A stretch of 64,000 bases of DNA from positions 863 through 64,862 of the forward strand of contig JAAOYF010000017.1 of NCBI GenBank assembly GCA_018221205.1. The letters are read 5' to 3'. This DNA comes from Candidatus Woesearchaeota archaeon (lineage in GTDB: Archaea; Nanobdellota; Nanobdellia; Woesearchaeales; WJIZ01). The notes under the pieces were generated by a model. The model saw only the letters and a program-made list of their open reading frames with translations. It ran no database searches and had not been told where the DNA came from. Numbering within the stretch: the first letter of the stretch is position 1; each line of letters opens with the position of its first letter. Positions 1 through 64,000 of this stretch are shown here, one piece after another. The translations under genes were made by a program, and so were the position numbers.

Positions 1-352
1 CATGTCCTTTTCTAAGGTGAGGAAGGATTGCTTTGACGACTTTCTCCATCTGTGTAAGGTCTGGCACAAAATCAAAATCTAAAGGGGTGCCAGGAACAAT
101 GATGAGATACTCAGAATCATATATCTTTTTATCATCGGTTGTACAGGTAAAATTTCCTTCCTTCAGGACCTGCTCAAGAATAGGCTGGGCATGGGGCTCG
201 ATGAATGGCATCTTTCCCTTACAGACCATATCGACAGCAATCTCATTGATATCGAGTGCGACAACATCCTTCTTCTTCTTTGCAAAAGACAATGCTAAAG
301 GCAGACCGACATGCCCACATCCCCCTACAATACAAACATCATGCTTGAACAT
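1..352 (-). CDS. UDP-sugar dehydrogenase family (UDP-ManNAc/UDP-Glc dehydrogenase-like), N-terminal part; gene runs off the window start
   Basis: Reverse-strand translation from ATG at 352-350 gives MFKHDVCIVGGCGHVGLPLALSFAKKK...DINEIAVD, a Rossmann GxGxxG NAD-binding N-terminus typical of WecC/Ugd-family dehydrogenases. No stop codon before position 1. It is not in the ORF track because it is truncated. Confidence 0.55.
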   Translation of the reverse strand, partial: MFKHDVCIVGGCGHVGLPLALSFAKKKKDVVALDINEIAVDMVCKGKMPFIEPHAQPILEQVLKEGNFTCTTDDKKIYDSEYLIIVPGTPLDFDFVPDLTQMEKVVKAILPHLRKGH

Positions 353-427
353 GTCAACAGTGAGAGTCAGGAAATTTATATATGTTTCGAAGATATGTTT
401 ATATATCTCCTTCATTTGCTCAGGGGG

Positions 428-1120
428 ATGATAAAGTTCAGCATAGTGATTCCCACATTCAATGAAGAGAAGCATATCAAGGGAACGCTGGAAAGAATCT
501 ATAGCAATCTCAAGAGACACAAACTGCAGGCTGAGATCATCATCGTAGACGACAGCACCGATTCTACACCAAAAATCATACGCTCTCTGAATCTCAAGGA
601 CCTCACCCTCATATACCGAAAAAAAGCGAGAGGTGTCGGCTCTGCGATCCGTGAAGGCATCTCTAAGGCAAAGGAAGAATATATCATTGTATTGATGGCT
701 GACGCACCTGATGATGTAAAATATCTTCCCAGTATGCTCAAGAGACTAGAGCAAGGCTATGATCTTGTCCAGACATCCCGTTTTTTTAAAGGCTGTAAAA
801 TGGAAGGTTATCCTGCAAAAAAACGTGTCTGCAACTGGCTCTGCAACAGCTTCATTAGGGTCTCCTTTTTAGAATTCAGGCTGAAGGATTTCAGCAGCTT
901 ATTCAAGGGATTCAATAGGAAAAAGATCCAAGATTTGAATCTGACAGCAAACGAATTCGATCTTGGACTCGAGATTGTCCTGAAGGCCATGAAAAGAAGA
1001 TATAAGATTATTGAAGTGCCTGTCAATTGGAAAGAACGGGAGACTGGTGAGAGCAAGCTGAAGTTATCAAAATATGCCAAGAACTATTTCTATCGGGTCA
1101 TGAAGATTTGGTTAAGCTAA
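428..1120 (+). CDS. Family-2 glycosyltransferase (DPM1-like dolichol-phosphate sugar synthase type)
   Basis: MIKFSIVIPTFNEE...IIVDDSTDST...ADAPDD motif set of the GT2 GT-A fold. Start taken at the internal Met (428) rather than the ORF-track start at 311. Confidence 0.75.
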   Translation: MIKFSIVIPTFNEEKHIKGTLERIYSNLKRHKLQAEIIIVDDSTDSTPKIIRSLNLKDLTLIYRKKARGVGSAIREGISKAKEEYIIVLMADAPDDVKYLPSMLKRLEQGYDLVQTSRFFKGCKMEGYPAKKRVCNWLCNSFIRVSFLEFRLKDFSSLFKGFNRKKIQDLNLTANEFDLGLEIVLKAMKRRYKIIEVPVNWKERETGESKLKLSKYAKNYFYRVMKIWLS

Positions 1121-1901
1121 GGATGTCTTCTTTATGCAATTCGAGCTCAGCACTTTTGAGATTCTCCTTCACATGCACTAAAGATCTGGATAAAGGGATA
1201 GTGACGACATTCTCCTGGCTGACCAACCAAGAAAGCGCGATCTGTGCATTCGTCACGCCATACTTCTGAGCAAGAGCAGATAATCGTGGATCATCCAATA
1301 ATCTCCCTCTTCCCAACGGCTTATAGGCAATGGTCATGATATCCTGTTTCTGGCAGAACGGTATCATCTCTCGGAGAGGTTCCTGGTGCTGTATATTGAA
1401 TTCTATCTGATGTGCTGCGATTGTATAGTACTGTTGGGCTTCTTTAAGCTGTTGAAGAGAGAAATTGCTCACGCCGATATGCTTTGCTTTTCCCATATCG
1501 ACAAGCTGTTTCATTGCATTCATGGTCTCTTTGAGTGGAATGTCTGGATTGGGCCAGTGGACAAGATAAAGATCGACATATTCTGTTCCGAGTCTTTGTA
1601 AGCTTCTCTCCATTGCAGAAATGACCCCCTCATATGAAAGATTGTCCTTCCATACTTTTGTTGTGAGAAAAAGTTTTCCTCTCTCAGAATATTGGATTGC
1701 TTTCCCGACGATCTTTTCAGCCTGGCCCTGCCCATAGTATTCTGCAGTGTCTATGTGTTCAACACCGGCAACAAGGGCATTCTTGATAAGGTCTATCTCT
1801 TCTTTCTCGTGAGAATCATCAAGTTCATGATCTCCTCCTATGCCCCATGTCCCCAGGCCTATGTCCGGGATGCGCATACTGCCGGCAGTTTTATACTTCA
1901 T
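1098..1901 (-). CDS. Aldo/keto reductase
   Basis: IPDIGLGTWG...IDTAEYYG...LYLVHWP AKR signatures. The start Met is ambiguous: Met15 (1901) or Met23 (1877). Confidence 0.75.
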   Translation of the reverse strand: MKYKTAGSMRIPDIGLGTWGIGGDHELDDSHEKEEIDLIKNALVAGVEHIDTAEYYGQGQAEKIVGKAIQYSERGKLFLTTKVWKDNLSYEGVISAMERSLQRLGTEYVDLYLVHWPNPDIPLKETMNAMKQLVDMGKAKHIGVSNFSLQQLKEAQQYYTIAAHQIEFNIQHQEPLREMIPFCQKQDIMTIAYKPLGRGRLLDDPRLSALAQKYGVTNAQIALSWLVSQENVVTIPLSRSLVHVKENLKSAELELHKEDILSLTKSS

Positions 1902-3096
1902 GAGGAGAAGGCAACGGTACGATGAACGTTCCCTTATATCCAAATTTTTTCAGTTTCGGAATCAGCTCTTCAGCGATATTCCAGGAAAGAAGCAGTGCAT
2001 AATCTGGCTGTTCATCAAAGAGCAGCTTCTCATCTCTTACAGGGATATGTCTTCCAGGAGTAAAAAGTCCTATCTTCAGTGTGCTTTTCTCGACAAGATA
2101 ATCTAAGACATCAGTATCGATGGCGCAGTAGTTCAAAAGGGTGTTTCCTTTTGCAGGTGCCCCTATACCTACAATTTTCTTTCCCTCTGCTTTGATGCGT
2201 CTGAGCATATTCTGGATCTTGAATTTATGCTCCCTTACTTTATCACCGAACGCAAGGTAGGTCGCTTTTTTATCAAGCCCTTTCTTCCGTTCCTCATCTA
2301 AGAGCTTCTGTAGGCGTTCTGTCTTCTCATAGCTTCCTTTCATGCTGACATACGTCCTGATTGAGCCTCCATGTGTAGGGACAGGTTCAGCATCAAAGAG
2401 CTCCAGGTCAAATTGATCGAACAGGCCCTGGAGTGAGAGCAGTGAATAATAACGAAGATGTTCATGATAGATAGAATCCCATTGCATCTTCGTAAGAAGA
2501 TTGAGAAGATAATGCGACTCCTGGATGAATATCCCTTTTTCTGAAAGCAGTTCTTTTATTCCTTTCATCAATGATGAAACATCTTTTACATGCGCAAACA
2601 CATTGGTCGCAGTGATTATTCTTGCTTTGCCCCTTTCTTTTACAATCTTCTTCGCCAACTCATGGGAAAAGAAATCATGGACCGTATCCACTCCATTTTT
2701 TATCGCAATCTCGGCGACACTGCTCGGATCCACCCCTAATATCTTCATCCTTCCTTCATATCCCTTCAGCAGTGTGCCGTCATTCGAGCCGATATCCACA
2801 GCCAGCTCTTCCTTCTCAGGAGAGAATCGCTGTAATGCCGTTTCCACTAACTCTTTGAAGTTTTTGATCAGGCTGTTGTTGCTGGAAGTGGTGTAGACAT
2901 AATCTCTGAACAAGATCTCAGGGTCAACAGCATAGCCAAGTTGGACAAGATAGCAATGTTCACAGAAAAAGACGTCTAAAGGAAAAGTGTTCTCTTCTTT
3001 ATTCAGCTCCTCTTCTTTGAGGAAGGCATCACTAGGTGCATGATGCCCTAATGAAAGGAATTTCGTTGTTTGTTTTCCGCAAAGCGTGCAGTTCAT
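1891..3096 (-). CDS. NDP-hexose C-methyltransferase (TylCIII/EvaC-like; N-terminal Zn-ribbon plus SAM methyltransferase plus C-methyltransferase C-terminal domain)
   Basis: MNCTLCGK..FFCEHCYLVQL (Zn ribbon), VDIGSNDGTLL (SAM motif I), NVFAHV, DSIYHEHLRYYSL, THGGSIR. These match the hallmark order of the sugar C-methyltransferase family. The ATG overlaps the upstream stop (ATGA). Confidence 0.8.
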   Translation of the reverse strand: MNCTLCGKQTTKFLSLGHHAPSDAFLKEEELNKEENTFPLDVFFCEHCYLVQLGYAVDPEILFRDYVYTTSSNNSLIKNFKELVETALQRFSPEKEELAVDIGSNDGTLLKGYEGRMKILGVDPSSVAEIAIKNGVDTVHDFFSHELAKKIVKERGKARIITATNVFAHVKDVSSLMKGIKELLSEKGIFIQESHYLLNLLTKMQWDSIYHEHLRYYSLLSLQGLFDQFDLELFDAEPVPTHGGSIRTYVSMKGSYEKTERLQKLLDEERKKGLDKKATYLAFGDKVREHKFKIQNMLRRIKAEGKKIVGIGAPAKGNTLLNYCAIDTDVLDYLVEKSTLKIGLFTPGRHIPVRDEKLLFDEQPDYALLLSWNIAEELIPKLKKFGYKGTFIVPLPSPHEV

Positions 3097-4040
3097 CGGT
3101 ACCACCCAACACATTTTTTCAATCCGCCTGATAAATCAACCTCTGGTTTCCATCCAAGTGCCTTAAGTTTTGTGATATCAGGGCATCTCCGCTCGACACT
3201 TCCTTCTGGAGCAGATTGCTCATCAATTTCCAGACTGACTTCCATGACTGAAAAAAGTTTCTTGGCCAAATCCATGATCTTGATCTCATCATCCGTACCG
3301 ATATGATACGTTTCCCCTTTCTTGCCTGATTCCATGACAAGTTGGGTGGCGCGGACCGCATCCTGTACATAGCAGAAAGCCCGTGTCTGCTTTCCACCGA
3401 AGATCTTGAATGGCTTTTCATTCTTCACCACACGTTCGATGAATTGGGGGATGACATGGTCATGCCCCATTCTTGGTCCATAGACATTATGATAACGGAC
3501 AATGGAATAATCGATATCATGATTCTTCGCATATGAATGAAAAGCGACCTCTCCTAATATCTTTGAAGCCCCATAGCTCCACCTCACATTAGTGGGATCT
3601 TCAACAATCAAAGGGACATGTTCTGGAGTAGGAAGCGGAAAATCAGGCAGAAGTTTCAAACCTGCACTATAGGCCTCAGAGCTCGAAGTGAAAACAATCT
3701 TTCCTTTCTTGCCGATGATCCAGTCAAGGAGGTTAATTGTGCCCAAGGTATTCACTCTGAGCACCTTTTCAGGGATCTTATAGAAATTTCCTGTGCCGTT
3801 GATGGCTGCAAGATGATAGATATAATCATAATCAGTGTCTAGCTGGCTGAATGCTTCCGTTGTGGTGATATCAGCCTTGATAAAACCCACATTCTCTTGA
3901 GAAATCAGGGTATCGAACTCTTTGTCTTTCTCTGCCCTGCCGAAATTATCAAGAATATCGACCTGCATGCCTTGTTCTGAAAGGTGTGAAGCTAGATGCA
4001 GCCCGACAAAGCCTGCTCCCCCAGTAACTAGTGCTTTCAT
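3093..4040 (-). CDS. NAD-dependent sugar epimerase/dehydratase (extended SDR)
   Basis: [14 protein letters not shown]-terminus and YGASK catalytic YxxxK motif. Confidence 0.8.
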   Translation of the reverse strand: MKALVTGGAGFVGLHLASHLSEQGMQVDILDNFGRAEKDKEFDTLISQENVGFIKADITTTEAFSQLDTDYDYIYHLAAINGTGNFYKIPEKVLRVNTLGTINLLDWIIGKKGKIVFTSSSEAYSAGLKLLPDFPLPTPEHVPLIVEDPTNVRWSYGASKILGEVAFHSYAKNHDIDYSIVRYHNVYGPRMGHDHVIPQFIERVVKNEKPFKIFGGKQTRAFCYVQDAVRATQLVMESGKKGETYHIGTDDEIKIMDLAKKLFSVMEVSLEIDEQSAPEGSVERRCPDITKLKALGWKPEVDLSGGLKKCVGWYR

Positions 4041-4066
4041 ACCTCTTCAACAAACCGAATTGCCTA

Positions 4067-4107
4067 TTTAAATTTAATTATTCAATGAGTCAAAAAGCTT
4101 TTAAAAT
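4067..4107. promoter_or_regulatory. Divergent promoter region with two TATA-like boxes (tttaaatt at 4067-4074 for the minus gene, ttttaaaata at 4098-4107 for the plus gene)
   Basis: A/T boxes matching the archaeal TTTAWATA consensus lie 20-35 nt upstream of the two divergent start codons (4040 minus, 4129 plus). Confidence 0.45.
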
Positions 4108-4128
4108 AAGCCTATTCCTGTCTTTTGA

Positions 4129-4830
4129 ATGAGTATTTACGACGATACAGGTGAAGAATCATTAAACGTCCTGAAGGATTCTAAGATTAACAAATACCAG
4201 TATAGTAGCATCAGAAAATTCGTCGGGAAACGCGTCTTGGAGATTGGCAGCGGAATAGGGAATATCAGCCAGTATATCCTCAAGGATAAGAAGCAGCTCG
4301 TCGTTCTTTCTGATATTTCCCCAGATTATATCAAGCAGCTGAAGAAGACATTTCCGAAGAAAGCGAAGTTTGAAGTGTATGATTTAGAGGATAAAAAGAC
4401 CGAGAAGTTCAAGAAGCATCGTCTGGATACTATCATCTGTCTCAATGTCCTCGAACATGTGAAGAATGATAGGCAGGCATTGAAAAATCTCTATAATATC
4501 TTGATTAAAGGTGGAAAACTGATACTCCTTGTACCCTCTCTCAGATTTCTCTATGGGGCACTGGACAAGAACTTAGGCCATTTCCGTAGGTATGAAACAG
4601 GAGAGGTAGTGAAGAAACTAAATCAGGCTGGATTTACTATAGAAAAGAGATATTTTATGAACGGGCTCGCCATACCCGGGTGGTGGTGGCAAGGTAAGAT
4701 TATGAAGAAGAAAGCAGTGAGTCAGGGAGATTTGAAACTCTATGATGCATTCTTTCCCCTGATCAGCCTTTTCGAGAGATTCATCCGGCCATTTATTGGG
4801 TTGTCCATTATCTGTATCGCAAAAAAATGA
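4129..4830 (+). CDS. Class I SAM-dependent methyltransferase
   Basis: VLEIGSGIGN (motif I) ... LNVLEHV ... GGKLIL (Methyltransf_11/23-like). Confidence 0.7.
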   Translation: MSIYDDTGEESLNVLKDSKINKYQYSSIRKFVGKRVLEIGSGIGNISQYILKDKKQLVVLSDISPDYIKQLKKTFPKKAKFEVYDLEDKKTEKFKKHRLDTIICLNVLEHVKNDRQALKNLYNILIKGGKLILLVPSLRFLYGALDKNLGHFRRYETGEVVKKLNQAGFTIEKRYFMNGLAIPGWWWQGKIMKKKAVSQGDLKLYDAFFPLISLFERFIRPFIGLSIICIAKK

Positions 4831-6479
4831 AATTGAAACTGAATGCCATCCTAGAGGTCATGTTCCTTGCACTAGTTCTGGGAATGGTGCTTTATGCTGC
4901 GCTTGGCCCGCTTTGGCAGCAAAAGATAAAGCACGATTTCCCGACCGGTTATTTTGCTTCGGATACCTTCATCCACCTCACCTTCGCAGAAGAGATAAAA
5001 GAAAGGGGCCATTATCGTTATTATCCCTCCTATATGGCATGGGGATTTGATGATGTTATCGGCCATTATCCCCCTATTATCCATCATCTTGCTGCACTCT
5101 TCTCGCTCACAAGTTCGCTCCAGACCTATGATACAATCCTCCTCATGCTTGCTGTCCTTATTGCGCTTTCTATAGGGACATTATATTTCATCCTGAAGAA
5201 ATACAACAAGAACATCGCACTGATGTCATTGCCTCTATCTCTATTAGTTTTTACAGGAAAGGCGACAATAGGGTTCAATTGGGGACAATGGGGGTACCTT
5301 ACTGGTGCTGCATTCCTTATAGGGGTATTTTGGGCAGTCACTCAGCTTGATGTAAAACATTCATACATCCTTCTTGGATTATTTATCGGGATAGATGCTC
5401 TTGCTCACACCTCTGAAGCCATGATGGGTGTGCTCTTCACTCTCCTGTATATAGGTATTAAGCTTATCATTCGCAAGGGAACAAAAGAGAATATCTTTGA
5501 TGTCGTGAAAGCTGGAATAATTGCAGCCGTCATTTCAGGGTATTATCTTATTATTTTCTACTTCACGTGGTTCGCAGCAGAGTTCGAGATTAAAGTGACA
5601 AAGACACTGGTAAGCTTCGGCGTGCAAGATACTGCAGTGAGAATGGATATTTTTGGGTTCTTTTTGCCCCTCGTTATTATTGGTATGGTAGTAGCAGCAT
5701 TGTTCATCATAAGGAAAAAGATCAATGTTGCCTCCCTTATGGGATTCTTCATGCTGCTTATGGGCTACAGCTATCTTTTGGGAGCTGGAAGACGTGCTAC
5801 TCAGGCACGAATCTTTTGGCCGCTTTACCTCGCGGTCTTTCTCGGCATCACCCTGTATTTTGGGTTGAGGATCATCATAAGGAAATGGAGCATCATCTAT
5901 TCATATGCTATTGGTATAATCCTGCTTATGGTAATATTTACCCAATTCTACACGCCTAATCATTCACCAGGCCTGATGAACAATGAGCATTGGCAGTATT
6001 TCCAATGGGCAAGAGAAAACCTGCCAGAAAATAGTGAGGTATTTTACTTTTATAGTGATACGTGGATGCAGAATGCTATGCTCTACTTGGACCAAAGGAA
6101 TTCCTTCATCACTTCCCAATCATTTTTAGGAGAATCGTTGCAGAACAGGACTATTCCTCGTGAGTTCCGAGGAAAAATGGTAACTGAAGGGGGAGCCAGG
6201 CTTCCCTACAGAAAGGGCCTTTTTTCCTATGGATACCATAGTGAAGAAGTAGATAAATCTCCTTTTGTTGGATCGTTTGATATATGTAAATATGATTTTT
6301 ATGCTTTTGACAAGTTCAGTGCAGTGCCTGTATTGGCGCAATATAACCTGCTTATACGTCAGCAGTTGCTTCAAAACAGTTACATGGAAGAAGTGTATGC
6401 CAATAACTTGGTGACTGTATTGAAGAATAACAATCCAAGCGAGGATTGTCTGCCAAGGGAAGGTGTAGTCTTTGTATAA
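4827..6479 (+). CDS. Polytopic integral membrane protein, GT-C-like (putative Dol-P-sugar-dependent glycosyltransferase) with a C-terminal soluble domain
   Basis: At least 10 predicted TM helices followed by a ~150-aa hydrophilic tail. ATGA overlap with the upstream methyltransferase. No WWDYG motif, so it is not AglB. Confidence 0.45.
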   Translation: MKLKLNAILEVMFLALVLGMVLYAALGPLWQQKIKHDFPTGYFASDTFIHLTFAEEIKERGHYRYYPSYMAWGFDDVIGHYPPIIHHLAALFSLTSSLQTYDTILLMLAVLIALSIGTLYFILKKYNKNIALMSLPLSLLVFTGKATIGFNWGQWGYLTGAAFLIGVFWAVTQLDVKHSYILLGLFIGIDALAHTSEAMMGVLFTLLYIGIKLIIRKGTKENIFDVVKAGIIAAVISGYYLIIFYFTWFAAEFEIKVTKTLVSFGVQDTAVRMDIFGFFLPLVIIGMVVAALFIIRKKINVASLMGFFMLLMGYSYLLGAGRRATQARIFWPLYLAVFLGITLYFGLRIIIRKWSIIYSYAIGIILLMVIFTQFYTPNHSPGLMNNEHWQYFQWARENLPENSEVFYFYSDTWMQNAMLYLDQRNSFITSQSFLGESLQNRTIPREFRGKMVTEGGARLPYRKGLFSYGYHSEEVDKSPFVGSFDICKYDFYAFDKFSAVPVLAQYNLLIRQQLLQNSYMEEVYANNLVTVLKNNNPSEDCLPREGVVFV

Positions 6480-6855
6480 AGTAAAAAATGAATTAACAGG
6501 TCTAGGATTCTCCTTTATCATAGTATTCATAATATTCAAGATCGCCTTTTGGCAAGAAACCTTTTCTACTGTACTGAGAACTGTCCTTGCCTTCTATTGG
6601 CTGTTTATCCTTCCGGGTTTTGCTCTTCTCTCCAATTGGCAAGATACTTTCTCTTTTGTTGAACGCTTTATAGTGGGGGCGCTTTTGGGAGGAGGACTAG
6701 TGGCGTTGATAAGCTATTATCTGGGCATCAGTGGATTGCATATCAGATATCACATATGGATACTGCCTCCTCTGCTCATCATCATTGGGCACTCCAGAAA
6801 ACTCATTTCTTTCTTAAGAAATAGGCCAAAGCAGACAGAGCCGCAAAAACAATAA
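6472..6855 (+). CDS. Small integral membrane protein (3-4 TM), function unknown
   Basis: The ORF is hydrophobic throughout and overlaps the upstream gene end. Confidence 0.35.
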   Translation: MYKVKNELTGLGFSFIIVFIIFKIAFWQETFSTVLRTVLAFYWLFILPGFALLSNWQDTFSFVERFIVGALLGGGLVALISYYLGISGLHIRYHIWILPPLLIIIGHSRKLISFLRNRPKQTEPQKQ

Positions 6856-7117
6856 CAACAACCATCCTGAATGAAAATAATCTTCCTGGCCAGTAGGTGA
6901 GCGCTGGAAACAGGGCAAGGCCGATAAAGATGGAATAGATCGCTTTCTCCCCCTGGCTGAGATTGAAAGTATCAAGGATGAAGTAAAAAGGAATAATGAT
7001 GATGATCCATCCCAAGAAAGTAAGCGATCCGCTCATCCCGAAGAAGATGAGTCCGAACAGTGCAAAGAGGATAGCAACAATGCCGATTGTGGTCTTTTCA
7101 TTTAACGCAAGTTTCAA
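6803..7117 (-). CDS. Small integral membrane protein (3 TM)
   Basis: Hydrophobic ORF. It overlaps the stop of the upstream 515-aa membrane protein gene by 4 nt (7114-7117), with its ATG nested in that overlap. Confidence 0.4.
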   Translation of the reverse strand: MKLALNEKTTIGIVAILFALFGLIFFGMSGSLTFLGWIIIIIPFYFILDTFNLSQGEKAIYSIFIGLALFPALTYWPGRLFSFRMVVVIVFAALSALAYFLRKK

Positions 7118-8661
7118 TTTCTATACACCCTGATGAATTCTGATTCATATACTGCTGTCTTGTTTGAAAAAGTCAGCTCAAGATTCTGAAGCGCGGCGAT
7201 GCTCTGTTGGTCTCGGATAAGGGCAAAATCTGACAAGTCAATGACAGTGTAAATGGGTGGTGCTTCCGCCTGTATCGTGCTAGGATAATGGTATCGGTGC
7301 CCGATCATCCACAACCATCGTGTCTTTGCAAGTGATAATGATCCGACATGGACAAATGAAGCATCTTCCTCAAGATCGCTTGAACGGAGCCATTCAGTGT
7401 ATTCGGACTGATGACCATTGATCCTGCCCACTCCTTGATAGGCTCCCTCGAGAAATCCCTGTGCACTTGGTCCTGTCGCGCTCAATAGCAGGACAGCGAA
7501 GACAATGATTGCTCCGTTTTGAAGATGCCCTCTCCATTTCCCTAACGCAGGTAAGAAAGACAATGCATAAAGCAGGCCGATGCTCATGAGAGGATAGAAG
7601 ATATGTGCAGTGCCGCTCAATGATCGATGCACTCTACCTGTCCCGAAGACATCGAGGTGGATCATGATATAGAGGCTGGCGAGCCAGGCAAGAAGCAGCA
7701 GGTCTTTGGACGATCTGCGCAGCAGCAGGAGAGCTATTCCCAGGACAAGAAAAAGGATGCTCCATAAAGGCCCTATCATATCACGGTATGAAAAATAACT
7801 GTCTGGCACACCAGGATTATTTTGAGGTGGCTTGAACCAGGAAAAGAATCTGCTGAAATCTCCCTTCTCGGCAGGATTGGCACCAGAATCCTGGCTTCTT
7901 CCCAGGACATTGAGGGTCTGATAGGGGAACATGCTGATGATGAGGAAAAAAAGCACAACCACAATGGCCATGTGCTTGATAGAAAAAAAGATCTTCTTTT
8001 CTCTGATGAGGATGAAGAGGCTGAAAAGGATCAATCCCAATAAGGTATGGAAAAATACCATCGGATGGATGAAAAGATTGAGTGCGAGGAGGATTGACAT
8101 AAGATAGAGATAGATGGTATTCGGCTTTCCTTTGATGAACGACATGACGTACTGATAGAAACTGTAGAGCACCAAAGGAACATAGGCAAAGGCCATCCGC
8201 TCAGGCCACTGTCCCCAGATGTAGATGAGGATATCCCTGATAGAGAACATGAGAAGGATGCCTGAAAGCAGGGCTGCCTTGAATCCGAAAAGCCTTCTCA
8301 CAACAAAATACACGCTGAGAATGATGAGCAGACAGAAGACTGCATTGGTAAGATAGACTGGCACGGTGCTGCTTCCTCCAAGAAATCCCCCAGTTGCAAG
8401 GCCCATGTGAAAAGGAGGAGGATACCAAAGGACATGTTCCTTGAAGGTATTGTCACGGCCATATCTCATATCAATATAATCAGGCAGGATTTCAATCGAT
8501 CTGTCCAAAGACAGGGTATAATCAGCGACAGCATAATGAGAGGCAGCATCGACTTCTCCATAAGGTAGTGGATTCTGTTGGATAGGCAAGGTCCAGAAAT
8601 AAAGCGCAGTCAGATAAAGAAGCGCAACAATGATGGCTTCGATATACCTGTTTATTTTCAT
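7114..8661 (-). CDS. Polytopic membrane protein, GT-C-like (putative glycosyltransferase or polymerase)
   Basis: About 12 TM helices with a large first extracytoplasmic loop. Confidence 0.5.
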   Translation of the reverse strand: MKINRYIEAIIVALLYLTALYFWTLPIQQNPLPYGEVDAASHYAVADYTLSLDRSIEILPDYIDMRYGRDNTFKEHVLWYPPPFHMGLATGGFLGGSSTVPVYLTNAVFCLLIILSVYFVVRRLFGFKAALLSGILLMFSIRDILIYIWGQWPERMAFAYVPLVLYSFYQYVMSFIKGKPNTIYLYLMSILLALNLFIHPMVFFHTLLGLILFSLFILIREKKIFFSIKHMAIVVVLFFLIISMFPYQTLNVLGRSQDSGANPAEKGDFSRFFSWFKPPQNNPGVPDSYFSYRDMIGPLWSILFLVLGIALLLLRRSSKDLLLLAWLASLYIMIHLDVFGTGRVHRSLSGTAHIFYPLMSIGLLYALSFLPALGKWRGHLQNGAIIVFAVLLLSATGPSAQGFLEGAYQGVGRINGHQSEYTEWLRSSDLEEDASFVHVGSLSLAKTRWLWMIGHRYHYPSTIQAEAPPIYTVIDLSDFALIRDQQSIAALQNLELTFSNKTAVYESEFIRVYRN

Positions 8662-8706
8662 ACAGTCATGGGCATATGCCGAGTTAATAAAGATTTCCCT
8701 GACCGG

Positions 8707-8720
8707 AAATTATATAAAAG
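8707..8720 (+). promoter_or_regulatory. TATA-like box (aaattatataaaag) upstream of rfbF
   Basis: Archaeal TATA consensus about 36-49 nt upstream of the ATG at 8756. Confidence 0.4.
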
Positions 8721-8755
8721 GTTTCGAGCACCAGTCTAGTAAATTTTGGGTGGAA

Positions 8756-9523
8756 ATGAAAGTAGTCATTTTGTGTGGTGGAAAAGGAACTCGTTTAAAA
8801 GAAAAGACAGAGTTCATTCCAAAAGTATTGGTTGAGATAGGAGGCTATCCTATCCTTTGGCATATCATGAAGATCTATTCTCATTTCGGATTCAAGGATT
8901 TCGTCCTTCTTCTTGGCTATAAGGGTGAGATGATCAAGGAATATTTTGCCAACAACGAGACATGGAAAAAAGAGGATTTTAGGCTGGATATGAAGAAGAA
9001 AGAGATCTCATATATCGGGCAGGAACTGGAGGACTGGACAATAGAGTTTATTGATACTGGCCCCGATACCAATACCGGTGGAAGGATCAAAAAGATTCAG
9101 CACCTCATAAAAGATGATACCTTTCTCTGCACCTATGGCGATGGCGTGGCTGATATCGATATAAAGAAGACTATAGAGTTCCATAAAAAGCATGATAAGA
9201 TCGCGACCATGGCTGTCGTGAATCCTCTGAGCCAGTTCGGCATAGTAGAGATAGGGGATGATGATGTAGTCACTGGATTCAAAGAGAAGCCTAAATTAAA
9301 AAGCTGGATCAATGGCGGCTTTTTCGTGTTCAATAAGAAGATATTTGATTTCATCGGCGAGAATGATGTCTTCGAGAAGGATCCGTTGGAGAGGCTGGTG
9401 AAAAAGGGCCAGCTGGCTGCATTCAAGTTCCAGGGATTCTGGGAATGTATGGATACCTACAAGGATAATGAGATGCTGAATGATCTTTGGCACACCCATC
9501 CACCATGGAAGGTGTGGAAATGA
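8756..9523 (+). CDS. rfbF: Glucose-1-phosphate cytidylyltransferase
   Basis: [14 protein letters not shown]...[24 protein letters not shown] is the textbook RfbF/DdhA N-terminus. Start set at the internal Met (8756). Confidence 0.85.
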
Positions 9524-10491
9524 GTTTCTGGAAAGATAAGAATGTCTTTGTCACCGGCGCAACAGGTATAGTCGGCTCAACATTGGTAAGTTTTCTACTC
9601 GAAAAAAAAGCACACGTGACAATCCTTCTAAAAGATGACGTTCCTAACTCTAATCTTATCTTATCAGGAAACATCAAGAAAGTCAACATAGTGAGGGGTA
9701 TTTTAGAGGACTATAAGCTTCTTCACCGCACAGTGCATGAATATGAGATCGATACGGTCTTCCATCTTGGAGCGCAGGCCATAGTGCAGACTGCAAATAG
9801 GTCTCCTCTGCCGACGTTCGAGACCAATATCCGTGGAACATGGAATATCTTAGAGGCAGCACGTACATCTGCCTTGATCAAACGCGTTGTCATCGCTTCC
9901 AGCGATAAAGCATATGGCGACCAAGAGAGGCTTCCTTATACTGAAGACGCTCCGTTGATAGGAAGGCATCCTTATGATGTCTCGAAAAGCTGCGCTGACC
10001 TGCTCTCGCAGGCATATGCCCATAGTTATGATCTGCCAGTTGCGATTGCGCGATGCGCAAATATCTATGGCCCTGGTGATCTGAATTTCAACAGGATCGT
10101 CCCTGAGACCATGAAAGCCGTCCTCGATGACGAGAATCCTAAGATAAGGAGCGATGGAAAGTTCATCCGTGATTACATCTATGTCAAAGATGTCGCCAAT
10201 GCCTATATGGAGCTGGCAGAACAGCTCGATAACAAAGAAGTGAAAGGCCAGGCCTTTAACTTCTCTGCTGGAAATAAGCTGACTGTGCTCGAGATAGTAG
10301 AAATAATCTTAAAAATAGCCGGAAAAAAAGAACTCAAGCCGGTTATCCTGAATCAGGCGAAGAACGAGATAAGGGATCAATATCTGGATGCTGCAAAAGC
10401 GAAGAAGATCCTGAACTGGAAAGCCAAATATGGATTGGAAGAGTCACTGAAACAGACCTTTGATTGGTACAAATCTTTCTTGGACGCATAA
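9520..10491 (+). CDS. rfbG: CDP-glucose 4,6-dehydratase
   Basis: [20 protein letters not shown]...[11 protein letters not shown] is RfbG/DdhB-like. ATGA overlap with rfbF. Confidence 0.85.
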
Positions 10492-11147
10492 TGCCAAAAA
10501 AACTCAAAATCAGAGTAGCGATGCCTACAAAGAATGAAGAAGAGAATGTGGGCTATATGATAAAAAGCTTGAGAAAATACGGTTTCAGCGATATCTACAT
10601 CGTCGATGAGCAGTCTGAAGACCGCACTGAAGAGATCGCCAAGAGCATGGGTGTGCCCGTCTATCAGAGAAAAGGAAAAGGCAAGGGGATGGGTGTCATT
10701 GAAGCTATCGAGATAGCGAAGAAATCAAAGACAGATTATATGATTTTTCCTGATTGTGATCGTACCTATCATCCGAAATACATTCCCAAGATAATCAAAT
10801 TCATACCAAAATATGATATGGTTGTCGCATGCAGAGATATGAAAGATATCAAATTCTTCCATCGTCTGCCTAATATGATCCATACACTCTTCATCAATCT
10901 GTTCTACAACGGCCGCATGCACGACATCAACTCTGGGATGCGGGCGATAAATGTCAATAAATTTTATAAGAAACTGGATGCAAAGGGATTTGACATCGAA
11001 GCACAGATCTCTATTGTCGCCTTGAAAGAGAAGATGAAGATAAAAGAGCTTTCTATCCAATATGAAGAGAGAAAAGGCTTCTCAAAGATCCGCATCAAAG
11101 ATGGTTTCATCATCCTTGCAAGGATTTTCAAAGAACTATTTCGCTAA
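10491..11147 (+). CDS. Family-2 glycosyltransferase
   Basis: [20 protein letters not shown]...IVDEQSEDRT...PDCDRTY GT-A motifs. The start overlaps the rfbG stop by 1 nt (TAATG). Confidence 0.7.
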   Translation: MPKKLKIRVAMPTKNEEENVGYMIKSLRKYGFSDIYIVDEQSEDRTEEIAKSMGVPVYQRKGKGKGMGVIEAIEIAKKSKTDYMIFPDCDRTYHPKYIPKIIKFIPKYDMVVACRDMKDIKFFHRLPNMIHTLFINLFYNGRMHDINSGMRAINVNKFYKKLDAKGFDIEAQISIVALKEKMKIKELSIQYEERKGFSKIRIKDGFIILARIFKELFR

Positions 11148-12353
11148 TCCCTTCTTTACCTGGTCAAAAACTCCTTTTACTTGGATTGCCTTAAGGCATC
11201 GTGCATTGGTGCAAGATGTTTTTCTATGGTTGAATGCGCTTACGCAAGGAGAACAGGCAAAATCAGCATACAAACCATGACAGTTCTTGCTCAATGGCTT
11301 GTAGAGTTTAGGTGTCTCAGGCCCGAAGAACACAAAAATCTCAATATCAGTCAGCGAAGCGAAGTGTGCAGGTCCAGAGTCATTGGTGATCAATACTTTC
11401 GACACGTTGTAGAGGTCAACCAATTCTCTTAGGTTGGTTTTTCCAGTGAAATCAATGCACCGGTCATCCTGGACGTGGTTGCAGATGGCCTGAGCATCTG
11501 GTTTTTCAGACGCAACTCCTGTAATGACGATGAACGTATCCTTCAAAGAGAGGATGTTCTTCGCAAGCTGCTGATAATAGGCAATAGGCCACCGTCTGAT
11601 AGGTAGAAGCTCGCTTGCGTTAGGATTGAAGAGAACAATCTTACTGTTAGAGGTGATATGGTTATGTTCATTCTTCAGTTTCTTGAGCATGCTGCTCTTC
11701 TGTTCAGCGCTTGACTTCACTTTTGCGCTTATCATATCAGAAGGGATATGCTGCTTCAATAAAGGCAATTCTCTGACATCTGCTCCCAGCGCATGCACCA
11801 AAGACATGAAGCTCCTGCTGATATGGTAATGAGGATTATACTGCACCTTATGTGTCAGGAAATTTCCTCGATACAGGCCTTCCATGTGATACTTATAGAA
11901 TCCTGATATGGCCTTGGCTCCGCTCAGATACGATAAGATGCTCGTGAATCTCGAGAACAGCTCCAGATCGACGATAGTGTCGATCTTAAGGCTTCGGATC
12001 TTCCAGAGTGCTGCTAATGTATCAAGAGCAAGAAGGAAAAAGGACTTGCTCCGTATCGTGATGATGTTTTTTTTAGGGATGATATCCAAAACCTTTACGC
12101 TTTGGTCATTCTCTTTGAAGATCATGAAAAAGATCTCAGCATTGAAGAGCTGCTTGGCTTTTTTCATAGCAGGATATGCTAAGATGGTGCTTCCCATCTC
12201 ACTCAACTCAAGGAAAAGCATCTTTCTTGGTTTGAAACCCTTCTTTATCTTCCGGAAACCGAAAAGGCGTTGGATTGATGTGAAGATCGAGAAGATAAAA
12301 CAGATAGGGACGCCTATCCAGCGGTCTATCCTCCTCATGGTATCGGGTTTCAT
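11136..12353 (-). CDS. GT9-family glycosyltransferase (heptosyltransferase-like)
   Basis: The C-terminal half reads ...VLITNDSGPAHFASLTDIEIFVFFGPETP, the GT9 signature. Start at Met16 is supported by a TATA box at 12374-12385. Confidence 0.65.
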   Translation of the reverse strand: MKPDTMRRIDRWIGVPICFIFSIFTSIQRLFGFRKIKKGFKPRKMLFLELSEMGSTILAYPAMKKAKQLFNAEIFFMIFKENDQSVKVLDIIPKKNIITIRSKSFFLLALDTLAALWKIRSLKIDTIVDLELFSRFTSILSYLSGAKAISGFYKYHMEGLYRGNFLTHKVQYNPHYHISRSFMSLVHALGADVRELPLLKQHIPSDMISAKVKSSAEQKSSMLKKLKNEHNHITSNSKIVLFNPNASELLPIRRWPIAYYQQLAKNILSLKDTFIVITGVASEKPDAQAICNHVQDDRCIDFTGKTNLRELVDLYNVSKVLITNDSGPAHFASLTDIEIFVFFGPETPKLYKPLSKNCHGLYADFACSPCVSAFNHRKTSCTNARCLKAIQVKGVFDQVKKGLAK

Positions 12354-12373
12354 TGCCTGATTGAGGTGGAAAT

Positions 12374-12410
12374 GATTATATAAGGTTTTCCCAAGCAAAC
12401 TTTATAAATG
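12374..12410. promoter_or_regulatory. Divergent promoter with two TATA boxes (gattatataagg and ctttataaatg)
   Basis: Each box sits about 22-31 nt upstream of its start codon (12353 minus, 12431 plus). Confidence 0.45.
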
Positions 12411-12430
12411 AGCGCTTCTCCTCGGGACAG

Positions 12431-13483
12431 ATGAAAGTTTTGGTGACAGGCTCAGGCGGCTTGATTGGTTCACAGGCTGTGAAGTTCTACGCTGAAAAGG
12501 CAGATCAGATTATAGGTATCGATAATAATATGCGAAAATATTTTTTTGGCCAGGTTGCCAGTACACAATGGAATGTCGATTCCCTAAAAAAGACGCATGC
12601 TAATTACACCCACACTGATGCTGACATCAGGGATGAGAAGCAGATTGCATCATTGTTCAAGAAGCATGGGCCGTTTGATCTCATCATACATGCGGCTGCT
12701 CAGCCCTCTCATGACTGGGCTGCCAAAGAGCCATTGACTGATTTCACAGTCAACGCGAATGGTACGTTAGTGCTGTTGGAGAATTTCCGTCTTCATTCTC
12801 CGGATGCAGCTTTTATCTTCTGCTCAACAAACAAAGTATATGGAGACACTCCAAATAAACTGCCGTTGGTGGAGCAGGAAAAAAGATATGAGATAAAGGC
12901 AGGACACAGATTCGAGAAAGGCATAGATGAATCGATGAGTATCGACAACAGTAAACATAGTCTCTTCGGCGCGTCAAAAGTGGCTGCAGATATTCTCGTG
13001 CAGGAATACGGAAAGTATTTTGATCTTCATACTGCATCGTTCCGCGGCGGCTGCCTCACTGGCCCCGACCATTCGGGTGCTGAACTCCATGGCTTCCTTG
13101 CCTATCTCGCAAAATGTATCATTGAAGGGAAAAAGTATCGCATCTTCGGCTACAAAGGGAAGCAGGTGAGAGATAATATCCATGCCCATGACCTCATAGC
13201 AGCGTTCGATCATTTCTACAATGCTCCCCGAAAAGGAGAGGTCTATAATATAGGAGGATCACGTTTCGCGAATATATCGATGAAAGAGGCTATTGAGAAG
13301 ATTGAAGAGATGACGAAAAAGAAGCTTGATGCTGAATATCTTGAAGAGAACAGGAGTGGAGACCATATCTGGTATGTTTCAGATGTCTCAAAATTCCAGG
13401 GTCATTATCCTAAATGGAGATTCGAATATGATATCGACCGAACTTTGCAGGAGATAGTCGATGCATTAGAAAAAAGAAAATGA
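12431..13483 (+). CDS. NAD-dependent epimerase/dehydratase, CDP-paratose/tyvelose-epimerase-like SDR
   Basis: [14 protein letters not shown]...[15 protein letters not shown]. It is adjacent to the CDP-hexose genes; the specific activity is inferred only. Confidence 0.7.
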
Positions 13484-14595
13484 ACATTCTCGTGACTGGC
13501 GGAGCAGGTTTTATCGGTTCTTTTCTTACTGACAAGCTTATCGAAAAAGGCCATACAGTAAGGATATTCGACAATCTCGATCCTCAGGTGCATCTTAAAG
13601 GCAATCCTCCTAACTATCTCAATAAAGGGGCAGAATTCATCAAAGGAGACATAAGGAATAAAGAGGAGCTTGAAAAGGCGCTCAAAGGTATTGATGCAAT
13701 ATACCATATGGCCGCAAAAGTAGGCATTGCACAATCAAATTACGAAGTTGAAGAATTTATCGACGTGAATTGTCGCGGTACAGCAAATCTCTTCAACCTC
13801 ATCATCAATAACAAGCTCAAGATGAAGAAAATTTTCATCCCTGGCTCCAATACGAGCTATGGTGAAGGCATGTATCACTGCAAAGCATGCGATGAAGATT
13901 TCCATGCAGAGGTAAGGCCTGTTGCTCAGCTTGAGAAGAAAGAATGGGGAGTGAAATGTCCAGGATGCGGAAAAGACACCAAACCTGTTCCGATCAAAGA
14001 AGATGCTCATCTCAAATGCAACTCTATCTACTCGATAACAAAGAAGTTCCAGGAAGAGACTGTTATGATGCTGGGAAAGATGTACAGCATCCCGATAACA
14101 GTCATGCGCTTCTTCAACGTCTACGGCGCGCGCCAATCCATAAACAACCCTTATTCGGGGGTGTCTGCCATTTTTCTGAGCAGACTGAAAAGTGATAATG
14201 TTCCGTTGATCTATGAAGACGGCCTGCAGACAAGGGACTTTGTCTCAGTCCATGATGTAATAGATGCAGCTCTCCTTTCCCTGACAGACAAGAAGACTGA
14301 CTATGAGATATTCAATATAGGCTCAAGAAATCCAGTGAGTATGTGTGATCTTGCTGCGATTCTTGCAAAGCATCTGAAAAAAGACATCAAGCCTATGATA
14401 AGCGGAAAATTCCGCAAAGGCGACATACGGAATTGCTATGGGGATATATCAAAGGCCGAGAAGGTTCTTGGTTATAGGCCGAAAGTGAGCTTTGAAGAGG
14501 GGATAAAGGAAGCTATCGGGTGGTCTGAGACAGAAGAATCAGTAGATAAGTTTGACAAAGCAGATAAAGAGCTGAAGGAGAAAGGTTTGGTATGA
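13480..14595 (+). CDS. NAD-dependent epimerase/dehydratase with an inserted CxxC...CxxC zinc-ribbon
   Basis: [14 protein letters not shown]...YSITKKF (YxxxK), with [10 protein letters not shown]...KCPGCGKD inserted in the middle. ATGA overlap with the upstream gene. Confidence 0.75.
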
Positions 14596-15296
14596 TGGAA
14601 TTATCGATTATTGTGCCGTTGTATAATGAAGAGGCAAATGTCCCTAGATTATCAGACGCCCTTATGCAGTTCATCAAGAAGGAAAAGATAGATGCAGAAA
14701 TTGTGCTCGTCAACGACAACAGTTCAGACAATACGAGGATGATTATCACTGCTCTCGAGAAAAAACATGCCCTCATCAGATCTATCCATAAGAGAAAAGG
14801 GAATAATGGTATGGGTGCTGCTCTGAAGACAGGGACAAAAAAAGCAAGAGGAAAATTTATTCTCTGGACTATGGGAGATAACTCTGACAGTGTAAGTACA
14901 TACCCTAAGATCCTGCATAAGTTAAGGGAAGGATATGATATGGTATTTGGCTCTCGATATATGCCGGGCGGCTCAGAAGGAAAGCTCGATCCGATGAAAG
15001 CATTTTTCAGTTCCTCATACACAAAGGTCTGCAAGCTCCTCTTTGGCATAAAGATGCATGACATCACCAATGCATTTCGGGGGTTCAAGAAAGAAGTCTT
15101 TGATACGATAGCCTTGGATTCAAATGATTATGCCATCTCACCAGAATTCTCTATCAAGGCCCAAAAACGTGGCTTTAAGCTCGCAGAAGTCCCGACATAT
15201 TATCATTATAGGAAAGAAGGAGATTCTAATTTTAAGATAACTCAGATGGGTCTTCATTACGGTCTGAAGATGTTCAAGCTTCTATTCGTAAAATAA
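14592..15296 (+). CDS. Family-2 glycosyltransferase (DPM1-like)
   Basis: LSIIVPLYNEEANV...VLVNDNSSDNT. Confidence 0.75.
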   Translation: MMELSIIVPLYNEEANVPRLSDALMQFIKKEKIDAEIVLVNDNSSDNTRMIITALEKKHALIRSIHKRKGNNGMGAALKTGTKKARGKFILWTMGDNSDSVSTYPKILHKLREGYDMVFGSRYMPGGSEGKLDPMKAFFSSSYTKVCKLLFGIKMHDITNAFRGFKKEVFDTIALDSNDYAISPEFSIKAQKRGFKLAEVPTYYHYRKEGDSNFKITQMGLHYGLKMFKLLFVK

Positions 15297-16781
15297 GCAG
15301 GCATCAGAGGTTCTTTTAATAATGGTCAGATCGCATACGAGAAGCTCTTCGCAGTAGCTCCCGAATGTCACAAGTTGTGTTATTTTTTGCTCTGTCATGA
15401 GTGAGATGATCCTATCGCATTTGGTTTGTTGGACAGCTGAGATGATGTCCTGATTAAATACCAATACGTCTGGATCAGCATTCTGTGTGATCCATCCCAT
15501 GGTGGTGGTCGCATTATTTATTATGGTGATATAACTGACTAACGCATTGCGATGGATGGTCGGATAGTCTGGGTGAGGAACGACAATAAATCGTTCATCT
15601 GCTGCATCTGCAACATCGATGGCTTGGAGATCCATGGGATTATGGGTGAAAGATCCGAGATTTGCGAAAAAAGGGACATAAATGAGCAAAGGGATGAACA
15701 TCTGATAGACAAAGACCAGAAACACGATTTTTTTGAGGCGTGATATCCTCGAGAAATCCAATGTGAATAAGAGATAAAGAAAGAGGAACCAGAAGAAACT
15801 CACAAAGATAAGATGGTACATGATATTGATGACAGGAAGGAAATAGGTTATCTTAAAGAGATAGAGGACAGAAAGGATAACTGCAGGAAGGAAGAAAAGC
15901 CCTTCTTTTTTCTTCTGACGAAGCGTGATGAAGAAAACAAAGAGAAAGGCGAGTATGACAATATCATGATAGATGTTCTTGGTGAAAAGCAAGGGATTAG
16001 AGAGGGAGAAATTATTCTGGAGATAGCTCAGTCCATAGAACGAACCGATACGTGACTGGCTCCCGCTCAGAAAAAGAGGTATCCACCAGAAAGAAGTCAA
16101 TAATAGGCTGAGCAAGAATGTCGCTGTGATCCTGATCTTATCCCTGAAATTCCGGATAAGAAAGAATCCAGCTAAAAGGGTAAGGGAGAGAAAATAGATC
16201 ATCGTGTTGCTCACGATGAGTGCTGCACTGGTGAATGCATATCCCATGATGAAAGTTCCTTTGATTTCCTTCTTTTTGTGGTAAAAAAGGATGAATGATT
16301 GAAGTGCGAAGATAGTCCATCCAAGCGCTTCTGGTAACCTGCCGAGATTGAGAGTATCGAATAAAAAGATGGGATTAAAGAAGAAAAGCCCGAAGAAAAG
16401 CCATGTGTTCCGACCAGAAAACCCTTTATGGAGTGAAGAATAACGGAGGATGATAAAAAGTGAGAGGACATACATGAGGACTATAGTGATAAAGACAGTG
16501 ACAGGAAGATGATCAGTTAAAAGATAGATTGGAAGGGCAAAAAAATAATATCCAAAATAATATGCCTGGAAAGGGTGAAATCCGTTGTACCAGTTAGGGG
16601 CTTCTGCATATCCATACTCCCGAAGAAAATGGATCCTGCCCATATGAGAAGAATAATCCTGATGGGATGTAGAAAGAGGGAAATGGGTCATGGAAGGGAT
16701 AAAATTGAGGAACAATATAATAAATAAGACGAGTGCGATGAAAGCAGCGGGTGTGGACAAAGAAAAGAAGTCCTTCTTCAT
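15282..16781 (-). CDS. Polytopic membrane protein, GT-C-like, with a C-terminal soluble domain
   Basis: About 11 TM helices followed by a ~120-aa hydrophilic C-terminus. Start at Met5 gives an ATGA overlap with the rmd-like gene. Confidence 0.5.
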   Translation of the reverse strand: MKKDFFSLSTPAAFIALVLFIILFLNFIPSMTHFPLSTSHQDYSSHMGRIHFLREYGYAEAPNWYNGFHPFQAYYFGYYFFALPIYLLTDHLPVTVFITIVLMYVLSLFIILRYSSLHKGFSGRNTWLFFGLFFFNPIFLFDTLNLGRLPEALGWTIFALQSFILFYHKKKEIKGTFIMGYAFTSAALIVSNTMIYFLSLTLLAGFFLIRNFRDKIRITATFLLSLLLTSFWWIPLFLSGSQSRIGSFYGLSYLQNNFSLSNPLLFTKNIYHDIVILAFLFVFFITLRQKKKEGLFFLPAVILSVLYLFKITYFLPVINIMYHLIFVSFFWFLFLYLLFTLDFSRISRLKKIVFLVFVYQMFIPLLIYVPFFANLGSFTHNPMDLQAIDVADAADERFIVVPHPDYPTIHRNALVSYITIINNATTTMGWITQNADPDVLVFNQDIISAVQQTKCDRIISLMTEQKITQLVTFGSYCEELLVCDLTIIKRTSDACLFYE

Positions 16782-17671
16782 CGCGACCTCCAATATCCAA
16801 GGATGTCCTTTAGTGTCTGTTCAAAAGGAATCTCCGGCTTCCAGCCAGTATCATGTGTGACTTTTGAATTATCTCCTATCATCACTTGGATATCCTGCTT
16901 CCGGAATTTCTCTGGAGATTGCTGGATGGCGATCTTATGGCTGCTCAGTTCCAGCATCTGCTGGAGGATATCGACAATCTTCTGCCCCTTTCCAGAACAG
17001 AGATTATAGGTCTCTCCGTACCTTCCTTTGGTAGCGAGAAGATAATATCCTCTGACAATATCTCTCACATCAGAGAAATCTCTCACTGCTTCCAGGTTCC
17101 CTATCTGGATATTGGCCTTCTTCCTTCCCTTCTCGATCTCAGCAATCTGTTTCGCAAAATCCGAGATGACGAATTGCTCTCGTTGTCCGGGTCCTGCATG
17201 GTTAAAGCTTCGGGAGATGATAATGGGCATGATGTCCTGATAAGACTTGCATAACTCTTCCTGTTCAAGTTTTGATTCGGCGTAAGGATTGAGTGGCCGT
17301 AAGGAACTGCTTTCAGTGAGAGGGACAGTCTCGGGCTTGCCATATACTTCAGCAGAGCTGACAAGCAGAAAAAAAGGCTTGTATGGTGCACACGCCTCGA
17401 GCAGATTCTTCGTTCCTTCAACATTTATCTTTTTCGTCAATGCTGGTTGTTTCCAGCTCATCTGGACAGAAGATTGGGCAGCAAGATGGAAGACATAATC
17501 AGGCTGCGTTTCCTTGATGAGCTGCCCTACTTCTTCCTTATTCGTGATATCGACAGCATAGTCGACATCTTGAGATATCTCGCTCGTGCTGACAACAGAA
17601 AAATGGTTCTCGAGATGTTTCCTGAGATAGGGGCCCACAAAACCGTTGGCTCCGGTGATCAGTGCCTTCAT
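16778..17671 (-). CDS. GDP-4-dehydro-6-deoxy-D-mannose reductase-like SDR (Rmd/Fcl family)
   Basis: [13 protein letters not shown]...PYAESK (YxxxK). It lies immediately downstream of gmd with a 4-nt overlap. Confidence 0.7.
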
Positions 17672-18630
17672 TGTTCTTTCTTGAGCTTCTCCAAGTCAGC
17701 ATCGACCATGATCTTGACAAGCTCCTTGAAAGTCACGCGGGGCTTCCAACCTAGGACCTTCTCTGCTTTGCCATAGTCTCCTATCAGCTGGTCTACTTCC
17801 GCAGGTCTTAAGAATTTCTTGTCCAATTTGACGTAATCCTCATAGTTCAGTCCGAGATGGCTGAAAGCATGCTCACAGAATTCTCTGACAGAATGCACCT
17901 CGTTCGTGGCGACGACGAAGTCTTCCGGAATCTTATGCTGCATCATGAGCCACATCGCCTCGACGTAATCAGGTGCATATCCCCAATCTCTTTTCGCATC
18001 CAGATTGCCCAACAAAAGTTCTTTTTGCAATCCTAATTTAATCTTTGCGGCAGTATTGGTGATCTTTCGGGTGACAAATTGAAGGCCCCTTCTTGGACTT
18101 TCATGATTGAAGAGGATACCGTTTGTCGTGAACATATTATAGCTCTCTCGATAGTTTTTCATTATCCAGAAAGCGAACACTTTTGAGACTCCATATGGGC
18201 TCCGTGGATAAAAAGGGGTTTTCTCGGTCTGGGGGATCTCCTGGACTTTGCCGAACATCTCTGATGAAGAGGCTTGATACACTTTTATCTTCGGATTGAT
18301 ATGGCGTACTGCTTCCAGGATGCGTAAGGCGCCTACTGCTGTGACATTTGCAGTAAGTGCTGGTTGTGTCCATGACACTGGAACGAAACTCTGTGCAGCT
18401 AAATTGTATATTTCATCTGGCCCTATATCTTTGATGGTCTCATTGAGAGAATTCTGATCAGTAAGATCTGCAGTGATCAAATTGACTTTGTCTTTGATAT
18501 GGTTGATACGCTCAAACGTATCTACACTGCTTCTCCGATAAAGTCCATAGACGTCATAGTTCTTCTTGAGCAGAAATTCCGCTAAGTAGGAGCCGTCCTG
18601 TCCAGTAATGCCGGTAATTATCGCTTTCAT
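17668..18630 (-). CDS. gmd: GDP-mannose 4,6-dehydratase
   Basis: [21 protein letters not shown]...YNLAAQSFV...YGVSK...FNHESPRRG are Gmd hallmark strings. Confidence 0.9.
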
Positions 18631-18652
18631 GCTATTCCCGAAATATTCAGGA

Positions 18653-18683
18653 CCTTTTAAAACTTATGGTAAACTATTTAAAG
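18653..18683. promoter_or_regulatory. Divergent promoter with two TATA boxes (ccttttaaaac and ctatttaaag)
   Basis: The boxes sit 20-30 nt upstream of the gmd start (18630, minus) and the GT4 start (18706, plus). Confidence 0.45.
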
Positions 18684-18705
18684 AACATGACGACAATAGT
18701 GATGA

Positions 18706-19719
18706 ATGAAAATTGCGATTTTGACACCCACCTTCTCGCATTTCTCTGGAATCGATCGATTGGTTGAGATACAGGCAAAGAAATTTATCAAGCAAGGCCA
18801 TAAAGTTGATATTTTTGCATTGCAGGCCTCGCTGAAACTGCCAAATGTCAATGTTTTTGTACTCGGAATGCCCAAAAATCCATTTATGGAAAGGATATAT
18901 CGATTATTTATGTTCCTCGATAGGAAAAAAGTTGAGAAATACGCTAAGATGCTGCAATCCTACGACATCGTATACAGCCATTTCTATCCTATGAATATCA
19001 TTGCATACAAAGCGAAAAAAGAAGGCAGAAAGATAAAGTATGTCTACCATAATGCTGGGGTGGGCATCGTCTCCACTTATTCCTTCTTCGAACGACTCTA
19101 TCTTCATCTCTTCAATATATTCAGCAACTGGACTGTAAAGAACTGTGATGAGGCCATCTCGATCTCGGAATTCCTAAGAAAAACACTAAGAAAGGAGACT
19201 GGTATTGACAGTAAGGTCGAATATATCCCTGTCGATACGAAAAGATTCAACAAGAAAGTATCTGGAAAAAGGATACGGAAAAAGTTCGGTATCAGGGATG
19301 GACCTGTCTTATTATATGTAGGAAGGATCAGTCCTCATAAAGGCATCCATCTGCTTCTCAAAGCATTTGCATTGGTGCAGAAAGAATATCCGAGAGCAAA
19401 ATTGATCATCGCAGGCAAGCATACATTCAAGAAGTATTCAGAGAAGCTGAAAAGGCTCGCAGGCAGGAATGTGATGTTCGCCGGATTCGTCCCTGACAAG
19501 GATCTTCCTGAATATTATGCTGCATGTGATATCTATACCTCCTGCTCGTTATGGGAAGGTTATGATATCCCTATTGTCGAAGCCTTTTATTCGGGAAAGC
19601 CATCCATCGCTTTTGATGTGGGTTCTCATCCTGAAGTCCTCAAGAAAGGGAAGCTGGTGAAAGAAAGTGATGTCGAAGCGTTTGCGAAGGCAATAATGTT
19701 TTATGTGAAGAAAAAGTGA
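18706..19719 (+). CDS. GT4-family glycosyltransferase (Glycos_transf_1)
   Basis: The C-terminal domain reads ...LLYVGRISPHKG...FVPDKDLPEYYAACD...EG..IPIVEA, the retaining GT-B GT4 fold. Confidence 0.8.
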   Translation: MKIAILTPTFSHFSGIDRLVEIQAKKFIKQGHKVDIFALQASLKLPNVNVFVLGMPKNPFMERIYRLFMFLDRKKVEKYAKMLQSYDIVYSHFYPMNIIAYKAKKEGRKIKYVYHNAGVGIVSTYSFFERLYLHLFNIFSNWTVKNCDEAISISEFLRKTLRKETGIDSKVEYIPVDTKRFNKKVSGKRIRKKFGIRDGPVLLYVGRISPHKGIHLLLKAFALVQKEYPRAKLIIAGKHTFKKYSEKLKRLAGRNVMFAGFVPDKDLPEYYAACDIYTSCSLWEGYDIPIVEAFYSGKPSIAFDVGSHPEVLKKGKLVKESDVEAFAKAIMFYVKKK

Positions 19720-19764
19720 ACGTGTTCAGGAAATTTTATATAGTAACCTAGAAGTATCTCCGGC

Positions 19765-20337
19765 ATGGCTTATCCTGGTACGCATGAAGCAGTGGTCCGT
19801 CTGGTTGAATCTTTCGACAAGAATAAACATGTTGTTGATTTGGGCTGCGGTAAGGGTGAAGTTGTTCGTGCATTGAAGAAGAAGGGTTTCTCTCATATAC
19901 AATACGCCGATTTGGTGGACAAGTATGATGGGAAAGTGAAGATTATGGATTTCAATGAGGGGCTGAAGTTCAAAGATGATATGTTTGATATCGTTGTCTC
20001 TTCAGAGACCATAGAGCATCTTGAGAACAAATATTTCTTTTTCGATGAGGTGAAGAGGATCTTGAAGCCCGGAGGGACATTTGTGTTCACTACCCCTAAT
20101 CTGACCAATCTGCCGAACAGGGTACAGTATCTGTTCAAGAAAGAATTCATCGCATTCCATGAGGAGATACATAAACAGGGCCATGTCAATCCTTATTTCC
20201 CGTGGCAGATCCCCTCTTACTTCAAAGTTGAGAAAGTGACGTATAATCGAGGATTTCTTCCGATCCTGAGGATTCAGGTGAAGAACGGGCCGATGTTCGG
20301 CCAATCTCTGGTGACCCAGTGCACACTCAAAAAATGA
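19765..20337 (+). CDS. Class I SAM-dependent methyltransferase
   Basis: VVDLGCGKGEVV...DIVVSSETIEHL...PGGTFVFTTPN. Confidence 0.7.
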   Translation: MAYPGTHEAVVRLVESFDKNKHVVDLGCGKGEVVRALKKKGFSHIQYADLVDKYDGKVKIMDFNEGLKFKDDMFDIVVSSETIEHLENKYFFFDEVKRILKPGGTFVFTTPNLTNLPNRVQYLFKKEFIAFHEEIHKQGHVNPYFPWQIPSYFKVEKVTYNRGFLPILRIQVKNGPMFGQSLVTQCTLKK

Positions 20338-21353
20338 AAATAGGTATGCTCAGCAGATTCCCTCCTGAAAAGGATGGTATAGGTATCTACACAGAAGAAT
20401 TGGTGCAGGCATTGAGGAAAAAAGTCAAGGTCATCAAGATTGGCTCTCTTCATTCAGATGCAGATTACTGTCTTGACATGAAATCTTCCCTTCTCCATGA
20501 AAAACTGAAGCATATCATCAAGAAAGAACAGCTTGATCTGCTCCACATACAATATATCGCGCCTTTCTACAGCAAGATGCTCAACTATAATCTCCTGAAG
20601 GCGCTCAAGCAGGCCATACCGGTGATAGTGACCCTGCATGAAGTGCAATATCATACAGAGACGATTAAGCAGATGGCGCTCGCAAAGATAGAGGGATTGG
20701 TCGTGAAAAGAGCAAGCCGGGTTATCGTTCATACTGAAAGACAGAAAGCATTTCTTGAGAAGAAATATGCCGTAAAGAATGTGAAAAACATACTCATGGG
20801 TTTCAATATGGAAGAGATGTCAAGGAAAGGAAAGAATCTCCTCTTCTTCGGCATGATATCGAGAGAAAAAGGCATTCCTTATCTGCTGAAGGCAATGTCC
20901 CTTCTCAAAGGGTTTCATCTCACTGTCAAAGGGAATCCCATCAGCAACCAGATAGGAGAAGAGATACATAACGAGCTGAGAAGATGTGAGGAGGTAGACT
21001 ATGAATTGGGTTGGATCCCTGATAAAGAGAAACAGGCATCATTCAGAAAAGCAAATATCGTCGTCCTTCCTTATACCTGGGGACCATATCAATCTGCAGT
21101 TATTGCAAATGCTATGGAATATGGCCTGCCGGTAGTGGTGAGTAAAGTAGGGGCGATCTGGGAGCTCGTAGAGGAAAATGGTTTGGGAGAGGTCGTCTCT
21201 CCAAGAAATCCGAAACAGATTGCAGACGCGATCAAAGAAGTCTACATCAACTATCCGTCCTATCTAAAAACCATCGCAGCATTCAGAAAGAAGGCCAATT
21301 GGTCGCAGAGCGCAGAAAAACATTATCAGATCTATAAAAATGTCACAAGCTAA
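20334..21353 (+). CDS. GT4-family glycosyltransferase
   Basis: GT-B fold with a conserved C-terminal E-x7-E-like region. ATGA overlap with the upstream methyltransferase. Confidence 0.7.
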   Translation: MKIGMLSRFPPEKDGIGIYTEELVQALRKKVKVIKIGSLHSDADYCLDMKSSLLHEKLKHIIKKEQLDLLHIQYIAPFYSKMLNYNLLKALKQAIPVIVTLHEVQYHTETIKQMALAKIEGLVVKRASRVIVHTERQKAFLEKKYAVKNVKNILMGFNMEEMSRKGKNLLFFGMISREKGIPYLLKAMSLLKGFHLTVKGNPISNQIGEEIHNELRRCEEVDYELGWIPDKEKQASFRKANIVVLPYTWGPYQSAVIANAMEYGLPVVVSKVGAIWELVEENGLGEVVSPRNPKQIADAIKEVYINYPSYLKTIAAFRKKANWSQSAEKHYQIYKNVTS

Positions 21354-22758
21354 GACAGTCGCAAAAAATACGTTCTCATTATTTCTAGGAGAGGCCGTGA
21401 ATAAGGTCCTTTCTTTTCTCCTCATCTTCATGATTGCCCGCTCACTAGGAAGTTCAGAGCTCGGAAAATACTCTTTTGCGTTCGCATTCATCGGCTTTGC
21501 TTTGTTTTTCTCAAATTTAGGTGCGATAGAATATATGATAAGGGAGATCGCGAAATTCCCCAAACATGCGAAGAAGCTCTATGACCATGTCTTCACCTTA
21601 CGCCTGATGATACTTGGAGTGATGTCCCTCAGTCTGGTGGCTGTCGTATTGCTATGGGATAAGTTGACAAACATTTTTCTCATCGCATTCATGATCATCG
21701 GCATTGAAGTGCTGAGAAATCTCTCCCAAAATATTACTGCAGTGTTCCAAGGGAAGGAAAAGATGGAATATGTTGCGCTGGTGACGATTATCGAGCGCAT
21801 CCTTTCAGTCCTGTTTTCCTTCATAGTCCTCTGGCAGGGATTTGGCCTGCGGGCTGTTGTTGTTGTCTTGCTTTCATCACAGCTCATCGCATACATTATT
21901 GGCCTCGTGGTATTGAAAAAGACGTGCATCAGTCCAGGTATGGCAGTCAATCTGCCATATTACAAATCAATTATCCGCCACTCTCTCCCTTTTCTGGTCT
22001 CGAATTTTTTCTATATCATGTTATTCAGGATTGACACCATCATCCTAACGGCGTTTACGACCTATAGTATCGTCGGAGTGTATGCAGCTGCGGCAAAGAT
22101 CATCGAGGCGCTTGCCGCTATTCCCGTCATTCTCATCAGGCCTGTCTATCCTATCATGTCCCGTCTCTCTCTAAAAGGGGGTGTGAAAGATATTGGTAAC
22201 AAGCTTGTCTATTATATGGTGGTGCTTGCCGTTCCGATGGTGATTGGTACAATGATGTTGAGTGAAAGACTCATTCAGATTGTATATCCTGCAGACTTCA
22301 GTGCAGCCTCCCTCATCCTCCGTATTCTCATTGTCGGCGCTGGATTTGTATTCCTTAATTTCACGATGGGATATATGCTCAACTCCATTGGAAAAGAGAA
22401 AAAATTCACCCTCTCTAATACGATTGTAGCAGGTCTGAATATCCTCCTCAATCTCTCTCTCATCCCGTTCTTCGGCATGGTTGGTGCTGCTCTCGCCACT
22501 GTGATAAGTCAATTCACCAATTCTATTCTCCTCTTCCTCTTCACTGCAAGAGAAAAGCTTAAGGTCCGTATTTTCCACCATGTGCAGAAGCCATTGATTG
22601 CCTCTTTCGTGATGGGTGTTCTCATCTACTTGATAAGATCCTTCTCTATCTTACTGATCGTCCCTTCTGCGATGATAACATATGCGATCTTCTTCTATTT
22701 TATCGGAGGCATAGGTGAATTCGAAAAAAGATTTTTGCGCGAAGTGATGAAAAGATAA
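21340..22758 (+). CDS. Oligosaccharide/polysaccharide flippase (Wzx/MOP family)
   Basis: 12-14 TM helices, N-terminus KNTFSLFLGEAVNKVLSFLLIFMIAR typical of Polysacc_synt flippases. Confidence 0.75.
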   Translation: MSQAKTVAKNTFSLFLGEAVNKVLSFLLIFMIARSLGSSELGKYSFAFAFIGFALFFSNLGAIEYMIREIAKFPKHAKKLYDHVFTLRLMILGVMSLSLVAVVLLWDKLTNIFLIAFMIIGIEVLRNLSQNITAVFQGKEKMEYVALVTIIERILSVLFSFIVLWQGFGLRAVVVVLLSSQLIAYIIGLVVLKKTCISPGMAVNLPYYKSIIRHSLPFLVSNFFYIMLFRIDTIILTAFTTYSIVGVYAAAAKIIEALAAIPVILIRPVYPIMSRLSLKGGVKDIGNKLVYYMVVLAVPMVIGTMMLSERLIQIVYPADFSAASLILRILIVGAGFVFLNFTMGYMLNSIGKEKKFTLSNTIVAGLNILLNLSLIPFFGMVGAALATVISQFTNSILLFLFTAREKLKVRIFHHVQKPLIASFVMGVLIYLIRSFSILLIVPSAMITYAIFFYFIGGIGEFEKRFLREVMKR

Positions 22759-22848
22759 TACAATTTCACACTGAAGTGTGGGGTTTTAGACCCGGTGAGA
22801 TTTTCAATAACAAAAATTCTTATATAGGGAATGCCATCTCTGAACACT

Positions 22849-23985
22849 ATGAAAAAATTTGTCCAGGTCGTGATGGCTGTCGGCTCTGGCTGCCATTATC
22901 AAACCTCTCCAAAAGAGAAATATTTCTATAATAGTATCGATGTCATGAAGAAAAAAGGATTCACTCCAGAATTTTGGACACTCAGGCAAAAAGGAGAGAA
23001 GAAAAAAGAGATAGTGGATAGAGTCATGGTAAGAAGGTTCCAGAATCCTTTTTCGCTCGTGGCTACGCTCCTGCTCAAACCAGAAGTGAAGATGATCCAT
23101 GCCCATTTGAGGCCTTTTCTTCCTTCATTGCTATCTCCTCTTGCGATGAAGAGGTGTGTCCTCACTCCTCATACGTATGAGCTCGGCTCAACTTCCCTTA
23201 TAAGAAAAATGTCAGTATTTTTCATGAAACGGTTCACGAAAGTCATTGCACTCACTCCCTATGAAAAAGAACTGTATGAAAAACAGGGCATGAAGAACGT
23301 TGTGCTGATGCCCCACGCTATTGACATAGCTTATTTTTCAAAAAAGCCGAAAGATCTCTCGAAAATAAGGAAGCAGTACAACATCAAGTCAAAAGACTTC
23401 GTCATCACCTCAGTGTCGAATTTCAGGAAATTCAAGAACTTGGATACGATGATAGAGGCCTTCGGTATAATGTCAAAGAAGATAAAAGATGCGAAATTCT
23501 TTCTGGTAGGCATCAACCAACTTGACAACCCTCGCTATAAAGAGCAATCGGGGATGCGCTACAAGGACGTCGCCAATCCAGGGACTATAATAAAGAAATA
23601 TGGGATTCAGGACAGGGTGATCCTCACTGGAGGCCTTGATTACCAGAAAGTACGCGATATCTTGGCGGTAAGCCATGTATTCATCAATAGCTCAGACCCC
23701 GAGACCATGGGTCTTTCAGTCTACGAGGCTGCTGCCCACGGCGTCCCGCTCTGTCTTTCACGTATCGGCTCATTTACGACGGTTTTTGGCGACAGGGTGC
23801 TCTACAGCCCTCCTCGCAGTCCCGAACAACTCGCTCTGCAGTATCAAAAATATTATAAGCAACCATCATTGCAGAAACAGAATGGGCAGAGGGTGAAGAG
23901 ACTCATGAAGCAATGGGACTATCCTTTGTTCATGAAGAAATTGGATAAGCTCTATTCAGATGTGATAGCATGCCGGAAATCGTAA
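22849..23985 (+). CDS. GT4-family glycosyltransferase
   Basis: GT-B fold, ...GLSVYEAAAHGVPL... TATA-like ttcttatatagg at about 22822. Confidence 0.65.
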   Translation: MKKFVQVVMAVGSGCHYQTSPKEKYFYNSIDVMKKKGFTPEFWTLRQKGEKKKEIVDRVMVRRFQNPFSLVATLLLKPEVKMIHAHLRPFLPSLLSPLAMKRCVLTPHTYELGSTSLIRKMSVFFMKRFTKVIALTPYEKELYEKQGMKNVVLMPHAIDIAYFSKKPKDLSKIRKQYNIKSKDFVITSVSNFRKFKNLDTMIEAFGIMSKKIKDAKFFLVGINQLDNPRYKEQSGMRYKDVANPGTIIKKYGIQDRVILTGGLDYQKVRDILAVSHVFINSSDPETMGLSVYEAAAHGVPLCLSRIGSFTTVFGDRVLYSPPRSPEQLALQYQKYYKQPSLQKQNGQRVKRLMKQWDYPLFMKKLDKLYSDVIACRKS

Positions 23986-24650
23986 ACGGACAAAGAAAAG
24001 TATGGAACCCTCTCGCGAGGTATTATATAGAACCGATTGGAGAGTGGATCGCTGAAAGGCTGAAAAATACTATCGTCACGCCGAATTTCATCACACTGAT
24101 AAATACAATTCTCAGTCCCGTTGCCGGGTTGCTTCTCTTCTCAGACAATTATCTTCATCTGGTGCTGTTTGCGATCTGGGTACGGATCTTCCATATCATA
24201 GATATCATTGACGGCCACCTAGCAAGGATAACCGACAAGAAGAGTAAATTTGGCGGTCTATTCGATGGCATCAGTGACCGTTTTGTCGTCGGTTCATGGT
24301 TTGCCTTAATCGCTATCTCTCTCTATGTGAAGTCATCAAACCATGTCTTCCTGCTATTTGGCATTCTCCTGCTCTTCGGAGAGTTCATCTACACAGATAC
24401 GGCTATGCTATCCGACAAGATTTATGTAGGCCATATAAAGAAAGACAAGGTCAAGCAGCAGCTGAAGCGGAATGCCTTTGCGAAGATCTTTCTTACGTTC
24501 ATCGACAATGACATAAGCTGGCATCTTCTGACTCTTGCTGCGTTGCTCAACAGATTAGATATATTCCTCATCTTCTATGCAATATATGTGAATCTTGTCT
24601 GGATGAGTTATCTGGGCTATTATTTCCTAAAGCATATCACAGGTGGATGA
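23970..24650 (+). CDS. CDP-alcohol phosphatidyltransferase family membrane protein
   Basis: DIIDGHLARITDKKSKFGGLFDGISDRF fits D-x2-DG-x2-AR...G-x3-D-x3-D. Confidence 0.65.
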   Translation: MPEIVNGQRKVWNPLARYYIEPIGEWIAERLKNTIVTPNFITLINTILSPVAGLLLFSDNYLHLVLFAIWVRIFHIIDIIDGHLARITDKKSKFGGLFDGISDRFVVGSWFALIAISLYVKSSNHVFLLFGILLLFGEFIYTDTAMLSDKIYVGHIKKDKVKQQLKRNAFAKIFLTFIDNDISWHLLTLAALLNRLDIFLIFYAIYVNLVWMSYLGYYFLKHITGG

Positions 24651-24651
24651 A

Positions 24652-26520
24652 TTGTGTGGTATCGTCGGAATCTATAATGGTCCGGTCTCAAAAGCTGTCC
24701 TGAAGAAGATGACTGACTGTCTTGCCCATAGGGGCCCTGATGATTCAGGCATCTATACGGATAAGAAGATTGGTCTCGGCCATCGCCGGCTTTCTATCCT
24801 TGACTTGAGCAAAAAAGGTCATCAGCCCATGCTTGACAGAGAGAAAAGTGTTATCATTTCTTATAATGGAGAGATCTATAATTTTCAGAAGATAAAGGAA
24901 GACCTCCAAGGTAAAGGATATTCCTTCAGCTCAGATACTGATACTGAAGTCATCTTATATGCATACAAAGAATGGGGCATCGACTGCATCAAGAGATTCA
25001 ATGGTATGTTCGCTTTCGCATTGTATGATAAAAAGAAAGATGTCCTCTATCTTGTAAGGGACCGCTTAGGGATAAAGCCGTTGAGATATACTGTCCAAGG
25101 AAAAGCAATAATCTTTGCCTCTGAGATAAAATCGATCCTTCACCATCCAAGCTACAAGAAGCTGCCCGATTGGAAAGCATTGAGCAGCTATCTCTCTTAC
25201 CGCTATGTCCTTGGTGAAGGGACATTCTTCAAAGGGATCAATGACATATTGCCTGGTCATTATCTAGAGATAAGCAAGGGAAAGATAAAGAAAGTGGAAT
25301 ATTGGGATATCCCTCTTCCAGAGAAGAAAGATCGCGGAAAAAGTTTCTACAAAAAGAAAGTCAGAGAGTTGATGGCTGAGTCTGTCCGGCTGAGGATGAT
25401 CAGCGACGTCCCTGTTGGAGCCTACTTGAGCGGAGGCCTTGACTCAAGCATCATCGTCTCCTTGATGTCCAAGGCAACGAATGAGCATGTGAAGACCTAC
25501 TCCATAGGTTTCAAGCAGAAAGAGTTCAATGAGCTCAAATATGCCAATCTTGTCGCAAAGCAATGCAGGACAAGACATAAGGATATCATGATAGACAGCA
25601 GAAAATACCTTAAGACCATGGAGAGACTCATAAGATTCAAGGACGCGCCCCTCGCAGTGCCGAATGAGATACCCATCTACTTGATGTCGAAAGTGCTGCG
25701 GAAAGATATAACTGTCGTCCTGTCAGGAGAAGGCGCAGATGAGATCTTCTCAGGTTATGGCCGCCTGTTCAGGAGCCCATTTGACTATAAACGTTTAGCA
25801 TTCAGGACAGAATCATTGGGAAAAAAGTATGGCACCCGTTCCTTTACTCAGCTGGACCATTTTCTCTTCCAGTACAACTACTTTCCGGTCGAGGAAAAGA
25901 ATGCCATCTATAATGGATTCATGAAGGGGCTTACTAAAAACGATGCTGGTCTGAAGAGAATATTCCAGAAATACTTCACAAAGGCAAGCCGTCTGAACTA
26001 TTATGACAAGATAAGCTATGTGTTCGAGAAACTCCACCTCGTCGGCCTGCTGGAAAGGGTCGACAACCCGACAATGGCTACCTCTGTCGAGGCAAGAGTG
26101 CCCTTTGTCGATCATAAATTAGTAGAATTCATGTTTTCAGTGCCGATGAAATACAAGCTGAAATGGAAATCTCCTCTTGCGTTCCTCAAAGCCCTTTCTA
26201 AGAACACCGACGAGATAAGTGAGAATCTCGACATAACCAAATACATCCTGAGAGAGAGCTTCAAGAAAGACATTCCTGCTGCAGTCATCAAGAGAAAGAA
26301 GCAGGGCTTCCCTGTTCCTTTGGATTTTTGGTTCAAGAAAGATTTTATAGCATATGCAAGGAGGATTCTCTTAGATCCTAAGGCAAAGATAAAGAAGATA
26401 ATCGATCAGGCTAGACTCGATGGCTGGATCCAGAAGAAAAAACAGTCAGGCGACAATGCATTTGGCCAAAAGATATGGATGTTGGTGAATATTGAGCTCT
26501 GGCTTCAGAATTATTTTTAA
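24652..26520 (+). CDS. asnB: Asparagine synthase (glutamine-hydrolysing) family amidotransferase
   Basis: CGIVGIY... Ntn-glutaminase N-terminus plus SGGLDSS PP-loop. The catalytic Cys must be residue 2, which implies a TTG start at 24652 rather than the ATG at 24643. Confidence 0.8.
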   Translation: MCGIVGIYNGPVSKAVLKKMTDCLAHRGPDDSGIYTDKKIGLGHRRLSILDLSKKGHQPMLDREKSVIISYNGEIYNFQKIKEDLQGKGYSFSSDTDTEVILYAYKEWGIDCIKRFNGMFAFALYDKKKDVLYLVRDRLGIKPLRYTVQGKAIIFASEIKSILHHPSYKKLPDWKALSSYLSYRYVLGEGTFFKGINDILPGHYLEISKGKIKKVEYWDIPLPEKKDRGKSFYKKKVRELMAESVRLRMISDVPVGAYLSGGLDSSIIVSLMSKATNEHVKTYSIGFKQKEFNELKYANLVAKQCRTRHKDIMIDSRKYLKTMERLIRFKDAPLAVPNEIPIYLMSKVLRKDITVVLSGEGADEIFSGYGRLFRSPFDYKRLAFRTESLGKKYGTRSFTQLDHFLFQYNYFPVEEKNAIYNGFMKGLTKNDAGLKRIFQKYFTKASRLNYYDKISYVFEKLHLVGLLERVDNPTMATSVEARVPFVDHKLVEFMFSVPMKYKLKWKSPLAFLKALSKNTDEISENLDITKYILRESFKKDIPAAVIKRKKQGFPVPLDFWFKKDFIAYARRILLDPKAKIKKIIDQARLDGWIQKKKQSGDNAFGQKIWMLVNIELWLQNYF

Positions 26521-27020
26521 TGCTCCTTCAGTTCTTTCCGCAATTTCTCCAGATCTTTGCTTTTCCGTGCATACACTTTCAGTTTTGAGAGTTCCTCTCT
26601 CTCTTTGATCAAGAGTGTATTGAGGACAGTCGAAGAGACCCCTTGAGTATAAGGGAAATAGATGACTTTGACTCCCATTTTCTTGAATTTCTTTTCAATA
26701 GAAGTCCATTTTTTTGTCTTGAACCAATCATCACCGACAAACATCACATCAAATTTCAGCCGTTCCCATTGCTTGAACTTATCCATGTCCTTTTGAGGGA
26801 CAACAGAATCGACATATTTGATTGAACGGACAATCTCGCAGCGTTCATTGAAGGGGATGATGGGGCTTTTGAACTTGTATGCGACAAGTTCGTCAGTGGT
26901 CACGCCGACAACAAGTCTGTCGCACATCGATTTTGCGTTGCGCAGCACATTAAGGTGTCCGATATGGAATAAGTCAAAGACGCCTGCAGTGTAGCCGACG
27001 ATTTCCTTCTTCTTTTTCAT
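26517..27020 (-). CDS. tagD: Glycerol-3-phosphate cytidylyltransferase
   Basis: GYTAGVFDLFHIGHLNVLRNAK shows the HxGH cytidylyltransferase motif, and the 167-aa size is TagD-like. The stop overlaps the asnB stop convergently. Confidence 0.8.
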   Translation of the reverse strand: MKKKKEIVGYTAGVFDLFHIGHLNVLRNAKSMCDRLVVGVTTDELVAYKFKSPIIPFNERCEIVRSIKYVDSVVPQKDMDKFKQWERLKFDVMFVGDDWFKTKKWTSIEKKFKKMGVKVIYFPYTQGVSSTVLNTLLIKEREELSKLKVYARKSKDLEKLRKELKEH

Positions 27021-27058
27021 GATTCTCTAAGTTGCAACTCGATTTAAATATCTTTCCT

Positions 27059-28909
27059 TTAGACGACTCGGAATATGATTGCTCCTGCTGTCTGGAATGC
27101 GACTGGAAATTGAGGAGATGTTCCTATCTCTTCAATCCTTTGTGAAAGGAGTTCTTGAGTGACGTTCTCCCCGAAGGTCCTGCTTAAGAAATTAAAAGAG
27201 CTTCCATCGACAACCAGATATTCATATTCATTTTCCTTAAGGAACTGGGAAAGCTCACTCGCATTCTTATAGAGGATCTCCTTTCTGAACGCGACCACGT
27301 CGTCACACCAAAGACAGCTGAATTTATCCATACCGATCAGATGCTCATCATAGGAATACGCAAAAACCTTCGTACCGACAGGCAATTGTCCTAACCAGAT
27401 ATATCCTTGGATCTCCTCATTCGAGGTCCATCCTACTCCTGGCGGCCATTGTGCTGTATTGACAGCATACTTCTGCATCCCGGATGTCTGCCATAGGAGT
27501 ATGATTAAGATGATGATGGTGACAAATTGAGGTATCTTGAATTGTCTGCCTAATCTTACCAGGAACGAAAATCCCTCCGCAGCAAGAAGAGAAAGCGGCA
27601 GTGCGAACAGCATCCAGAATCTGAAAGCGAAAAGCCCGAATGGAAGATTAAAGGTAAGGCTGTTGATGCCTAGGAAAGTAAACAGGCTCCAGAGTATAAT
27701 GATGAGTGTCTTTGTCTTCTTGTCCTTATTCATCGACTTGAAAGTGAAAGCGATAAGGATGATAGAAAACAGAGCAAGCAAGGTTATGACAACACCAAGA
27801 CCGATAGGATTATTGATCATGTTAGCAGACTTAGCGACAAAAAAGTCATCGAAGGTATAGATGCGGGTAGCTGTTCCGCTGCCTGGCGGGAATGCTTTTT
27901 TGAGCGCTTGCCAGAGGTTGAATCCTCCTGACGATACATCCACTGCACCATCAGATCCTTTGAAGATGATCTGTTTCCAGTTCCATGCCCACCAGATAAG
28001 TGATAAAAGATAGCCTCCGGCAATCGCAGTAAAATGGGGCAAAGAGAATTTTCTGTTCATAATCCATCTGACGATAAAAAAGATGCCATACATGAATGCA
28101 TATTTGATAGGTTGTGTGGGTTGAGTGAGAGCAATGCCTGCAATGACCATCATAGTAGGATACATCCAGCGTTTATCCTTCTCAATCTGGACAAGGCAAT
28201 AGAGAGAGACGATGAAAAGGGTAGTGACTAGGGAATGTGCCCAGATGAAATGGCTCAGATAACTGGGTACCATCGCCAGCGCAATAGTGGCATACAATGC
28301 TTTTGAGCTCTGCAAGAAATGTTTAGCGAAGAAATAGAAAAAAAGAATGCCGAGCGAGATGAATAAGGCATTGAAGAATTTTAAAGTCCACATCAATGAG
28401 GCACTGGTCTGATGAAGTATGCCTAAGATTGCGTCAAAGGCAGGTGGATAAGGCAGGATATAGAAAAACTGGTCATGGGGATCATCAATCTTCTTTTCAA
28501 CAGCTACATATTTAGCACCCACCGCATGAGCCCAAGGATCATCATCTTCAAGATAGGGATACACAAAAGCCCCTTTGGTATACATGAAAAGGGTCGCCCC
28601 GAAAATTAAGAGTACGATAAGAAAATAGATATGTGACTTCTTGAGGATGAATGCATGCAATTTAAAATTTTTGTAGTTCTTGAAAGCCATCACCAAAGGG
28701 CCGATTATACTGAGCAAAAGAATGATTCTCCAATCCAGCATGATATGCAAAAAATCGAGAAGCACGACCAAAAAGGCCAGTACACCAAGGCCTATGCCTA
28801 TTCTCATGATATGCCGTTCGATGATATCTTGCTTCTTTAAGAAAAAGCTTGCACTGAAGCCTAATCCATAGGCATAGATGAAAAATAAGAGTATAGTGAA
28901 AAAGCTCAT
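27059..28909 (-). CDS. GT-C-fold membrane glycosyltransferase (ArnT/PMT-like) with a C-terminal soluble domain
   Basis: About 13 TM helices. The first extracytoplasmic loop carries an acidic YPYLEDDDPW motif like the GT-C DD/DE catalytic motif. Confidence 0.55.
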   Translation of the reverse strand: MSFFTILLFFIYAYGLGFSASFFLKKQDIIERHIMRIGIGLGVLAFLVVLLDFLHIMLDWRIILLLSIIGPLVMAFKNYKNFKLHAFILKKSHIYFLIVLLIFGATLFMYTKGAFVYPYLEDDDPWAHAVGAKYVAVEKKIDDPHDQFFYILPYPPAFDAILGILHQTSASLMWTLKFFNALFISLGILFFYFFAKHFLQSSKALYATIALAMVPSYLSHFIWAHSLVTTLFIVSLYCLVQIEKDKRWMYPTMMVIAGIALTQPTQPIKYAFMYGIFFIVRWIMNRKFSLPHFTAIAGGYLLSLIWWAWNWKQIIFKGSDGAVDVSSGGFNLWQALKKAFPPGSGTATRIYTFDDFFVAKSANMINNPIGLGVVITLLALFSIILIAFTFKSMNKDKKTKTLIIILWSLFTFLGINSLTFNLPFGLFAFRFWMLFALPLSLLAAEGFSFLVRLGRQFKIPQFVTIIILIILLWQTSGMQKYAVNTAQWPPGVGWTSNEEIQGYIWLGQLPVGTKVFAYSYDEHLIGMDKFSCLWCDDVVAFRKEILYKNASELSQFLKENEYEYLVVDGSSFNFLSRTFGENVTQELLSQRIEEIGTSPQFPVAFQTAGAIIFRVV

Positions 28910-28930
28910 ACCCTCGAAAAAATGGAAACC

Positions 28931-28940
28931 TATTTAAATA
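28931..28940. promoter_or_regulatory. Perfectly palindromic TATA box (tatttaaata) in a divergent intergenic region
   Basis: It lies 22-31 nt from the minus-gene start (28909) and 37-46 nt from the plus-gene ATG (28977). Confidence 0.45.
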
Positions 28941-28976
28941 GTTTACCTCTTATCTCCGATAAAGAATGGGGGTACA

Positions 28977-29540
28977 ATGGCTTTACTTTCAACCTATTTA
29001 CGTCACCAACGTCTCAATCGTACACGACAATTCGTGAAGCAAGGTTTGCTGGAAGGAGATGTGCTTGATATTGGCTGTTGGGATGCAGAATTGCTGCAGT
29101 TCATCAAGCCAAAAAAGTATGTCGGGATTGATATTGAAAAGGAAAAGATCATAAAGAACAAGAAAAGATATCCGCAGCATGAGTTCTACATTATGGATCT
29201 AGAAAAAGACCCATTTCCACCTATCCAAAAAGTGGACACCATAATCCTCACCGCAGTCATCGAACATATCAATAATACAGGAAATTTCTTCTCTCAACTG
29301 CACAAAGTATTAAAAAAGCAAGGTAACTGTCTCATTACAACACCTACTCCGATAGGAAACTGGCTCCATGGCCTAGCTTCAAAGATCGGCTTGATGAGCA
29401 AGGAAGCAGCGCATGAGCATGTAAGCATCTACAATATCAAGAAGATGAAAAAAGAATGCCAAAATTACGGTCTGAGAGTAAAGAGACATAAAAGATATCA
29501 GGGCGGATTGAATCAATACTTTATTGTGGGTATAAAATGA
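28977..29540 (+). CDS. Class I SAM-dependent methyltransferase
   Basis: VLDIGCWDAELL...ILTAVIEHI...QGNCLITTP. Confidence 0.65.
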   Translation: MALLSTYLRHQRLNRTRQFVKQGLLEGDVLDIGCWDAELLQFIKPKKYVGIDIEKEKIIKNKKRYPQHEFYIMDLEKDPFPPIQKVDTIILTAVIEHINNTGNFFSQLHKVLKKQGNCLITTPTPIGNWLHGLASKIGLMSKEAAHEHVSIYNIKKMKKECQNYGLRVKRHKRYQGGLNQYFIVGIK

Positions 29541-30403
29541 AAATAATCGTAACAATTCCGGCATATAATGAGGAAAAGACCATTGCCAAAGTAGTGAAAG
29601 AGATAAAGAGAAATGTTCAGGCCGCTATCCTTGTTATTGATGATGGCAGTACTGATGACACCGTTAAAGAAGCGAAGCAGGCAGGCGCTTCTGTGATCTC
29701 TCATCCGATGAACTATGGTCTTGCTCTTACCTTTAGGACAGAGATGAAAGAGGCGTTAAAATTGAAGCCTGATATCATTGTGCATACAGACGCAGATGGT
29801 CAATATCTCGCTTCTGACATCCCTCGGCTTATCAAACCAGTTAAAGAGAAAAGGGCAGATCTTGTGTTGGGCTCTCGATTCAAAGGAAAGATTGAACATA
29901 TGGCATTCATCAAGCGTTTTGGCAACAAGGCTTTTTCAAGGATAATCTCAAAGATAGTCGGAAAAAAGATAAGTGATGCCCAGACAGGTTTCAGGGCTTT
30001 TACGCCAGAGATTGCAAAACTCCTGATTACTTCTAATCATACTTACACCCAAGAGCAGATCATCCGCGCAATGAAGGAAAAATTCAGTATAGTTGAAGTG
30101 CCTGTCTATTTCGCAAAGAGAAAGGACAAGAGCAGATTGATGAAACATCCATTTGAGTACGCATTGAAGGCATGGATAAATCTCATGCGGATTTATCGGG
30201 ATTATGAGCCGTTGAAGTTCTTTGGTTTTTTTGGGGCATCTTCAATAACCTTGGGTTTGATTCTTGGTGTATGGATACTCTATACGCTGCTCCAGACAGG
30301 ACAGGTGGGTGGCATTCCAAGAGTGATTCTCTCTGCCCTGTTTATTATGACTGGGGTGCAGATTTTCCTCTTTGGTTTCTTGGCTGACATGCATCGAAAA
30401 TGA
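29537..30403 (+). CDS. Family-2 glycosyltransferase with a C-terminal TM anchor (Dol-P-sugar synthase, AglD/DPM1-like)
   Basis: MKIIVTIPAYNEEKTI...VIDDGSTDDT...TDADGQY...QTGFRAF plus two C-terminal TM helices. Confidence 0.8.
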   Translation: MKIIVTIPAYNEEKTIAKVVKEIKRNVQAAILVIDDGSTDDTVKEAKQAGASVISHPMNYGLALTFRTEMKEALKLKPDIIVHTDADGQYLASDIPRLIKPVKEKRADLVLGSRFKGKIEHMAFIKRFGNKAFSRIISKIVGKKISDAQTGFRAFTPEIAKLLITSNHTYTQEQIIRAMKEKFSIVEVPVYFAKRKDKSRLMKHPFEYALKAWINLMRIYRDYEPLKFFGFFGASSITLGLILGVWILYTLLQTGQVGGIPRVILSALFIMTGVQIFLFGFLADMHRK

Positions 30404-31329
30404 AGCTGACGATAGTTAAGGTGTTGATAAGCATCATTTTAATTGGAGTTGTTATGTATGTCATTGGATTGCAGGAGATTGCCCAAAGTGCGATGCAGAT
30501 AGGTGTCATTCCTTTGCTTATTGCTCTGGTGATAATCCTTCTGGTAATGGTGCTCTTTGCAGTAAGAATGTATGTATTGGTAAGGGCAGTCAAGAGGATT
30601 CCATTCAAGACAGTGTTCAGGGATGCTGTTGCAGCTCTTTGTTTAGGTACATTTTCTCCGGGAAAGATAGGTGAGCTCTCTTTTGTCTATTCTCTCACAA
30701 AAGAGAAAGTGCCGGCTGGCTCTGCAAGCGCGATTTTCATCATTGATAGGGTAAATTCTCTTCTGACCATCGCATTCTTTGCTTTGCTAGGTGTTTTCGT
30801 CATAACTCCCCTGAAGCAGAATCTCTGGCTTATTGTCCTCATTATTGTGCTGCTGATCACAGGGGCATTTATGGTGACATCAAGAAAAGGGATTTCTATC
30901 ATAAAAAAATTGCTGATGAGGTCGATAAGGGAGAAATTTGTGGGCTATACGAAAGCAATGAAAAAAATGAAGGGTTTTGCCTACATCGAGAATCTTGCGC
31001 TGAATATACTGAACATCATCATACGGTCTATTGCGATATTCATTCTCCTGCTGTCGTTGAAAGAGCAGGTTCCATTCATCTTATTGGTGGCAGTGAATGG
31101 CATTATGACTCTTGCATCTTTGATACCCATCAGCCTGAGCGGCCTTGGTGTCCGTGAGGGCGGTGCTATCCTCTTGCTCCATTTAGCGGGCCTTGGTAAA
31201 GAGAATGTTGCTGTCGCGTATATATTCATATCTCTTGCCACCTATGTTTTCTCTGCAATCCTGCTCCTTTTTTTTGTCAAAACCAAAAAGTCTATTAAAC
31301 CCTCTCAGTTAATGAAAAAGAATGGTTAA
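30400..31329 (+). CDS. Flippase-like membrane protein (lysylphosphatidylglycerol-synthase TM-domain family)
   Basis: Eight TM helices. It sits immediately downstream of, and overlapping, a GT2 gene (ATGA). Confidence 0.5.
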   Translation: MKLTIVKVLISIILIGVVMYVIGLQEIAQSAMQIGVIPLLIALVIILLVMVLFAVRMYVLVRAVKRIPFKTVFRDAVAALCLGTFSPGKIGELSFVYSLTKEKVPAGSASAIFIIDRVNSLLTIAFFALLGVFVITPLKQNLWLIVLIIVLLITGAFMVTSRKGISIIKKLLMRSIREKFVGYTKAMKKMKGFAYIENLALNILNIIIRSIAIFILLLSLKEQVPFILLVAVNGIMTLASLIPISLSGLGVREGGAILLLHLAGLGKENVAVAYIFISLATYVFSAILLLFFVKTKKSIKPSQLMKKNG

Positions 31330-32389
31330 GATCGCTATTATTTTAGGGACACGGCCTGAGATCATAAAGATGTCTCCGGTCATCAGAGAATGCATCAGAA
31401 GAAAAACAGACTTTTTTATCTTGCATAGTGGCCAGCATTATTCCTATCGTATGGATGCGAAGTTCTTTGAGGATTTGGAATTGCCTTCTCCTAGATATAA
31501 TCTCAATGTAGGCTCTTCGAGCCATGCCGCCCAGACAAGCGACATTTTGGCAAAGACAGAAAGGATACTCCTTAAAGAAAAGCCCGATGTTGTCCTAGTG
31601 CAAGGAGATACCAATACTGTATTGGCTGGGGCGCTTGCTGCTGCCAAGCTGCATATTCCTGTCGGCCATATTGAAGCAGGTCTGAGAAGCGGAGATAAGA
31701 ACATGCCCGAAGAGATCAATAGGATCATGGCTGACCACTGTTCTGATTTCCTTTTCGCTCCGACAGTGGAGACAAAGAAAAACCTGAAGAAAGAAAACAT
31801 CACGTCAAAGATCATTGTGACAGGAAATACGATTGTCGATGCTGTCCAGCAATCCCTGAAGATCAGCAAAAAGAAATCAAAGATAATGGGCGCCTTAAGA
31901 TTGAAAAAGAATAGGTTCATGCTCCTCACCCTGCACCGGCAGGAGAACGTGGACAATAAGGCACGATTAAAGCAGATTCTTTCAGGAATCCAAAAGATCC
32001 ATGATCAATTCAATCTATTGATAATCTATCCAATTCATCCCCGGACAAAGAAGAGGATACAGCAGTTCAAGCTGAAAATGCCTAAAGGTGTGAAACAGAT
32101 CAGACCCATAGGCTTCCTTGACTTCCTTCAGTTGGAGAGCAATGCCGCTTTGCTCTTGACTGACAGCGGAGGAGTGCAGGAAGAGGGCTGTATCCTGAAA
32201 GTGCCTTGCGTCACGATACGCGACAGTACAGAACGCCCAGAGACCGTGCAAGTGAAAGCAAATACCATAGCAGGTCATAATCCCAAGAATATTCTGAAGA
32301 GTGCAGAAAAAATGTTTTCAGTGAAGAGGATATGGAAAAATCCATTCGGAAAAGGGGATGCAGGAAAAAGAATTCTTAATTCCTTTTGA
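31322..32389 (+). CDS. wecB: UDP-N-acetylglucosamine 2-epimerase (non-hydrolysing)
   Basis: MVKIAIILGTRPEIIKMSPVI...LHSGQHY...VQGDTNT...GHIEAGLRS. Confidence 0.85.
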   Translation: MVKIAIILGTRPEIIKMSPVIRECIRRKTDFFILHSGQHYSYRMDAKFFEDLELPSPRYNLNVGSSSHAAQTSDILAKTERILLKEKPDVVLVQGDTNTVLAGALAAAKLHIPVGHIEAGLRSGDKNMPEEINRIMADHCSDFLFAPTVETKKNLKKENITSKIIVTGNTIVDAVQQSLKISKKKSKIMGALRLKKNRFMLLTLHRQENVDNKARLKQILSGIQKIHDQFNLLIIYPIHPRTKKRIQQFKLKMPKGVKQIRPIGFLDFLQLESNAALLLTDSGGVQEEGCILKVPCVTIRDSTERPETVQVKANTIAGHNPKNILKSAEKMFSVKRIWKNPFGKGDAGKRILNSF

Positions 32390-33497
32390 ACTGTTCACAT
32401 ATCTTCACTATTTTCTCCGCATTGATAGGCCAGTCGCATTCCTTCAGAACAAATTTTCTTCCTCGACCCGTAATTTCTTTACGGAGTGTGGCAGATTCAA
32501 GCAATCTGATGATGCTTTTCCCTAAATCATCTGCATCTCCTGCGCTAAAGATTAATGCCCTCTTTGTATCGCCTACTTCTCGCATCATTCCATTCAGATC
32601 CGGTGCGATAAAGGGAAGCTCCATAGCCATGTATTCATATCCTTTCAGCGGAAGGCAGATATCGGTGGCAAGGCTCCGAAGGTGGGTGACCAATCCTACT
32701 TTTGCCTGTGCGAGTATGGGTGGAATATTATGATGGGGTGTCCATCCTTTGAACACAAAATGTTTTTCCAGGCGCAGTCTCTTGACAAGCTGCCGTAGGT
32801 TCTCGAAGTCCCTACCATCTCCTATGATGATAAATGTCATTGTCGGAAATTTCTTCAGGACTTGTTGAGCAGCGTAAGGAATGAGCAATGTTCCGTCATG
32901 CGGTTCAACACCTCCCATATACACAACCATTTCCTTCCTTTTTCCTTTCCGTGGCCCGAACAGTTTCAGATTGACGCCGTGGCGGACAATGGTGATATTG
33001 TGCACATTTCGCTTGCGGAGCTGCCGCTTCAGCTCAGAATACGCTGCGATGACTTTATCAGAATGCCTCGCGACATAACACTCAAGCAGCGGTCCATACT
33101 TTTCAACCAGCTTATATTTTGATAAGCCCATAGTAAAATCATCAATATCATACACTAAAGGCACTTTCTTTAGTTTAGAATAGATGAGTGAAGGGAATGC
33201 GCTGACAACATTATGTGCTAAGACAATGTCTGCTTTACGTTTTCTCAGTTCTTTGAAGATTCGCAGCCCTGTCTTTAGATAGACCCACTCCTTTTTCTTG
33301 ACAAATCGTGATACCTTGCCGATATTCACCAAAGTAGCTTTTGGAAACTCTTTCTCAACCCCTTTCAGTGAAAGAAATGGTGCAATGACCGTAACGTCAT
33401 GCTTCCTCTCCAATAATTTCTTGACAATCCAATAGACTCTCAGCCCTCCCCCTCCTCGTAAAGGCCAGAAGCTGTCATGTGATACAACAATGATGTT
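32376..33497 (-). CDS. GT4-family glycosyltransferase
   Basis: MNIIVVSHDSFWPLRGGGGLRV N-terminus and GT-B C-terminal domain. Confidence 0.75.
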   Translation of the reverse strand, partial: NIIVVSHDSFWPLRGGGGLRVYWIVKKLLERKHDVTVIAPFLSLKGVEKEFPKATLVNIGKVSRFVKKKEWVYLKTGLRIFKELRKRKADIVLAHNVVSAFPSLIYSKLKKVPLVYDIDDFTMGLSKYKLVEKYGPLLECYVARHSDKVIAAYSELKRQLRKRNVHNITIVRHGVNLKLFGPRKGKRKEMVVYMGGVEPHDGTLLIPYAAQQVLKKFPTMTFIIIGDGRDFENLRQLVKRLRLEKHFVFKGWTPHHNIPPILAQAKVGLVTHLRSLATDICLPLKGYEYMAMELPFIAPDLNGMMREVGDTKRALIFSAGDADDLGKSIIRLLESATLRKEITGRGRKFVLKECDWPINAEKIVKICEQFKRN

Positions 33498-33512
33498 CAT
33501 AATGATCAAAAA

Positions 33513-34445
33513 CTAAGTGAGATTTTTAAAATATTCTATTGTATGCTTGAGACCTTCCTCCAATTCAATCTTCGGTTCCCAATTAAGATGCTTTTTTGCA
33601 AGTGAGATATCTGGCTTGCGTTGGATAGGGTCAGCCGCATGTAATTCTTTATTGATAGGTTTTGATTTTGATCCGGTTAAATGGATGATCTTCTCTGCTA
33701 GTTCTAGAATAGTGAACTCATCTGGATTGCCTAGATTAACCGGCCCGATAGCCTTAACTTGATTCATCATAGCAACCATCCCATTGATAAGATCAGCAAC
33801 ATAACAAAAGCTTCTTGTCTGTTTGCCATCGCCATAAATGGTGATGTCTTTGTCTGCCAAAGCCTGAGAAATGAAATTTGAGACCACTCTTCCATCATTC
33901 CTCGCCATCCTCGGCCCATAAGTATTGAATATCCTGACAACCCTGATATCCAGTTTATGCTGACGGTGATAATCAAAGCAAAGCGTCTCCGCACATCTCT
34001 TCCCTTCATCATAGCATGCCCGTATGCCTATGGGATTGACATTGCCCCAATAACTCTCCTTTTGGGGATGCTCTTTCGGATCACCATAGACTTCCGATGT
34101 GCTTGCCTGCAGCATTCTTGCATTATGCTTCTTTGCCAGGCCGAGCATGTTGATTGTCCCTAGGACGTTCGCCTTGATGGTGCGGATGGCGTTGAATTGG
34201 TAATGGACTGGGGATGCCGGACAGGCAAGATTATAGATCTGGTCGATGTTCTCCTCAATAGCTAGGGGATCGATGATATCATGATTCATCATTGTGAAGT
34301 TTGGATTTTTCTTGAGGTGCTCTATATTCTTCTCATTTCCGGTGAAGAAATTATCGACGCAGATAACTTTATTCTCCTTGATAAGAACATCGCACAGATG
34401 GCTCCCTAAGAAACCAGCTCCCCCAGTGACAACGATCGTCTTCAT
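33513..34445 (-). CDS. uxs: UDP-glucuronate decarboxylase (UDP-xylose synthase)
   Basis: [19 protein letters not shown]...CVDNFFTG...[19 protein letters not shown]. Confidence 0.85.
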
Positions 34446-35164
34446 GAGAGGAACTCCTTCTCTGCAAGCTCTAATTGCTCGAGTGAACCGATATCAAACC
34501 ATTTTTTCTTGACTGGATAGCCGAAAACATCCTCTTTTGTATACAGCCACTCCAAGAAATCTCCTGCTTTGTCGCTTTTTTGGGTTGAATCGAGGAATTC
34601 GATGAGCTTTTGTATGGTTTGGGCAGGATAGAAGTAAACTCCTGTTGAAGAGAGGGTGGATCTTGGCTCTTGAGGCTTCTCTTCGAAATGGACAATCTTT
34701 CCGTTCTCGGCTATCGAGACTATTCCATAGAGTTTCGCTAGTTCCTTGTTCTGGACATCATAGAGCGCGACCACATTGTTCCTTTTTTCCTTGAAGTAAG
34801 AGTAGATCTCTTCCAGACCGAATTCAAAGAGATTATCTCCTGCGACAATAAGTAAATCCTCATTGAGGGAAAACTTGTCGATGACAAACCGGATATCTCC
34901 TAATGAACCGAGCCTGTCATCATTTGACATGGTGAGGTCATTCACGATAGTGATCGGCTTTGCTATGCTTTTCTTCCACTCCTCGAAATGGGAAAAGAAC
35001 TTATTGTTCGTAACAACATAGATATGATCGACTTCTTGAGGTATCTTCTCGATGATATAGTTGATGATCAGCTTTCCTTTGACATCAAGAAGAGGTTTTG
35101 GTTTGTCCTTAGTAAGAGGATATAGCCTGGTGGCATACCCTGCAGCAAGAATGATTGCTTTCAT
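34442..35164 (-). CDS. Sugar-1-phosphate nucleotidylyltransferase (short NTP_transferase)
   Basis: [26 protein letters not shown]. Confidence 0.7.
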
Positions 35165-36462
35165 CCTCTTCCTACCCCTACATAAGTGAAACCTTTCTTT
35201 CGCATCTCCCTCGGTTCATAGACATTCCTCCCATCTATCACTATGGGCTGTTTCATCAATGATTTTATCTTATCCTTATCCAGATCCCTGAACTCATTCC
35301 ATTCAGTGACGATGACCAATGCATCCACCTCCTCTAATGCTTCATAAGGTGTCTTTGTATACGTAATATCAGAGAGCATCTTCTTCGCCGTGTCCTCTGC
35401 TTCAGGATCAAAAGCGATGATCTCTGCCCCCTCTTTCTGCAGTTGCTCGATGATAACGATAGAAGGTGCTTCCCTCATATCATCTGTCTTCGGCTTGAAC
35501 GCCAATCCCCATATCGCGATCTTCCTCCCCTTCAGATCAGGAACTAACTTTTTTATCTTAGGCAGCAATGATTTTTTTTGTTCTGTATTCACTTTATCCA
35601 CTGCCCACAGTATCTGCCCTTCGACATTGTGGTCAAGCATAGTCTCCCTGAAGGCTGCGACATCTTTCGGAAAGCAGCTTCCCCCATATCCTACTCCTGC
35701 TTGAAGGAATCTCGTCCCTATACGTGTATCAAGTCCCATCCCCTTGGCAACTGCCTTGACATCAGCTCCGACCTTCTCGCACAATTGCGCGACTTCATTC
35801 ATGAAAGAGATCCTTGTTGCGAGCATTGCGTTGCTTGCGTACTTGATCATCTCAGCACTTTTGACATCAGTGAAAAGTATGGGTTTGTCTGTCCTCACAA
35901 CTCCCCTATATATCTCTTCCATTACTTTTTGTGCTTGTTCTAATTCTGTCCCCACAACAATCCTGTCTGGATTGGTGAAATCTCCTATTGCCTCTCCTTC
36001 GCGAAGAAATTCAGGGTTTGAGATGACATCAAAAGGGATCTCCCTCTTCTGGTGTTCACGGATGATGATGGCCACTCTCTCTGCAGTCCCTACCGGAACA
36101 GTGCTTTTGTCGATGACAACCTTATACTCATCCATATATGTACCTATGTCTTTAGCGACTGCATATATTGCTGTCAGATCTGCCTCGTGATTGGCTCCAG
36201 GAGGTGTTCCTACAGCTATGAAGATTGCCTTGGACTCATGTATAGCGTCCTTGATGGATGTGGTGAAGATTATCCTATCCTCTTTCTGATTGCGCTTGAG
36301 CATCTCTGCCAGGCCCGGCTCGTAGATAGGCACCTTGCCTTCATTCAGCATCTCCACTTTGGCCTTATCGATATCGGCACAGATGACATCATTGCCCAGA
36401 TCTGCTAAGCAGACCCCTGCTACCAGACCGACATATCCTGTTCCTATGACTGCGATTTTCAT
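35161..36462 (-). CDS. ugd: UDP-glucose 6-dehydrogenase
   Basis: MKIAVIGTGYVGLVAG...GGSCFPKD (catalytic Cys). Confidence 0.85.
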   Translation of the reverse strand: MKIAVIGTGYVGLVAGVCLADLGNDVICADIDKAKVEMLNEGKVPIYEPGLAEMLKRNQKEDRIIFTTSIKDAIHESKAIFIAVGTPPGANHEADLTAIYAVAKDIGTYMDEYKVVIDKSTVPVGTAERVAIIIREHQKREIPFDVISNPEFLREGEAIGDFTNPDRIVVGTELEQAQKVMEEIYRGVVRTDKPILFTDVKSAEMIKYASNAMLATRISFMNEVAQLCEKVGADVKAVAKGMGLDTRIGTRFLQAGVGYGGSCFPKDVAAFRETMLDHNVEGQILWAVDKVNTEQKKSLLPKIKKLVPDLKGRKIAIWGLAFKPKTDDMREAPSIVIIEQLQKEGAEIIAFDPEAEDTAKKMLSDITYTKTPYEALEEVDALVIVTEWNEFRDLDKDKIKSLMKQPIVIDGRNVYEPREMRKKGFTYVGVGRG

Positions 36463-36483
36463 ACAGCCGGATAGAGAAAGATG

Positions 36484-36522
36484 CTTTAAATATCTTACCA
36501 CTATCCTACCTTATCCGATATG
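36484..36522. promoter_or_regulatory. Divergent promoter with two TATA boxes (gctttaaatatc and tttatatac)
   Basis: Each box sits 24-38 nt upstream of its start codon (36462 minus, 36552 plus). Confidence 0.45.
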
Positions 36523-36551
36523 TTTATATACATATAATCTCTCCTATAAAC

Positions 36552-37349
36552 ATGAAAAGAAAGATCTCTGTGACGATCGATCAGGTCCTGCTCAAAGGAA
36601 TAGATTCCATTGTTGATAATATCTACATCAGAAACAGGAGCCAAGCCATCGAGCACTTGGTGAACCTTGCCTTAGGAGAGCATAAGACTGCTGTTATCCT
36701 TGCTGGTGGGCCCGAGGGGAAGATAAAGATAGACCGGAAGTTCAGGCCGACTGTGCAAGTCAATAAGAAAGCAGTCATAGAACGCGCTGTTGAGAGGTTA
36801 AGAGGGTCTGGCTTCAAGAATATCTATATCATCGCCCGACAGAATGTGCTTACGCAGATCTTCAATATCATAAAGGACGGCTCGATGTTCGGGGTAAACA
36901 TCAATTATGTTGAGGAGAAGAAGGCCACCGGGTCAGCAGATTCCTTGAGGCTCATAAAAGGTAAGGTAGACAATGATTTTCTGGTGGTCTATGGTGATAT
37001 ACTCTTCAAGAAGATTAATTTAGATGAGCTTTGGAACGATCATCTGAAGAATAATGCTATTGCCACGATGATGATGACCACTTCTTCAAGGCCCTCAGAG
37101 AAGGGTACCCTGCGTGTAGAGGGCAGTAAGGTGCTGACCTTCACCCAGAAACCGAAGGAATCTGACATCTATCTGGTATTCTCCCCCATATTTATCGCTA
37201 CGCCCGAACTTCTTGATTACCCAGGAACAAGCCTTGAGCGCAATATCTTCCCAGTATTGGCCTCGAAAGGCCTCTTGAATGGCCACCTAAGCTCAGAGAA
37301 AGAGCTCCATATACATACTACATCTGATGTGAGAAAACTGGAGAAGTAA
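36552..37349 (+). CDS. Ribbon-helix-helix (CopG-like) DNA-binding domain fused to a nucleotidyltransferase-like domain; putative regulator
   Basis: The N-terminal 45 aa (KISVTIDQVLLKGIDSIV...NRSQAIEHLVNLAL) are RHH-like. The rest is an NTP_transferase fold (AVILAGG..., GSADSL, VVYGDIL). Its G-loop lacks the canonical GxGTRL. Confidence 0.6.
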   Translation: MKRKISVTIDQVLLKGIDSIVDNIYIRNRSQAIEHLVNLALGEHKTAVILAGGPEGKIKIDRKFRPTVQVNKKAVIERAVERLRGSGFKNIYIIARQNVLTQIFNIIKDGSMFGVNINYVEEKKATGSADSLRLIKGKVDNDFLVVYGDILFKKINLDELWNDHLKNNAIATMMMTTSSRPSEKGTLRVEGSKVLTFTQKPKESDIYLVFSPIFIATPELLDYPGTSLERNIFPVLASKGLLNGHLSSEKELHIHTTSDVRKLEK

Positions 37350-37354
37350 AAAGG

Positions 37355-37470
37355 ATGGACAGCTTTCTTGGGTTCCCGTACGAAAGTACAGTACAACCAA
37401 AAACGGAAGCCGGTTTAACTGCCGAGTTCGAAATGGGATCGGGTGAACCCAGCCCCTATGGCCGTCCACT
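37355..37470 (-). rRNA. rrf: 5S ribosomal RNA
   Basis: The minus-strand read GGACGGCCAUAGGGGCUGGGUUCACCCGAUCCCAUUUCGAACUCGGCAGUUAAAC...GUUGUACUGUAC...GUACGGGAACCC...GCUGUCC has the universally conserved 5S loop sequences and a helix I that pairs 5' GGACGGC with 3' GCUGUCC. A T5 tract follows the 3' end and a TATA box lies 22-31 nt upstream. Ends are uncertain to ±3 nt. Confidence 0.8.
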
Positions 37471-37488
37471 CCTAAGAGATAGGAATCC

Positions 37489-37520
37489 CTTTATAAAGCT
37501 TACTAACAAACTATATAAAG
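37489..37520. promoter_or_regulatory. Palindromic TATA box ctttataaag (37489-37498, 5S promoter) and tatataaag (37512-37520, promoter of the downstream plus-strand gene)
   Basis: Both are positioned 22-31 nt from their transcript or ORF starts. Confidence 0.5.
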
Positions 37521-37541
37521 ACTCATGGGCATTTTGGGGAT

Positions 37542-38435
37542 ATGCGCGTCCATAAATTCGGCATTCTTTTAGCAAGATCATTATTGAGCATGTTCCTCTT
37601 TAGCCTTATTTTCATAAGCATCACTGACTTCAATAGTGATGCGGTCTTAGGTGGGTTATTCGGAGATATATTCGAATATGCTGATGCCCAGGCCCAGAAT
37701 CATGCAACAGGCCAGCTTGAGGAGATATGTGATGATTTCCTTATTGGTAATAAGAAAGACCTGCCTGAAGTGAGGAAAATCTGTGAAAATCAGGAGCTGA
37801 TAGATCAGATGGAGCAGAATTGCTTCACCTATTATGGACTCAGGGCAAAGAAAGAGACAGAAAGAAACCCTGATTTGGAAGAATCCTGCTTAGGGATCAT
37901 GGCAGGACAGTTCAGGGCCCAGTGCGAATCGATAACTTCTGTACAGGAGATCAATGTATCTTCGTTTGCATCCGTATGTGAGACGCATAGGAATAATCTT
38001 ATCAGCGACAGGGACTTTTTCCAGAATTTCATACTCGCCTCAGTGCCTTTCCAGAAATCGCTGCCGGTCAATCAGTTCATCATCCCCATTGCACTCATCG
38101 TACTCACCTTGATAGGCATTCTTTTGCTTCTCCATAAAGAAAGAAATTCTCAGCTGATGTTCACGCTTGGAAGGGTGATATTCAACGTGGGGATGATAGC
38201 GATGGCAGCCTTCCTCGTAGTCTTCATCTTTAATCAGGTCCGCCCTCCTGATACTACATTTATCCTCGAAGCGATCGGCGCCGAGCCGAGCCAGGATTTT
38301 GTGAAAAGGGCCCTACCGCTACTATTCCCTCTGGTCATCGCAAGGATTTTTACCATGAATTTCCTCATCATCGGAGGCATTCTGGCATTTGTGGGCCTGA
38401 TGATCAAGATAAAGTTCAAAAAGGGAAAAATATAA
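37542..38435 (+). CDS. Membrane protein with an N-terminal signal/anchor, a six-Cys extracellular domain and three C-terminal TM helices; function unknown
   Basis: Hydropathy pattern and Cys spacing only. No recognised family. Confidence 0.45.
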   Translation: MRVHKFGILLARSLLSMFLFSLIFISITDFNSDAVLGGLFGDIFEYADAQAQNHATGQLEEICDDFLIGNKKDLPEVRKICENQELIDQMEQNCFTYYGLRAKKETERNPDLEESCLGIMAGQFRAQCESITSVQEINVSSFASVCETHRNNLISDRDFFQNFILASVPFQKSLPVNQFIIPIALIVLTLIGILLLLHKERNSQLMFTLGRVIFNVGMIAMAAFLVVFIFNQVRPPDTTFILEAIGAEPSQDFVKRALPLLFPLVIARIFTMNFLIIGGILAFVGLMIKIKFKKGKI

Positions 38436-38460
38436 CTAGGTTCAGATATTCTTCATAAGA

Positions 38461-39918
38461 ATGAAATCTATGTATGTGAAGAAGGACATACAGCAGGCGA
38501 TGGTGGAGAACGCGAGGAATAGGGAGATCGCGATCCGCTATGGTAATCATTTCGGCAAAAGGCCAGATATTATAACCTATCCTGATGAGGTCCTTGATCT
38601 CATCAAACAAGGCGCGACAAGCTTCCATGCATCTGAAGAGCTATGGGAAAATCCGAAGCTGATTGTTTCGGATATGAGACCGGCTGATGTTGCAAAGCTG
38701 CGCAAAGGATGGGATCTTATTCTAGACATCGACTCCCCTGTCTGGAAAATATCAAAGATAACTGCCTGGCTCATCATTCAGGCGTTGAAAGATTTCGGCA
38801 TCTCCTCGATTTCTGTGAAATTCTCTGGCAACAAGGGCTTTCATATCGGCGTACCTTTTGAAGCCTTCCCCGAGACATATAGAGAACAGAAGACAAAGGA
38901 TCTTTTTCCCGATGCTCCGAGAAGGATCGCAACCTTCCTCTTGGATTATATCAACCAGACCTACATCGCTGTCAAAGAGAACCAGATCGTCTTCGGAGAA
39001 GGCCTGAAGAGAAGATTTCGTGTCCCCTATGAAAAGCTGTTGAAAGTGACCGGAAAGAGCATGGAAAAGCTGACATTTCGGCATTGTTCAAAGTGTAGAA
39101 AGAAGATTGATGTAAAGACAGAGAGAAAAGTCGAATTCTATTGTCCAAAGTGCAGCAATTCAATAAAGAGTGAAGATAAGCAATTCGAGAAATGTCCAAA
39201 ATGCAAGATACTGATGGAAAAATTCGAAGGGAAGAAAAGCTTATGCTCATGCGGAAGCAATGAATCCTATATCATGTTCAATCCATCTTCCATAATCGAA
39301 GTAGATACCATCCTTATCTCCTCAAGGCATCTCTTCAGGATGCCCTATTCGATGCATGAAAAATCAGGATTGGTTTCGATTCCTTTTAATCCAGATAAGA
39401 TTCTTGAGTTTGAGAAGAAATATGCCCGTCCAGAGATCATTAAAGTGTCGAAGCATATATTCATCGATAGGGATAAGACAGAAAGAAACGAAGCGTCCAT
39501 GCTGTTGGGAAAAGCATTGGCATTCTCAGATCAGAAAGAGGAAGTGAAGATAAAGAAAGAATATGAAGAAGTGGGTGAAGCAGTTCCCGAAACACTATTC
39601 CCTCCGACAATCAAAAAGATGCTGGAAGGATTGGAAGATGGAAGAAAAAGGGCATTATTCATCCTCATCAATTTTCTCAAATGTGTCGGTTGGAGCCATG
39701 ATCTGATTGAGAAAAGGATAAAAGAATGGAACAAGAAGAATAAAGGGCCCTTAAAAGAGCAAATAATCATAGGTCAATTACGTTATCAGAAGAATAAAGA
39801 AAGGGTTCCTCCTCCGAACTATGATAAAGACTATTACTCTGGAATCGGCATTACACCCGCAGAAGAGGAGATGCGTTTCAAGAATCCAGTACGGTATGCG
39901 CTTGCAAGAAGGGGATAA
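38461..39918 (+). CDS. priS: DNA primase catalytic subunit (archaeo-eukaryotic primase, PriS) with a Zn-ribbon insert and a C-terminal PriCT-like helical domain
   Basis: DLILDIDSP (DxD), FSGNKGFHIGV (SGxRGFH), RHLFRMPYSMHEKSGL, two CxxC pairs. The C-terminal ~110 aa (GRKRALFILINFLKCVGWSHDLIEKRIKEWNKKNKGPL) resembles a primase C-terminal (PriCT) module. Confidence 0.7.
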   Translation: MKSMYVKKDIQQAMVENARNREIAIRYGNHFGKRPDIITYPDEVLDLIKQGATSFHASEELWENPKLIVSDMRPADVAKLRKGWDLILDIDSPVWKISKITAWLIIQALKDFGISSISVKFSGNKGFHIGVPFEAFPETYREQKTKDLFPDAPRRIATFLLDYINQTYIAVKENQIVFGEGLKRRFRVPYEKLLKVTGKSMEKLTFRHCSKCRKKIDVKTERKVEFYCPKCSNSIKSEDKQFEKCPKCKILMEKFEGKKSLCSCGSNESYIMFNPSSIIEVDTILISSRHLFRMPYSMHEKSGLVSIPFNPDKILEFEKKYARPEIIKVSKHIFIDRDKTERNEASMLLGKALAFSDQKEEVKIKKEYEEVGEAVPETLFPPTIKKMLEGLEDGRKRALFILINFLKCVGWSHDLIEKRIKEWNKKNKGPLKEQIIIGQLRYQKNKERVPPPNYDKDYYSGIGITPAEEEMRFKNPVRYALARRG

Positions 39919-39940
39919 TTTTTTATAGTGATTTCGGTTC

Positions 39941-40678
39941 GTGAAAAAGATGATATTGGATAAATATATACAGACATATACTCTTCCTTCATTCCTGAAG
40001 CTTGTTCTGAATCGGCTTGGCATACATCGCTTATGGAAGCTCGGGCTGCGCAACAAGACAGTGATGTATGTGCGTGGAAGCACGCAGGACTCAGGGACAG
40101 TGAGTGAGACATGGATAGATAAGACCTACCTAAAGTGGATTAAAGGCATCTCAGGAACGATCATTGACATCGGAGCAAATATCGGCTCCTTCACAGTATT
40201 CGCAGCGAAGCAGAAAGAGACAAAGGTATTCTCATTTGAGCCTATGCCGGATAATTTCAGGATGCTGGACAAGAATGTAAAAGCGAACAATCTTCATAAC
40301 GTGCAGGTGTTCCCGACTGCCGTCTCTGGGAAGAAGACAAAAGTCAAGGTATTCAGAGGGGAAAAATCAGGAATGCATAGCATGTACGGATCAGGAAAAG
40401 AGTATGAGACTGTCCAGACAACAACCATTAAAGAGATCATGGATCATCATAATATTAAAAGATGTGGCTTTCTGAAATTGGATTGTGAAGGGGCCGAATA
40501 TGAGATTTTGATGAGCACTCCTAAAGGATATCTTAAGAGAATCAAGAACATTGCTTTAGAATATCATGATGTAGGAACTGCAAGAAGGGATGAATTGGTT
40601 GAATTTCTTAAGAAGGCAGGGTTTACCGTAAGGGCAAAGGGAAATGAGAAGATCGGCATCATGTATGCATCTATCTAG
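39941..40678 (+). CDS. FkbM-family methyltransferase
   Basis: IIDIGANIGSFTVFAA...FEP...LKLDCEGAEYEIL. Confidence 0.7.
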   Translation: MKKMILDKYIQTYTLPSFLKLVLNRLGIHRLWKLGLRNKTVMYVRGSTQDSGTVSETWIDKTYLKWIKGISGTIIDIGANIGSFTVFAAKQKETKVFSFEPMPDNFRMLDKNVKANNLHNVQVFPTAVSGKKTKVKVFRGEKSGMHSMYGSGKEYETVQTTTIKEIMDHHNIKRCGFLKLDCEGAEYEILMSTPKGYLKRIKNIALEYHDVGTARRDELVEFLKKAGFTVRAKGNEKIGIMYASI

Positions 40679-41168
40679 AGTATTCTTTCACCGACGTAGT
40701 TCCATCAGCAAGAAAAGTTGTCCTGTCAAACATCTCACCAAACTCCTTGCCCCAGGAATAAGCACCCCTCCTGCATACCTCAAGATATTTTTTGATAGGA
40801 GAGATGTTTTCAAGTAGGATTTTCTCACCCATGTTATTTTTCTCATTCGAGACAAAGATGACGCTTGTACCTATATGCTTTCTGGCTTCATAATCATAGA
40901 TTGGCACGGTGATGGTGTGATATTCGATCTCCCGCAACCTTAGTTCCTCATATTCCTTATCAGAGATATCATAACAGATAGCATTGAAAGAATCTCCAGG
41001 TGATTTCATGATATTCAGCACCGCACTCTCCTTTCCTTTAGGATTCCAATGTGACCTCATCGCATTTCTATTCAGGATGCGTTTCCAGTCTTTGATCATG
41101 ATTTTTTTAGGAGAAGAAGCTGAAAACTCTTTAGAATTCATCAGGCTACCATAGACGATGAGCTTCAT
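40671..41168 (-). CDS. Gamma-glutamylcyclotransferase-like (AIG2/GGCT fold) protein
   Basis: MKLIVYGSLM N-terminus (YGSL motif); size about 165 aa. Confidence 0.45.
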   Translation of the reverse strand: MKLIVYGSLMNSKEFSASSPKKIMIKDWKRILNRNAMRSHWNPKGKESAVLNIMKSPGDSFNAICYDISDKEYEELRLREIEYHTITVPIYDYEARKHIGTSVIFVSNEKNNMGEKILLENISPIKKYLEVCRRGAYSWGKEFGEMFDRTTFLADGTTSVKEYSR

Positions 41169-41198
41169 AAAGGCATTAAGAAGTCAGGATATATAAAA

Positions 41199-42215
41199 TT
41201 AATTCGGTTTCATCCGTGAAGAGCCATAATCCTCCATTGCCACTTCCTTCTTCTGAGAAAGCTCAAAAAACTTCTGAAAATCGATGAACCGATACTGCTT
41301 TTTGTCTTTTCTGATGAATAAGATGACGCGAGAGGGTTTGTGATCATCGACAATCTCATAATCAAGCATTATTTTCTCTAATTTTTTTGCAAACTCACTC
41401 ACATAAGCATGATAAGGCATATTTTCTTTCTTCAATATCCTTATAGACACTCCGACATGGACATATCCTTTGACTTCGATGAAATCTGGCTTACCGCGCT
41501 CAATCAATTCCTTATATCCTTCAAGATCACTATCATTCTGGCCTTTGATGATCGTCAATCTTATCGTGCTTCGATATTTTTTCTTAGCCATGATGTCCAG
41601 ACATTTCAGCAATCGCTCATAATAATCATCGAACAAAGGCCGATCGATCTTCTTCAGCAATTTTTTGTTAGGTGCATCCACAGAGATGTACATCTGCGTC
41701 ACATTTTTCACTTTCTCCATCTGTTCTGGATATTGGCCGTTCGTGACTAAGAAAGTAGATATCTTTCTTCTATGGAATTCATCAAGAATCTCATTCATCC
41801 GTGGATAGGTGATTGGTTCTCCAGTGAGAGACAAAGCAACATGGCGGACATCTTCCCAACTTCGATGAAGTTTTTTAGGTACTTTAGGATTTCCTCCCAT
41901 TCCTTGCAATAATCCAATCTGCTCGTCGATAGCATGTTCGACAATATGCTTAGGATCATCGATCGGCCCGTACCAATCCTTGCTTACAGGGGCCTTTTGC
42001 CCTCTCCAACAGAACGTGCATCGATTAGCGCAGAACATTGATGTGGTCATCTGTAAGCATTGATGGCTTCGGATGCCGTAGAAAGTGAATTTGTAGCATC
42101 CTCCCTCATTCCTAAGAAATTTTCGGGTCCAGAGGCATACTTTGACAGCGCTATGATTGCCTACGAATCGATACTGCTGCTTTATCAGGTTTTTTTTGGC
42201 GAAATCACTTAACAT
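41199..42215 (-). CDS. taw1: tRNA 4-demethylwyosine synthase (radical SAM, TYW1/Taw1)
   Basis: YRFVGNHSAVKVCLWTRK...CYKFTFYGIRSHQCLQMTTSMFCANRCTFCWR has the radical-SAM CxxxCxxC plus an upstream Cys cluster, as in archaeal Taw1. Confidence 0.7.
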   Translation of the reverse strand: MLSDFAKKNLIKQQYRFVGNHSAVKVCLWTRKFLRNEGGCYKFTFYGIRSHQCLQMTTSMFCANRCTFCWRGQKAPVSKDWYGPIDDPKHIVEHAIDEQIGLLQGMGGNPKVPKKLHRSWEDVRHVALSLTGEPITYPRMNEILDEFHRRKISTFLVTNGQYPEQMEKVKNVTQMYISVDAPNKKLLKKIDRPLFDDYYERLLKCLDIMAKKKYRSTIRLTIIKGQNDSDLEGYKELIERGKPDFIEVKGYVHVGVSIRILKKENMPYHAYVSEFAKKLEKIMLDYEIVDDHKPSRVILFIRKDKKQYRFIDFQKFFELSQKKEVAMEDYGSSRMKPN

Positions 42216-42915
42216 TTTCTAGTGCTTGTATCGGATCAAGTGCATCATTGATATTGATCAAAGGCTTTGGCATATGTGCAATATCATCAAACCCTATCCG
42301 TGGACAGGCAGTATTGACCCAGCATTCGATGAATGGGTAATTTTCCATCTCGCTGAAGTCAAAAGTATCGCCGACAAACACAAAATATTCTTTATCAGCC
42401 TTCTCTTTGAGCAAAAGTGCATTTTTCAAGTACTGCTGGCCTGTTTTTGTGCTGACAAGTATACCTATTTTCTTAGATGCGACATATCTTGTAAGATTTG
42501 CTTTGTACTTCTTCAATTGTTTTTCCAGATCTGCTTGTGTAAGCACACTCATTTCAGTTGTCCGAGGATTGAATTGTATGACATCGATCTTTTTCTGTGC
42601 CAATATCAATGCTTTAGGATGGAATAATCCGTCTCCGATATAGAGAATGGCGTCTGCATGAGAGATATCTTCAGAAAAAGAGTTAGCAAAACAGTCGCAG
42701 CCGAGCAATTGATATTTTCCAGAAGTTCGTTTGCCGTGTGCAGCGATGATTTTAATACTCAATTCTGTTAATTGTTCTTCGACTCTTTCCAATGTGATGA
42801 ATTGGACACTTCCAAACAAAGCAATCTTCTTGAAACACTTGATTCTGTCCAGAACTTCTTGAGATAGTTCTATCTTCTCCTTAAAATATCCTGGAACAAG
42901 CATGAATTCTACCAT
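42205..42915 (-). CDS. dph2: Diphthamide synthesis Dph2 (2-(3-amino-3-carboxypropyl)histidine synthase), C-terminal 236 aa, separated from the N-terminal part by a frameshift
   Basis: ...LLGCDCFANSF...YIGDGLFHP...ECWVNTACPRIGFDD are Dph2 domain 2-3 motifs. Confidence 0.6.
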   Translation of the reverse strand: MVEFMLVPGYFKEKIELSQEVLDRIKCFKKIALFGSVQFITLERVEEQLTELSIKIIAAHGKRTSGKYQLLGCDCFANSFSEDISHADAILYIGDGLFHPKALILAQKKIDVIQFNPRTTEMSVLTQADLEKQLKKYKANLTRYVASKKIGILVSTKTGQQYLKNALLLKEKADKEYFVFVGDTFDFSEMENYPFIECWVNTACPRIGFDDIAHMPKPLININDALDPIQALENVK

Positions 42916-43181
42916 CCTTTCACATCCTTCACATATTTATTATGGCCGAATGCAATGACCAGATCGACTCCAAGAGCCTGAACACTGATAGGAAGATCGC
43001 ATGCACCAAAATTAGTCCCATACCACACTAAAATGCTTGCGTTAGTCTCCTTTTCAAGCTTAGGAACTAAGTGTTCAACTTCTGTCTTAAGCCCATCAGG
43101 CAATTGCAGAAGCACTTTCTTATAGTTTCCACTAATAATCTTCTCGATTATCTTGCTTTCCTCTAAATCATAGACTGACAT
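42909..43181 (-). CDS. dph2: Dph2 N-terminal 90-aa fragment (domain 1)
   Basis: YDLEESKIIEKIISGNYKKVLLQLPDGLK...GACDL...LGVDLVIAFGH. It ends in a stop 7 nt past the start of the C-terminal ORF, in a different frame. Confidence 0.6.
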   Translation of the reverse strand: MSVYDLEESKIIEKIISGNYKKVLLQLPDGLKTEVEHLVPKLEKETNASILVWYGTNFGACDLPISVQALGVDLVIAFGHNKYVKDVKGW

Positions 43182-43203
43182 GTCCTTATGTAGTTATAAT
43201 TTG

Positions 43204-43240
43204 CTTTATAAAGGCTATGCCTGCACAACGTTTTTAAAGC
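43204..43240. promoter_or_regulatory. Divergent promoter with palindromic TATA box ctttataaag (43204-43213) and tttttaaagc (43231-43240)
   Basis: The boxes lie 20-32 nt upstream of the dph2 start (43181, minus) and the GGR-like start (43260, plus). Confidence 0.45.
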
Positions 43241-43259
43241 AAAGGAGATTAGTTTTAGT

Positions 43260-44339
43260 ATGATTTCCGTCATAGGAGCAGGACCAGCTGGCTGCTATTA
43301 TGCCTCAAAAGAAAAGGGAGATGTCCACATCTTTGAAGAGCACGCTTCAGTAGGCAACCCTATAGCTTGCACTGGGATTCTGACAGATTCGGTGTTGCAA
43401 TTTACTGATATTCCCAAAGATCTCATCATCAGCAAGATAAATAAGTTCAAGATGGTCGCCCCGAATGGAAAATCCCTCTATGTCGACCTGAATAAGACTA
43501 ATATGGTACTGCATCGTGCCAAATTCGACCAGTTTGTCTTGCAGAAAGCCCTTGATAACGGAGCAAAACTTCATCTGAATGAAAAATTTCTTGGTTACAG
43601 ACAAAATGGCACTGCCTACAAACTGAAAACATCAAAAAAGACGTATGATTCTGAAATGATTATCGGTGCAGACGGCCCTCATAGTGCTGTCGCAAAAGCA
43701 GCAGGCATCTATGGAAAGAGAAAGTTCGTCAAAGGCTACCAGGCAAGGTGTAAGGTCAAAGATTTAGAAGAAGGTGTGACTGAAGTGCATCTCAATCTGG
43801 GAGAATTCTCTTGGGTCGTACCAGAAGACGATAAGATAGCACGAATAGGTGTTATCGGTGTCGATGATGAGAAGCTGAAAGCAGATTATAAGAAGCTCAT
43901 AGGGAATAGTGAAGTGCTTGAGGACCAATCTGGCATAATTCCTCTCTATAACCCGCGCCAGAAGATAAAAAAAGGAAACATATTTCTGCTCGGAGATGCT
44001 GCAACCCATGTAAAAGCCTCGACGTATGGTGGGATAATCTATGGGATGATAGCTGGTGATTACTTGGCCAAGAATAAAGGGACATTCGTAAGCAATATCA
44101 ACAAGAAATTATCAAAAGATTTATGGATAAGCTTGAAGATGAGGAATATGATGAATGCCATGAACGAAAAACAGGCTAATGAATTGATAGATATCTTCGA
44201 AAAAAAGAGGAATAATAAGATTCTTTCAGAGTATGACAGGAATTTCCCGAGCAAATTCATCGTTCAGCTATTGATGAAAGAAGCAAAACTTTGGAAATTA
44301 GGTTTCAAGATATTCGCAAACAGGGCTTTAGGAAAATGA
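43260..44339 (+). CDS. Geranylgeranyl reductase family FAD-dependent oxidoreductase
   Basis: MISVIGAGPAGCYYA (GxGxxG FAD site)...IGADGPHSAVAK...LLGDAA. Confidence 0.7.
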   Translation: MISVIGAGPAGCYYASKEKGDVHIFEEHASVGNPIACTGILTDSVLQFTDIPKDLIISKINKFKMVAPNGKSLYVDLNKTNMVLHRAKFDQFVLQKALDNGAKLHLNEKFLGYRQNGTAYKLKTSKKTYDSEMIIGADGPHSAVAKAAGIYGKRKFVKGYQARCKVKDLEEGVTEVHLNLGEFSWVVPEDDKIARIGVIGVDDEKLKADYKKLIGNSEVLEDQSGIIPLYNPRQKIKKGNIFLLGDAATHVKASTYGGIIYGMIAGDYLAKNKGTFVSNINKKLSKDLWISLKMRNMMNAMNEKQANELIDIFEKKRNNKILSEYDRNFPSKFIVQLLMKEAKLWKLGFKIFANRALGK

Positions 44340-45520
44340 CAGTCGAAGTAAGAGTAGGAAAGATCGGCATTGGTGGAGATAATCCTGTCCGCATTCAATC
44401 TATGACCAATACCCCTACCCAAGACGAGAAAGTGACTGCTAAACAGATAATGGAATTAGCAGATGCTGGCTCAGAATTAGTCCGTTTTACGATAATGGAT
44501 GGTCATGGTGCAGAAAAAGTAGTAAAGATCAAGGAGATTCTTGAGAAAGAGAAATATGACGTGCCTTTGATTGGAGATTTTCATTTCAACGGCCATTTAT
44601 TGTTAGAAAGATTCCCTGATATGGCTCAGATTCTTGATAAATACCGGATCAATCCCGGAAATGTTGGCCATGGTGAGAAACATGATCCGAATTTCCGCAT
44701 CATGATCGAAAAAGCAATCGATAATAAGAAACCTGTCCGAATCGGGGTGAATTTCGGCTCTATCGACAAACAAGTGTATATGAAATTGATGGATGAGAAC
44801 AAAGAAAAAAGCTCTGAAGAACTTGCTATCGATGCGATGGTCGTATCAGCCATGCAATCAATAAAGAAAGCGATTGAATATGGACTAGGAAAAGATAAGA
44901 TAATTGTCTCAACAAAAGCAAGTAGTGTTCCATCGATGATCCGAGCGTATGAAGAACTCGCAAAAAGGACAGACCAGCCCCTGCATTTGGGCGTGACAGA
45001 AGCAGGTATGGGTGATAAAGGTATCATTGCCTCAACAGCTGGTCTATCAACACTCTTGCAGCAAGGGATTGGAGACACTATTAGGGTCTCTTTGACACCT
45101 GAGCCTGGCTCTTCTCGGACAAAGGAGGTTGAAGTGGCTCAACAGATCCTACAGCAGAATGGACTGAGACAGTTTATGCCCATAGTGATCAGCTGCCCGG
45201 GGTGCGGTCGGACAACCTCTATCTTATTCCAAGAAATCGCAAAGGAAATAACTGAATATCTTAAAGAAAATGCTCCAAAATGGAAAAAAGCCGGCTACAA
45301 AGGATTTGAAGATATGAAAGTAGCAGTCATGGGTTGCATTGTCAATGGTCCAGGAGAGAGCAAAGAAGCCAATATTGGTTTAAGTCTCCCCGGCGTAGGA
45401 GAAGACCCTGTCTCGCCGGTCTACATCGACGGCAAACCAGTAGAAAAGCTGAAAGGAGACAAAAGAATCGATGACTTCAAGAAGTTGATTGATGATTATG
45501 TGAAAAGTCATTACGGTTAA
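44336..45520 (+). CDS. ispG: 4-hydroxy-3-methylbut-2-enyl diphosphate synthase (IspG/GcpE)
   Basis: PVRIQSMTNT...INPGNVG...RIGVNFGS...GVTEAGMG...SCPGCGRT...GCIVNGPGE matches all conserved IspG blocks including the 3-Cys Fe-S site. Start at the internal Met (ATGA overlap). Confidence 0.85.
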   Translation: MTVEVRVGKIGIGGDNPVRIQSMTNTPTQDEKVTAKQIMELADAGSELVRFTIMDGHGAEKVVKIKEILEKEKYDVPLIGDFHFNGHLLLERFPDMAQILDKYRINPGNVGHGEKHDPNFRIMIEKAIDNKKPVRIGVNFGSIDKQVYMKLMDENKEKSSEELAIDAMVVSAMQSIKKAIEYGLGKDKIIVSTKASSVPSMIRAYEELAKRTDQPLHLGVTEAGMGDKGIIASTAGLSTLLQQGIGDTIRVSLTPEPGSSRTKEVEVAQQILQQNGLRQFMPIVISCPGCGRTTSILFQEIAKEITEYLKENAPKWKKAGYKGFEDMKVAVMGCIVNGPGESKEANIGLSLPGVGEDPVSPVYIDGKPVEKLKGDKRIDDFKKLIDDYVKSHYG

Positions 45521-45566
45521 AGTTCTTTTCGAAACATATAAGAACATAAGCTCTTCAAAAAGTTCA

Positions 45567-46544
45567 ATGCAAGCAAGTAAATATATTTGGGAAGTTCTAC
45601 CAGATATTTCAAGAACCTTTGCCTATACTATCCCCAAATTGCCTCCAGGACTTGATTTTGATACTGCACTGACCTACGCGATGTATCGTATTATAGATAC
45701 CATTGAAGATTCTCCGCTAGCACTTGCTAAGAAGACAGAATTAATGGATTTATTTTTCAGTCTTTTTGAGAGTGAGAAAAATTTAACCAGATTTCAAGAA
45801 GAAGTAAAATCAATTCCAAAAAACCAGTATAGTGGTCTGCTTGCAAACGCTTTTAAGATTGTTGAAGCGTTAAAGTCCCGACCGATAGATATCCAAAAAA
45901 CAATTCTCGGGGGTGGGAAAAAGATGGCTGGGGGGTTTCTCAGAGAGGAAGTTCAGCAAATTAACACCTTAGAGGATCAGAACATCTATTGCTATTATGC
46001 AGCAGGTCTGGTGGGAGAAGTTATGAATGAGTTGACCATGCATCACCACCTTATCACAAAGGAGAAAAGTGTAGAACTAAAAGAAAAAGCAAAAGGGATA
46101 GGTCTAGCTTTTCAAAAAGTGAACATCCTTAAAGACATTAAGGTTGATATGGACGAAGACAGGTTCTATTGGCCAAAAGATATCCTAGAAATGAATAATG
46201 TGACTTACTTGACCATCGGAAAAGATGGACATATGGAAGATTCGCTGTCGGTGATTGGTGATTTAACTAAAGATGTAAAACACTATTTTGATCAAGGCTT
46301 AGGATTCATAAACGGGCTCCCGCATAAGCCAGCAGGCCTGCGAATTTTTTGGGCAATCAATCTTATGATGGCAATAGCGACCGTTCGCGTTATTAGGGAT
46401 CCTGCATTATTTGATGATACTATCAAGATTACACGATTAGAAGTAATGGCAATTGATGCAGCAGTGACAAAATGTGTTGAAAATAAAGAAAGTCTAAATC
46501 AGTTAGCACATGCCGTTGCGAAATCAGATATATCCGTATCCTGA
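45567..46544 (+). CDS. Squalene/phytoene synthase family (head-to-head prenyl synthase, SQS/HpnC-HpnD-like)
   Basis: RIIDTIEDS (first Asp-rich motif of SQS), YCYYAAGLVGEVM, GLAFQKVNILKDIKVDMDEDRFYWP (second motif). Confidence 0.7.
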   Translation: MQASKYIWEVLPDISRTFAYTIPKLPPGLDFDTALTYAMYRIIDTIEDSPLALAKKTELMDLFFSLFESEKNLTRFQEEVKSIPKNQYSGLLANAFKIVEALKSRPIDIQKTILGGGKKMAGGFLREEVQQINTLEDQNIYCYYAAGLVGEVMNELTMHHHLITKEKSVELKEKAKGIGLAFQKVNILKDIKVDMDEDRFYWPKDILEMNNVTYLTIGKDGHMEDSLSVIGDLTKDVKHYFDQGLGFINGLPHKPAGLRIFWAINLMMAIATVRVIRDPALFDDTIKITRLEVMAIDAAVTKCVENKESLNQLAHAVAKSDISVS

Positions 46545-46559
46545 ATTGAATCAATATAA

Positions 46560-47480
46560 TCATTCCAAACCGGGGGGCATGATAAAGGTGACTTTCTCAG
46601 TGACGTGATCTAGGGTTTGTATTGTACAAGAAGTGTTTTTCTTTCTGATAGCTGTGATGACTCCTTCAACAAGATAATCAGGAACACTCGCACCAGAAGT
46701 TATCCCCAAGGTTTCGATATTTTCCAGCCATTCTTCTTCAATTCCCTTCTCATCCGGGATAAGATATGATTCCGTGCCAGAATATTTGGCAGTTTCCATT
46801 AATCTGACTGAATTCGAGCTTGTAGGGCTGCCGACAACAAGGATAAGTTCTGCCTGCTGTGCCATTTCCTTGACCGCACCTTGCCTGTTCGTTGTCGCAT
46901 AGCAGATATCCTCTTTCGGCGGTGCCTCGGCTTGGGGATATCTCGCTAAGATCTCCCCCATAATCTCCCTCATATCATCAATTGATAATGTTGTCTGTGT
47001 CAAAATGACGATTTTCTCATTATTCAGAGCAAGCTGCTTGACATCTTCAACATTCTCGACGAGATGCATCGGCGAAATGGCCGTAACACCGACAGCTTCT
47101 TGATGTCCTTTATGGCCGATATAGATGATGTCATACCCGTTTCTATGGAATCTCCGTGCCTCAACATGCACTTTCGTTACTAAAGGACATACTGCATCTA
47201 TTGGGAGGATGCCCATTTCAGCCGCTTTTTCCTTCAAAGCAGGTGGACTGCCATGTGCACTGAAGATGACTTTGCTTCCTTTAGGCACCTCATCCAAAGA
47301 TTCGACAAATATCACTCCTTTCTTCTCCAATTCCTTGACAACATGGGCATTATGAACGATTGCGTGCCTTACATAGATGGGTTTGCCGAATTTCTCTAGG
47401 GCTTTCTCTACAATATCGATTGCTCTGCTCACTCCGGCACAATATCCTCGTGGGCTTGCAAGAATGATTTTCTTGACCAT
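46560..47480 (-). CDS. ispH: 4-hydroxy-3-methylbut-2-enyl diphosphate reductase (IspH/LytB)
   Basis: PRGYCAGVSRAI...VRHAIVHN...SAHG...AVCPLVTKVH...ICYATTNRQ...VVGS.TSSNS shows all three Cys ligands and the conserved blocks. Confidence 0.85.
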   Translation of the reverse strand: MVKKIILASPRGYCAGVSRAIDIVEKALEKFGKPIYVRHAIVHNAHVVKELEKKGVIFVESLDEVPKGSKVIFSAHGSPPALKEKAAEMGILPIDAVCPLVTKVHVEARRFHRNGYDIIYIGHKGHQEAVGVTAISPMHLVENVEDVKQLALNNEKIVILTQTTLSIDDMREIMGEILARYPQAEAPPKEDICYATTNRQGAVKEMAQQAELILVVGSPTSSNSVRLMETAKYSGTESYLIPDEKGIEEEWLENIETLGITSGASVPDYLVEGVITAIRKKNTSCTIQTLDHVTEKVTFIMPPGLE

Positions 47481-47553
47481 ACTCCTTACGACTCCTCGAT
47501 AACTTATAAAGATTATGCATAGATTTAAAAGAAAAAAGCGAACTCAACAGTTC

Positions 47554-48822
47554 ATGAAAGTACAGTTCATAACACAAGGATGTAGTGCAAATCAGGCAGA
47601 TTCTGAGATAATGGCAGGACTGTTGAAGAGGAAAGGCTATGAGATAACAGATGATGCCAAAACAGTTGTCTTCAATACCTGCACGGTAAAAGGCCCGACT
47701 GAATCATTCTATAGAAGAAAACTGAAAAAACTGGAAGAGGAAGGAAAGAAAATCATCATCGCAGGCTGCATTCCACAAGCAAAAGGCCCTCTAAAAGATC
47801 ATTCTACTGTAGGCAACTTCCAATTAGAGAAGATTGAAGAGGCAATCAAAGAGACAGCTAAAGGAAATGTTGTTTCTTTCCTAGAAAGAAACCATAAATC
47901 ACGGTTGAATCTGCCAAAAATAAGATCAAGAGAGACGATTGAGATCGTTCCCATATCTGATGGCTGTTTGAGTTCATGTTCATTCTGCAAGACAAAGCAT
48001 GCAAGGGGAAATTTATACTCATATCCTGAAAAAGACATCGTAAGACATATCAGCAACGCAGTTCGAGAAGGTGCAAAAGAAATCTGGCTCACTTCTCAAG
48101 ACAGTTCTGCATATGGCCTGGACAATAAAACAAATTTAGCTGAATTATTGAAGAAAATAGTAGAGATTCCAAGAGATTTTCGATTACGGGTAGGTATGGC
48201 CAACCCCGATTACTTCAAATCTTTCTTAGATGAATTTATTGAAGTCATGAAAAATGAAAAGATCTTCAAGTTCTGCCATATTCCAGTGCAATCCGGCAAC
48301 AATTCAGTATTGAAAGATATGAAAAGGAATTATACCGTCGAGGAATATAAGCGAATTGTAAGAAAGATAAAGAAAGAGATTCCTGAAATAAACATCGCAA
48401 CAGACATCATCTGTGGGTTTCCGACAGAAACAAAAGAGCAATTCAACGATACGTTAAGATTAGTCAAAGAAACCAGGCCAGATATCATCAATATCTCCCG
48501 TTTTTGGCCTCGTCCTGGAACGCCGGCAGCAAGAATGGAGCAGATCGGAGGCAGAGAGATCAAAAAAAGGACAAGGTTGCTGACAGAACTCTTTCGCAAA
48601 GTCGCAGAAGAGAATAATAAGAGCTGGCTTGGCTGGAAAGGCAAGATCTGGATCAACGAAAAAAGAAAAAATAGCTCTATGCTAGGAAGAAACTTCGCCT
48701 ACAAGCAAGTGGTTGTTCCAGGAACATTCAAGATAGGCCAAGAACTGGATGTTGAAGTGATTGATTCAACATCCTTCTATCTGAGAGCAAAAATATTAGA
48801 GAAATCTATTTCTTCCGTCTAA
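47554..48822 (+). CDS. MiaB-like tRNA methylthiotransferase (radical SAM MTTase, archaeal/eukaryal e-MtaB type)
   Basis: MKVQFITQGCSANQADSE...NTCTV (UPF0004 domain), ISDGCLSSCSFCKTKH (CxxxCxxC), C-terminal TRAM domain. Confidence 0.75.
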   Translation: MKVQFITQGCSANQADSEIMAGLLKRKGYEITDDAKTVVFNTCTVKGPTESFYRRKLKKLEEEGKKIIIAGCIPQAKGPLKDHSTVGNFQLEKIEEAIKETAKGNVVSFLERNHKSRLNLPKIRSRETIEIVPISDGCLSSCSFCKTKHARGNLYSYPEKDIVRHISNAVREGAKEIWLTSQDSSAYGLDNKTNLAELLKKIVEIPRDFRLRVGMANPDYFKSFLDEFIEVMKNEKIFKFCHIPVQSGNNSVLKDMKRNYTVEEYKRIVRKIKKEIPEINIATDIICGFPTETKEQFNDTLRLVKETRPDIINISRFWPRPGTPAARMEQIGGREIKKRTRLLTELFRKVAEENNKSWLGWKGKIWINEKRKNSSMLGRNFAYKQVVVPGTFKIGQELDVEVIDSTSFYLRAKILEKSISSV

Positions 48823-49273
48823 AAATAACAAACTCCCATTCATCATGGTCTTCTTTCTTCTCGATTTCCCATTCAGTTTCATCCCATTGTGGAAAGAAAG
48901 TATCTCCTTCATACTCTTTTTTGATGAAAGAAAGGTACATCTTATCGAGTTTGTCAATAGTCTGCCTGTAGATCTCGGCTCCGCCAATGACAAATATTGT
49001 TTTTTCATACGATTTTGATTTCTCTAATGCTTCATCAACACTTTTAGCTGTTTCACAGCCCTCAATCTTGTCCATAGAACGAGAAATGACAATATTTACT
49101 CTGTTCGGCATCGGCCTATTGATGCTTCTATAGGTCTTGCCGCCCATAATCACAACAGAATCCTTTGTTTGCTTCCTAAAATGATCCAATTCTTCCTTGA
49201 TATCCCACGGCATCCAGTTATCTTTACCGATAACGTGTTTCTTCTTCGTCATTGCTGCAATTGCTATTATCAT
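48806..49273 (-). CDS. folA: Dihydrofolate reductase
   Basis: MIIAIAAMTKKKHVIGKDNWMPWDIKEELDHFRK..TKDSVVIMGGKTY...IFVIGGAEIY. Confidence 0.8.
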   Translation of the reverse strand: MIIAIAAMTKKKHVIGKDNWMPWDIKEELDHFRKQTKDSVVIMGGKTYRSINRPMPNRVNIVISRSMDKIEGCETAKSVDEALEKSKSYEKTIFVIGGAEIYRQTIDKLDKMYLSFIKKEYEGDTFFPQWDETEWEIEKKEDHDEWEFVIFRRKK

Positions 49274-50133
49274 ATGGCTATGGGGAATTTTATATGTGGA
49301 TGACTTTCATAATCCTCCACCGTACTATCAGTGTATTTCCAATCAAAGATTGATGTAAACTCTGTTTTTATCGTCGGCAATTTCTTCGGCTCTCTGCTGA
49401 TCTGCTCTCTTACGCCTTCGACATGATTATCATAGATATGTGTATCTCCCAGAAATCCAACGAGTTTTCCTTCCTCAAATCCAGATTCCTTAGCAAGGAG
49501 ATGCAACAACAGAGCATAACTCGCAATATTGAAAGGTAATCCTAACATAGTATCAACAGAACGCTGGTTCCACAACAAATTCAATTTGTTTCCTATGACA
49601 TTCACCTGGATAGACCAATGGCAAGGTGGCAAGGCCATTTTCTTAAGATCAAGAGGATTCCATGCTGACATGATCATTCTTCTGCTCGTCGGCTCTTCTT
49701 TAAGCAATCTGATGATTTCTTTAAGCTGATCAAATCCCTTTCCAGTATAAGAAGTATGTTGATCTTGATAGTCAGCACCGAAAAAACGCCATTGGAATCC
49801 GTAGACAGGTCCCAGATCCTTTTCTTCCATCATTTTCTTCTGTGCTTCTTCACTATGGCCGTAAGGCACTTTAGTAGGAGAGCACCATTCATCCCAGATA
49901 TGGTTCTTTCTCTCCTGCAGCCATGCTTTGTCAGTCTTGCCCTTGATAAAAAACTCCAGTTCAGAAGCAACTAACCGAAAAGGCACTTTCTTCGTCGTCA
50001 GAAGAGGAAATCCTTCACTCATATCATGCTCGAATTTCACTCCAAAAACTGCTTTATTCCCTACTCCGGTCCTGTCTTTCTTCGCCACCCCTTTCTCTAG
50101 GATGTGTTTGACAATATCTAAGTAACCCCTCAT
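49270..50133 (-). CDS. thyA: Thymidylate synthase (ThyA type)
   Basis: DRTGVG...PLLTTKKV...SAWNPLDL..MALPPCH...DTHIYDNH. ATGA overlap with folA. Confidence 0.9.
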   Translation of the reverse strand: MRGYLDIVKHILEKGVAKKDRTGVGNKAVFGVKFEHDMSEGFPLLTTKKVPFRLVASELEFFIKGKTDKAWLQERKNHIWDEWCSPTKVPYGHSEEAQKKMMEEKDLGPVYGFQWRFFGADYQDQHTSYTGKGFDQLKEIIRLLKEEPTSRRMIMSAWNPLDLKKMALPPCHWSIQVNVIGNKLNLLWNQRSVDTMLGLPFNIASYALLLHLLAKESGFEEGKLVGFLGDTHIYDNHVEGVREQISREPKKLPTIKTEFTSIFDWKYTDSTVEDYESHPHIKFPIAI

Positions 50134-50185
50134 AGGATTAGATAAAAGGAAAGGATTTTTAACAGTTATGGTTTACTCATAGGTT

Positions 50186-50956
50186 ATGGATATCCGTCGA
50201 TTCCAAAAGAAAATCTTCAGTCACTATGAAGAAAAAGGCCGTGATCTGCCCTGGCGACGTACTAAAGACCCCTACAAGATTCTTCTCTCTGAAATAATGC
50301 TCCAGCAGACCCAGGTAGACCGGGTCATCGACTATTATAAAAAATGGACAAAAAAGTGGCCCGCAGTGAAAAAACTGGCAAATGCATCAAGAAAGGATAT
50401 CCTAAAAGCATGGATGGGTCTCGGGTATAACAATCGTGCCATTAATCTGCATAAAACAGCTAAGATCATTTCAGACCATTTTAAGGGAAATATAATTAAT
50501 GCTGTTCAGAACCATGAAATTCTTCCTGGCATAGGTCCCTATACTTCTGCAGCAGTCCAGATCTTCGCTAAAAATGCCGATATCGTAACTATAGATACGA
50601 ATATCAGAAGGGTCCTGATGCATGAATTCAATATTATGGATGATAAAGTTCCAGAAATGGCGAAAAAATGTCTGCCAAAAGGAAAAAGCCGCATTTGGCA
50701 TAATGCCTTGATGGATTACGGCCAGATTCTATCGTCGAGAAAGACAGGAATCAAGCCAAAAACCCAACAAACTAAGTTCGAAGGCTCTGACAGACAAGTA
50801 AGAGCAAGAATTATGAGGTTATTGCTAAAAAAGAGTCACTCTTTTACCGAGTTGAAAGATTCTCTAACAGTTAAAACATCAAGATTAAATAAAATCATTG
50901 AAAAAATGCTCAAAGAAAAAGTGATAAAAGAAAAAAATAAGAGATATTCTATCTAA
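50186..50956 (+). CDS. HhH-GPD superfamily DNA glycosylase (MutY/Nth-like N-terminal domain, no Fe-S cluster loop)
   Basis: GRDLPWRRTKDPYKILLSEIMLQQTQVDRVI matches the MutY N-terminal signature. Only one Cys is present, so no C-x6-C-x2-C-x5-C cluster. Confidence 0.6.
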   Translation: MDIRRFQKKIFSHYEEKGRDLPWRRTKDPYKILLSEIMLQQTQVDRVIDYYKKWTKKWPAVKKLANASRKDILKAWMGLGYNNRAINLHKTAKIISDHFKGNIINAVQNHEILPGIGPYTSAAVQIFAKNADIVTIDTNIRRVLMHEFNIMDDKVPEMAKKCLPKGKSRIWHNALMDYGQILSSRKTGIKPKTQQTKFEGSDRQVRARIMRLLLKKSHSFTELKDSLTVKTSRLNKIIEKMLKEKVIKEKNKRYSI

Positions 50957-51978
50957 ATATCCTCAATACCCTTGCCAGTGATCACAAATCCGGCTTCTCC
51001 GTCTGGCAAGTAAGGACTATCTACAAGTTTAGCAACTCTCGTTCCTTTCTTACCTCTGCGAAGATATATCCTTGTCTGGGAATTGTGCCCGACGATATTT
51101 CCGCCGATAGCTTCTGTTGGATCACCGAAGAACTGGTCTGGCTTGGCCATCACTTGGTTTGTGACATACACACATAAGTTGTGGATGTCTGCAAGCTTTG
51201 ACAAGACATGCATATGCTTATTCAGCTTCTGCTGCCTGCCTGCAAGTGTTCCTCTGCCCACAAACTCAGCCCTGAAATGCGCAGTCAGTGAATCAACAAC
51301 AACAAGCTTGATTTTATGGCCGTCTTTCACGATAAGGTCCTCGATCTTCTCAGCAAGCAACATCTGATGGTCTGAGTTATAGGCTCGAGCGACCATGATG
51401 TTCTTCAGTACTTTATCAGGATCCATTCCTGCACCTTTGGCAATCTCGACGATTCTTTCAGGTCTAAAGGTAGATTCAGTATCTATGTAGACGACTTTGC
51501 CATCAGTTCCGCCTTTATCAGCAGGCAATTGTGCCCGGATAGCTATGATGTGTGCTATTTGAGATTTACCAGAGCCGTATTGGCCATATGTTTCAGTAAT
51601 GCCGTTGGTCTCTATGCCACCACCGAGCAATTTATCGACTTCTTTGCTTCCTGTGGTTATCTTCATCACATTTTTCCGTTTCTCGAGCAGATCCAATCCA
51701 GAAGAGAATCCCATATCGAGCATACTTCTGCCTGCTGCGATAATTTTCTTGGCAGCTACCTCAGTCATGCCTGTAGCATCGGTCAACTCGCCGGGTGTAG
51801 CGACAGCCACCCCCATCAGGTCATTAAAGCCCGCGATTTGCAACTTCTCTATAGTCGCTGCTCCGACTCCTGGAAGATCTTCTAATGTCTTTTCTTGTTT
51901 GATTTCCTTTTCCATCTTGATTTCTATGACTTTTGTTTCTTGTTTCATAGTTCCGTCCTCGTTTTTATGTTTTTTCAT
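50953..51978 (-). CDS. radA: DNA repair and recombination protein RadA
   Basis: N-terminal HhH (LEDLPGVGAATIEKL), Walker A GQYGSGKSQ, Walker B KLVVVDS. Confidence 0.85.
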   Translation of the reverse strand: MKKHKNEDGTMKQETKVIEIKMEKEIKQEKTLEDLPGVGAATIEKLQIAGFNDLMGVAVATPGELTDATGMTEVAAKKIIAAGRSMLDMGFSSGLDLLEKRKNVMKITTGSKEVDKLLGGGIETNGITETYGQYGSGKSQIAHIIAIRAQLPADKGGTDGKVVYIDTESTFRPERIVEIAKGAGMDPDKVLKNIMVARAYNSDHQMLLAEKIEDLIVKDGHKIKLVVVDSLTAHFRAEFVGRGTLAGRQQKLNKHMHVLSKLADIHNLCVYVTNQVMAKPDQFFGDPTEAIGGNIVGHNSQTRIYLRRGKKGTRVAKLVDSPYLPDGEAGFVITGKGIEDI

Positions 51979-52017
51979 TGTAAAGCCTCATTAAAAAATA
52001 AAAAAATAAGAGATAAG

Positions 52018-52302
52018 TTACATCACAATCTCTTCAAAGACCTCTTCTTCAGCTGAATCAGTATCTCGTAGGATGAGATACTCATAAGCCTTATTCAAGA
52101 CAAGTGCTGCCTTAGGCAGGTCATTAAGTCTCAGAGAATTAGTGCTCTGCCATTCGTCATTCTTGTCTTTATACCTTCGCTGTAAAGATATAGTTCTAAA
52201 CTCTACAGCCTGGCCGGTTTTACTAGTGCCAGAATTCTTCCATATAGCAGCACTGATAGCGCCAGTGCTAAATTTTTTTTCAGGTTTGTCCATTCTTACC
52301 AA
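52018..52302 (-). CDS. Small hypothetical protein (94 aa); possibly a PC4-like ssDNA-binding fold
   Basis: No firm family. A weak pattern resemblance (W...EF.tISL.RRY.D...EW...SLRL..L) to PC4/YdbC-like proteins. Confidence 0.3.
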   Translation of the reverse strand: MVRMDKPEKKFSTGAISAAIWKNSGTSKTGQAVEFRTISLQRRYKDKNDEWQSTNSLRLNDLPKAALVLNKAYEYLILRDTDSAEEEVFEEIVM

Positions 52303-52593
52303 CCTCCTTCCTTATCGGATCTTGTTTCAACATCCCCTTTATTATGGGCTGGTGCAAGCACTGCCCCAGGGATGGGATTTTCGGTAAGCGTGATTATGAT
52401 GGGGTGAGGGGCCGCTTGTGGGAGAGAACTCGCGGCCACTTGCCCAAGCAATACTATATAGGGCATGCTTCTTTATATAGGTTAGCCGCCCAGGAACATG
52501 TCCAGTGCCACCGAAATTTTAAGGAAGTAAGCAGGGTAATACTCAAATATTAAAGAATCTTGCCTGTCCAGTGCCGCAATATTTCCGACGATA

Positions 52594-53046
52594 TTAGAAA
52601 ACCAAGAGAATGATGCCTACAACTATCAGAAAGAAGAATATTTTCTCTAAAATCCCTCCTGTCTTGACAAATCCTTTGGCCTTGAAACCCAGAGGCCAGA
52701 ACGGTCTGATGCCTTTTTTTGTCAAAGCATCCAAAATAAGGTGAGATGCTGTTCCAAATAAGAATCCGAAAGCAACTTCTTGATAAGGCAAAAAAGAAAG
52801 CAGGATATATCCTGCCAAGACAAACCATATTGAATGAAAAAACGTCCGATGCCCGAAGATAAGCTTAAGGAATGAAGAAAGCATGCCAATTTTCTTGCCG
52901 GCTTTTGATTTCGGCTCATCAATATCTACAAAAGCAGTGAAGAGAATCAACGAAGCAAAGAATAAAATGTTGCTTTGAAAAGAAAAATAACGTAAAGAAA
53001 CTATACCGATAAGGATTGAGAACACTAAATGGGTATAAAATAGCAT
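52594..53046 (-). CDS. Membrane-bound metal-dependent hydrolase (YdjM/DUF457 family)
   Basis: Four TM helices and a HLILDALT motif. The start overlaps the rpa stop by 1 nt. Confidence 0.5.
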   Translation of the reverse strand: MLFYTHLVFSILIGIVSLRYFSFQSNILFFASLILFTAFVDIDEPKSKAGKKIGMLSSFLKLIFGHRTFFHSIWFVLAGYILLSFLPYQEVAFGFLFGTASHLILDALTKKGIRPFWPLGFKAKGFVKTGGILEKIFFFLIVVGIILLVF

Positions 53047-54050
53047 TATTGTACAGCTTCGGCTTCTTTCTCTAATCTTTTTAATTCTTCATCTGGATTT
53101 GGATCAGGAAACACTTGTTGGGAGATGAATTCAATCCTATCAAACATCTCGTTTTTAGTCACCCTGCCGACAATCTTGACAATTTTTCCCAATAATCCAT
53201 CTTTGATTGCTTGAAATTCTGCAGTATTCTCTTTTAATTTGAGAATTTCATCATTATTTTTTTGCAGGAGATTATTCATCTGATTCCTGAAGAAAATCGT
53301 CCGTATCGTCGAGGTTCCATCATCCAGGACAGTATTCATCACATACCCATATGCTGTTGCAACGCTTCCATGTGTCGGACATTCAAATCCGTTCTCTTTC
53401 TGCTTTGCTCTCTTCCCGCATTCCGGACACACTTCATAGAACCGAGGCTCAAAAGCCTGGACAATAGTGCCCAATAGCTCGATATTGCTCTCATTTTCCT
53501 TGAGATCAGCGATTTTTCTCCTACCTACAACGGGCTGGGCAACCTCACCGACAGTCTCACCCTCTGGATTCGGGATGATCTCTCCTTTTGTAGCAAGGTG
53601 TATCTCTAGATTATTATTATTATTCCGGGAATACGCACCAACAACCTTGACGATAATGCCCATTTTAAGATCCTTCACAATATCTGTCTGTTCATTCCAT
53701 AATACGACCCTGATAGTGCCTGTTTCATCTCCGATAGTAAATGCTAAGACCTTCCCGGCACTCCCATCTTTCCGATTGAACTCCTTGACATCGAACAATT
53801 GGGTGATTTTGCCGACAGTCTCAACACTCCTCATCCCTTCGAGAATACGTTTGATCTTGACTTTGGTCTGTGATTCATCAAAAAGCTTCACTCCCAATTC
53901 ATTGGCTATGATGTGGGCGGCTCCTTCTTTGGAGATCAGCCCAGAAAGCTGGTCCATCTTGGACTTGATCTTGGCATCGATCTCTCCGTCGCTGATCTTG
54001 GCCTGCTCTTTGATCTTCTCAACTAACATGTCAAAAGGTACTTTAATCAT
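53046..54050 (-). CDS. rpa: Replication protein A (ssDNA-binding, euryarchaeal RPA with OB folds and Zn ribbon)
   Basis: OB-fold blocks plus CPECGKRAKQKENGFECPTHG zinc ribbon. Its TATA box (ctttaaatag, 54082-54091) overlaps the last codons of the upstream gene. Confidence 0.7.
   Translation of the reverse strand: MIKVPFDMLVEKIKEQAKISDGEIDAKIKSKMDQLSGLISKEGAAHIIANELGVKLFDESQTKVKIKRILEGMRSVETVGKITQLFDVKEFNRKDGSAGKVLAFTIGDETGTIRVVLWNEQTDIVKDLKMGIIVKVVGAYSRNNNNNLEIHLATKGEIIPNPEGETVGEVAQPVVGRRKIADLKENESNIELLGTIVQAFEPRFYEVCPECGKRAKQKENGFECPTHGSVATAYGYVMNTVLDDGTSTIRTIFFRNQMNNLLQKNNDEILKLKENTAEFQAIKDGLLGKIVKIVGRVTKNEMFDRIEFISQQVFPDPNPDEELKRLEKEAEAVQ
53609..53623. repeat. (ATT)5 trinucleotide microsatellite inside rpa, encoding an Asn5 linker
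   Basis: attattattattatt, read on the coding strand as AAT x5 = NNNNN in RPA. Confidence 0.6.
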
Positions 54051-54082
54051 CCTGTTCTAGAACTTCCTATGCTTTAAATAGT

Positions 54083-55576
54083 TTATGGGATAGTTATCGT
54101 AGCTATTGCATAGAGTATGGGGAATTCATTGCGATATTCGGGCCTGACTCGTAAGATCGTTATTCCTTCTTTCTGGTCTTTTTCCACAGGATTCCCGGCT
54201 TTATCTGCCACAAGAACAGCGACACAGTAAGTTTTCCCTGGCATGAACAGCCCAAGAACATCATTCTTCTCTCTTCGTTGCCCGCCTAGGACCCCTTCAC
54301 CATCCATAGTGACAACGTCAGTGCAATCTCCTTCCTTGATATAATAGTAAACATCAAGATTTTCCTCAGCCAGATCCATAGTGATGTCGCTTACAGTTAA
54401 TTGAAGATTTGTTGCTGCCGGAGGAGCGAGCCTATCTTGTGGGGTGAATGTTCTGGTGAGAGGGTCTGCCATATTGCTGTTCTTATCGACTCCGGTGATA
54501 GTGAAGGTATATTCCTTGTCCTCAAGATTAGGGATAAGGTAATGATACAAAGAATCTGAATAAAGGAAAAATGATTTCATCTCTTTTACATAAGGTTGCG
54601 CATCTTTTATTGAAGCAGAAAGCGATGTTGAATCAAATTCGATGTTGAAATGATCAATGTCCTTATCATCGGCCTTCCATGAGAGAATGACTCCTTTGTC
54701 CAGTTTAGAGGCTATCTCTACAACCAATCCACCAAGCTGCGGTGCTGTGTCTCTGAAATAGACCGCAAATTTGACTTTTTGTTGTTTCTCTGAAAGCCCT
54801 TTCCCCTGAGGGATTAGATAATGGTTATTGGTCGAGGCGCAGAACAAGAATGTCCTGTCATCATCATTATCCTTCTTCTCACAATCGATTTCTAATAATA
54901 TGATTTGTCTCTTATTGAAATCATCGACTGCTTTGGTTACGCAGCTGGAAAGCTGCGCACTCCTCTCGCAATCTACAACATCAGAAAAGATCTGAGAGAA
55001 TTCTTGCCATAAAGTATCATAGATGGAAGTATCATAGGCAAGAGTGAGGTCAAAACTAGGTTTCAAAGTAAGATTCCCTATCTTATCGTTCTTGAATTCT
55101 ATAGGCTGCACAAGATTCTGCAATGCAATGCCTATGATCTGCAGTCCTCTATTCTCTCGGCTGTAGAATTCATAGTCGATATCCAAGCCTGCTTTATCCA
55201 GGTTGCTTTTGAGAAGCGGAAGAAGCGCTTGATGGAGGTTCTTGAACAGGATATTCTGTTCTGGAAAGCAGATGCTGTCTTTTGTCTGCCACAAGACATA
55301 TTCTACGCTGCCGCAGGGAAACGTTTGATAATATCCTCCTCTCTCCTCTAAAAGAGAGAGTGCCTGATAGGAAGAGAATTTCGCAGCGTGGTCAATATAG
55401 AACAAGGATTGCTGTTGCTTGCTTGAGATGTCCAAGATCTCAAACTGCAGTTCCCCTATCTTGGCAGAGAAATCCCCTTTCATGTTGTCGAGAGTGATGA
55501 ACAGGCTGGGAAAGATCATGCCGATCATGAAAAGTGACAGCAGCAGTATGAACACCATCCCTTTTTTTGATCTCAT
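54083..55576 (-). CDS. Secreted or cell-surface protein with a class-III (prepilin-like) signal peptide; function unknown
   Basis: N-terminus MRSKKG|MVFILLLSLFMIGMIF, the rest hydrophilic. Last gene of the long minus-strand operon. Confidence 0.5.
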   Translation of the reverse strand: MRSKKGMVFILLLSLFMIGMIFPSLFITLDNMKGDFSAKIGELQFEILDISSKQQQSLFYIDHAAKFSSYQALSLLEERGGYYQTFPCGSVEYVLWQTKDSICFPEQNILFKNLHQALLPLLKSNLDKAGLDIDYEFYSRENRGLQIIGIALQNLVQPIEFKNDKIGNLTLKPSFDLTLAYDTSIYDTLWQEFSQIFSDVVDCERSAQLSSCVTKAVDDFNKRQIILLEIDCEKKDNDDDRTFLFCASTNNHYLIPQGKGLSEKQQKVKFAVYFRDTAPQLGGLVVEIASKLDKGVILSWKADDKDIDHFNIEFDSTSLSASIKDAQPYVKEMKSFFLYSDSLYHYLIPNLEDKEYTFTITGVDKNSNMADPLTRTFTPQDRLAPPAATNLQLTVSDITMDLAEENLDVYYYIKEGDCTDVVTMDGEGVLGGQRREKNDVLGLFMPGKTYCVAVLVADKAGNPVEKDQKEGITILRVRPEYRNEFPILYAIATITIP

Positions 55577-56019
55577 GTATACCCCAGGATTGCTAGTCGT
55601 ATCGGTAATGGTCCTTCAGGACTCGCGATGTCCATCGATTGTTCAAGAAGCACCTGTTTTTTCTCACAATCTACACTGTACAGCGTCTGATCATCCTGCC
55701 ACAATGCCCAGCATATGGGCTGTGCCTGTCCATATACACTGTTCAATGCATGATTGATTACATTCTTTGCCAGATCCCTTGACGGATTTTCAATAGTGAG
55801 CAGGACTTCATCTGCAACAGTGGTTGATTCGGTCACAGGGGTCTGCAGGATGCTGATGAGGATGCCTTTGTCATCAAGATAGCCTTTCTGGATTGAGATT
55901 TCATACGTGATATCTCCGATAAGGAATGAATAAGCGACAAACCATGCTACCATCCCCAAAAAGAAGAAAAACCAACCTAGCATATCTGTAAATATGCCCA
56001 AAAATCCTTTCTTATTCAT
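55573..56019 (-). CDS. Small pilin-like protein (class-III signal peptide)
   Basis: MNKKG|FLGIFTDMLGWFFFFLGMVAWFV. 4-nt overlap with the downstream gene. Confidence 0.5.
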   Translation of the reverse strand: MNKKGFLGIFTDMLGWFFFFLGMVAWFVAYSFLIGDITYEISIQKGYLDDKGILISILQTPVTESTTVADEVLLTIENPSRDLAKNVINHALNSVYGQAQPICWALWQDDQTLYSVDCEKKQVLLEQSMDIASPEGPLPIRLAILGYT

Positions 56020-56473
56020 ATTCCACCGTCTTTATCTGCATCTTTCCCTCGCTTCCGTTGTGGCTGACGAGATATCTCCAGAAAAGATTATCATGAAATT
56101 TGCTGAATTTTGACAAAGGCTCATCTCTCTCAAACCATTTTTGATTGTAGAAGATCTCCTTCTGCTGCCCATCTCTCTCTAAGATGATCCGTGCGCTGAA
56201 CGTGTCCTCTGCATCGTCAGCCCTAATCAATTCCTCTGGTAACTTTTCCTTGATCACACCAGGATATGTCCGCAACGCGAGTGGTGATTCGTGGCTCAAT
56301 TCTCCATAGATCGCGCGATGAGAGAAGATCACAGCCCGAAGATCATAAAGTTCAATCTTGTTGTTGACATGCGTACTCACGAGCAGCCACAACGTGAAGA
56401 AGATGATGACTAGGAAAAGCATTCTCCAGAATCCATAATTCAGTATCTTGAATCCATCTCCTTTTTTGTTCAT
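56012..56473 (-). CDS. Small pilin-like protein (class-III signal peptide)
   Basis: MNKKG|DGFKILNYGFWRMLFLVIIFFTLWLL. Confidence 0.5.
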   Translation of the reverse strand: MNKKGDGFKILNYGFWRMLFLVIIFFTLWLLVSTHVNNKIELYDLRAVIFSHRAIYGELSHESPLALRTYPGVIKEKLPEELIRADDAEDTFSARIILERDGQQKEIFYNQKWFERDEPLSKFSKFHDNLFWRYLVSHNGSEGKMQIKTVEYE

Positions 56474-57477
56474 ATGAACCCCGAATGTAAGGCAATCTTC
56501 AAAGCCTGGAGCTTTTCTGTAGTGAACTCCTCTTTGATACTTATCTCTATGATAAGCTGTGCCGGATTTCCTATCTTTTCTTCAAGGGTGAATGCTGATG
56601 CAGGTATCGATGCAGAGATTTCTGTGCCGAATCCATCATCGACAAGGCCATTGACAAGGCTGCATGAAAGCCCGATCAGATCAGCATTATCAGCAAAGTA
56701 GTAGCTCTTGACTGAATCAGTGCTTTGTTTGTCAGAGAACAGAAGATAGGTGATTGTCCCTGAGGCAGCATCCCTTTTCTTGATCTCTCCTCGCTCTCCC
56801 AGGAAATTCTTGACATCAAGATAGGGATCATTATCCTCTGTGATGAAGACCAGATCAGTGATAGGCCTGGATTTAGGGCAATTAAGAAAGTTTGGCTGCT
56901 TTTCTTCAAGTGTCGAGCTCACGGTGAGTTGATTAGGCGTCTTATAGAAGTAAAGATTCATGCCTTCTTCTCTCTTCACTTTGTTTTTGCGCAGCACCTC
57001 AAGTATAGGCATATACTTTGAGATGAATCCTTTCTTCGGCGGCTGGATATTTGAAGTGAGCAGCGCTGGTTTGATGGTAACAGAAGGGTTCTGGATGAAA
57101 TGCTCTCGTTCTCTCTCTGTGGTTGGTTCATCTCTTTTCTCAAAGACCTCGATCCGGTCTGTCTTGAGTTCCAGTCCGAACCAATAAGTATCTTGAGGAT
57201 AATGCAAAAATGCATTTCCCGGAACCGAAAGTAAAGTATCTGTCAATAGCGCAGTATCTTTTGCCAATAGTCTCTTCTGATAGAATGATTGCTCTCCTAC
57301 TTCTCCGATATAGCGGAAGATAAGAAGGAGTATAACAAGAAGTATGAAAAGATCGATGAACCAAAAGATGGCCTCTCCCTCTACACCCTTTTTTCCCAGT
57401 AGTTTAGCAGTAAACATTGACTCCTTTCTCACTTTTCCGTAATGTGCATGTATAGGTAACAGCATTCTCTTCATCAA
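56470..57477 (-). CDS. Pilin-like or secreted protein (class-III signal peptide); alternative start Met21 at 57417
   Basis: ...MFTAKLLGKKG|VEGEAIFWFIDLFILLVILLLIF followed by a ~280-aa hydrophilic domain. Confidence 0.5.
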   Translation of the reverse strand: MMKRMLLPIHAHYGKVRKESMFTAKLLGKKGVEGEAIFWFIDLFILLVILLLIFRYIGEVGEQSFYQKRLLAKDTALLTDTLLSVPGNAFLHYPQDTYWFGLELKTDRIEVFEKRDEPTTEREREHFIQNPSVTIKPALLTSNIQPPKKGFISKYMPILEVLRKNKVKREEGMNLYFYKTPNQLTVSSTLEEKQPNFLNCPKSRPITDLVFITEDNDPYLDVKNFLGERGEIKKRDAASGTITYLLFSDKQSTDSVKSYYFADNADLIGLSCSLVNGLVDDGFGTEISASIPASAFTLEEKIGNPAQLIIEISIKEEFTTEKLQALKIALHSGFI

Positions 57478-57868
57478 GCTTCGGCTCTGCCCTGAAATCC
57501 TCGACTAAGGCCTTCTCCAGCTCAATGCATTTCTTCAGTGCCTTGTTCTGGCAGTTTGAATCCTTGATACAGATGCACACGCAGGATTTTGTTGACGTGC
57601 ATCCTAATTGGCTGATCCCTTTGGTGAATCCTTGGATTTCATGGATCTCATCGATGTACATGGGAATTTGCTCCTCGATCTTCACCATGTTATCGATCTC
57701 TATCTGTAATCGTTCAAGGCTGCTCCTCGTTCCAGTCTCAAGATCCTGGACCCAGTAGCCGGTGAGCATGATGAAGATTTTCCATGCGATGAAAGAAAGT
57801 AAGACAAAGAACAATACCTCGATGAACAGCTTGATGCCGAATCCTTTCTTATTGACAGGTCGAAGCAT
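57404..57868 (-). CDS. Pilin-like protein (class-III signal peptide) with a Cys-rich C-terminus
   Basis: MLRPVNKKG|FGIKLFIEVLFFVLLSFIAW. Seven Cys in the C-terminal half. The ORF track's longer start (57907) would overlap the upstream gene by 59 nt. Confidence 0.45.
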   Translation of the reverse strand: MLRPVNKKGFGIKLFIEVLFFVLLSFIAWKIFIMLTGYWVQDLETGTRSSLERLQIEIDNMVKIEEQIPMYIDEIHEIQGFTKGISQLGCTSTKSCVCICIKDSNCQNKALKKCIELEKALVEDFRAEPKLDEENAVTYTCTLRKSEKGVNVYC

Positions 57869-58136
57869 CCTTGGTCCGTAGACTCCATTCCTCTCCTTTG
57901 CATTCATACAAATCTTTCCCTCTGCATTCCGTTTGTCCTGATGTGCATTTTCGTAATCCTAATCCTTCTAAAGCCTCGTTATTGCCGTCTCCTGCCCCCC
58001 GAGTAAGCTCCTTGAACGCATCAGAGATGCCTCCCATCCTTCCGGTGAAGATCGCGATGATGACAAACAATACTACAAGCAGAATAGCCGCGACAATCAC
58101 TGTATTCATCGTTAATTCCATTCCTTTTTTCATCAT
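57849..58136 (-). CDS. Small archaeal type IV pilin-like protein (class-III signal peptide, Cys4 C-terminal domain)
   Basis: MMKKG|MELTMNTVIVAAILLVVLFVIIAIFTGR, then C-x7-C-x7-C-x13-C. Confidence 0.6.
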   Translation of the reverse strand: MMKKGMELTMNTVIVAAILLVVLFVIIAIFTGRMGGISDAFKELTRGAGDGNNEALEGLGLRKCTSGQTECRGKDLYECKGEEWSLRTKDASTCQ

Positions 58137-58870
58137 CTCACCATCATATATGTTATGTCTTGTTCATCTCCCCTCATGAGAGCAACCAAGCTTGATTGTG
58201 ATATCTCCCCAATGACGATGCCTCCTCTCCGTGCGCTCGCCTCATACCATCCTATATTCTCGATCTTATCGATATACACACCATTTTGGCCTGAAGAGAA
58301 ATCAAAAGGCCGTTGACTGATCTTTCCTCTGAAATCATTTGCCCAGAGGATATTCGTGAATTCCAGTTCTCTCTTCCAATCCTCATCGACAAAGATATAG
58401 AACACGAATCTACCTTCCTCTTCTCGTGCAAGAACAAAGCCGTTGATGATGCCGTCATGAGGATCAAATTCATGCCCGATGCTCATCGCAACTAATTCAT
58501 CAGCCAATGCCCTCTTTTCAGACAGGCCCATCCCTCGTGTCTTGTTAAAAAAATCAGCAGGCAGATATTCTGAATCGAATTCCTCTCCTTTGTACATCCC
58601 TTGATAGAAGAATGAAGTCAATCCTTCAGAGGTGAAATAATCCTGCTGTGATTTCAACGTCTTTAAGCTGCCTTCTGTCGCCAGATACGTGTCGACGACA
58701 ACCTCTGCAGGATCTGTCGGGCTTTCATACACCCAATCTGAAGGATTATCAGTGAAGAATACTTTCTCTCGAGTAGGCTTCGGTGTCAATTCAGATATTA
58801 AGAATATCCCGGCAACTACCAAAACCAAAACTAATCCTATAATGATGATTATCTTCTTCATATTAATCAT
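58133..58870 (-). CDS. Secreted or anchored protein (N-terminal hydrophobic anchor), function unknown
   Basis: MINMKKIIIIIGLVLVLVVAGIFLI, then a hydrophilic acidic domain. Confidence 0.45.
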   Translation of the reverse strand: MINMKKIIIIIGLVLVLVVAGIFLISELTPKPTREKVFFTDNPSDWVYESPTDPAEVVVDTYLATEGSLKTLKSQQDYFTSEGLTSFFYQGMYKGEEFDSEYLPADFFNKTRGMGLSEKRALADELVAMSIGHEFDPHDGIINGFVLAREEEGRFVFYIFVDEDWKRELEFTNILWANDFRGKISQRPFDFSSGQNGVYIDKIENIGWYEASARRGGIVIGEISQSSLVALMRGDEQDITYMMVR

Positions 58871-61847
58871 GACTCGGCCACTGGCTAGGTATATCGATAG
58901 CTGCTTCTTTCAATACTTCCCCACTCACTCCTGTCGCCATTCCTACCCCTGCCATACAAACAGGTATGAGGGGGGGTGCAGCAACAAAAACTACGCATGC
59001 AAAAGGTGCAAGAACCTCTGTTATACTTACAACGGCTTTGAAAGTGGTATCAAAATCGCTAATGCCATGATAACAGTAATTATCCTCTCCGAAATTCTCA
59101 ACTTGCGGATTTATTTGGATACAAAGAGGTGTATAGATCGGATTTGCAAAACTTACAGTTTCTACAAAGCTCTTAGGGTGACATTCTTTTATTGCATTAT
59201 GTTCATTGTCAATACTATAGAGCATTGTGCTATCACCATCAAAATGATCATAATCAAGAAATATTCCAGTTGGTTTCCCCTCTCCATCCTTTATCTCGTA
59301 TTTTTTCCCTGTTTTGTATACTCCTGATTCCTCATTTTCATCATAATAACATTCACAGCTACTTACTTCAAGAAGGATATCTGTTTGGCAGGGACTGACA
59401 AGATGGAACCGTTGAGGATCCTGATCAAACCATCCTTTATCTTTGGTTAGAGATAGATAATAGCGATTGGTCTCAGGCAACATGCCTTGTAAACCTGGTT
59501 CACCGTAATCTTCTAGGAATTGTTTTGCAAGTTCTTTATGACTTTCAACTTTTTTTGTCTGATCAGTCGATGCTATCCCATCAGTAAAGTTGTTGATATC
59601 AGAGTAACTCACATCAAGGAAGTTAAATTCGCCGTAGGTAGCAGTATGCAGATAGGGTGTTTTCAGTCCCATCGCATTGGTACCTATTGGATAATATTTT
59701 GCTTCCATACTTTCAAGTCTGGTTGCTATCACACCGACTGCCATAGCCAGAAGGTGTCTCTTCTTCATTAATGGATTTGTCATATCTAACCCCCTTGATG
59801 CAACGCTTAGATACATTCGTTCTGTTCTAGAAACAAGTGCCCGCACGTCAGTAGAGGTGACGAAGTTTTTTAATTCTCTCAACGCTTGCTTTTTTGCCTC
59901 GTCAGTAAATTCTCTCCCGGTTTGGCCAAGAATGAATTCCCCCGTCTCTTGATTTAGGATGAGTTTTTGTGCTTTCCTTTGATTTGCCAAGAATATTCGA
60001 AGTTCGTTAGGGCTCATTTTAGTGAGCATTGTCTCGCTATCTCTCAAAATGCCAATAAGAAACCCCTTTCTTTCTGCCTCACTCATATCTAATGCTGCAT
60101 GCTTGAGCATATTGTTTGCCCTATTAGCTGTCCTTTGGGTGTTTAGCGCAGCTCTTGCTAATAATTTCCAGGTGGCATCATACATCTCTTTGCCCATGGT
60201 GGTTCCTAAATCTCTAATCACACTATCAAAATTTGGGATATCTCGCTTAAGCGCATTCATGATCAGCCGGTCTTCTGCACTATCCTTAAATGTCCCTTGC
60301 ATCACTCGGCTGAATTCCCCACCAAAAGCTTCTCTGCCCTGGGTTGTTATCCTGCCTGCGCTATCAAACGCATCATCTCCTAGACTACCAAATGCCTCAG
60401 CAGCTTTTTTCTTCATAAGTAATATAGAGTCCTCTCCTAGCTCTTCGACTGCTTCCTTACCTAGTCTCTTTCGTAATGTTTCCTTGATGATGATCTCTCC
60501 TGCTTCTTCTATAGTATCGGCAGCTACACCTCTTCGCAGAATAAACCTGGCTGAATTCTTGATGGCTGTTAAGAAAACATCTCCTACAGCCCCCACCGCT
60601 GCACGCATCTGTTGTTTGAACGGTACAATCTTTCCTGCTAGCTTTACTGTTCCTCCGACTAATTTGCCTCCTACTTTTACAACGCCTACTAATGGTCGGA
60701 TAACTGGGGCCGCGATCCTTCCAAGGCCCATAGTGATTACACTTAAGGTGCTGATAGCGATTTCTGTACCGATAATAGCAGCAAAACCAACTTGATAGCT
60801 ATCCATTTCCCAGTAAGTTGCCTCCTCTTGTGGAAATTTCTCATAGAATAAGATATAATTAGGATCTCCATAAGCTGCTAACCATTCTTCAGAAAGATAG
60901 CCGATTGCTCCCCCAACCCCACTTCTCTCAGCAAATTCCTGCGGCAACGCAAAATTATTCACTTTATAGCCGAAAGATAATCTATTAGTATCAGCTTCAC
61001 AGGCATTTCCTAAAGAGTCGGCGTGAAAAAATACTTCATTAAGGCCATCATTATTTGCGCAGATGCTCACTTGCTGGCCTTCTCTGCTTGTAAAATAATC
61101 ATCCGGCAGTTTCTCCCAGTTGAGGTTCTCAGAATTGAAAATACTATACCAGCTTCCGCCTGTGATATCCTCGACTTCATTAGCGCAGGTATCTTTAGGA
61201 ATGTGTTTGAATCGCTCGCTGAGATAATAACAGATATTCCACTTCTCCTTTTCCAGATAGGAAAGAAAGTCCTTTTCAGAGAGTTTATCAATTGCAGGAA
61301 GATGTTTATACCCATCCTCAAAGACAATAGAATAACAATTAGTATTTTCAGTATCTTTATCATGGAAGATAAGCCAGCAGTTGATCGTACCGATAGCCAA
61401 TTCCCGTAATCCTTCATCATACGTAGCAGAAGGAGAGACAAACACCGTCTCCCTATCATAATACGTCGGCTTGATATCGACGCTGCCGAAAGATCTCATA
61501 TAAGGCTCCTGCAGTTTCTTCCGTTCTGCAGGTGTTTTGAACACATTGGGATCGAAAAGGCCAAGGACTTTGTCCTTCTCCTCTTTATAAGTATCAATAT
61601 AAGCCAGGCTATTGACAGCAAATATCAATCCATTGACAGAATTGACAGCATTCTGGTTCATCTGTTGGGTAAGGTTGAATCGTTCCTGCATCTCCTGATC
61701 GAATTGGCTGATATTCGCATTTCCCAGAAGATATTGCACCGGTGTGCTGCTCAGGTCAGCCATGATTCTCCAGCCCGATACGATGACAAAGAATACTATG
61801 ATTCCTTTTATAATCGTGGCCAGTGTGAATGCTTCTCCTTTTTTCAT
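58863..61847 (-). CDS. Giant (994 aa) surface or membrane protein with a class-III-like N-terminus, internal Gly-rich hydrophobic segments and a C-terminal hydrophobic anchor
   Basis: MKKG|EAFTLATIIKGIIVFFVIVSGW; central GFAAIIGTEIAISTLSVITMGLGRIAAPVIRPLVGVVKVGG; C-terminal FACVVFVAAPPLIPVCMAGVGMATGV. No known domains recognised. Confidence 0.5.
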   Translation of the reverse strand: MKKGEAFTLATIIKGIIVFFVIVSGWRIMADLSSTPVQYLLGNANISQFDQEMQERFNLTQQMNQNAVNSVNGLIFAVNSLAYIDTYKEEKDKVLGLFDPNVFKTPAERKKLQEPYMRSFGSVDIKPTYYDRETVFVSPSATYDEGLRELAIGTINCWLIFHDKDTENTNCYSIVFEDGYKHLPAIDKLSEKDFLSYLEKEKWNICYYLSERFKHIPKDTCANEVEDITGGSWYSIFNSENLNWEKLPDDYFTSREGQQVSICANNDGLNEVFFHADSLGNACEADTNRLSFGYKVNNFALPQEFAERSGVGGAIGYLSEEWLAAYGDPNYILFYEKFPQEEATYWEMDSYQVGFAAIIGTEIAISTLSVITMGLGRIAAPVIRPLVGVVKVGGKLVGGTVKLAGKIVPFKQQMRAAVGAVGDVFLTAIKNSARFILRRGVAADTIEEAGEIIIKETLRKRLGKEAVEELGEDSILLMKKKAAEAFGSLGDDAFDSAGRITTQGREAFGGEFSRVMQGTFKDSAEDRLIMNALKRDIPNFDSVIRDLGTTMGKEMYDATWKLLARAALNTQRTANRANNMLKHAALDMSEAERKGFLIGILRDSETMLTKMSPNELRIFLANQRKAQKLILNQETGEFILGQTGREFTDEAKKQALRELKNFVTSTDVRALVSRTERMYLSVASRGLDMTNPLMKKRHLLAMAVGVIATRLESMEAKYYPIGTNAMGLKTPYLHTATYGEFNFLDVSYSDINNFTDGIASTDQTKKVESHKELAKQFLEDYGEPGLQGMLPETNRYYLSLTKDKGWFDQDPQRFHLVSPCQTDILLEVSSCECYYDENEESGVYKTGKKYEIKDGEGKPTGIFLDYDHFDGDSTMLYSIDNEHNAIKECHPKSFVETVSFANPIYTPLCIQINPQVENFGEDNYCYHGISDFDTTFKAVVSITEVLAPFACVVFVAAPPLIPVCMAGVGMATGVSGEVLKEAAIDIPSQWPSHD

Positions 61848-61993
61848 GTTCCGAAAAGATTATCTAAAAGGGCAAACGAGCTCCCCTTGAATTTTCCGAT
61901 GATCAGTAGGATGACGATAAGTACTAAGAGTACAAAGAGGAACCATCCGATAAAGTCCCATGTTATTGCTTTCTTCAGGCGAGTACGTCGCAT
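61844..61993 (-). CDS. Unannotated small ORF (49 aa), single-TM protein, translationally coupled to the 994-aa gene
   Basis: Manual translation gives MRRTRLKKAITWDFIGWFLFVLLVLIVILLIIGKFKGSSFALLDNLFGT. Its TGA overlaps the ATG of the downstream gene (ATGA). Confidence 0.35.
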   Translation of the reverse strand: MRRTRLKKAITWDFIGWFLFVLLVLIVILLIIGKFKGSSFALLDNLFGT

Positions 61994-62820
61994 ATTTGAG
62001 CCACCTCACTGTAAAGTACTACATCCATCACATTGACAAATTCCTTTCCTTCCTCTGTCTCAATGCTTAGCCAATTCTCCTTGATATAATCCCATGCGCT
62101 AGATGAAAGAGCATCTACTTGATGTTGGTTTATTGCCTTGAACACAATAGCGTAGGATTCTTTCAAAGAATAATCATAATAGGGAAACTGAAACGCATCT
62201 ACGGGATCCAGCGTCAGTTCATAATAGCTGATCTCATGATACTTGGGTTTTTTCGACCGCATATAATTATCGAGTGTAAGATCCAGACCAGAGTATTCTA
62301 ATGGACCGAATTTTGAATAGCGGACTTCATTATCTATGATACCCTCGAATTTTTTCTGGACAGAAGTATCAAAGGTGAATTGCGCGCACATCACACATTG
62401 TCTGCTCGTGTCCCATGCATCCAACACTTGCAGCCTGCCTTGAGCAAATTGGTCCCAGCAGTCAAATATCAACCCAGAGATGACTTTATTGGAGGCATTG
62501 AGATAGCATTCCTGACCTTTCTCATTGTCGAGTTTCCCGCATTTGATCTTGTGCTCAGTATCTGTCTTCCTAGATTCAATAGTGTATTTATTCTCAAAGA
62601 GCGTGACATATCTGGTTGGACAATCAAGTTCAAAGCCTTCTGTATTGGCGACCGGCAACCTGCCTTTTGAGTTCCAGATGACTGATTGTACACAGGTCTG
62701 TTTATCATAGAAAGGGGATGTTCCCTGATCTATCTTCTTGATGAGCAGCATCCCTATTCCGCTCACTACCAAAGCGAGGATAAGCATAGCCAAAAACCCA
62801 GCTGCGATTCCTTTTTTCAT
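61975..62820 (-). CDS. Pilin-like or secreted protein (class-III signal peptide) with a Cys-rich domain
   Basis: MKKG|IAAGFLAMLILALVVSGIGMLLI. Eight Cys in the mature part. Confidence 0.5.
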   Translation of the reverse strand: MKKGIAAGFLAMLILALVVSGIGMLLIKKIDQGTSPFYDKQTCVQSVIWNSKGRLPVANTEGFELDCPTRYVTLFENKYTIESRKTDTEHKIKCGKLDNEKGQECYLNASNKVISGLIFDCWDQFAQGRLQVLDAWDTSRQCVMCAQFTFDTSVQKKFEGIIDNEVRYSKFGPLEYSGLDLTLDNYMRSKKPKYHEISYYELTLDPVDAFQFPYYDYSLKESYAIVFKAINQHQVDALSSSAWDYIKENWLSIETEEGKEFVNVMDVVLYSEVAQICDVLA

Positions 62821-62969
62821 GGTAGTCTAAGATAGGTTGAAGCATATCTATAGATGATGATGAGCAGAACAATGACAAAGATCCATATCCAGATCATATT
62901 GGTGCCGCTTTCAATAGGCTGACCCTCTGCCGCTAACTCTGCTCTCTTACCTAAAACTCCATTCTCCAT
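62817..62969 (-). CDS. Unannotated small ORF (50 aa), single-TM protein, translationally coupled to the downstream 281-aa gene
   Basis: Manual translation gives MENGVLGKRAELAAEGQPIESGTNMIWIWIFVIVLLIIIYRYASTYLRLP. ATGA overlap with the next gene. A/T-rich TATA-like sequence lies 15-35 nt upstream (62975-63005). Confidence 0.3.
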   Translation of the reverse strand: MENGVLGKRAELAAEGQPIESGTNMIWIWIFVIVLLIIIYRYASTYLRLP

Positions 62970-63008
62970 CCTAATCAGTATAAAAATTGCTATACTAGTA
63001 TATAAATA

Positions 63009-63263
63009 TTATCCTTCAATCAGGCAACAGACCTTATTTGGAGGCACATCATAGAATTGCCCATTGACAGGGCTTCCTTTCTCTAGACAATCAGACTTAG
63101 AAAGGGTGCTTTTATTCTCTCCGGCGCAAGACACGCTTGCTGTACTTTTTTCCAGATCATCAGTGAAGGAGATGATGCCTGAAAAGAAAAAGAGGACAAT
63201 CACAAGAAAGATAACAGCAGAGATAACAGCAAAGACTTTAGTGGGATTGACGGTTACCATCAA
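63009..63263 (-). CDS. Small pilin-like protein with an N-terminal TM helix and a Cys4 C-terminal domain (paralog of 63270-63572)
   Basis: Hydrophobic VFAVISAVIFLVIVLFFF, then C-x12-C-x20-CC. Confidence 0.5.
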   Translation of the reverse strand: MMVTVNPTKVFAVISAVIFLVIVLFFFSGIISFTDDLEKSTASVSCAGENKSTLSKSDCLEKGSPVNGQFYDVPPNKVCCLIEG

Positions 63264-63269
63264 CCCATG

Positions 63270-63572
63270 CTAACCCACTTTCTTCTTCGAACAGCAGATA
63301 TTATCGCCTTCCACATCAAGATATCTGCCTGGAAGCACCTGATCGCATTCTGATCTCAGTGTGGGTTCTCCACCTAATGAAACGCATTTTTGCGCTTCAT
63401 CTATTCCCAAGCCGAATAAACTGATCCTTCCAGTGAAGACAGCGATAAGAACAACAAGTACAATCAGAGCTATAGCAGCTACAATGATGACATTGATGGA
63501 TATGCCTTGTGCCTTCCTTGAAAATCCTTGATTTTCGAGGCGCTCGAACATCTTTGATGGTTGACGTTTCAT
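63270..63572 (-). CDS. Small archaeal type IV pilin-like protein (class-III signal peptide, Cys4 domain); alternative start Met8 at 63551
   Basis: ...SRKA|QGISINVIIVAAIALIVLVVLIAVFTGR. The pilin N-terminus and the FTGR motif are shared with 57849-58136. C-x10-C-x16-CC. Confidence 0.55.
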   Translation of the reverse strand: MKRQPSKMFERLENQGFSRKAQGISINVIIVAAIALIVLVVLIAVFTGRISLFGLGIDEAQKCVSLGGEPTLRSECDQVLPGRYLDVEGDNICCSKKKVG

Positions 63573-63628
63573 AGTATCCCTCTTTTAGTTTGTTTCCGGA
63601 TTTCTATTATATAAATATATCGATAAGT

Positions 63629-64000
63629 TCAGTCCCCCTCACAGATAAACAAGCTCAAATAAAGGGTATTGGGTGGGTTTAAAGGAAGGGGCTGCTGCTT
63701 CATCCTCCTATTGCCTGTGCAATCGTCGTCATCAAAAGTGAGTATGTCCTTGCTCGTCCCTTCAATATCATTAGGATCAAAGCTGGCATAAAAATTGTAA
63801 TTGATGTTCCATGAGTTGAAGGTGGACCCGAATAGCTCACCGAGCTTGTTGCGGAGATAAAAGCAGGAATACGCATCAGGATTGCTGCATCGTATTCTTC
63901 CATCTGGAGGATTGTTAGCACAATCCTGGAAAAGCGTGCTCATCTTGATATCTGAGCAATCTGGGTTGTTCGTCTCCATCATCGCATTCAGAAAGTTTGC
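63629..64000 (-). CDS. C-terminal fragment of a Cys-rich secreted protein; the ORF continues past the window end
   Basis: The reading frame is open from 64000 down to the stop at 63629. Cys-rich, Asn/Asp-rich, no TM segment. Confidence 0.35.
   Translation of the reverse strand, partial: ANFLNAMMETNNPDCSDIKMSTLFQDCANNPPDGRIRCSNPDAYSCFYLRNKLGELFGSTFNSWNINYNFYASFDPNDIEGTSKDILTFDDDDCTGNRRMKQQPLPLNPPNTLYLSLFICEGD

What the first reader, a model, noticed from the sequence alone, without database searches (positions are those of the whole stretch)
54083..64000. About 10-kb co-directional operon of at least 12 class-III-signal-peptide (pilin-like) proteins including a 994-aa giant: candidate novel surface filament or adhesion system
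From 63572 down to 54083 every gene is on the minus strand, and most neighbouring pairs overlap by 4-8 nt (ATGA-type coupling). Nearly all products begin with a short basic leader ending in KKG (or RKA|Q) followed by a 20-25-residue hydrophobic helix. Examples are MKKG|EAFTL, MKKG|IAAGF, MMKKG|MELTM, MNKKG|FLGIF, MNKKG|DGFKI, SKKG|MVFIL, NKKG|FGIKL and GKKG|VEGEA. This is the archaeal prepilin-peptidase (PibD/FlaK/EppA) substrate signature. Sizes range from 84 to 994 aa. Several are Cys-rich, two ~50-aa single-TM ORFs are interleaved, and a further Cys-rich protein runs off the window end. No FlaI/PilB ATPase, FlaJ/PilC platform or peptidase is in the window. So this is either the structural arm of a pilus locus whose assembly genes lie upstream (beyond 64 kb), or a set of pilin-anchored surface proteins of unknown function. 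None of the proteins matches a family I recognise. The system is my best candidate for an undescribed one.
Basis: partly seen in the sequence, partly recalled or inferred. Interest (0 to 1): 0.8.

Follow-up and report, generated by a model that had tools for sequence, protein, structure and literature searches.

The report
Woesearchaeal pilin-like surface-filament operon
The window holds the distal half of a long operon, conserved in many tiny DPANN archaea (Woesearchaeota and relatives), that encodes about fifteen unannotated pilin-like proteins; in sister genomes its last protein carries enzymes that cut bacterial cell walls, so it probably builds a surface filament for contact with bacterial hosts.

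Summary
Fourteen co-directional minus-strand genes run from 64000 to 54083. Ten of the 13 complete ones start with a basic leader ending in KKG, KKA or RKA, followed by a hydrophobic helix. None of 53 other genes in the window does.

The contig is from a Candidatus Woesearchaeota archaeon. The same gene order recurs in about 120 public loci from Woesearchaeota/Nanoarchaeota. There the [KR][GAS] site is conserved in 80-98% of members of most families, often with glutamine at +1. That is the processing site of Methanococcus Epd pilins cut by EppA.

The operon continues upstream of the window with four more pilin-like genes and one or two giant Sec-secreted Cys-rich proteins, not with assembly genes. 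No secretion ATPase, platform or peptidase lies within 10 kb in any locus.

The 994-aa protein is a polytopic membrane protein with no structural relative in the PDB, not a filament subunit. In sister loci the last gene family carries SLT, M23, glucosaminidase or 3D peptidoglycan-hydrolase inserts. The window's copy lacks the insert.

Best reading: structural genes of an unannotated type-IV-filament-like host-contact apparatus, assembled by machinery encoded elsewhere. I rate it a new variant of a known kind.

The parts
63629..64000 (-). F05: C-terminal 123 codons of a ~170-aa pilin-like protein with 6 Cys; its N-terminus lies beyond the window end
   Evidence: The frame is open up to base 64000. 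It is 44% identical to residues 56-176 of the L002 orthologue, which starts MRKKLA|QMEIMGLAIIV. The [KR][GAS] site is present in 43/45 family members, all 43 with Q at +1.
63270..63572 (-). F06: 100-aa small pilin-like subunit (leader ...SRKA|QGISINVIIVAAIALIVLVVLIAVFTGR, 4 Cys); candidate major filament subunit
   Evidence: There are 240 homologues, all unnamed and without Pfam hits. The first ~28 mature residues are nearly invariant across 108 sequences. The AF2 model (pLDDT 78) shows a helix at 26-60 plus a small beta-hairpin knob. It is a paralogue of F12.
63009..63263 (-). F07: 84-aa protein with an N-terminal membrane helix and 4 Cys, without the KKG motif
   Evidence: One orthologue in L002 (38% identity) and weak similarity to a small pilin of L001.
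62817..62969 (-). 50-aa single-helix ORF (KRA followed by a polar stretch, then a TM helix); status uncertain
   Evidence: It overlaps the next gene by 4 nt. My profiles found no orthologue.
61975..62820 (-). F08: 281-aa pilin-like protein (MKKG|IAAGFLAMLILALV, 8 Cys)
   Evidence: 52-54% identical to the L001 and L002 orthologues. Found 41 times in the 51 genome loci, often duplicated. The [KR][GAS] site is present in 33/41.
61844..61993 (-). F09: 49-aa protein (…RLKKA|ITWDFIGWFLFVLLVLIVILLIIGK…); a leader plus one helix, resembling a minimal pilin
   Evidence: ORFs of about 50 aa with KK[GA] leaders sit at the same position in many loci.
58863..61847 (-). F10: 994-aa polytopic membrane protein with a pilin-like N-terminus (MKKG|EAF...), two acidic 6-Cys outer domains, a basic Cys-free ~320-aa helical central domain and two C-terminal membrane helices
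58133..58870 (-). F11: 245-aa bitopic protein with an N-terminal helix, no [GAS] site and no Cys; always next to F10
   Evidence: 2/6 members with G/A/S after the last basic residue.
57849..58136 (-). F12: 95-aa small pilin-like subunit (MMKKG|MELTMNTVIVAAILLVVLFVIIAIFTGR, 4 Cys)
   Evidence: Paralogue of F06 (BLAST E 1e-8; hhalign probability 87% on the regions that follow the membrane helix). The [KR][GAS] site is present in 27/31.
57404..57907 (-). F13: 167-aa pilin-like protein (…PVNKKG|FGIKLFIEVLFF, 8 Cys); the true start is probably the ATG at 57868
   Evidence: The orthologue leaders are short, which favours the internal start (inference).
56470..57477 (-). F14: 335-aa pilin-like protein (…LLGKKG|VEGEAIFWFIDLFILLVILL); the true start is probably the ATG at 57417
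   Evidence: 18 members in the mapped loci, 13 of them with the site.
56012..56473 (-). F15: 153-aa pilin-like protein (MNKKG|DGFKILNYGFWRMLFLVIIFF)
55573..56019 (-). F16: 148-aa pilin-like protein (MNKKG|FLGIFTDMLGWFFFFLG); its globular part is distantly homologous to F05
   Evidence: hhalign F05 against F16: probability 91%, E 1e-6 over 108 columns, with the membrane helix removed. The site is present in 14/15 members.
54083..55576 (-). F17: 497-aa pilin-like protein (MRSKKG|MVFILLLSLF, 8 Cys), last gene of the operon; this copy lacks the cell-wall-hydrolase insert that orthologues carry
   Evidence: Among orthologues, L032 has SLT (86 bits), L043 SLT (42 bits), L028 Glucosaminidase (58.6 bits), a second L028 copy 3D (34.5 bits), L047 Peptidase_M23 (81 bits) plus 3D, and L020 3D (30 bits). 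Between the two anchor motifs, members hold 140-270 residues, which contain the hydrolase domain where one is detected. The window's copy has 16 residues there. Its only Pfam signal is a noise-level Ig-like hit.

Best explanation
The region is the distal half of a 15-25-kb operon that is conserved in Woesearchaeota and related DPANN archaea. The operon encodes the structural proteins of a type-IV-filament-like surface apparatus.

Proposed steps (all inferred unless marked otherwise):
1. Each product inserts into the membrane by its N-terminal hydrophobic helix.
2. A prepilin peptidase of the A24 family (FlaK/PibD/EppA type), encoded elsewhere in the genome, cuts off the short basic leader after [KR][GAS]. 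The conserved site is shown here; the cleavage is inferred.
3. The 80-100-aa proteins F06 and F12, and perhaps the ~50-aa F09, have nearly invariant mature N-termini and polymerise into the filament shaft.
4. The larger pilin-like proteins act as minor pilins. These are F02-F05 upstream of the window, and F08 and F13-F17 inside it. They would prime assembly and sit at the tip or base.
5. F17 is the functional head. In sister genomes it carries interchangeable murein hydrolases (shown). In this genome it carries only non-catalytic, probably Ig-like, domains.
6. F10, F11 and the small single-helix proteins stay in the membrane as a lineage-specific base.
7. The giant Sec-secreted Cys-rich F01 proteins encoded at the head of the operon act as adhesins or as a sheath.
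8. Assembly is driven by a FlaI/FlaJ-type ATPase and platform encoded at another locus.

The likely role is attachment to, and local breaching of, the wall of bacterial partner cells.
For: Leader site:
- The motif is present in 10/13 operon genes against 0/53 other window genes.
- It is conserved at the same junction in orthologues of 34-55% identity, and it switches between G, A and S across genomes.
- Across 51 genome loci it occurs in 36/38 F02, 50/51 F03, 43/45 F05, 52/56 F06, 14/15 F16 and 11/13 F17 members, against 3/41 for the Sec-type F01 control.
- Glutamine at +1 is found in 43/45 F05, 30/38 F02 and 28/56 F06 members. This matches the EppA substrates of M. maripaludis (KGQV, KGQI, RAQI; PMC4371748), for which +1 Gln is required (PMC4390842).

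Pilin-like features:
- The mature N-terminus of F06 is nearly invariant over 108 homologues while the rest of the protein varies.
- Its AF2 model is a 35-residue helix followed by a small disulfide-bonded knob.

Conservation:
- Gene order is fixed in 51 genome loci and 69 metagenome loci.
- F05 and F16 are distant paralogues, as are F06 and F12. This is what duplicated sets of minor and major pilins would look like.

Function of F17: orthologues carry SLT, M23, glucosaminidase or 3D domains at one insertion point.

Precedents and context from the literature:
- Pilin genes encoded apart from pilB/pilC are known in H. volcanii, and the M. maripaludis pilin EpdE is likewise encoded apart (PMC4371748; PMC4858521).
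- flaI, flaJ and flaK are reported in most Woesearchaeota MAGs (PMC11606122 and PMC5994134).
- Nanoarchaeal secretion ATPases were reported without identifiable cognate pilins (PMC4858521).
Against: - No ATPase, platform or peptidase lies within 10 kb in any of about 120 loci. I could not search whole genomes for them.
- One groundwater study states that type IV pilus components are missing from DPANN genomes (bioRxiv 10.1101/2020.05.14.094862).
- No member hits any Pfam or NCBIfam pilin model.
- No profile hit to any solved pilin. The small-pilin model has no significant structural match.
- In this window only one protein has Gln at +1. The others have M, I, E, F, D or V there.
- Residues +2 to +4 often include E, Q or G. 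As I recall the FlaFind pattern, it would reject these; the tool itself was not run.
- F10 is polytopic, so it cannot be extracted into a filament.
- The window's own F17 has no hydrolase domain.
Confidence: 0.55

Rival explanations
1. A membrane-anchored surface complex rather than a filament. On this reading the N-terminal segments are uncleaved signal anchors, with the N-terminus inside and the C-terminus outside. About fifteen bitopic proteins, together with the polytopic F10 and the giant F01 proteins, would form a fixed envelope or host-attachment plaque. No type IV assembly motor would be involved.
For: - No motor, platform or peptidase gene is linked to the operon in about 120 loci.
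- No hits to pilin families or to solved pilins.
- F10 is polytopic, and F11 has no cleavage-type site.
- The positive-inside rule alone would place K/R residues before a membrane helix.
- One study reports that DPANN lack type IV pilus components.
Against: - The positive-inside rule does not explain a small residue (G/A/S) directly after the basic pair in 80-98% of members of most families. It also does not explain the frequent +1 Gln, which is the EppA recognition feature.
- The Sec-type F01 proteins of the same operon lack the feature (3/41).
- The near-invariant mature N-terminus of F06 is typical of polymerising subunits.
Confidence: 0.22
2. A short pseudopilus or bindosome-like scaffold. 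The proteins are processed like pilins but form only a short stalk in the cell envelope. The stalk displays enzymes and binding domains, such as the F17 hydrolases and the F01 adhesins, at the surface. This would resemble the Sulfolobus bindosome or the pseudopilus of bacterial type II secretion, rather than a long fibre.
For: - There are many different large pilin-like proteins but few small ones.
- An enzyme is fused to a pilin-type N-terminus in F17 orthologues.
- Functionalised type-IV-filament machineries that carry class III signal proteins have been proposed for archaea (bioRxiv 10.64898/2026.04.22.720090).
- Two quartets of pilin-like genes resemble sets of pseudopilins.
Against: - No substrate-binding-protein or ABC-transporter genes lie in or near the operon.
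- One to three tandem small subunits with an invariant N-terminus suggest a real shaft.
- Sequence alone cannot separate this reading from the best explanation.
Confidence: 0.18
3. A structural module of an integrated virus or other mobile element.
For: A long run of unannotated small genes with overlapping stops and starts.
Against: - GC content matches the rest of the window (0.41-0.44).
- No integrase, capsid, portal or tRNA gene was seen in the operon or in the neighbouring genes scanned.
- The chromosomal neighbours RPA, YdjM and RadA are the same in distant genomes.
- Orthologues diverge to 25-30% identity across many Woesearchaeota and Nanoarchaeota MAGs while keeping their order, as expected for vertical inheritance.
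Confidence: 0.02

Closest known systems
Epd pili of Methanococcus maripaludis (archaeal type IV filament 'System 1', Makarova clade 1; EppA-processed pilins)
   Same: - An operon with many different pilin-like genes.
- Leaders ending in K/R-G/A with Gln at +1 (KGQV, KGQI, RAQI).
- One small major pilin and several larger minor pilins.
- A major pilin that can be encoded away from the motor genes.
   Different: - The Epd locus contains the peptidase EppA, an ATPase and two platform genes. Here none is linked in about 120 loci.
- No sequence-family membership: there are no hits to Class_IIIsignal (DUF361) or other pilin models.
- Here there are also giant Sec-secreted Cys-rich proteins, a polytopic 994-aa protein and hydrolase-bearing pilin-like proteins.
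Minor-pilin and pseudopilin sets of bacterial type IV pili and type II secretion (FimU-PilVWX-PilY1; GspH-I-J-K)
   Same: - Consecutive genes for four differently sized pilin-like proteins, encoded beside a large adhesin.
- Two such quartets here (F02-F05 and F14-F17), one pair of which (F05 and F16) is demonstrably paralogous.
   Different: - No detectable sequence or structural homology.
- Archaeal-type leader rather than G|F(T/S)L(I/L)E.
- No secretin and no linked motor.
Sulfolobus bindosome, and archaeal substrate-binding proteins with class III signal peptides
   Same: Functional proteins carrying a pilin-type N-terminus, presumably displayed on a type-IV-filament-derived scaffold.
   Different: The cargo here is not a substrate-binding protein. 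In sister genomes it is a murein hydrolase. No ABC transporter is nearby.
Large extracellular lytic-transglycosylase proteins of Woesearchaeota and Pacearchaeota (fam00969 and 'Module 98' of lineage-specific families, Castelle et al. 2021; the 'vampiristic' Woesearchaeota of Vigneron et al. 2022)
   Same: Same lineages. Peptidoglycan hydrolases in archaea that lack murein are taken as a sign of bacterial hosts or prey.
   Different: The passages I read from those papers describe the hydrolases as isolated large proteins. Here the hydrolase domains sit in a protein with a pilin-type leader, encoded by the last gene of a conserved pilin-like operon. Four different catalytic types swap at one insertion site. 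I could not check whether the families overlap with Module 98.
DPANN 'dark-matter' pilin islands next to FlaI/TadC (Makarova, Wolf and Koonin 2019, Fig. 2A)
   Same: Runs of unannotated DPANN proteins with signal peptides, interpreted as diverged pilins.
   Different: Those islands were recognised because FlaI and TadC are adjacent. This operon has no such neighbours.

Membership tests
Archaeal type IV pilin-like proteins (class III signal peptide, substrates of A24 prepilin peptidases) | Short positively charged leader ending in [KR]-[G/A/S], directly followed by a hydrophobic helix of about 20 residues at the very N-terminus | tested here: met
   10/13 complete window genes against 0/53 controls. 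80-98% of members in most families across 51 loci, against 3/41 in the Sec-type F01 control. The site is conserved between divergent orthologues.
Archaeal type IV pilin-like proteins (class III signal peptide, substrates of A24 prepilin peptidases) | Actual removal of the leader by PibD, FlaK or EppA | not testable with these tools
   Needs N-terminal proteomics or a heterologous cleavage assay.
Archaeal type IV pilin-like proteins (class III signal peptide, substrates of A24 prepilin peptidases) | A positive call by the dedicated predictors (FlaFind, or the SignalP 6 pilin class) | not tested
   The predictors are not available here. As I recall the FlaFind pattern, E, Q or G at +2 to +4 in several of these proteins might fail it.
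Archaeal type IV pilin-like proteins (class III signal peptide, substrates of A24 prepilin peptidases) | Match to a curated pilin or archaellin model (Pfam Class_IIIsignal, Pilin_N or Arch_flagellin; NCBIfam archaeal N-terminal domain models) | tested here: not met
   No such hit for 10 window proteins at E<=0.1. None among 108 F06 homologues at E<=1.
Archaeal type IV pilin-like proteins (class III signal peptide, substrates of A24 prepilin peptidases) | Pilin architecture: a long N-terminal alpha-helix carrying a C-terminal globular domain | tested here: inconclusive
   The AF2 model of the 100-aa protein has a helix at 26-60 followed by a small beta-hairpin knob. Foldseek against the PDB gives nothing better than E 1.8. 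Profile searches against PDB sequences are empty.
EppA-type (Epd, System 1) pilins | Glutamine at +1 of the mature protein | tested here: inconclusive
   Met by most F02, F04 and F05 members (30/38, 31/51, 43/45) and half of F06 (28/56) across loci. In the window only the 100-aa protein has Q. The others have M, I, E, F, D or V.
Complete type IV filament system (as defined for archaeal TFF loci) | A PilB/FlaI-type secretion ATPase encoded in the locus | tested here: not met
   The only Walker-A protein in the window is RadA. No T2SSE-type Walker A within 10 kb in 51 genome loci and 69 metagenome loci. The precomputed Pfam labels of neighbouring genes show none.
Complete type IV filament system (as defined for archaeal TFF loci) | A TadC/FlaJ-type platform protein encoded in the locus | tested here: not met
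   None of the eight polytopic window proteins scanned hits T2SSF. None appears in the Pfam-labelled neighbours. F10 is polytopic but has no structural relative.
Complete type IV filament system (as defined for archaeal TFF loci) | An A24 prepilin peptidase somewhere in the genome | not testable with these tools
   None in the window, and whole genomes could not be fetched. The literature reports flaI, flaJ and flaK in most Woesearchaeota MAGs. One study states that DPANN lack type IV pilus components.
Peptidoglycan hydrolases (SLT, Peptidase_M23, Glucosaminidase, 3D) | A catalytic domain detected in the window's own F17 (54083-55576) | tested here: not met
   No hit. The window's copy has 16 residues where members of the family hold 140-270 residues, which include the hydrolase domain where one is detected. 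Six orthologues pass the Pfam cut-offs.
Bindosome-type class III substrate-binding proteins | A substrate-binding-protein domain behind the pilin-type leader | tested here: not met
   No SBP family hits in any operon protein.

The most novel reading that the evidence does not exclude
A DPANN-specific organelle derived from type IV filaments. Its subunits are encoded in a stand-alone operon, unlinked to any motor, together with giant Cys-rich adhesins and a new kind of polytopic base protein. It displays interchangeable murein hydrolases on a pilin stalk to pierce the walls of bacterial hosts. This would amount to a previously undescribed host-attack or feeding device, and it would imply that many Woesearchaeota live on bacteria rather than on archaea.
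Probability: 0.3. Interest if true: 0.85.

Novelty: new variant of a known kind. Interest (0 to 1): 0.65.

Why it matters
Woesearchaeota and their relatives make up a large part of archaeal diversity. None is cultured, their hosts are unknown, and their genomes are mostly unannotated.

This operon gives a concrete, widely conserved set of about 18 gene families for their surface apparatus. It links the puzzling murein hydrolases of these archaea to a pilin-type display system.

It also offers candidate cognate pilins. Secretion ATPases of nanoarchaea were earlier reported without identifiable cognate pilins.

If confirmed, the question of how and on whom these cells feed becomes testable with antibodies, cryo-ET, metaproteomics and enzyme assays. 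It would also supply new models for automatic annotation of pilins in DPANN genomes.

Tried and rejected
- Pfam and NCBIfam scans of ten operon proteins gave only noise.
- A Pfam scan of 108 small-pilin homologues gave only membrane-helix noise such as DUF948.
- Profile searches of F03 and F06 against PDB sequences found nothing.
- For the 100-aa model, Foldseek gave only non-significant matches to defensin-like knobs.
- Exact look-ups of window proteins in the contig index found nothing, or only a 1.5-kb Logan contig. The 3.6 kb of the source contig outside the window could therefore not be read.
- The third homology search, on the 148-aa protein, returned only the query itself.
- The bacterial promoter and terminator scan was no better than shuffled sequence and does not apply to archaea.
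- The virus or mobile-element reading was rejected on composition, synteny and vertical conservation.
- The idea that assembly genes lie just upstream was rejected from syntenic loci.
- Large pilin-leader proteins other than F17, and the F10 relatives, were scanned for hydrolase domains. None was found.

Full report
**What is in the window**

The ORF list shows an unbroken series of fourteen minus-strand genes from base 64000 down to 54083.
- The first gene runs off the window end with an open frame.
- Seven junctions overlap by 4 or 8 nt.
- Downstream lie genes for a replication-protein-A-like OB-fold protein, a YdjM-family membrane protein and RadA.
- GC content is the same as in the rest of the window, and there are no tRNA genes.
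- The 994-aa product is identical to a hypothetical protein of a Candidatus Woesearchaeota archaeon, locus tag GOV09_02495, on a 67.6-kb contig.
- None of ten operon proteins hits Pfam or NCBIfam above noise.

**The leader motif is real and specific**

I scored each protein for [KR][KR][GAS] in the first 38 residues, followed within ten residues by a strongly hydrophobic 15-residue window. The rule is met by 10 of the 13 complete operon genes and by none of the 53 other genes in the window (Fisher p about 1e-9).

The 994-aa protein has only two close relatives in a 5.8-billion-protein library. Their contigs, L001 and L002, are fully syntenic with the window.
- Orthologues are 34-55% identical.
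- The junction is kept throughout, but the small residue changes: KKG in this genome, and KKA or KKS, often followed by Q, in the relatives.
- Conservation of a site under sequence turnover is what a processing site predicts. A plain positive-inside membrane anchor would not require it.

**The operon is larger than the window and widely conserved**

In L001 and L002 the operon begins upstream with a 1775-1786-aa protein. That protein has a Sec-type signal, about 80 cysteines, TSP3 calcium-binding repeats and a C-terminal anchor. Four further pilin-like genes follow it (F02-F05). The cut gene at the window end is F05.

A scan of one genome per species with an F03 alignment returned 51 loci. Those with an informative record title are Woesearchaeota, Nanoarchaeota or Nanoarchaeia MAGs; a few are titled only 'archaeon'. 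Several TPA records carry titles (mostly 'Methanosarcinales') that are probably wrong. A metagenome scan returned 69 more loci.

I built profiles for each family and mapped them on all loci. The recurring order is:
- F01 (one or two giants), then F02, F03, F04 and F05;
- one to three small F06 genes;
- one or two F08 genes and an ORF of about 50 aa;
- a variable middle section;
- F12, (F13), F14, F15, F16 and F17.

The 994-aa F10 and its partner F11 occur in only 6 of the 54 sequences mapped. A full profile search nevertheless finds 235 cluster representatives of the F10 family.

**Statistics of the site across loci**

The residue after the last basic residue before the helix is G, A or S in:

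| Family | Members with G/A/S |
|---|---|
| F02 | 36/38 |
| F03 | 50/51 |
| F05 | 43/45 |
| F06 | 52/56 |
| F08 | 33/41 |
| F12 | 27/31 |
| F16 | 14/15 |
| F17 | 11/13 |
| F01 (Sec-type, internal control) | 3/41 |

Position +1 is glutamine in 43/45 F05, 30/38 F02, 31/51 F04 and 28/56 F06 members.

The experimentally studied Epd pilins of Methanococcus maripaludis have the sites RAQI, KGQV, KGQL and KGQI (PMC4371748). Their peptidase EppA needs the +1 glutamine (PMC4390842).

An acidic residue lies within the first six mature positions in F03 (xxExQFNW, invariant), F04, F05 and F12. This is reminiscent of the Glu5 of bacterial pilins.

**The small subunits**

The 100-aa protein has 240 homologues, all called hypothetical and without Pfam hits.
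- In an alignment of 108 of them, the first ~28 mature residues (QGISINVIIVAAIALIVLVVLxAIFTGR) are nearly invariant. The rest varies except for four cysteines.
- The AF2 model (pLDDT 78) is a 35-residue helix followed by a small beta-hairpin knob.
- This fits a minimal pilin, but it has no significant structural match and no profile match to any solved pilin.
- The 95-aa protein is a paralogue.
- The ORFs of about 50 aa that carry KK[GA] leaders look like leader-plus-one-helix subunits. That reading is an inference.

**The 994-aa protein**

Alignment, the AF2 model (pLDDT 74.7, pTM 0.66) and composition agree on the following layout:

| Segment | Feature |
|---|---|
| N-terminus | Pilin-type leader and helix |
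| 32-352 | Acidic alpha/beta domain with six Cys |
| about 353-372 | Membrane helix |
| 373-690 | Basic, Cys-free helical domain; net charge +11, so probably cytoplasmic |
| 691-717 | Weak membrane helix |
| 718-929 | Acidic beta-rich domain with six Cys |
| C-terminus | Two membrane helices |

**No motor nearby**

In the window, the only Walker-A protein is RadA, and none of the eight polytopic proteins scanned is a T2SSF or A24 family member. No T2SSE-type Walker A protein lies within 10 kb in any of the 51 genome loci or the 69 metagenome loci. The Pfam-labelled neighbours show none either.

Whether the genomes encode the motor elsewhere could not be tested here. The literature is mixed:
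- It reports flaI, flaJ and flaK in most Woesearchaeota MAGs.
- It reports nanoarchaeal secretion ATPases without known pilins.
- One study states that DPANN lack type IV pilus components.
- Separate pilin and motor loci are known in Haloferax, and the Methanococcus pilin EpdE is also encoded apart.

**A functional clue from the last gene**

F17 orthologues carry peptidoglycan-hydrolase domains:

| Locus | Domain | Score |
|---|---|---|
| L032 | SLT | 86 bits |
| L043 | SLT | 42 bits |
| L028 | Glucosaminidase | 58.6 bits |
| L028, second copy | 3D | 34.5 bits |
| L047 | Peptidase_M23 plus 3D | 81 bits (M23) |
| L020 | 3D | 30 bits |
| two others | 3D | below threshold |

- Between two conserved anchor motifs, members hold 140-270 residues, which contain the hydrolase domain where one is detected. 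The window's copy and its nearest relatives have 16 residues there, so they lack the module.
- Other large pilin-leader proteins and the F10 relatives have no such domains.
- Murein hydrolases in Woesearchaeota and Pacearchaeota have been noted before as signs of bacterial hosts or prey. The passages I read do not mention their place in a pilin-like operon or their pilin-type leader.

**Paralogy**

With the membrane helix removed, F05 and F16 are homologous (hhalign probability 91%, E 1e-6), and so are F06 and F12 (87%). No other pair is. The operon therefore contains partly duplicated sets of pilin-like genes.

**Interpretation**

The evidence best fits the structural gene set of a type-IV-filament-like apparatus specific to Woesearchaeota and their relatives. 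It would be processed and assembled by machinery encoded elsewhere, and it probably serves contact with bacterial partners.
- Shown here: the genes, the conserved site, the synteny, the lack of linked motor genes, the topology model of F10, and the hydrolase inserts in orthologues.
- Inferred: cleavage, polymerisation, the role of each protein and the target.
- Main rival: an uncleaved, membrane-anchored surface complex.
- A short pseudopilus-like scaffold is a variant that I cannot separate from a long filament.

**Novelty**

The kind of system, archaeal class III signal proteins and type IV filaments, is known. This operon differs from every described archaeal system that I could compare it with:
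- it has no family membership;
- it has no motor linkage;
- it contains giant Sec-dependent partners;
- it contains a polytopic protein with a pilin-type N-terminus;
- it contains enzyme-bearing pilin-like proteins.

I rate it a new variant of a known kind, with moderate-to-high interest.

Noticed in passing
window 44291-45520, 46560-47480, 45567-46544: GcpE (IspG) and LytB (IspH), genes of the bacterial MEP isoprenoid pathway, lie in this archaeal contig next to a squalene/phytoene synthase gene. The literature already notes this pathway in Woesearchaeota (PMC8204110).
   Followed up: partly
window 38461-39918: A single 485-aa ORF hits both the small-subunit and large-subunit DNA primase models. 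This suggests a fused PriS-PriL primase.
   Followed up: no
window about 1-37000: A long glycosylation and polysaccharide island. It includes NAD-dependent epimerase-like N-termini, a Wzx-type flippase (21340-22758), asparagine synthase, a CDP-alcohol phosphatidyltransferase, and several large polytopic proteins, three of which hit DUF6541 and/or PMT_2. It may glycosylate the surface proteins encoded next door, but no link was tested.
   Followed up: partly
L002:5002-5361 (C-terminal tail of the 1786-aa F01 protein): Behind the C-terminal membrane anchor, the Lys-rich tail ends in a Cys motif with a weak Ada_Zn_binding hit (E 0.0027, below the cut-off). This hints at a small cytoplasmic zinc module on a giant surface protein.
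   Followed up: partly
L055:16151-22656; window 52594-54050; L002:18258-19746: The RPA-like and YdjM genes stay next to the F14-F17 block in distant genomes. This holds even where an inversion has turned that block around. No functional reason is known.
   Followed up: no
L037:401-4833 (also L105/L106): A second, inverted partial copy of F05-F04-F03, next to a 777-aa, 30-Cys protein with an F04-type N-terminus, lies upstream of the main operon.
   Followed up: no
L005, L006, L007, L010, L012, L014, L018 and other loci: Many TPA MAG records that carry this DPANN-type operon are titled 'uncultured Methanosarcinales archaeon', and one is titled 'Dehalococcoidales bacterium'. These are probably wrong taxonomic labels.
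   Followed up: no
window 63270-63572 (model of the 100-aa protein): The four-Cys C-terminal knob gives weak, non-significant Foldseek matches to beta-defensin and tick carboxypeptidase inhibitor folds (E 1.8-8). Two homologues give weak Pfam Defensin_beta hits.
   Followed up: partly
L034:538-1092 (minus strand): Upstream of one operon lies a separate 184-aa protein whose leader, MKKRGQIAVEYILIITVAL, looks to me (from memory) like the canonical euryarchaeal class III signal, the DUF361 QxxxExxxL type. Classical and operon-type leaders would then coexist in one genome.
   Followed up: no
window 15282-16793 and 37542-38435: Two membrane proteins, of 503 aa (about 8 helices) and 297 aa (about 4 helices), have no Pfam hit at all.
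   Followed up: no

Follow-up and report, generated by a model that had tools for sequence, protein, structure and literature searches.

Cysteine-headed, class III-signal-type paralogues of a large DPANN family as candidate pilin subunits in Woesearchaeota

Three small ORFs in a 64-kb window (the whole stretch of DNA analysed here, from a Ca. Woesearchaeota MAG) are read by us as paralogues in a large family, uncurated and restricted to DPANN, of short type IV pilin-like proteins with a class III signal peptide. We put the probability of this reading at about 0.6. The family members are probably building blocks of a cell-surface filament in DPANN archaea. The three ORFs, of 95, 100 and 84 aa, were all confirmed and all lie on the minus strand, within the following set of features.

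63629..64000, minus strand: C-terminal part of a fourth upstream minor-pilin-like gene (~170 aa, KK[AS]/QMEIMG... family), whose N-terminus lies beyond the window end
63578..63615, minus strand: promoter and ribosome-binding region of the primary copy, read from the sequence
63270..63572, minus strand: primary copy, 100 aa (ORF; independent HMM E 4e-30)
63009..63263, minus strand: leaderless paralogue, 83-84 aa (BLASTP to the 100-aa protein E 4e-7; HMM E 1e-8)
62982..63006, minus strand: signals behind the two-gene pilin unit, read from the sequence, with a putative function
57849..58136, minus strand: distal paralogue, 95 aa (independent HMM E 4e-15)
54083..62969, minus strand: remaining operon, eleven ORFs of 50, 281, 49, 994, 245, [95], 167, 335, 153, 148 and 497 aa

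The paralogy of the three ORFs was examined with a family HMM from which all window sequences had been left out. This independent profile recovered the 100-aa, 95-aa and 84-aa proteins (E 4e-30, 4e-15 and 1e-8, respectively), and the alignment of the 84-aa protein covered HMM positions 19-86, including the head with its CC. Since a profile that excludes the three ORFs still recovers them, their likeness exceeds generic hydrophobicity, and the paralogy proposed in a preliminary description of this DNA was borne out. Judged by their sequences, the three are true paralogues within one very large family. The 95-aa and 100-aa proteins share the N-terminal core Nx[VI]IVAAIxLxVLxVxIAxFTGR, as had been stated (BLASTP, 45% identity over 49 residues, E 6e-11). 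The same VIVAAI…FTGR N-terminus had also been ascribed to the 84-aa protein, but this protein lacks the core, and the part it has in common with the 100-aa protein is the C-terminal Cys head (BLASTP, 32% identity over 79 residues, E 4e-7). Counting per ORF gave exactly four Cys in each protein, in agreement with the earlier count. The C…C…CC pattern is likewise present in the homologous heads of the 100-aa protein (C-x12-C-x16-CC) and the 84-aa protein (C-x12-C-x19-CC). The x7/x7/x13 spacing given for the 95-aa protein was slightly wrong; its cysteines C64, C71, C79 and C94 form C-x6-C-x7-C-x14-C.

The 100-aa protein matches GOV09_02520, from a Ca. Woesearchaeota MAG, at 100% identity. It has a 21-aa leader ending in RKA, with predicted cleavage before Q22, and its mature part consists of QGISINVIIVAAIALIVLVVLIAVFTGR and the Cys head. 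The N-terminus, RKA/QGISINVIIVAAIALIVLVVLIAVF, is of class III (prepilin) type, reading KA/QG... followed by about 25 hydrophobic residues. The 95-aa protein is laid out as MMKKG/MELTMNTVIVAAILLVVLFVIIAIFTGR, a linker and the head, and its N-terminus, KKG/MELTMNTVIVAAILLVVLFVIIAIF, is of the same type, with KG/ME... before about 25 hydrophobic residues. Both proteins have a short basic leader and a hydrophobic stretch. When the three ORFs were inspected for a class III leader, none was present in the 84-aa ORF. Structure prediction, which had been suggested as a check, gave, for both the 100-aa and the 95-aa protein, a long N-terminal helix that carries a small head. The AF2 model of the 100-aa protein has a helix at 22-59 (pLDDT 78.5), and that of the 95-aa protein a helix at 10-46 and three short strands at 69-88 (pLDDT 72.5). 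Head confidence is moderate in both models (70-84), and both show the "lollipop" architecture of a long helix with a globular head.

A search for the FTGR-Cys4 family in other genomes found it in about 4,000 clusters. At 50% identity clustering, 4,057 clusters were obtained at E<=1e-3 and 1,737 at E<=1e-10; the named matches are Woese-, Pace- and Nanoarchaeota, so that all are DPANN where named. The family signature is a leader ending in [KR][A/G/S], Q at +1, a near-invariant helix QGISINxIIxAAIALIVLVVLIAxFTGR and a hypervariable head. Among 147 canonical members, the -1 residue is A in 69, G in 48 and S in 30, and Gln occupies +1 in 136 (93%). The helix is conserved at 86%, whereas the head is conserved at 34%. 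The number of Cys in the mature part is even in 142/147 canonical members (six in 107, four in 30), and CC occurs near the C-terminus in 119 of the 147. Four Cys is therefore the minority state and six the norm. The even counts support the presence of disulfides, with no particular fold implied.

The 100-aa gene has its own expression signals. A TATA-like TTTATATAA lies upstream at 63615-63607, and a Shine-Dalgarno-like AAAAGAGGG at 63586-63578 leaves 5 nt before the ATG. Across the family, a strict TATA motif was found within 90 nt upstream of 106/155 genes (68%) versus 28/775 random segments (3.6%). The Shine-Dalgarno site is shared by the 100-aa gene and the listed primary copies, and AAAGAGGTG recurs in the listed upstream sequences of family genes. 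The 100-aa protein is the canonical copy, and because its gene has its own TATA box and a strong Shine-Dalgarno site, as a major subunit would be expected to have, it is probably the major subunit. Ahead of the next gene lie another TATA-like box, TTTATATA, at 63006-62999, and a run of five T at 62986-62982.

The 84-aa ORF counts 84 aa from a TTG start, or 83 aa if started at the ATG at 63260. Its N-terminus M(M)VTVNPTK leads directly into the hydrophobic segment, placing a Lys within the would-be helix start. A leaderless orthologue exists in L027 (1336-1593; 38% identity, E 4e-18). The ORF could be a decayed pseudogene, but this was rejected because the leaderless orthologue is conserved. 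Read-through of the in-frame TAG, which would join the 100-aa and 84-aa ORFs, was also rejected, because the L027 counterparts lie in different frames with a TAATG overlap. By sequence comparison, the 84-aa gene is a conserved leaderless derivative retaining the head of the putative major subunit. Its product may serve as a membrane-anchored base or terminator, or as a non-polymerising variant. The start of the 95-aa gene overlaps the stop codon of the preceding gene. Its positional orthologue (L007 15115-15384, MRKAQGISINT...; 33% identity, E 6e-8) aligns through the first three Cys of the 95-aa type with the same x6/x7 spacing. The 95-aa protein would be a second, conserved type of subunit whose head differs and whose gene is coupled in translation within the operon, and probably a minor or alternative subunit.

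The surrounding genes carry the same kind of N-terminus. Most ORFs of 54083..62969 start with KKG or KKA and a hydrophobic segment, and [KR][KR][GA] plus a hydrophobic N-terminus was found in 11/13 operon ORFs versus 0/54 ORFs elsewhere in the window (Fisher p 6e-11). The last ORF (54083-55576) shares an N-terminal module with murein-hydrolase-bearing proteins from related loci (E 4e-10 to an Amidase_2 protein of L002). At the other end, the product of 63629..64000 matches the C-terminal half of L007 9417-9929, and its KK[AS]/QMEIMG... family stands directly upstream of the pilin gene in 72/83 loci. These genes form part of a DPANN syntenic cluster of ~20 genes, in which a giant adhesin-like protein is followed by four minor-pilin-like genes and then the pilin gene, with murein hydrolases at the downstream part in some genomes. 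Nearly all products of the cluster have a class III-type N-terminus. The four upstream genes were found in 66-72 of the 83 loci and the giant protein in 60. Complete or near-complete genomes with the cluster include CP010425.1 (archaeon GW2011_AR15), JBAYIU010000001.1 and CAYVNN010000002.1. The cluster is bordered by housekeeping genes, with MCM, TBP and RNase P p30 upstream and RPA and RadA downstream; walking upstream via a conserved 400-aa family reaches the MCM, TBP and RNase P genes.

To look for assembly machinery, Walker A and peptidase motifs were sought in the window and, over ±10 kb around the gene, in 87 related loci; neither a T2SSE/FlaI-type ATPase nor a TadC/ArlJ-type platform nor an A24-type peptidase turned up. 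No T2SSE-type Walker A occurred in the window or the 87 loci, where the P-loop proteins were only RadA, MCM and RFC-like. Pfam scans of four of the five multi-TM ORFs of the window likewise gave no prepilin peptidase: three are LPG_synthase_TM, CDP-OH_P_transf and YdjM, and the fourth has no match. With no assembly ATPase, platform or peptidase within ±10 kb, the pilin reading is well motivated and unproven. Pfam and NCBIfam scans of the three ORFs, 34 family members and ten neighbours or relatives hit no pilin family, PDB searches by sequence and profile returned only chance matches and no solved pilin, and searches by fold gave nothing informative. The suggestion that the proteins are major or minor pilins of the operon is partly supported: the class III N-termini, the helix-and-head build, the operon-wide signal and the promoter speak for it, but assembly genes, matches to curated models and a leader on the 84-aa ORF are missing.

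These gaps fit another reading, in which the proteins would be abundant single-pass signal-anchor surface proteins, uncleaved and unpolymerised, for example a small coat protein, or one that anchors the S-layer, with a head that changes under pressure from the host or from viruses. The missing peptidase, ATPase and platform speak for it, as do the 84-aa member and its orthologue, which manage without a leader, and the sole Pfam similarities, all weak and sub-threshold, which are to membrane-anchor families such as DUF948. However, 86% conservation over thousands of otherwise divergent proteins is rare for plain anchors, the -2/-1/+1 pattern [KR][AGS]Q is kept in the family, and about 11 neighbouring genes carry the same N-terminal type. 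The four minor genes and the giant adhesin would also be left without a rationale. We regard plain signal anchors as unlikely.

The enzymes of the cluster suggest a further possibility. An Amidase_2 protein, a VanY/M15 protein and an M15_4+SLT protein bear the class III signal, as do the large proteins, and the three ORFs could be pseudopilins that serve secretion or display, in the manner of a type II secretion system or the Sulfolobus bindosome, instead of building a long pilus. The subunits would then form a short scaffold or piston that exports or presents the giant protein and the hydrolases. In the Sulfolobus bindosome, class III signals are already known from non-pilin PibD substrates (PMC4858521). 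However, the ATPase and the platform are equally missing in cis for such an apparatus, and such archaea lack an outer membrane that would have to be crossed. The dedicated strong promoter and the hypervariable exposed head also fit an abundant exposed filament better than a periplasmic-type stub, and we think pseudopilins rather improbable.

That the ORFs encode precursors of small secreted disulfide-rich peptides (defensin- or protease-inhibitor-like effectors or toxins) with a removable Sec signal is very improbable. In its favour, the heads are hypervariable, murein hydrolases lie in the same cluster and the top Foldseek matches of the heads are beta-defensin, tick carboxypeptidase inhibitor and pacifastin. 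These matches are, however, not significant (E 1.6-7, probability <=0.69), the ~25-residue hydrophobic stretch has no A-x-A type cleavage site, and its conservation greatly exceeds that of the presumed mature peptide, the reverse of Sec signal peptides.

Returning to the pilin-like reading, we compared the family with known filament systems. The EppA-dependent (Epd) pilins of Methanococcus maripaludis (TFF system 1; arCOG06620; PF04021 Class_IIIsignal / DUF361) are likewise very short archaeal pilins, in which a leader ending in [KR]-G/A is followed by Gln+1 and a hydrophobic helix, and there are several minor pilins per operon. Unlike them, the family has no PF04021 match. With respect to the Epd motif QxSxEyxxL, the family has the Gln but not the Glu: Glu at +5 and the QxSxE motif are absent from it, QGISIN having Asn where QxSxE has Glu. 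Moreover, its head is predicted to be disulfide-rich, whereas the main Epd pilin has no globular head, and its cluster lacks EppA, the ATPase and the double platform gene. TFF system 1 is on record in some DPANN (10.64898/2026.04.22.720090).

The gene logic is similar to that of the bacterial type IVa pilus (PilY1, four core minor pilins and a major pilin), with a large adhesin-like protein, four small prepilin-like genes and a putative, highly expressed major subunit. In the bacterial pilin a disulfide stabilises the C-terminal part of the head, as is predicted here, and in both the N-terminal helix is conserved and the head variable. The type IVa pilus belongs, however, to another domain of life; the G/FTLIE motif and Glu5 are absent from the present pilin, the head has ~45 residues versus ~120, and no PilBCMNOPQ genes are nearby. 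As a separate observation, a neighbouring protein in L002 reads KKA/FTMAE. Flp/Tad pilins are similarly tiny (~50-90 residues) and mostly one helix, but the family has neither their G/xxxxEY motif nor a TadV/CpaA-type context. The L007 orthologue of the 95-aa protein matched PF16982 Flp1_like weakly, with an E of 0.043, far below the Pfam cut-off.

Disulfide-capable heads had been called unusual for archaeal pilins, which is only partly so. Cys-rich components have been described in the Thermoproteales T4P subsystem 4E (PMC4858521), and the Pyrobaculum arsenaticum pilin is Cys-bonded (10.64898/2026.04.22.720090). These are also archaeal type IV filament components whose conserved Cys are thought to form stabilising disulfides, but they are much larger proteins of unrelated sequence families, from hyperthermophile systems with an identifiable ATPase and platform. 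A literature search with the motif strings and for Woesearchaeota pilins returned nothing specific. Diverse pilins have been predicted from the dark-matter islands of DPANN (PMC6393860), T4P ATPases of nanoarchaea are on record without identified cognate pilins (PMC4858521), and according to one preprint DPANN genomes lack T4P components (10.1101/2020.05.14.094862).

A filament of these proteins could be made as follows. The precursor would insert into the membrane, its short basic leader staying on the cytoplasmic side, and an archaeal prepilin peptidase encoded elsewhere would cleave after [KR]-[A/G/S] to expose Gln+1. In Methanococcus Epd pilins, Gln+1 cyclises to pyroglutamate, and the same may happen here. 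The almost invariant helix of 25-28 residues would pack in the filament core, and the hypervariable head of 40-60 residues would be locked by two or three disulfides and form the exposed surface; in the 100-aa protein, C1 and C2 would be expected to bond with the two Cys of the CC. Polymerisation is suggested indirectly, by the conservation of helix (86%) versus head (34%) and by the dedicated promoter. The filament would be part of the conserved ~20-gene cluster, together with the upstream giant adhesin-like protein and the four minor-pilin-like proteins. Together with the murein hydrolases that some genomes add, this arrangement suggests that the cells attach to a host or attack it.

On a broader view, which we offer tentatively and hold to be doubtful, the Cys-headed proteins would be major and accessory subunits of an unrecognised filament apparatus universal to the Woese-/Pace-/Nanoarchaeota branch. 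If so, its ~20 genes would be a vertically inherited cluster wedged between replication genes that itself encodes no ATPase, platform or peptidase. Such an apparatus would supply the long-missing "pilus" in lineages described as lacking type IV pili, and would let the cells hold on to the wall of bacterial hosts and break through it; it would be assembled by a motor that is distant or unrecognisable, or by a new mechanism. Few uncultured archaea are as widespread as Woesearchaeota, Pacearchaeota and related Nanoarchaeota, and some surveys deny them type IV pili. The absent motor provides a clear test for the use of the canonical type IV filament machine. The invariant N-terminal helix may be a marker for these DPANN lineages, and host specificity may be determined by the hypervariable head with its predicted disulfide lock. 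An unannotated family of several thousand clusters would offer a concrete molecular handle on host attachment.

The three ORFs lie in a tight operon that runs on the minus strand from 63982 down to 54083 (ORF calling in the window).

Cysteine-headed ORFs of the operon
63270-63572, minus strand: 100-aa ORF (ORF calling), C-x12-C-x16-CC
63009-63263, minus strand: 84-aa ORF from TTG (83 aa if from the ATG one codon on), C-x12-C-x19-CC
57849-58136, minus strand: 95-aa ORF (ORF calling), C-x6-C-x7-C-x14-C

All three ORFs named in the preliminary description were found, and each encodes exactly four cysteines, as it had said, all within the C-terminal 35-40 residues. The x7/x7/x13 spacing it gave for the 95-aa protein was slightly off, and x6/x7/x14 was measured. 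BLASTP showed that the pairwise matches are of two different types. The 95-aa and 100-aa proteins have their N-terminal 49 residues in common (45% identity, E 6e-11), whereas the 84-aa and 100-aa proteins align from end to end, Cys head included (32% identity, E 4e-7). Only the hydrophobic stretch is common to the 84-aa and 95-aa proteins.

The similarity is not limited to generic hydrophobicity, because an independent profile, rebuilt after removal of all window sequences and of the only close relative of the 95-aa protein, still recovered the 100-, 95- and 84-aa ORFs (E 4e-30, 4e-15 and 1e-8), and the 84-aa match extended from midway through the hydrophobic segment to the CC, taking in the complete head. 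A Candidatus Woesearchaeota MAG encodes an identical copy of the 100-aa protein (GOV09_02520). Homologues of this protein run into the hundreds; none carries a Pfam domain, and the named ones are all from Woese-, Pace- or Nanoarchaeota. When a 34-member family profile was searched against 1.84 billion representative proteins, 4,057 clusters were obtained at E<=1e-3 and 1,737 at E<=1e-10. Our literature search for the family or its motif found no mention. Many related contigs carrying homologues (L010 and many of L011-L086) are titled 'uncultured Methanosarcinales archaeon', one is titled 'Dehalococcoidales bacterium' and one protein (P0329) 'Bacteroidota', yet all carry the same DPANN gene cluster; the titles are probably placeholders or the result of mis-binning.

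In the family alignment, a short basic leader is followed by an almost invariant block and then by a variable head of 40-60 residues. The block reads KK[A/G/S]-QG[IL]S[IL]N-x-II-x-AAIALIVLVVLIA-x-FTGR. The pattern [KR]-[G/A/S], then Q, then about 25 hydrophobic residues is that of archaeal class III (prepilin) signal peptides, and Gln at +1 is typical for EppA substrates in Methanococcus (see also PMC4858521). Among 193 non-redundant family ORFs from 90 loci, the 147 with a canonical leader were counted. Position -1 was A in 69, G in 48 and S in 30, and Gln stood at +1 in 136. The number of cysteines past the cleavage point was even in 142/147 (six in 107, four in 30), with a CC near the C-terminus in 119. 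These even counts argue for disulfides in the heads; the four-Cys state of the window is a minority within the family. The majority residue had a frequency of 86% in the helix and 34% in the head. AlphaFold2 predicted one long helix (22-59) followed by a short helix and two strands for the 100-aa protein (pLDDT 78.5). For the 95-aa protein (pLDDT 72.5) it gave a helix at 10-46, joined by a linker of low confidence to a sheet of three strands.

Within the family, the 100-aa gene represents the canonical primary copy. The 56-nt spacer upstream of it holds TTTATATAA at 63615-63607, and AAAAGAGGG stands just before its ATG. In the related loci, a strict TATA motif was found within 90 nt upstream of 106/155 family genes versus 28/775 random segments; it is usually ATATTTAAATATAACTT, about 45-50 nt ahead of the ATG, and the ribosome-binding site is AAAGAGGTG. 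The other cluster genes mostly abut or overlap their neighbours. A strong promoter of its own would suit a subunit that dominates by stoichiometry.

The 84-aa protein has no leader, and its start M(M)VTVNPTK runs into the hydrophobic stretch. Its gene is not a decayed copy, because the related locus L027 carries a conserved orthologue (MASISFTK..., C-x14-C-x21-CC; 38% identity, E 4e-18). The ORF is in frame with the 100-aa ORF, two codons past its TAG (TAG CAT GGG TTG ATG; 63261-63272, minus). Read-through of this TAG is unlikely and not a conserved feature, because the two L027 counterparts are in different frames and overlap at TAATG.

The start of the 95-aa gene overlaps the stop of its upstream gene. 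A word-index search found only one close homologue of its product. The gene is a distal paralogue that is conserved and has a head type of its own, because the counterpart at the same position in L007, the most similar locus (15115-15384, beginning MRKAQGISINT), aligns with 33% identity through its first three Cys (E 6e-8), which have the same x6/x7 spacing, and locus L004 has a version with 12 Cys that begins KRAQGGLTMNT.

Of the operon ORFs, 11/13 start with [KR][KR][G/A] and a strongly hydrophobic stretch, versus 0/54 other window ORFs (Fisher p 6e-11). Gene calls around homologues on long contigs gave the order of a conserved cluster.

Gene order of the conserved DPANN cluster
1: protein of about 400 aa, often present
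2: giant Cys-rich, adhesin-like protein of 1,600-2,200 aa, faint to weak Big_13, Big_3_3 or TSP3-type matches
3: four small minor-pilin-like proteins of about 167, 340, 158 and 170 aa, class III-like N-termini (e.g. KKG/FEIQFNW, KKA/QMEIMGL)
4: pilin, often with a second copy
5: about ten further class III-type proteins, a variable set including the distal pilin copy
6: in some genomes, proteins with Amidase_2, VanY/M15, M15_4+SLT or DUF2272 domains

With phmmer, the four upstream genes were found in 66-72/83 loci and the giant protein in 60/83. The cluster spans about 17-20 kb (L002, L004, L006-L008, L088, L089), and window 54083-64000 (minus) is its downstream half only, with ORF 63629-63982 being the C-terminal part of the fourth upstream gene. 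It is a stable, vertically inherited part of the DPANN carrier genomes, because it is bordered by PolD, eIF2-beta, MCM, TBP and RNase P p30 at one end and by RPA, in some cases Hjc, and RadA at the other. The last operon gene (54083-55576, minus) has an N-terminal module in common with an Amidase_2 protein of L002 (E 4e-10), and no hydrolase domain was found in it. This module, a class III-like signal plus GExQFxIL...FYI..AK.S, stands on peptidoglycan-hydrolase-domain proteins (Amidase_2, M15_4+SLT or VanY/M15) of other genomes, at L002 15286-16455, L004 17391-19130 and L006 15731-16789.

Several other proteins in and beside the cluster were noted. The 994-aa protein at 58863-61847 (minus) has a KKG plus hydrophobic N-terminus. 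By eye, hydrophobic segments also lie inside it and near its C-terminus, its middle is long, charged and helical, and its C-terminal region is rich in Cys. Pfam gave no match for it, and homologues were found in only 12/83 related loci. The archaeal protein at L002 12988-13674 reads KKA/FTMAEALM..., the bacterial type IV prepilin consensus (F+1, E+5), and its window equivalent by position (57404-57907) reads KKG/FGIKLFIE. In some genomes a Hint/PT-HINT protein of about 1,000 aa lies directly upstream of the cluster (L089 7023-10037).

Elsewhere, window 1-37000 is a large glycosylation and surface-polysaccharide island, which may modify the surface proteins encoded downstream. It encodes two DUF6541/PMT_2-like membrane proteins and one further PMT_2/TgpA_N-like one, a heptosyltransferase-family GT9, a Polysacc_synt flippase, asparagine synthase, UDP-glucose dehydrogenase, an LPG_synthase_TM protein and several ORFs whose N-termini resemble, by appearance, NAD-dependent sugar epimerases/dehydratases (GxxGxxG). 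GcpE/IspG (E 1.6e-113) and LytB/IspH (E 2.9e-90), which catalyse the final two steps of the bacterial-type MEP isoprenoid pathway, are encoded next to a squalene/phytoene synthase at 44291-45520 (+), 46560-47480 (-) and 45567-46544 (+). Archaea normally make isoprenoids by the mevalonate route, and MEP enzymes on an archaeal contig are unusual.

No T2SSE/FlaI-type ATPase was found in the window or within ±10 kb of a family gene in 87 loci, where the only P-loop proteins were RadA, MCM and an RFC-like protein. No platform protein or prepilin peptidase was seen in the window or the cluster surroundings examined. The literature on DPANN type IV pili is divided. He et al. stated that DPANN genomes lack type IV pilus components (10.1101/2020.05.14.094862), whereas a 2026 preprint described TFF systems 1 and 4A in some DPANN, and some systems with pilin loci distant from the machinery (10.64898/2026.04.22.720090). 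According to predictions by Makarova et al., DPANN islands encode a diversity of 'dark-matter' pilins adjoining FliI and TadC (PMC6393860); the same authors noted nanoarchaeal ATPases without identifiable cognate pilins (PMC4858521).

The most economical reading is that the three ORFs belong to a new and very large family of type IV pilin-like proteins from archaea. We give it a probability of about 0.6, and no more because the motor was not found. In this reading the major subunit would be the 100-aa protein, with the 95-aa protein as a minor or alternative one and the 84-aa protein as a derivative without leader; we infer cleavage, pyroglutamate formation, polymerisation and a tip complex as steps. 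The helix conservation is far above that of simple membrane anchors, and such extreme conservation would be expected of a segment that packs in a filament core and is recognised by peptidase and platform. The hypervariable, putatively disulfide-locked head would be expected of an exposed surface on a symbiont's adhesive organelle. PilY1 and four core minor pilins prime bacterial type IVa pili, and the giant protein with the four small prepilin-like genes resembles this set by analogy, not homology.

A pseudopilus or display scaffold is a rival explanation, as is an abundant, uncleaved membrane-anchored coat protein. A secreted disulfide-rich peptide was weakly suggested by non-significant defensin-like and pacifastin-like fold matches and is contradicted by the conservation pattern.

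An archaeal type IV pilin-like protein is a known kind, and the novelty of the pilin-like reading is the family itself, which comprises thousands of clusters and for which neither a curated model nor a paper was found. The preliminary description had called disulfide heads unusual for archaeal pilins; the tiny disulfide-rich head is indeed new, but Cys-stabilised archaeal pilus components have already been described (PMC4858521). Also new are its strict position within a class III-signal cluster found across DPANN and the lack of assembly genes in cis. Woesearchaeota have been suggested to prey on bacteria (PMC9723730), and the class III signals on the cluster's peptidoglycan hydrolases in some genomes fit this suggestion. 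More tentatively, and in our view rather doubtfully, the family would form a host-attachment filament specific to DPANN and assembled by an unrecognised route.
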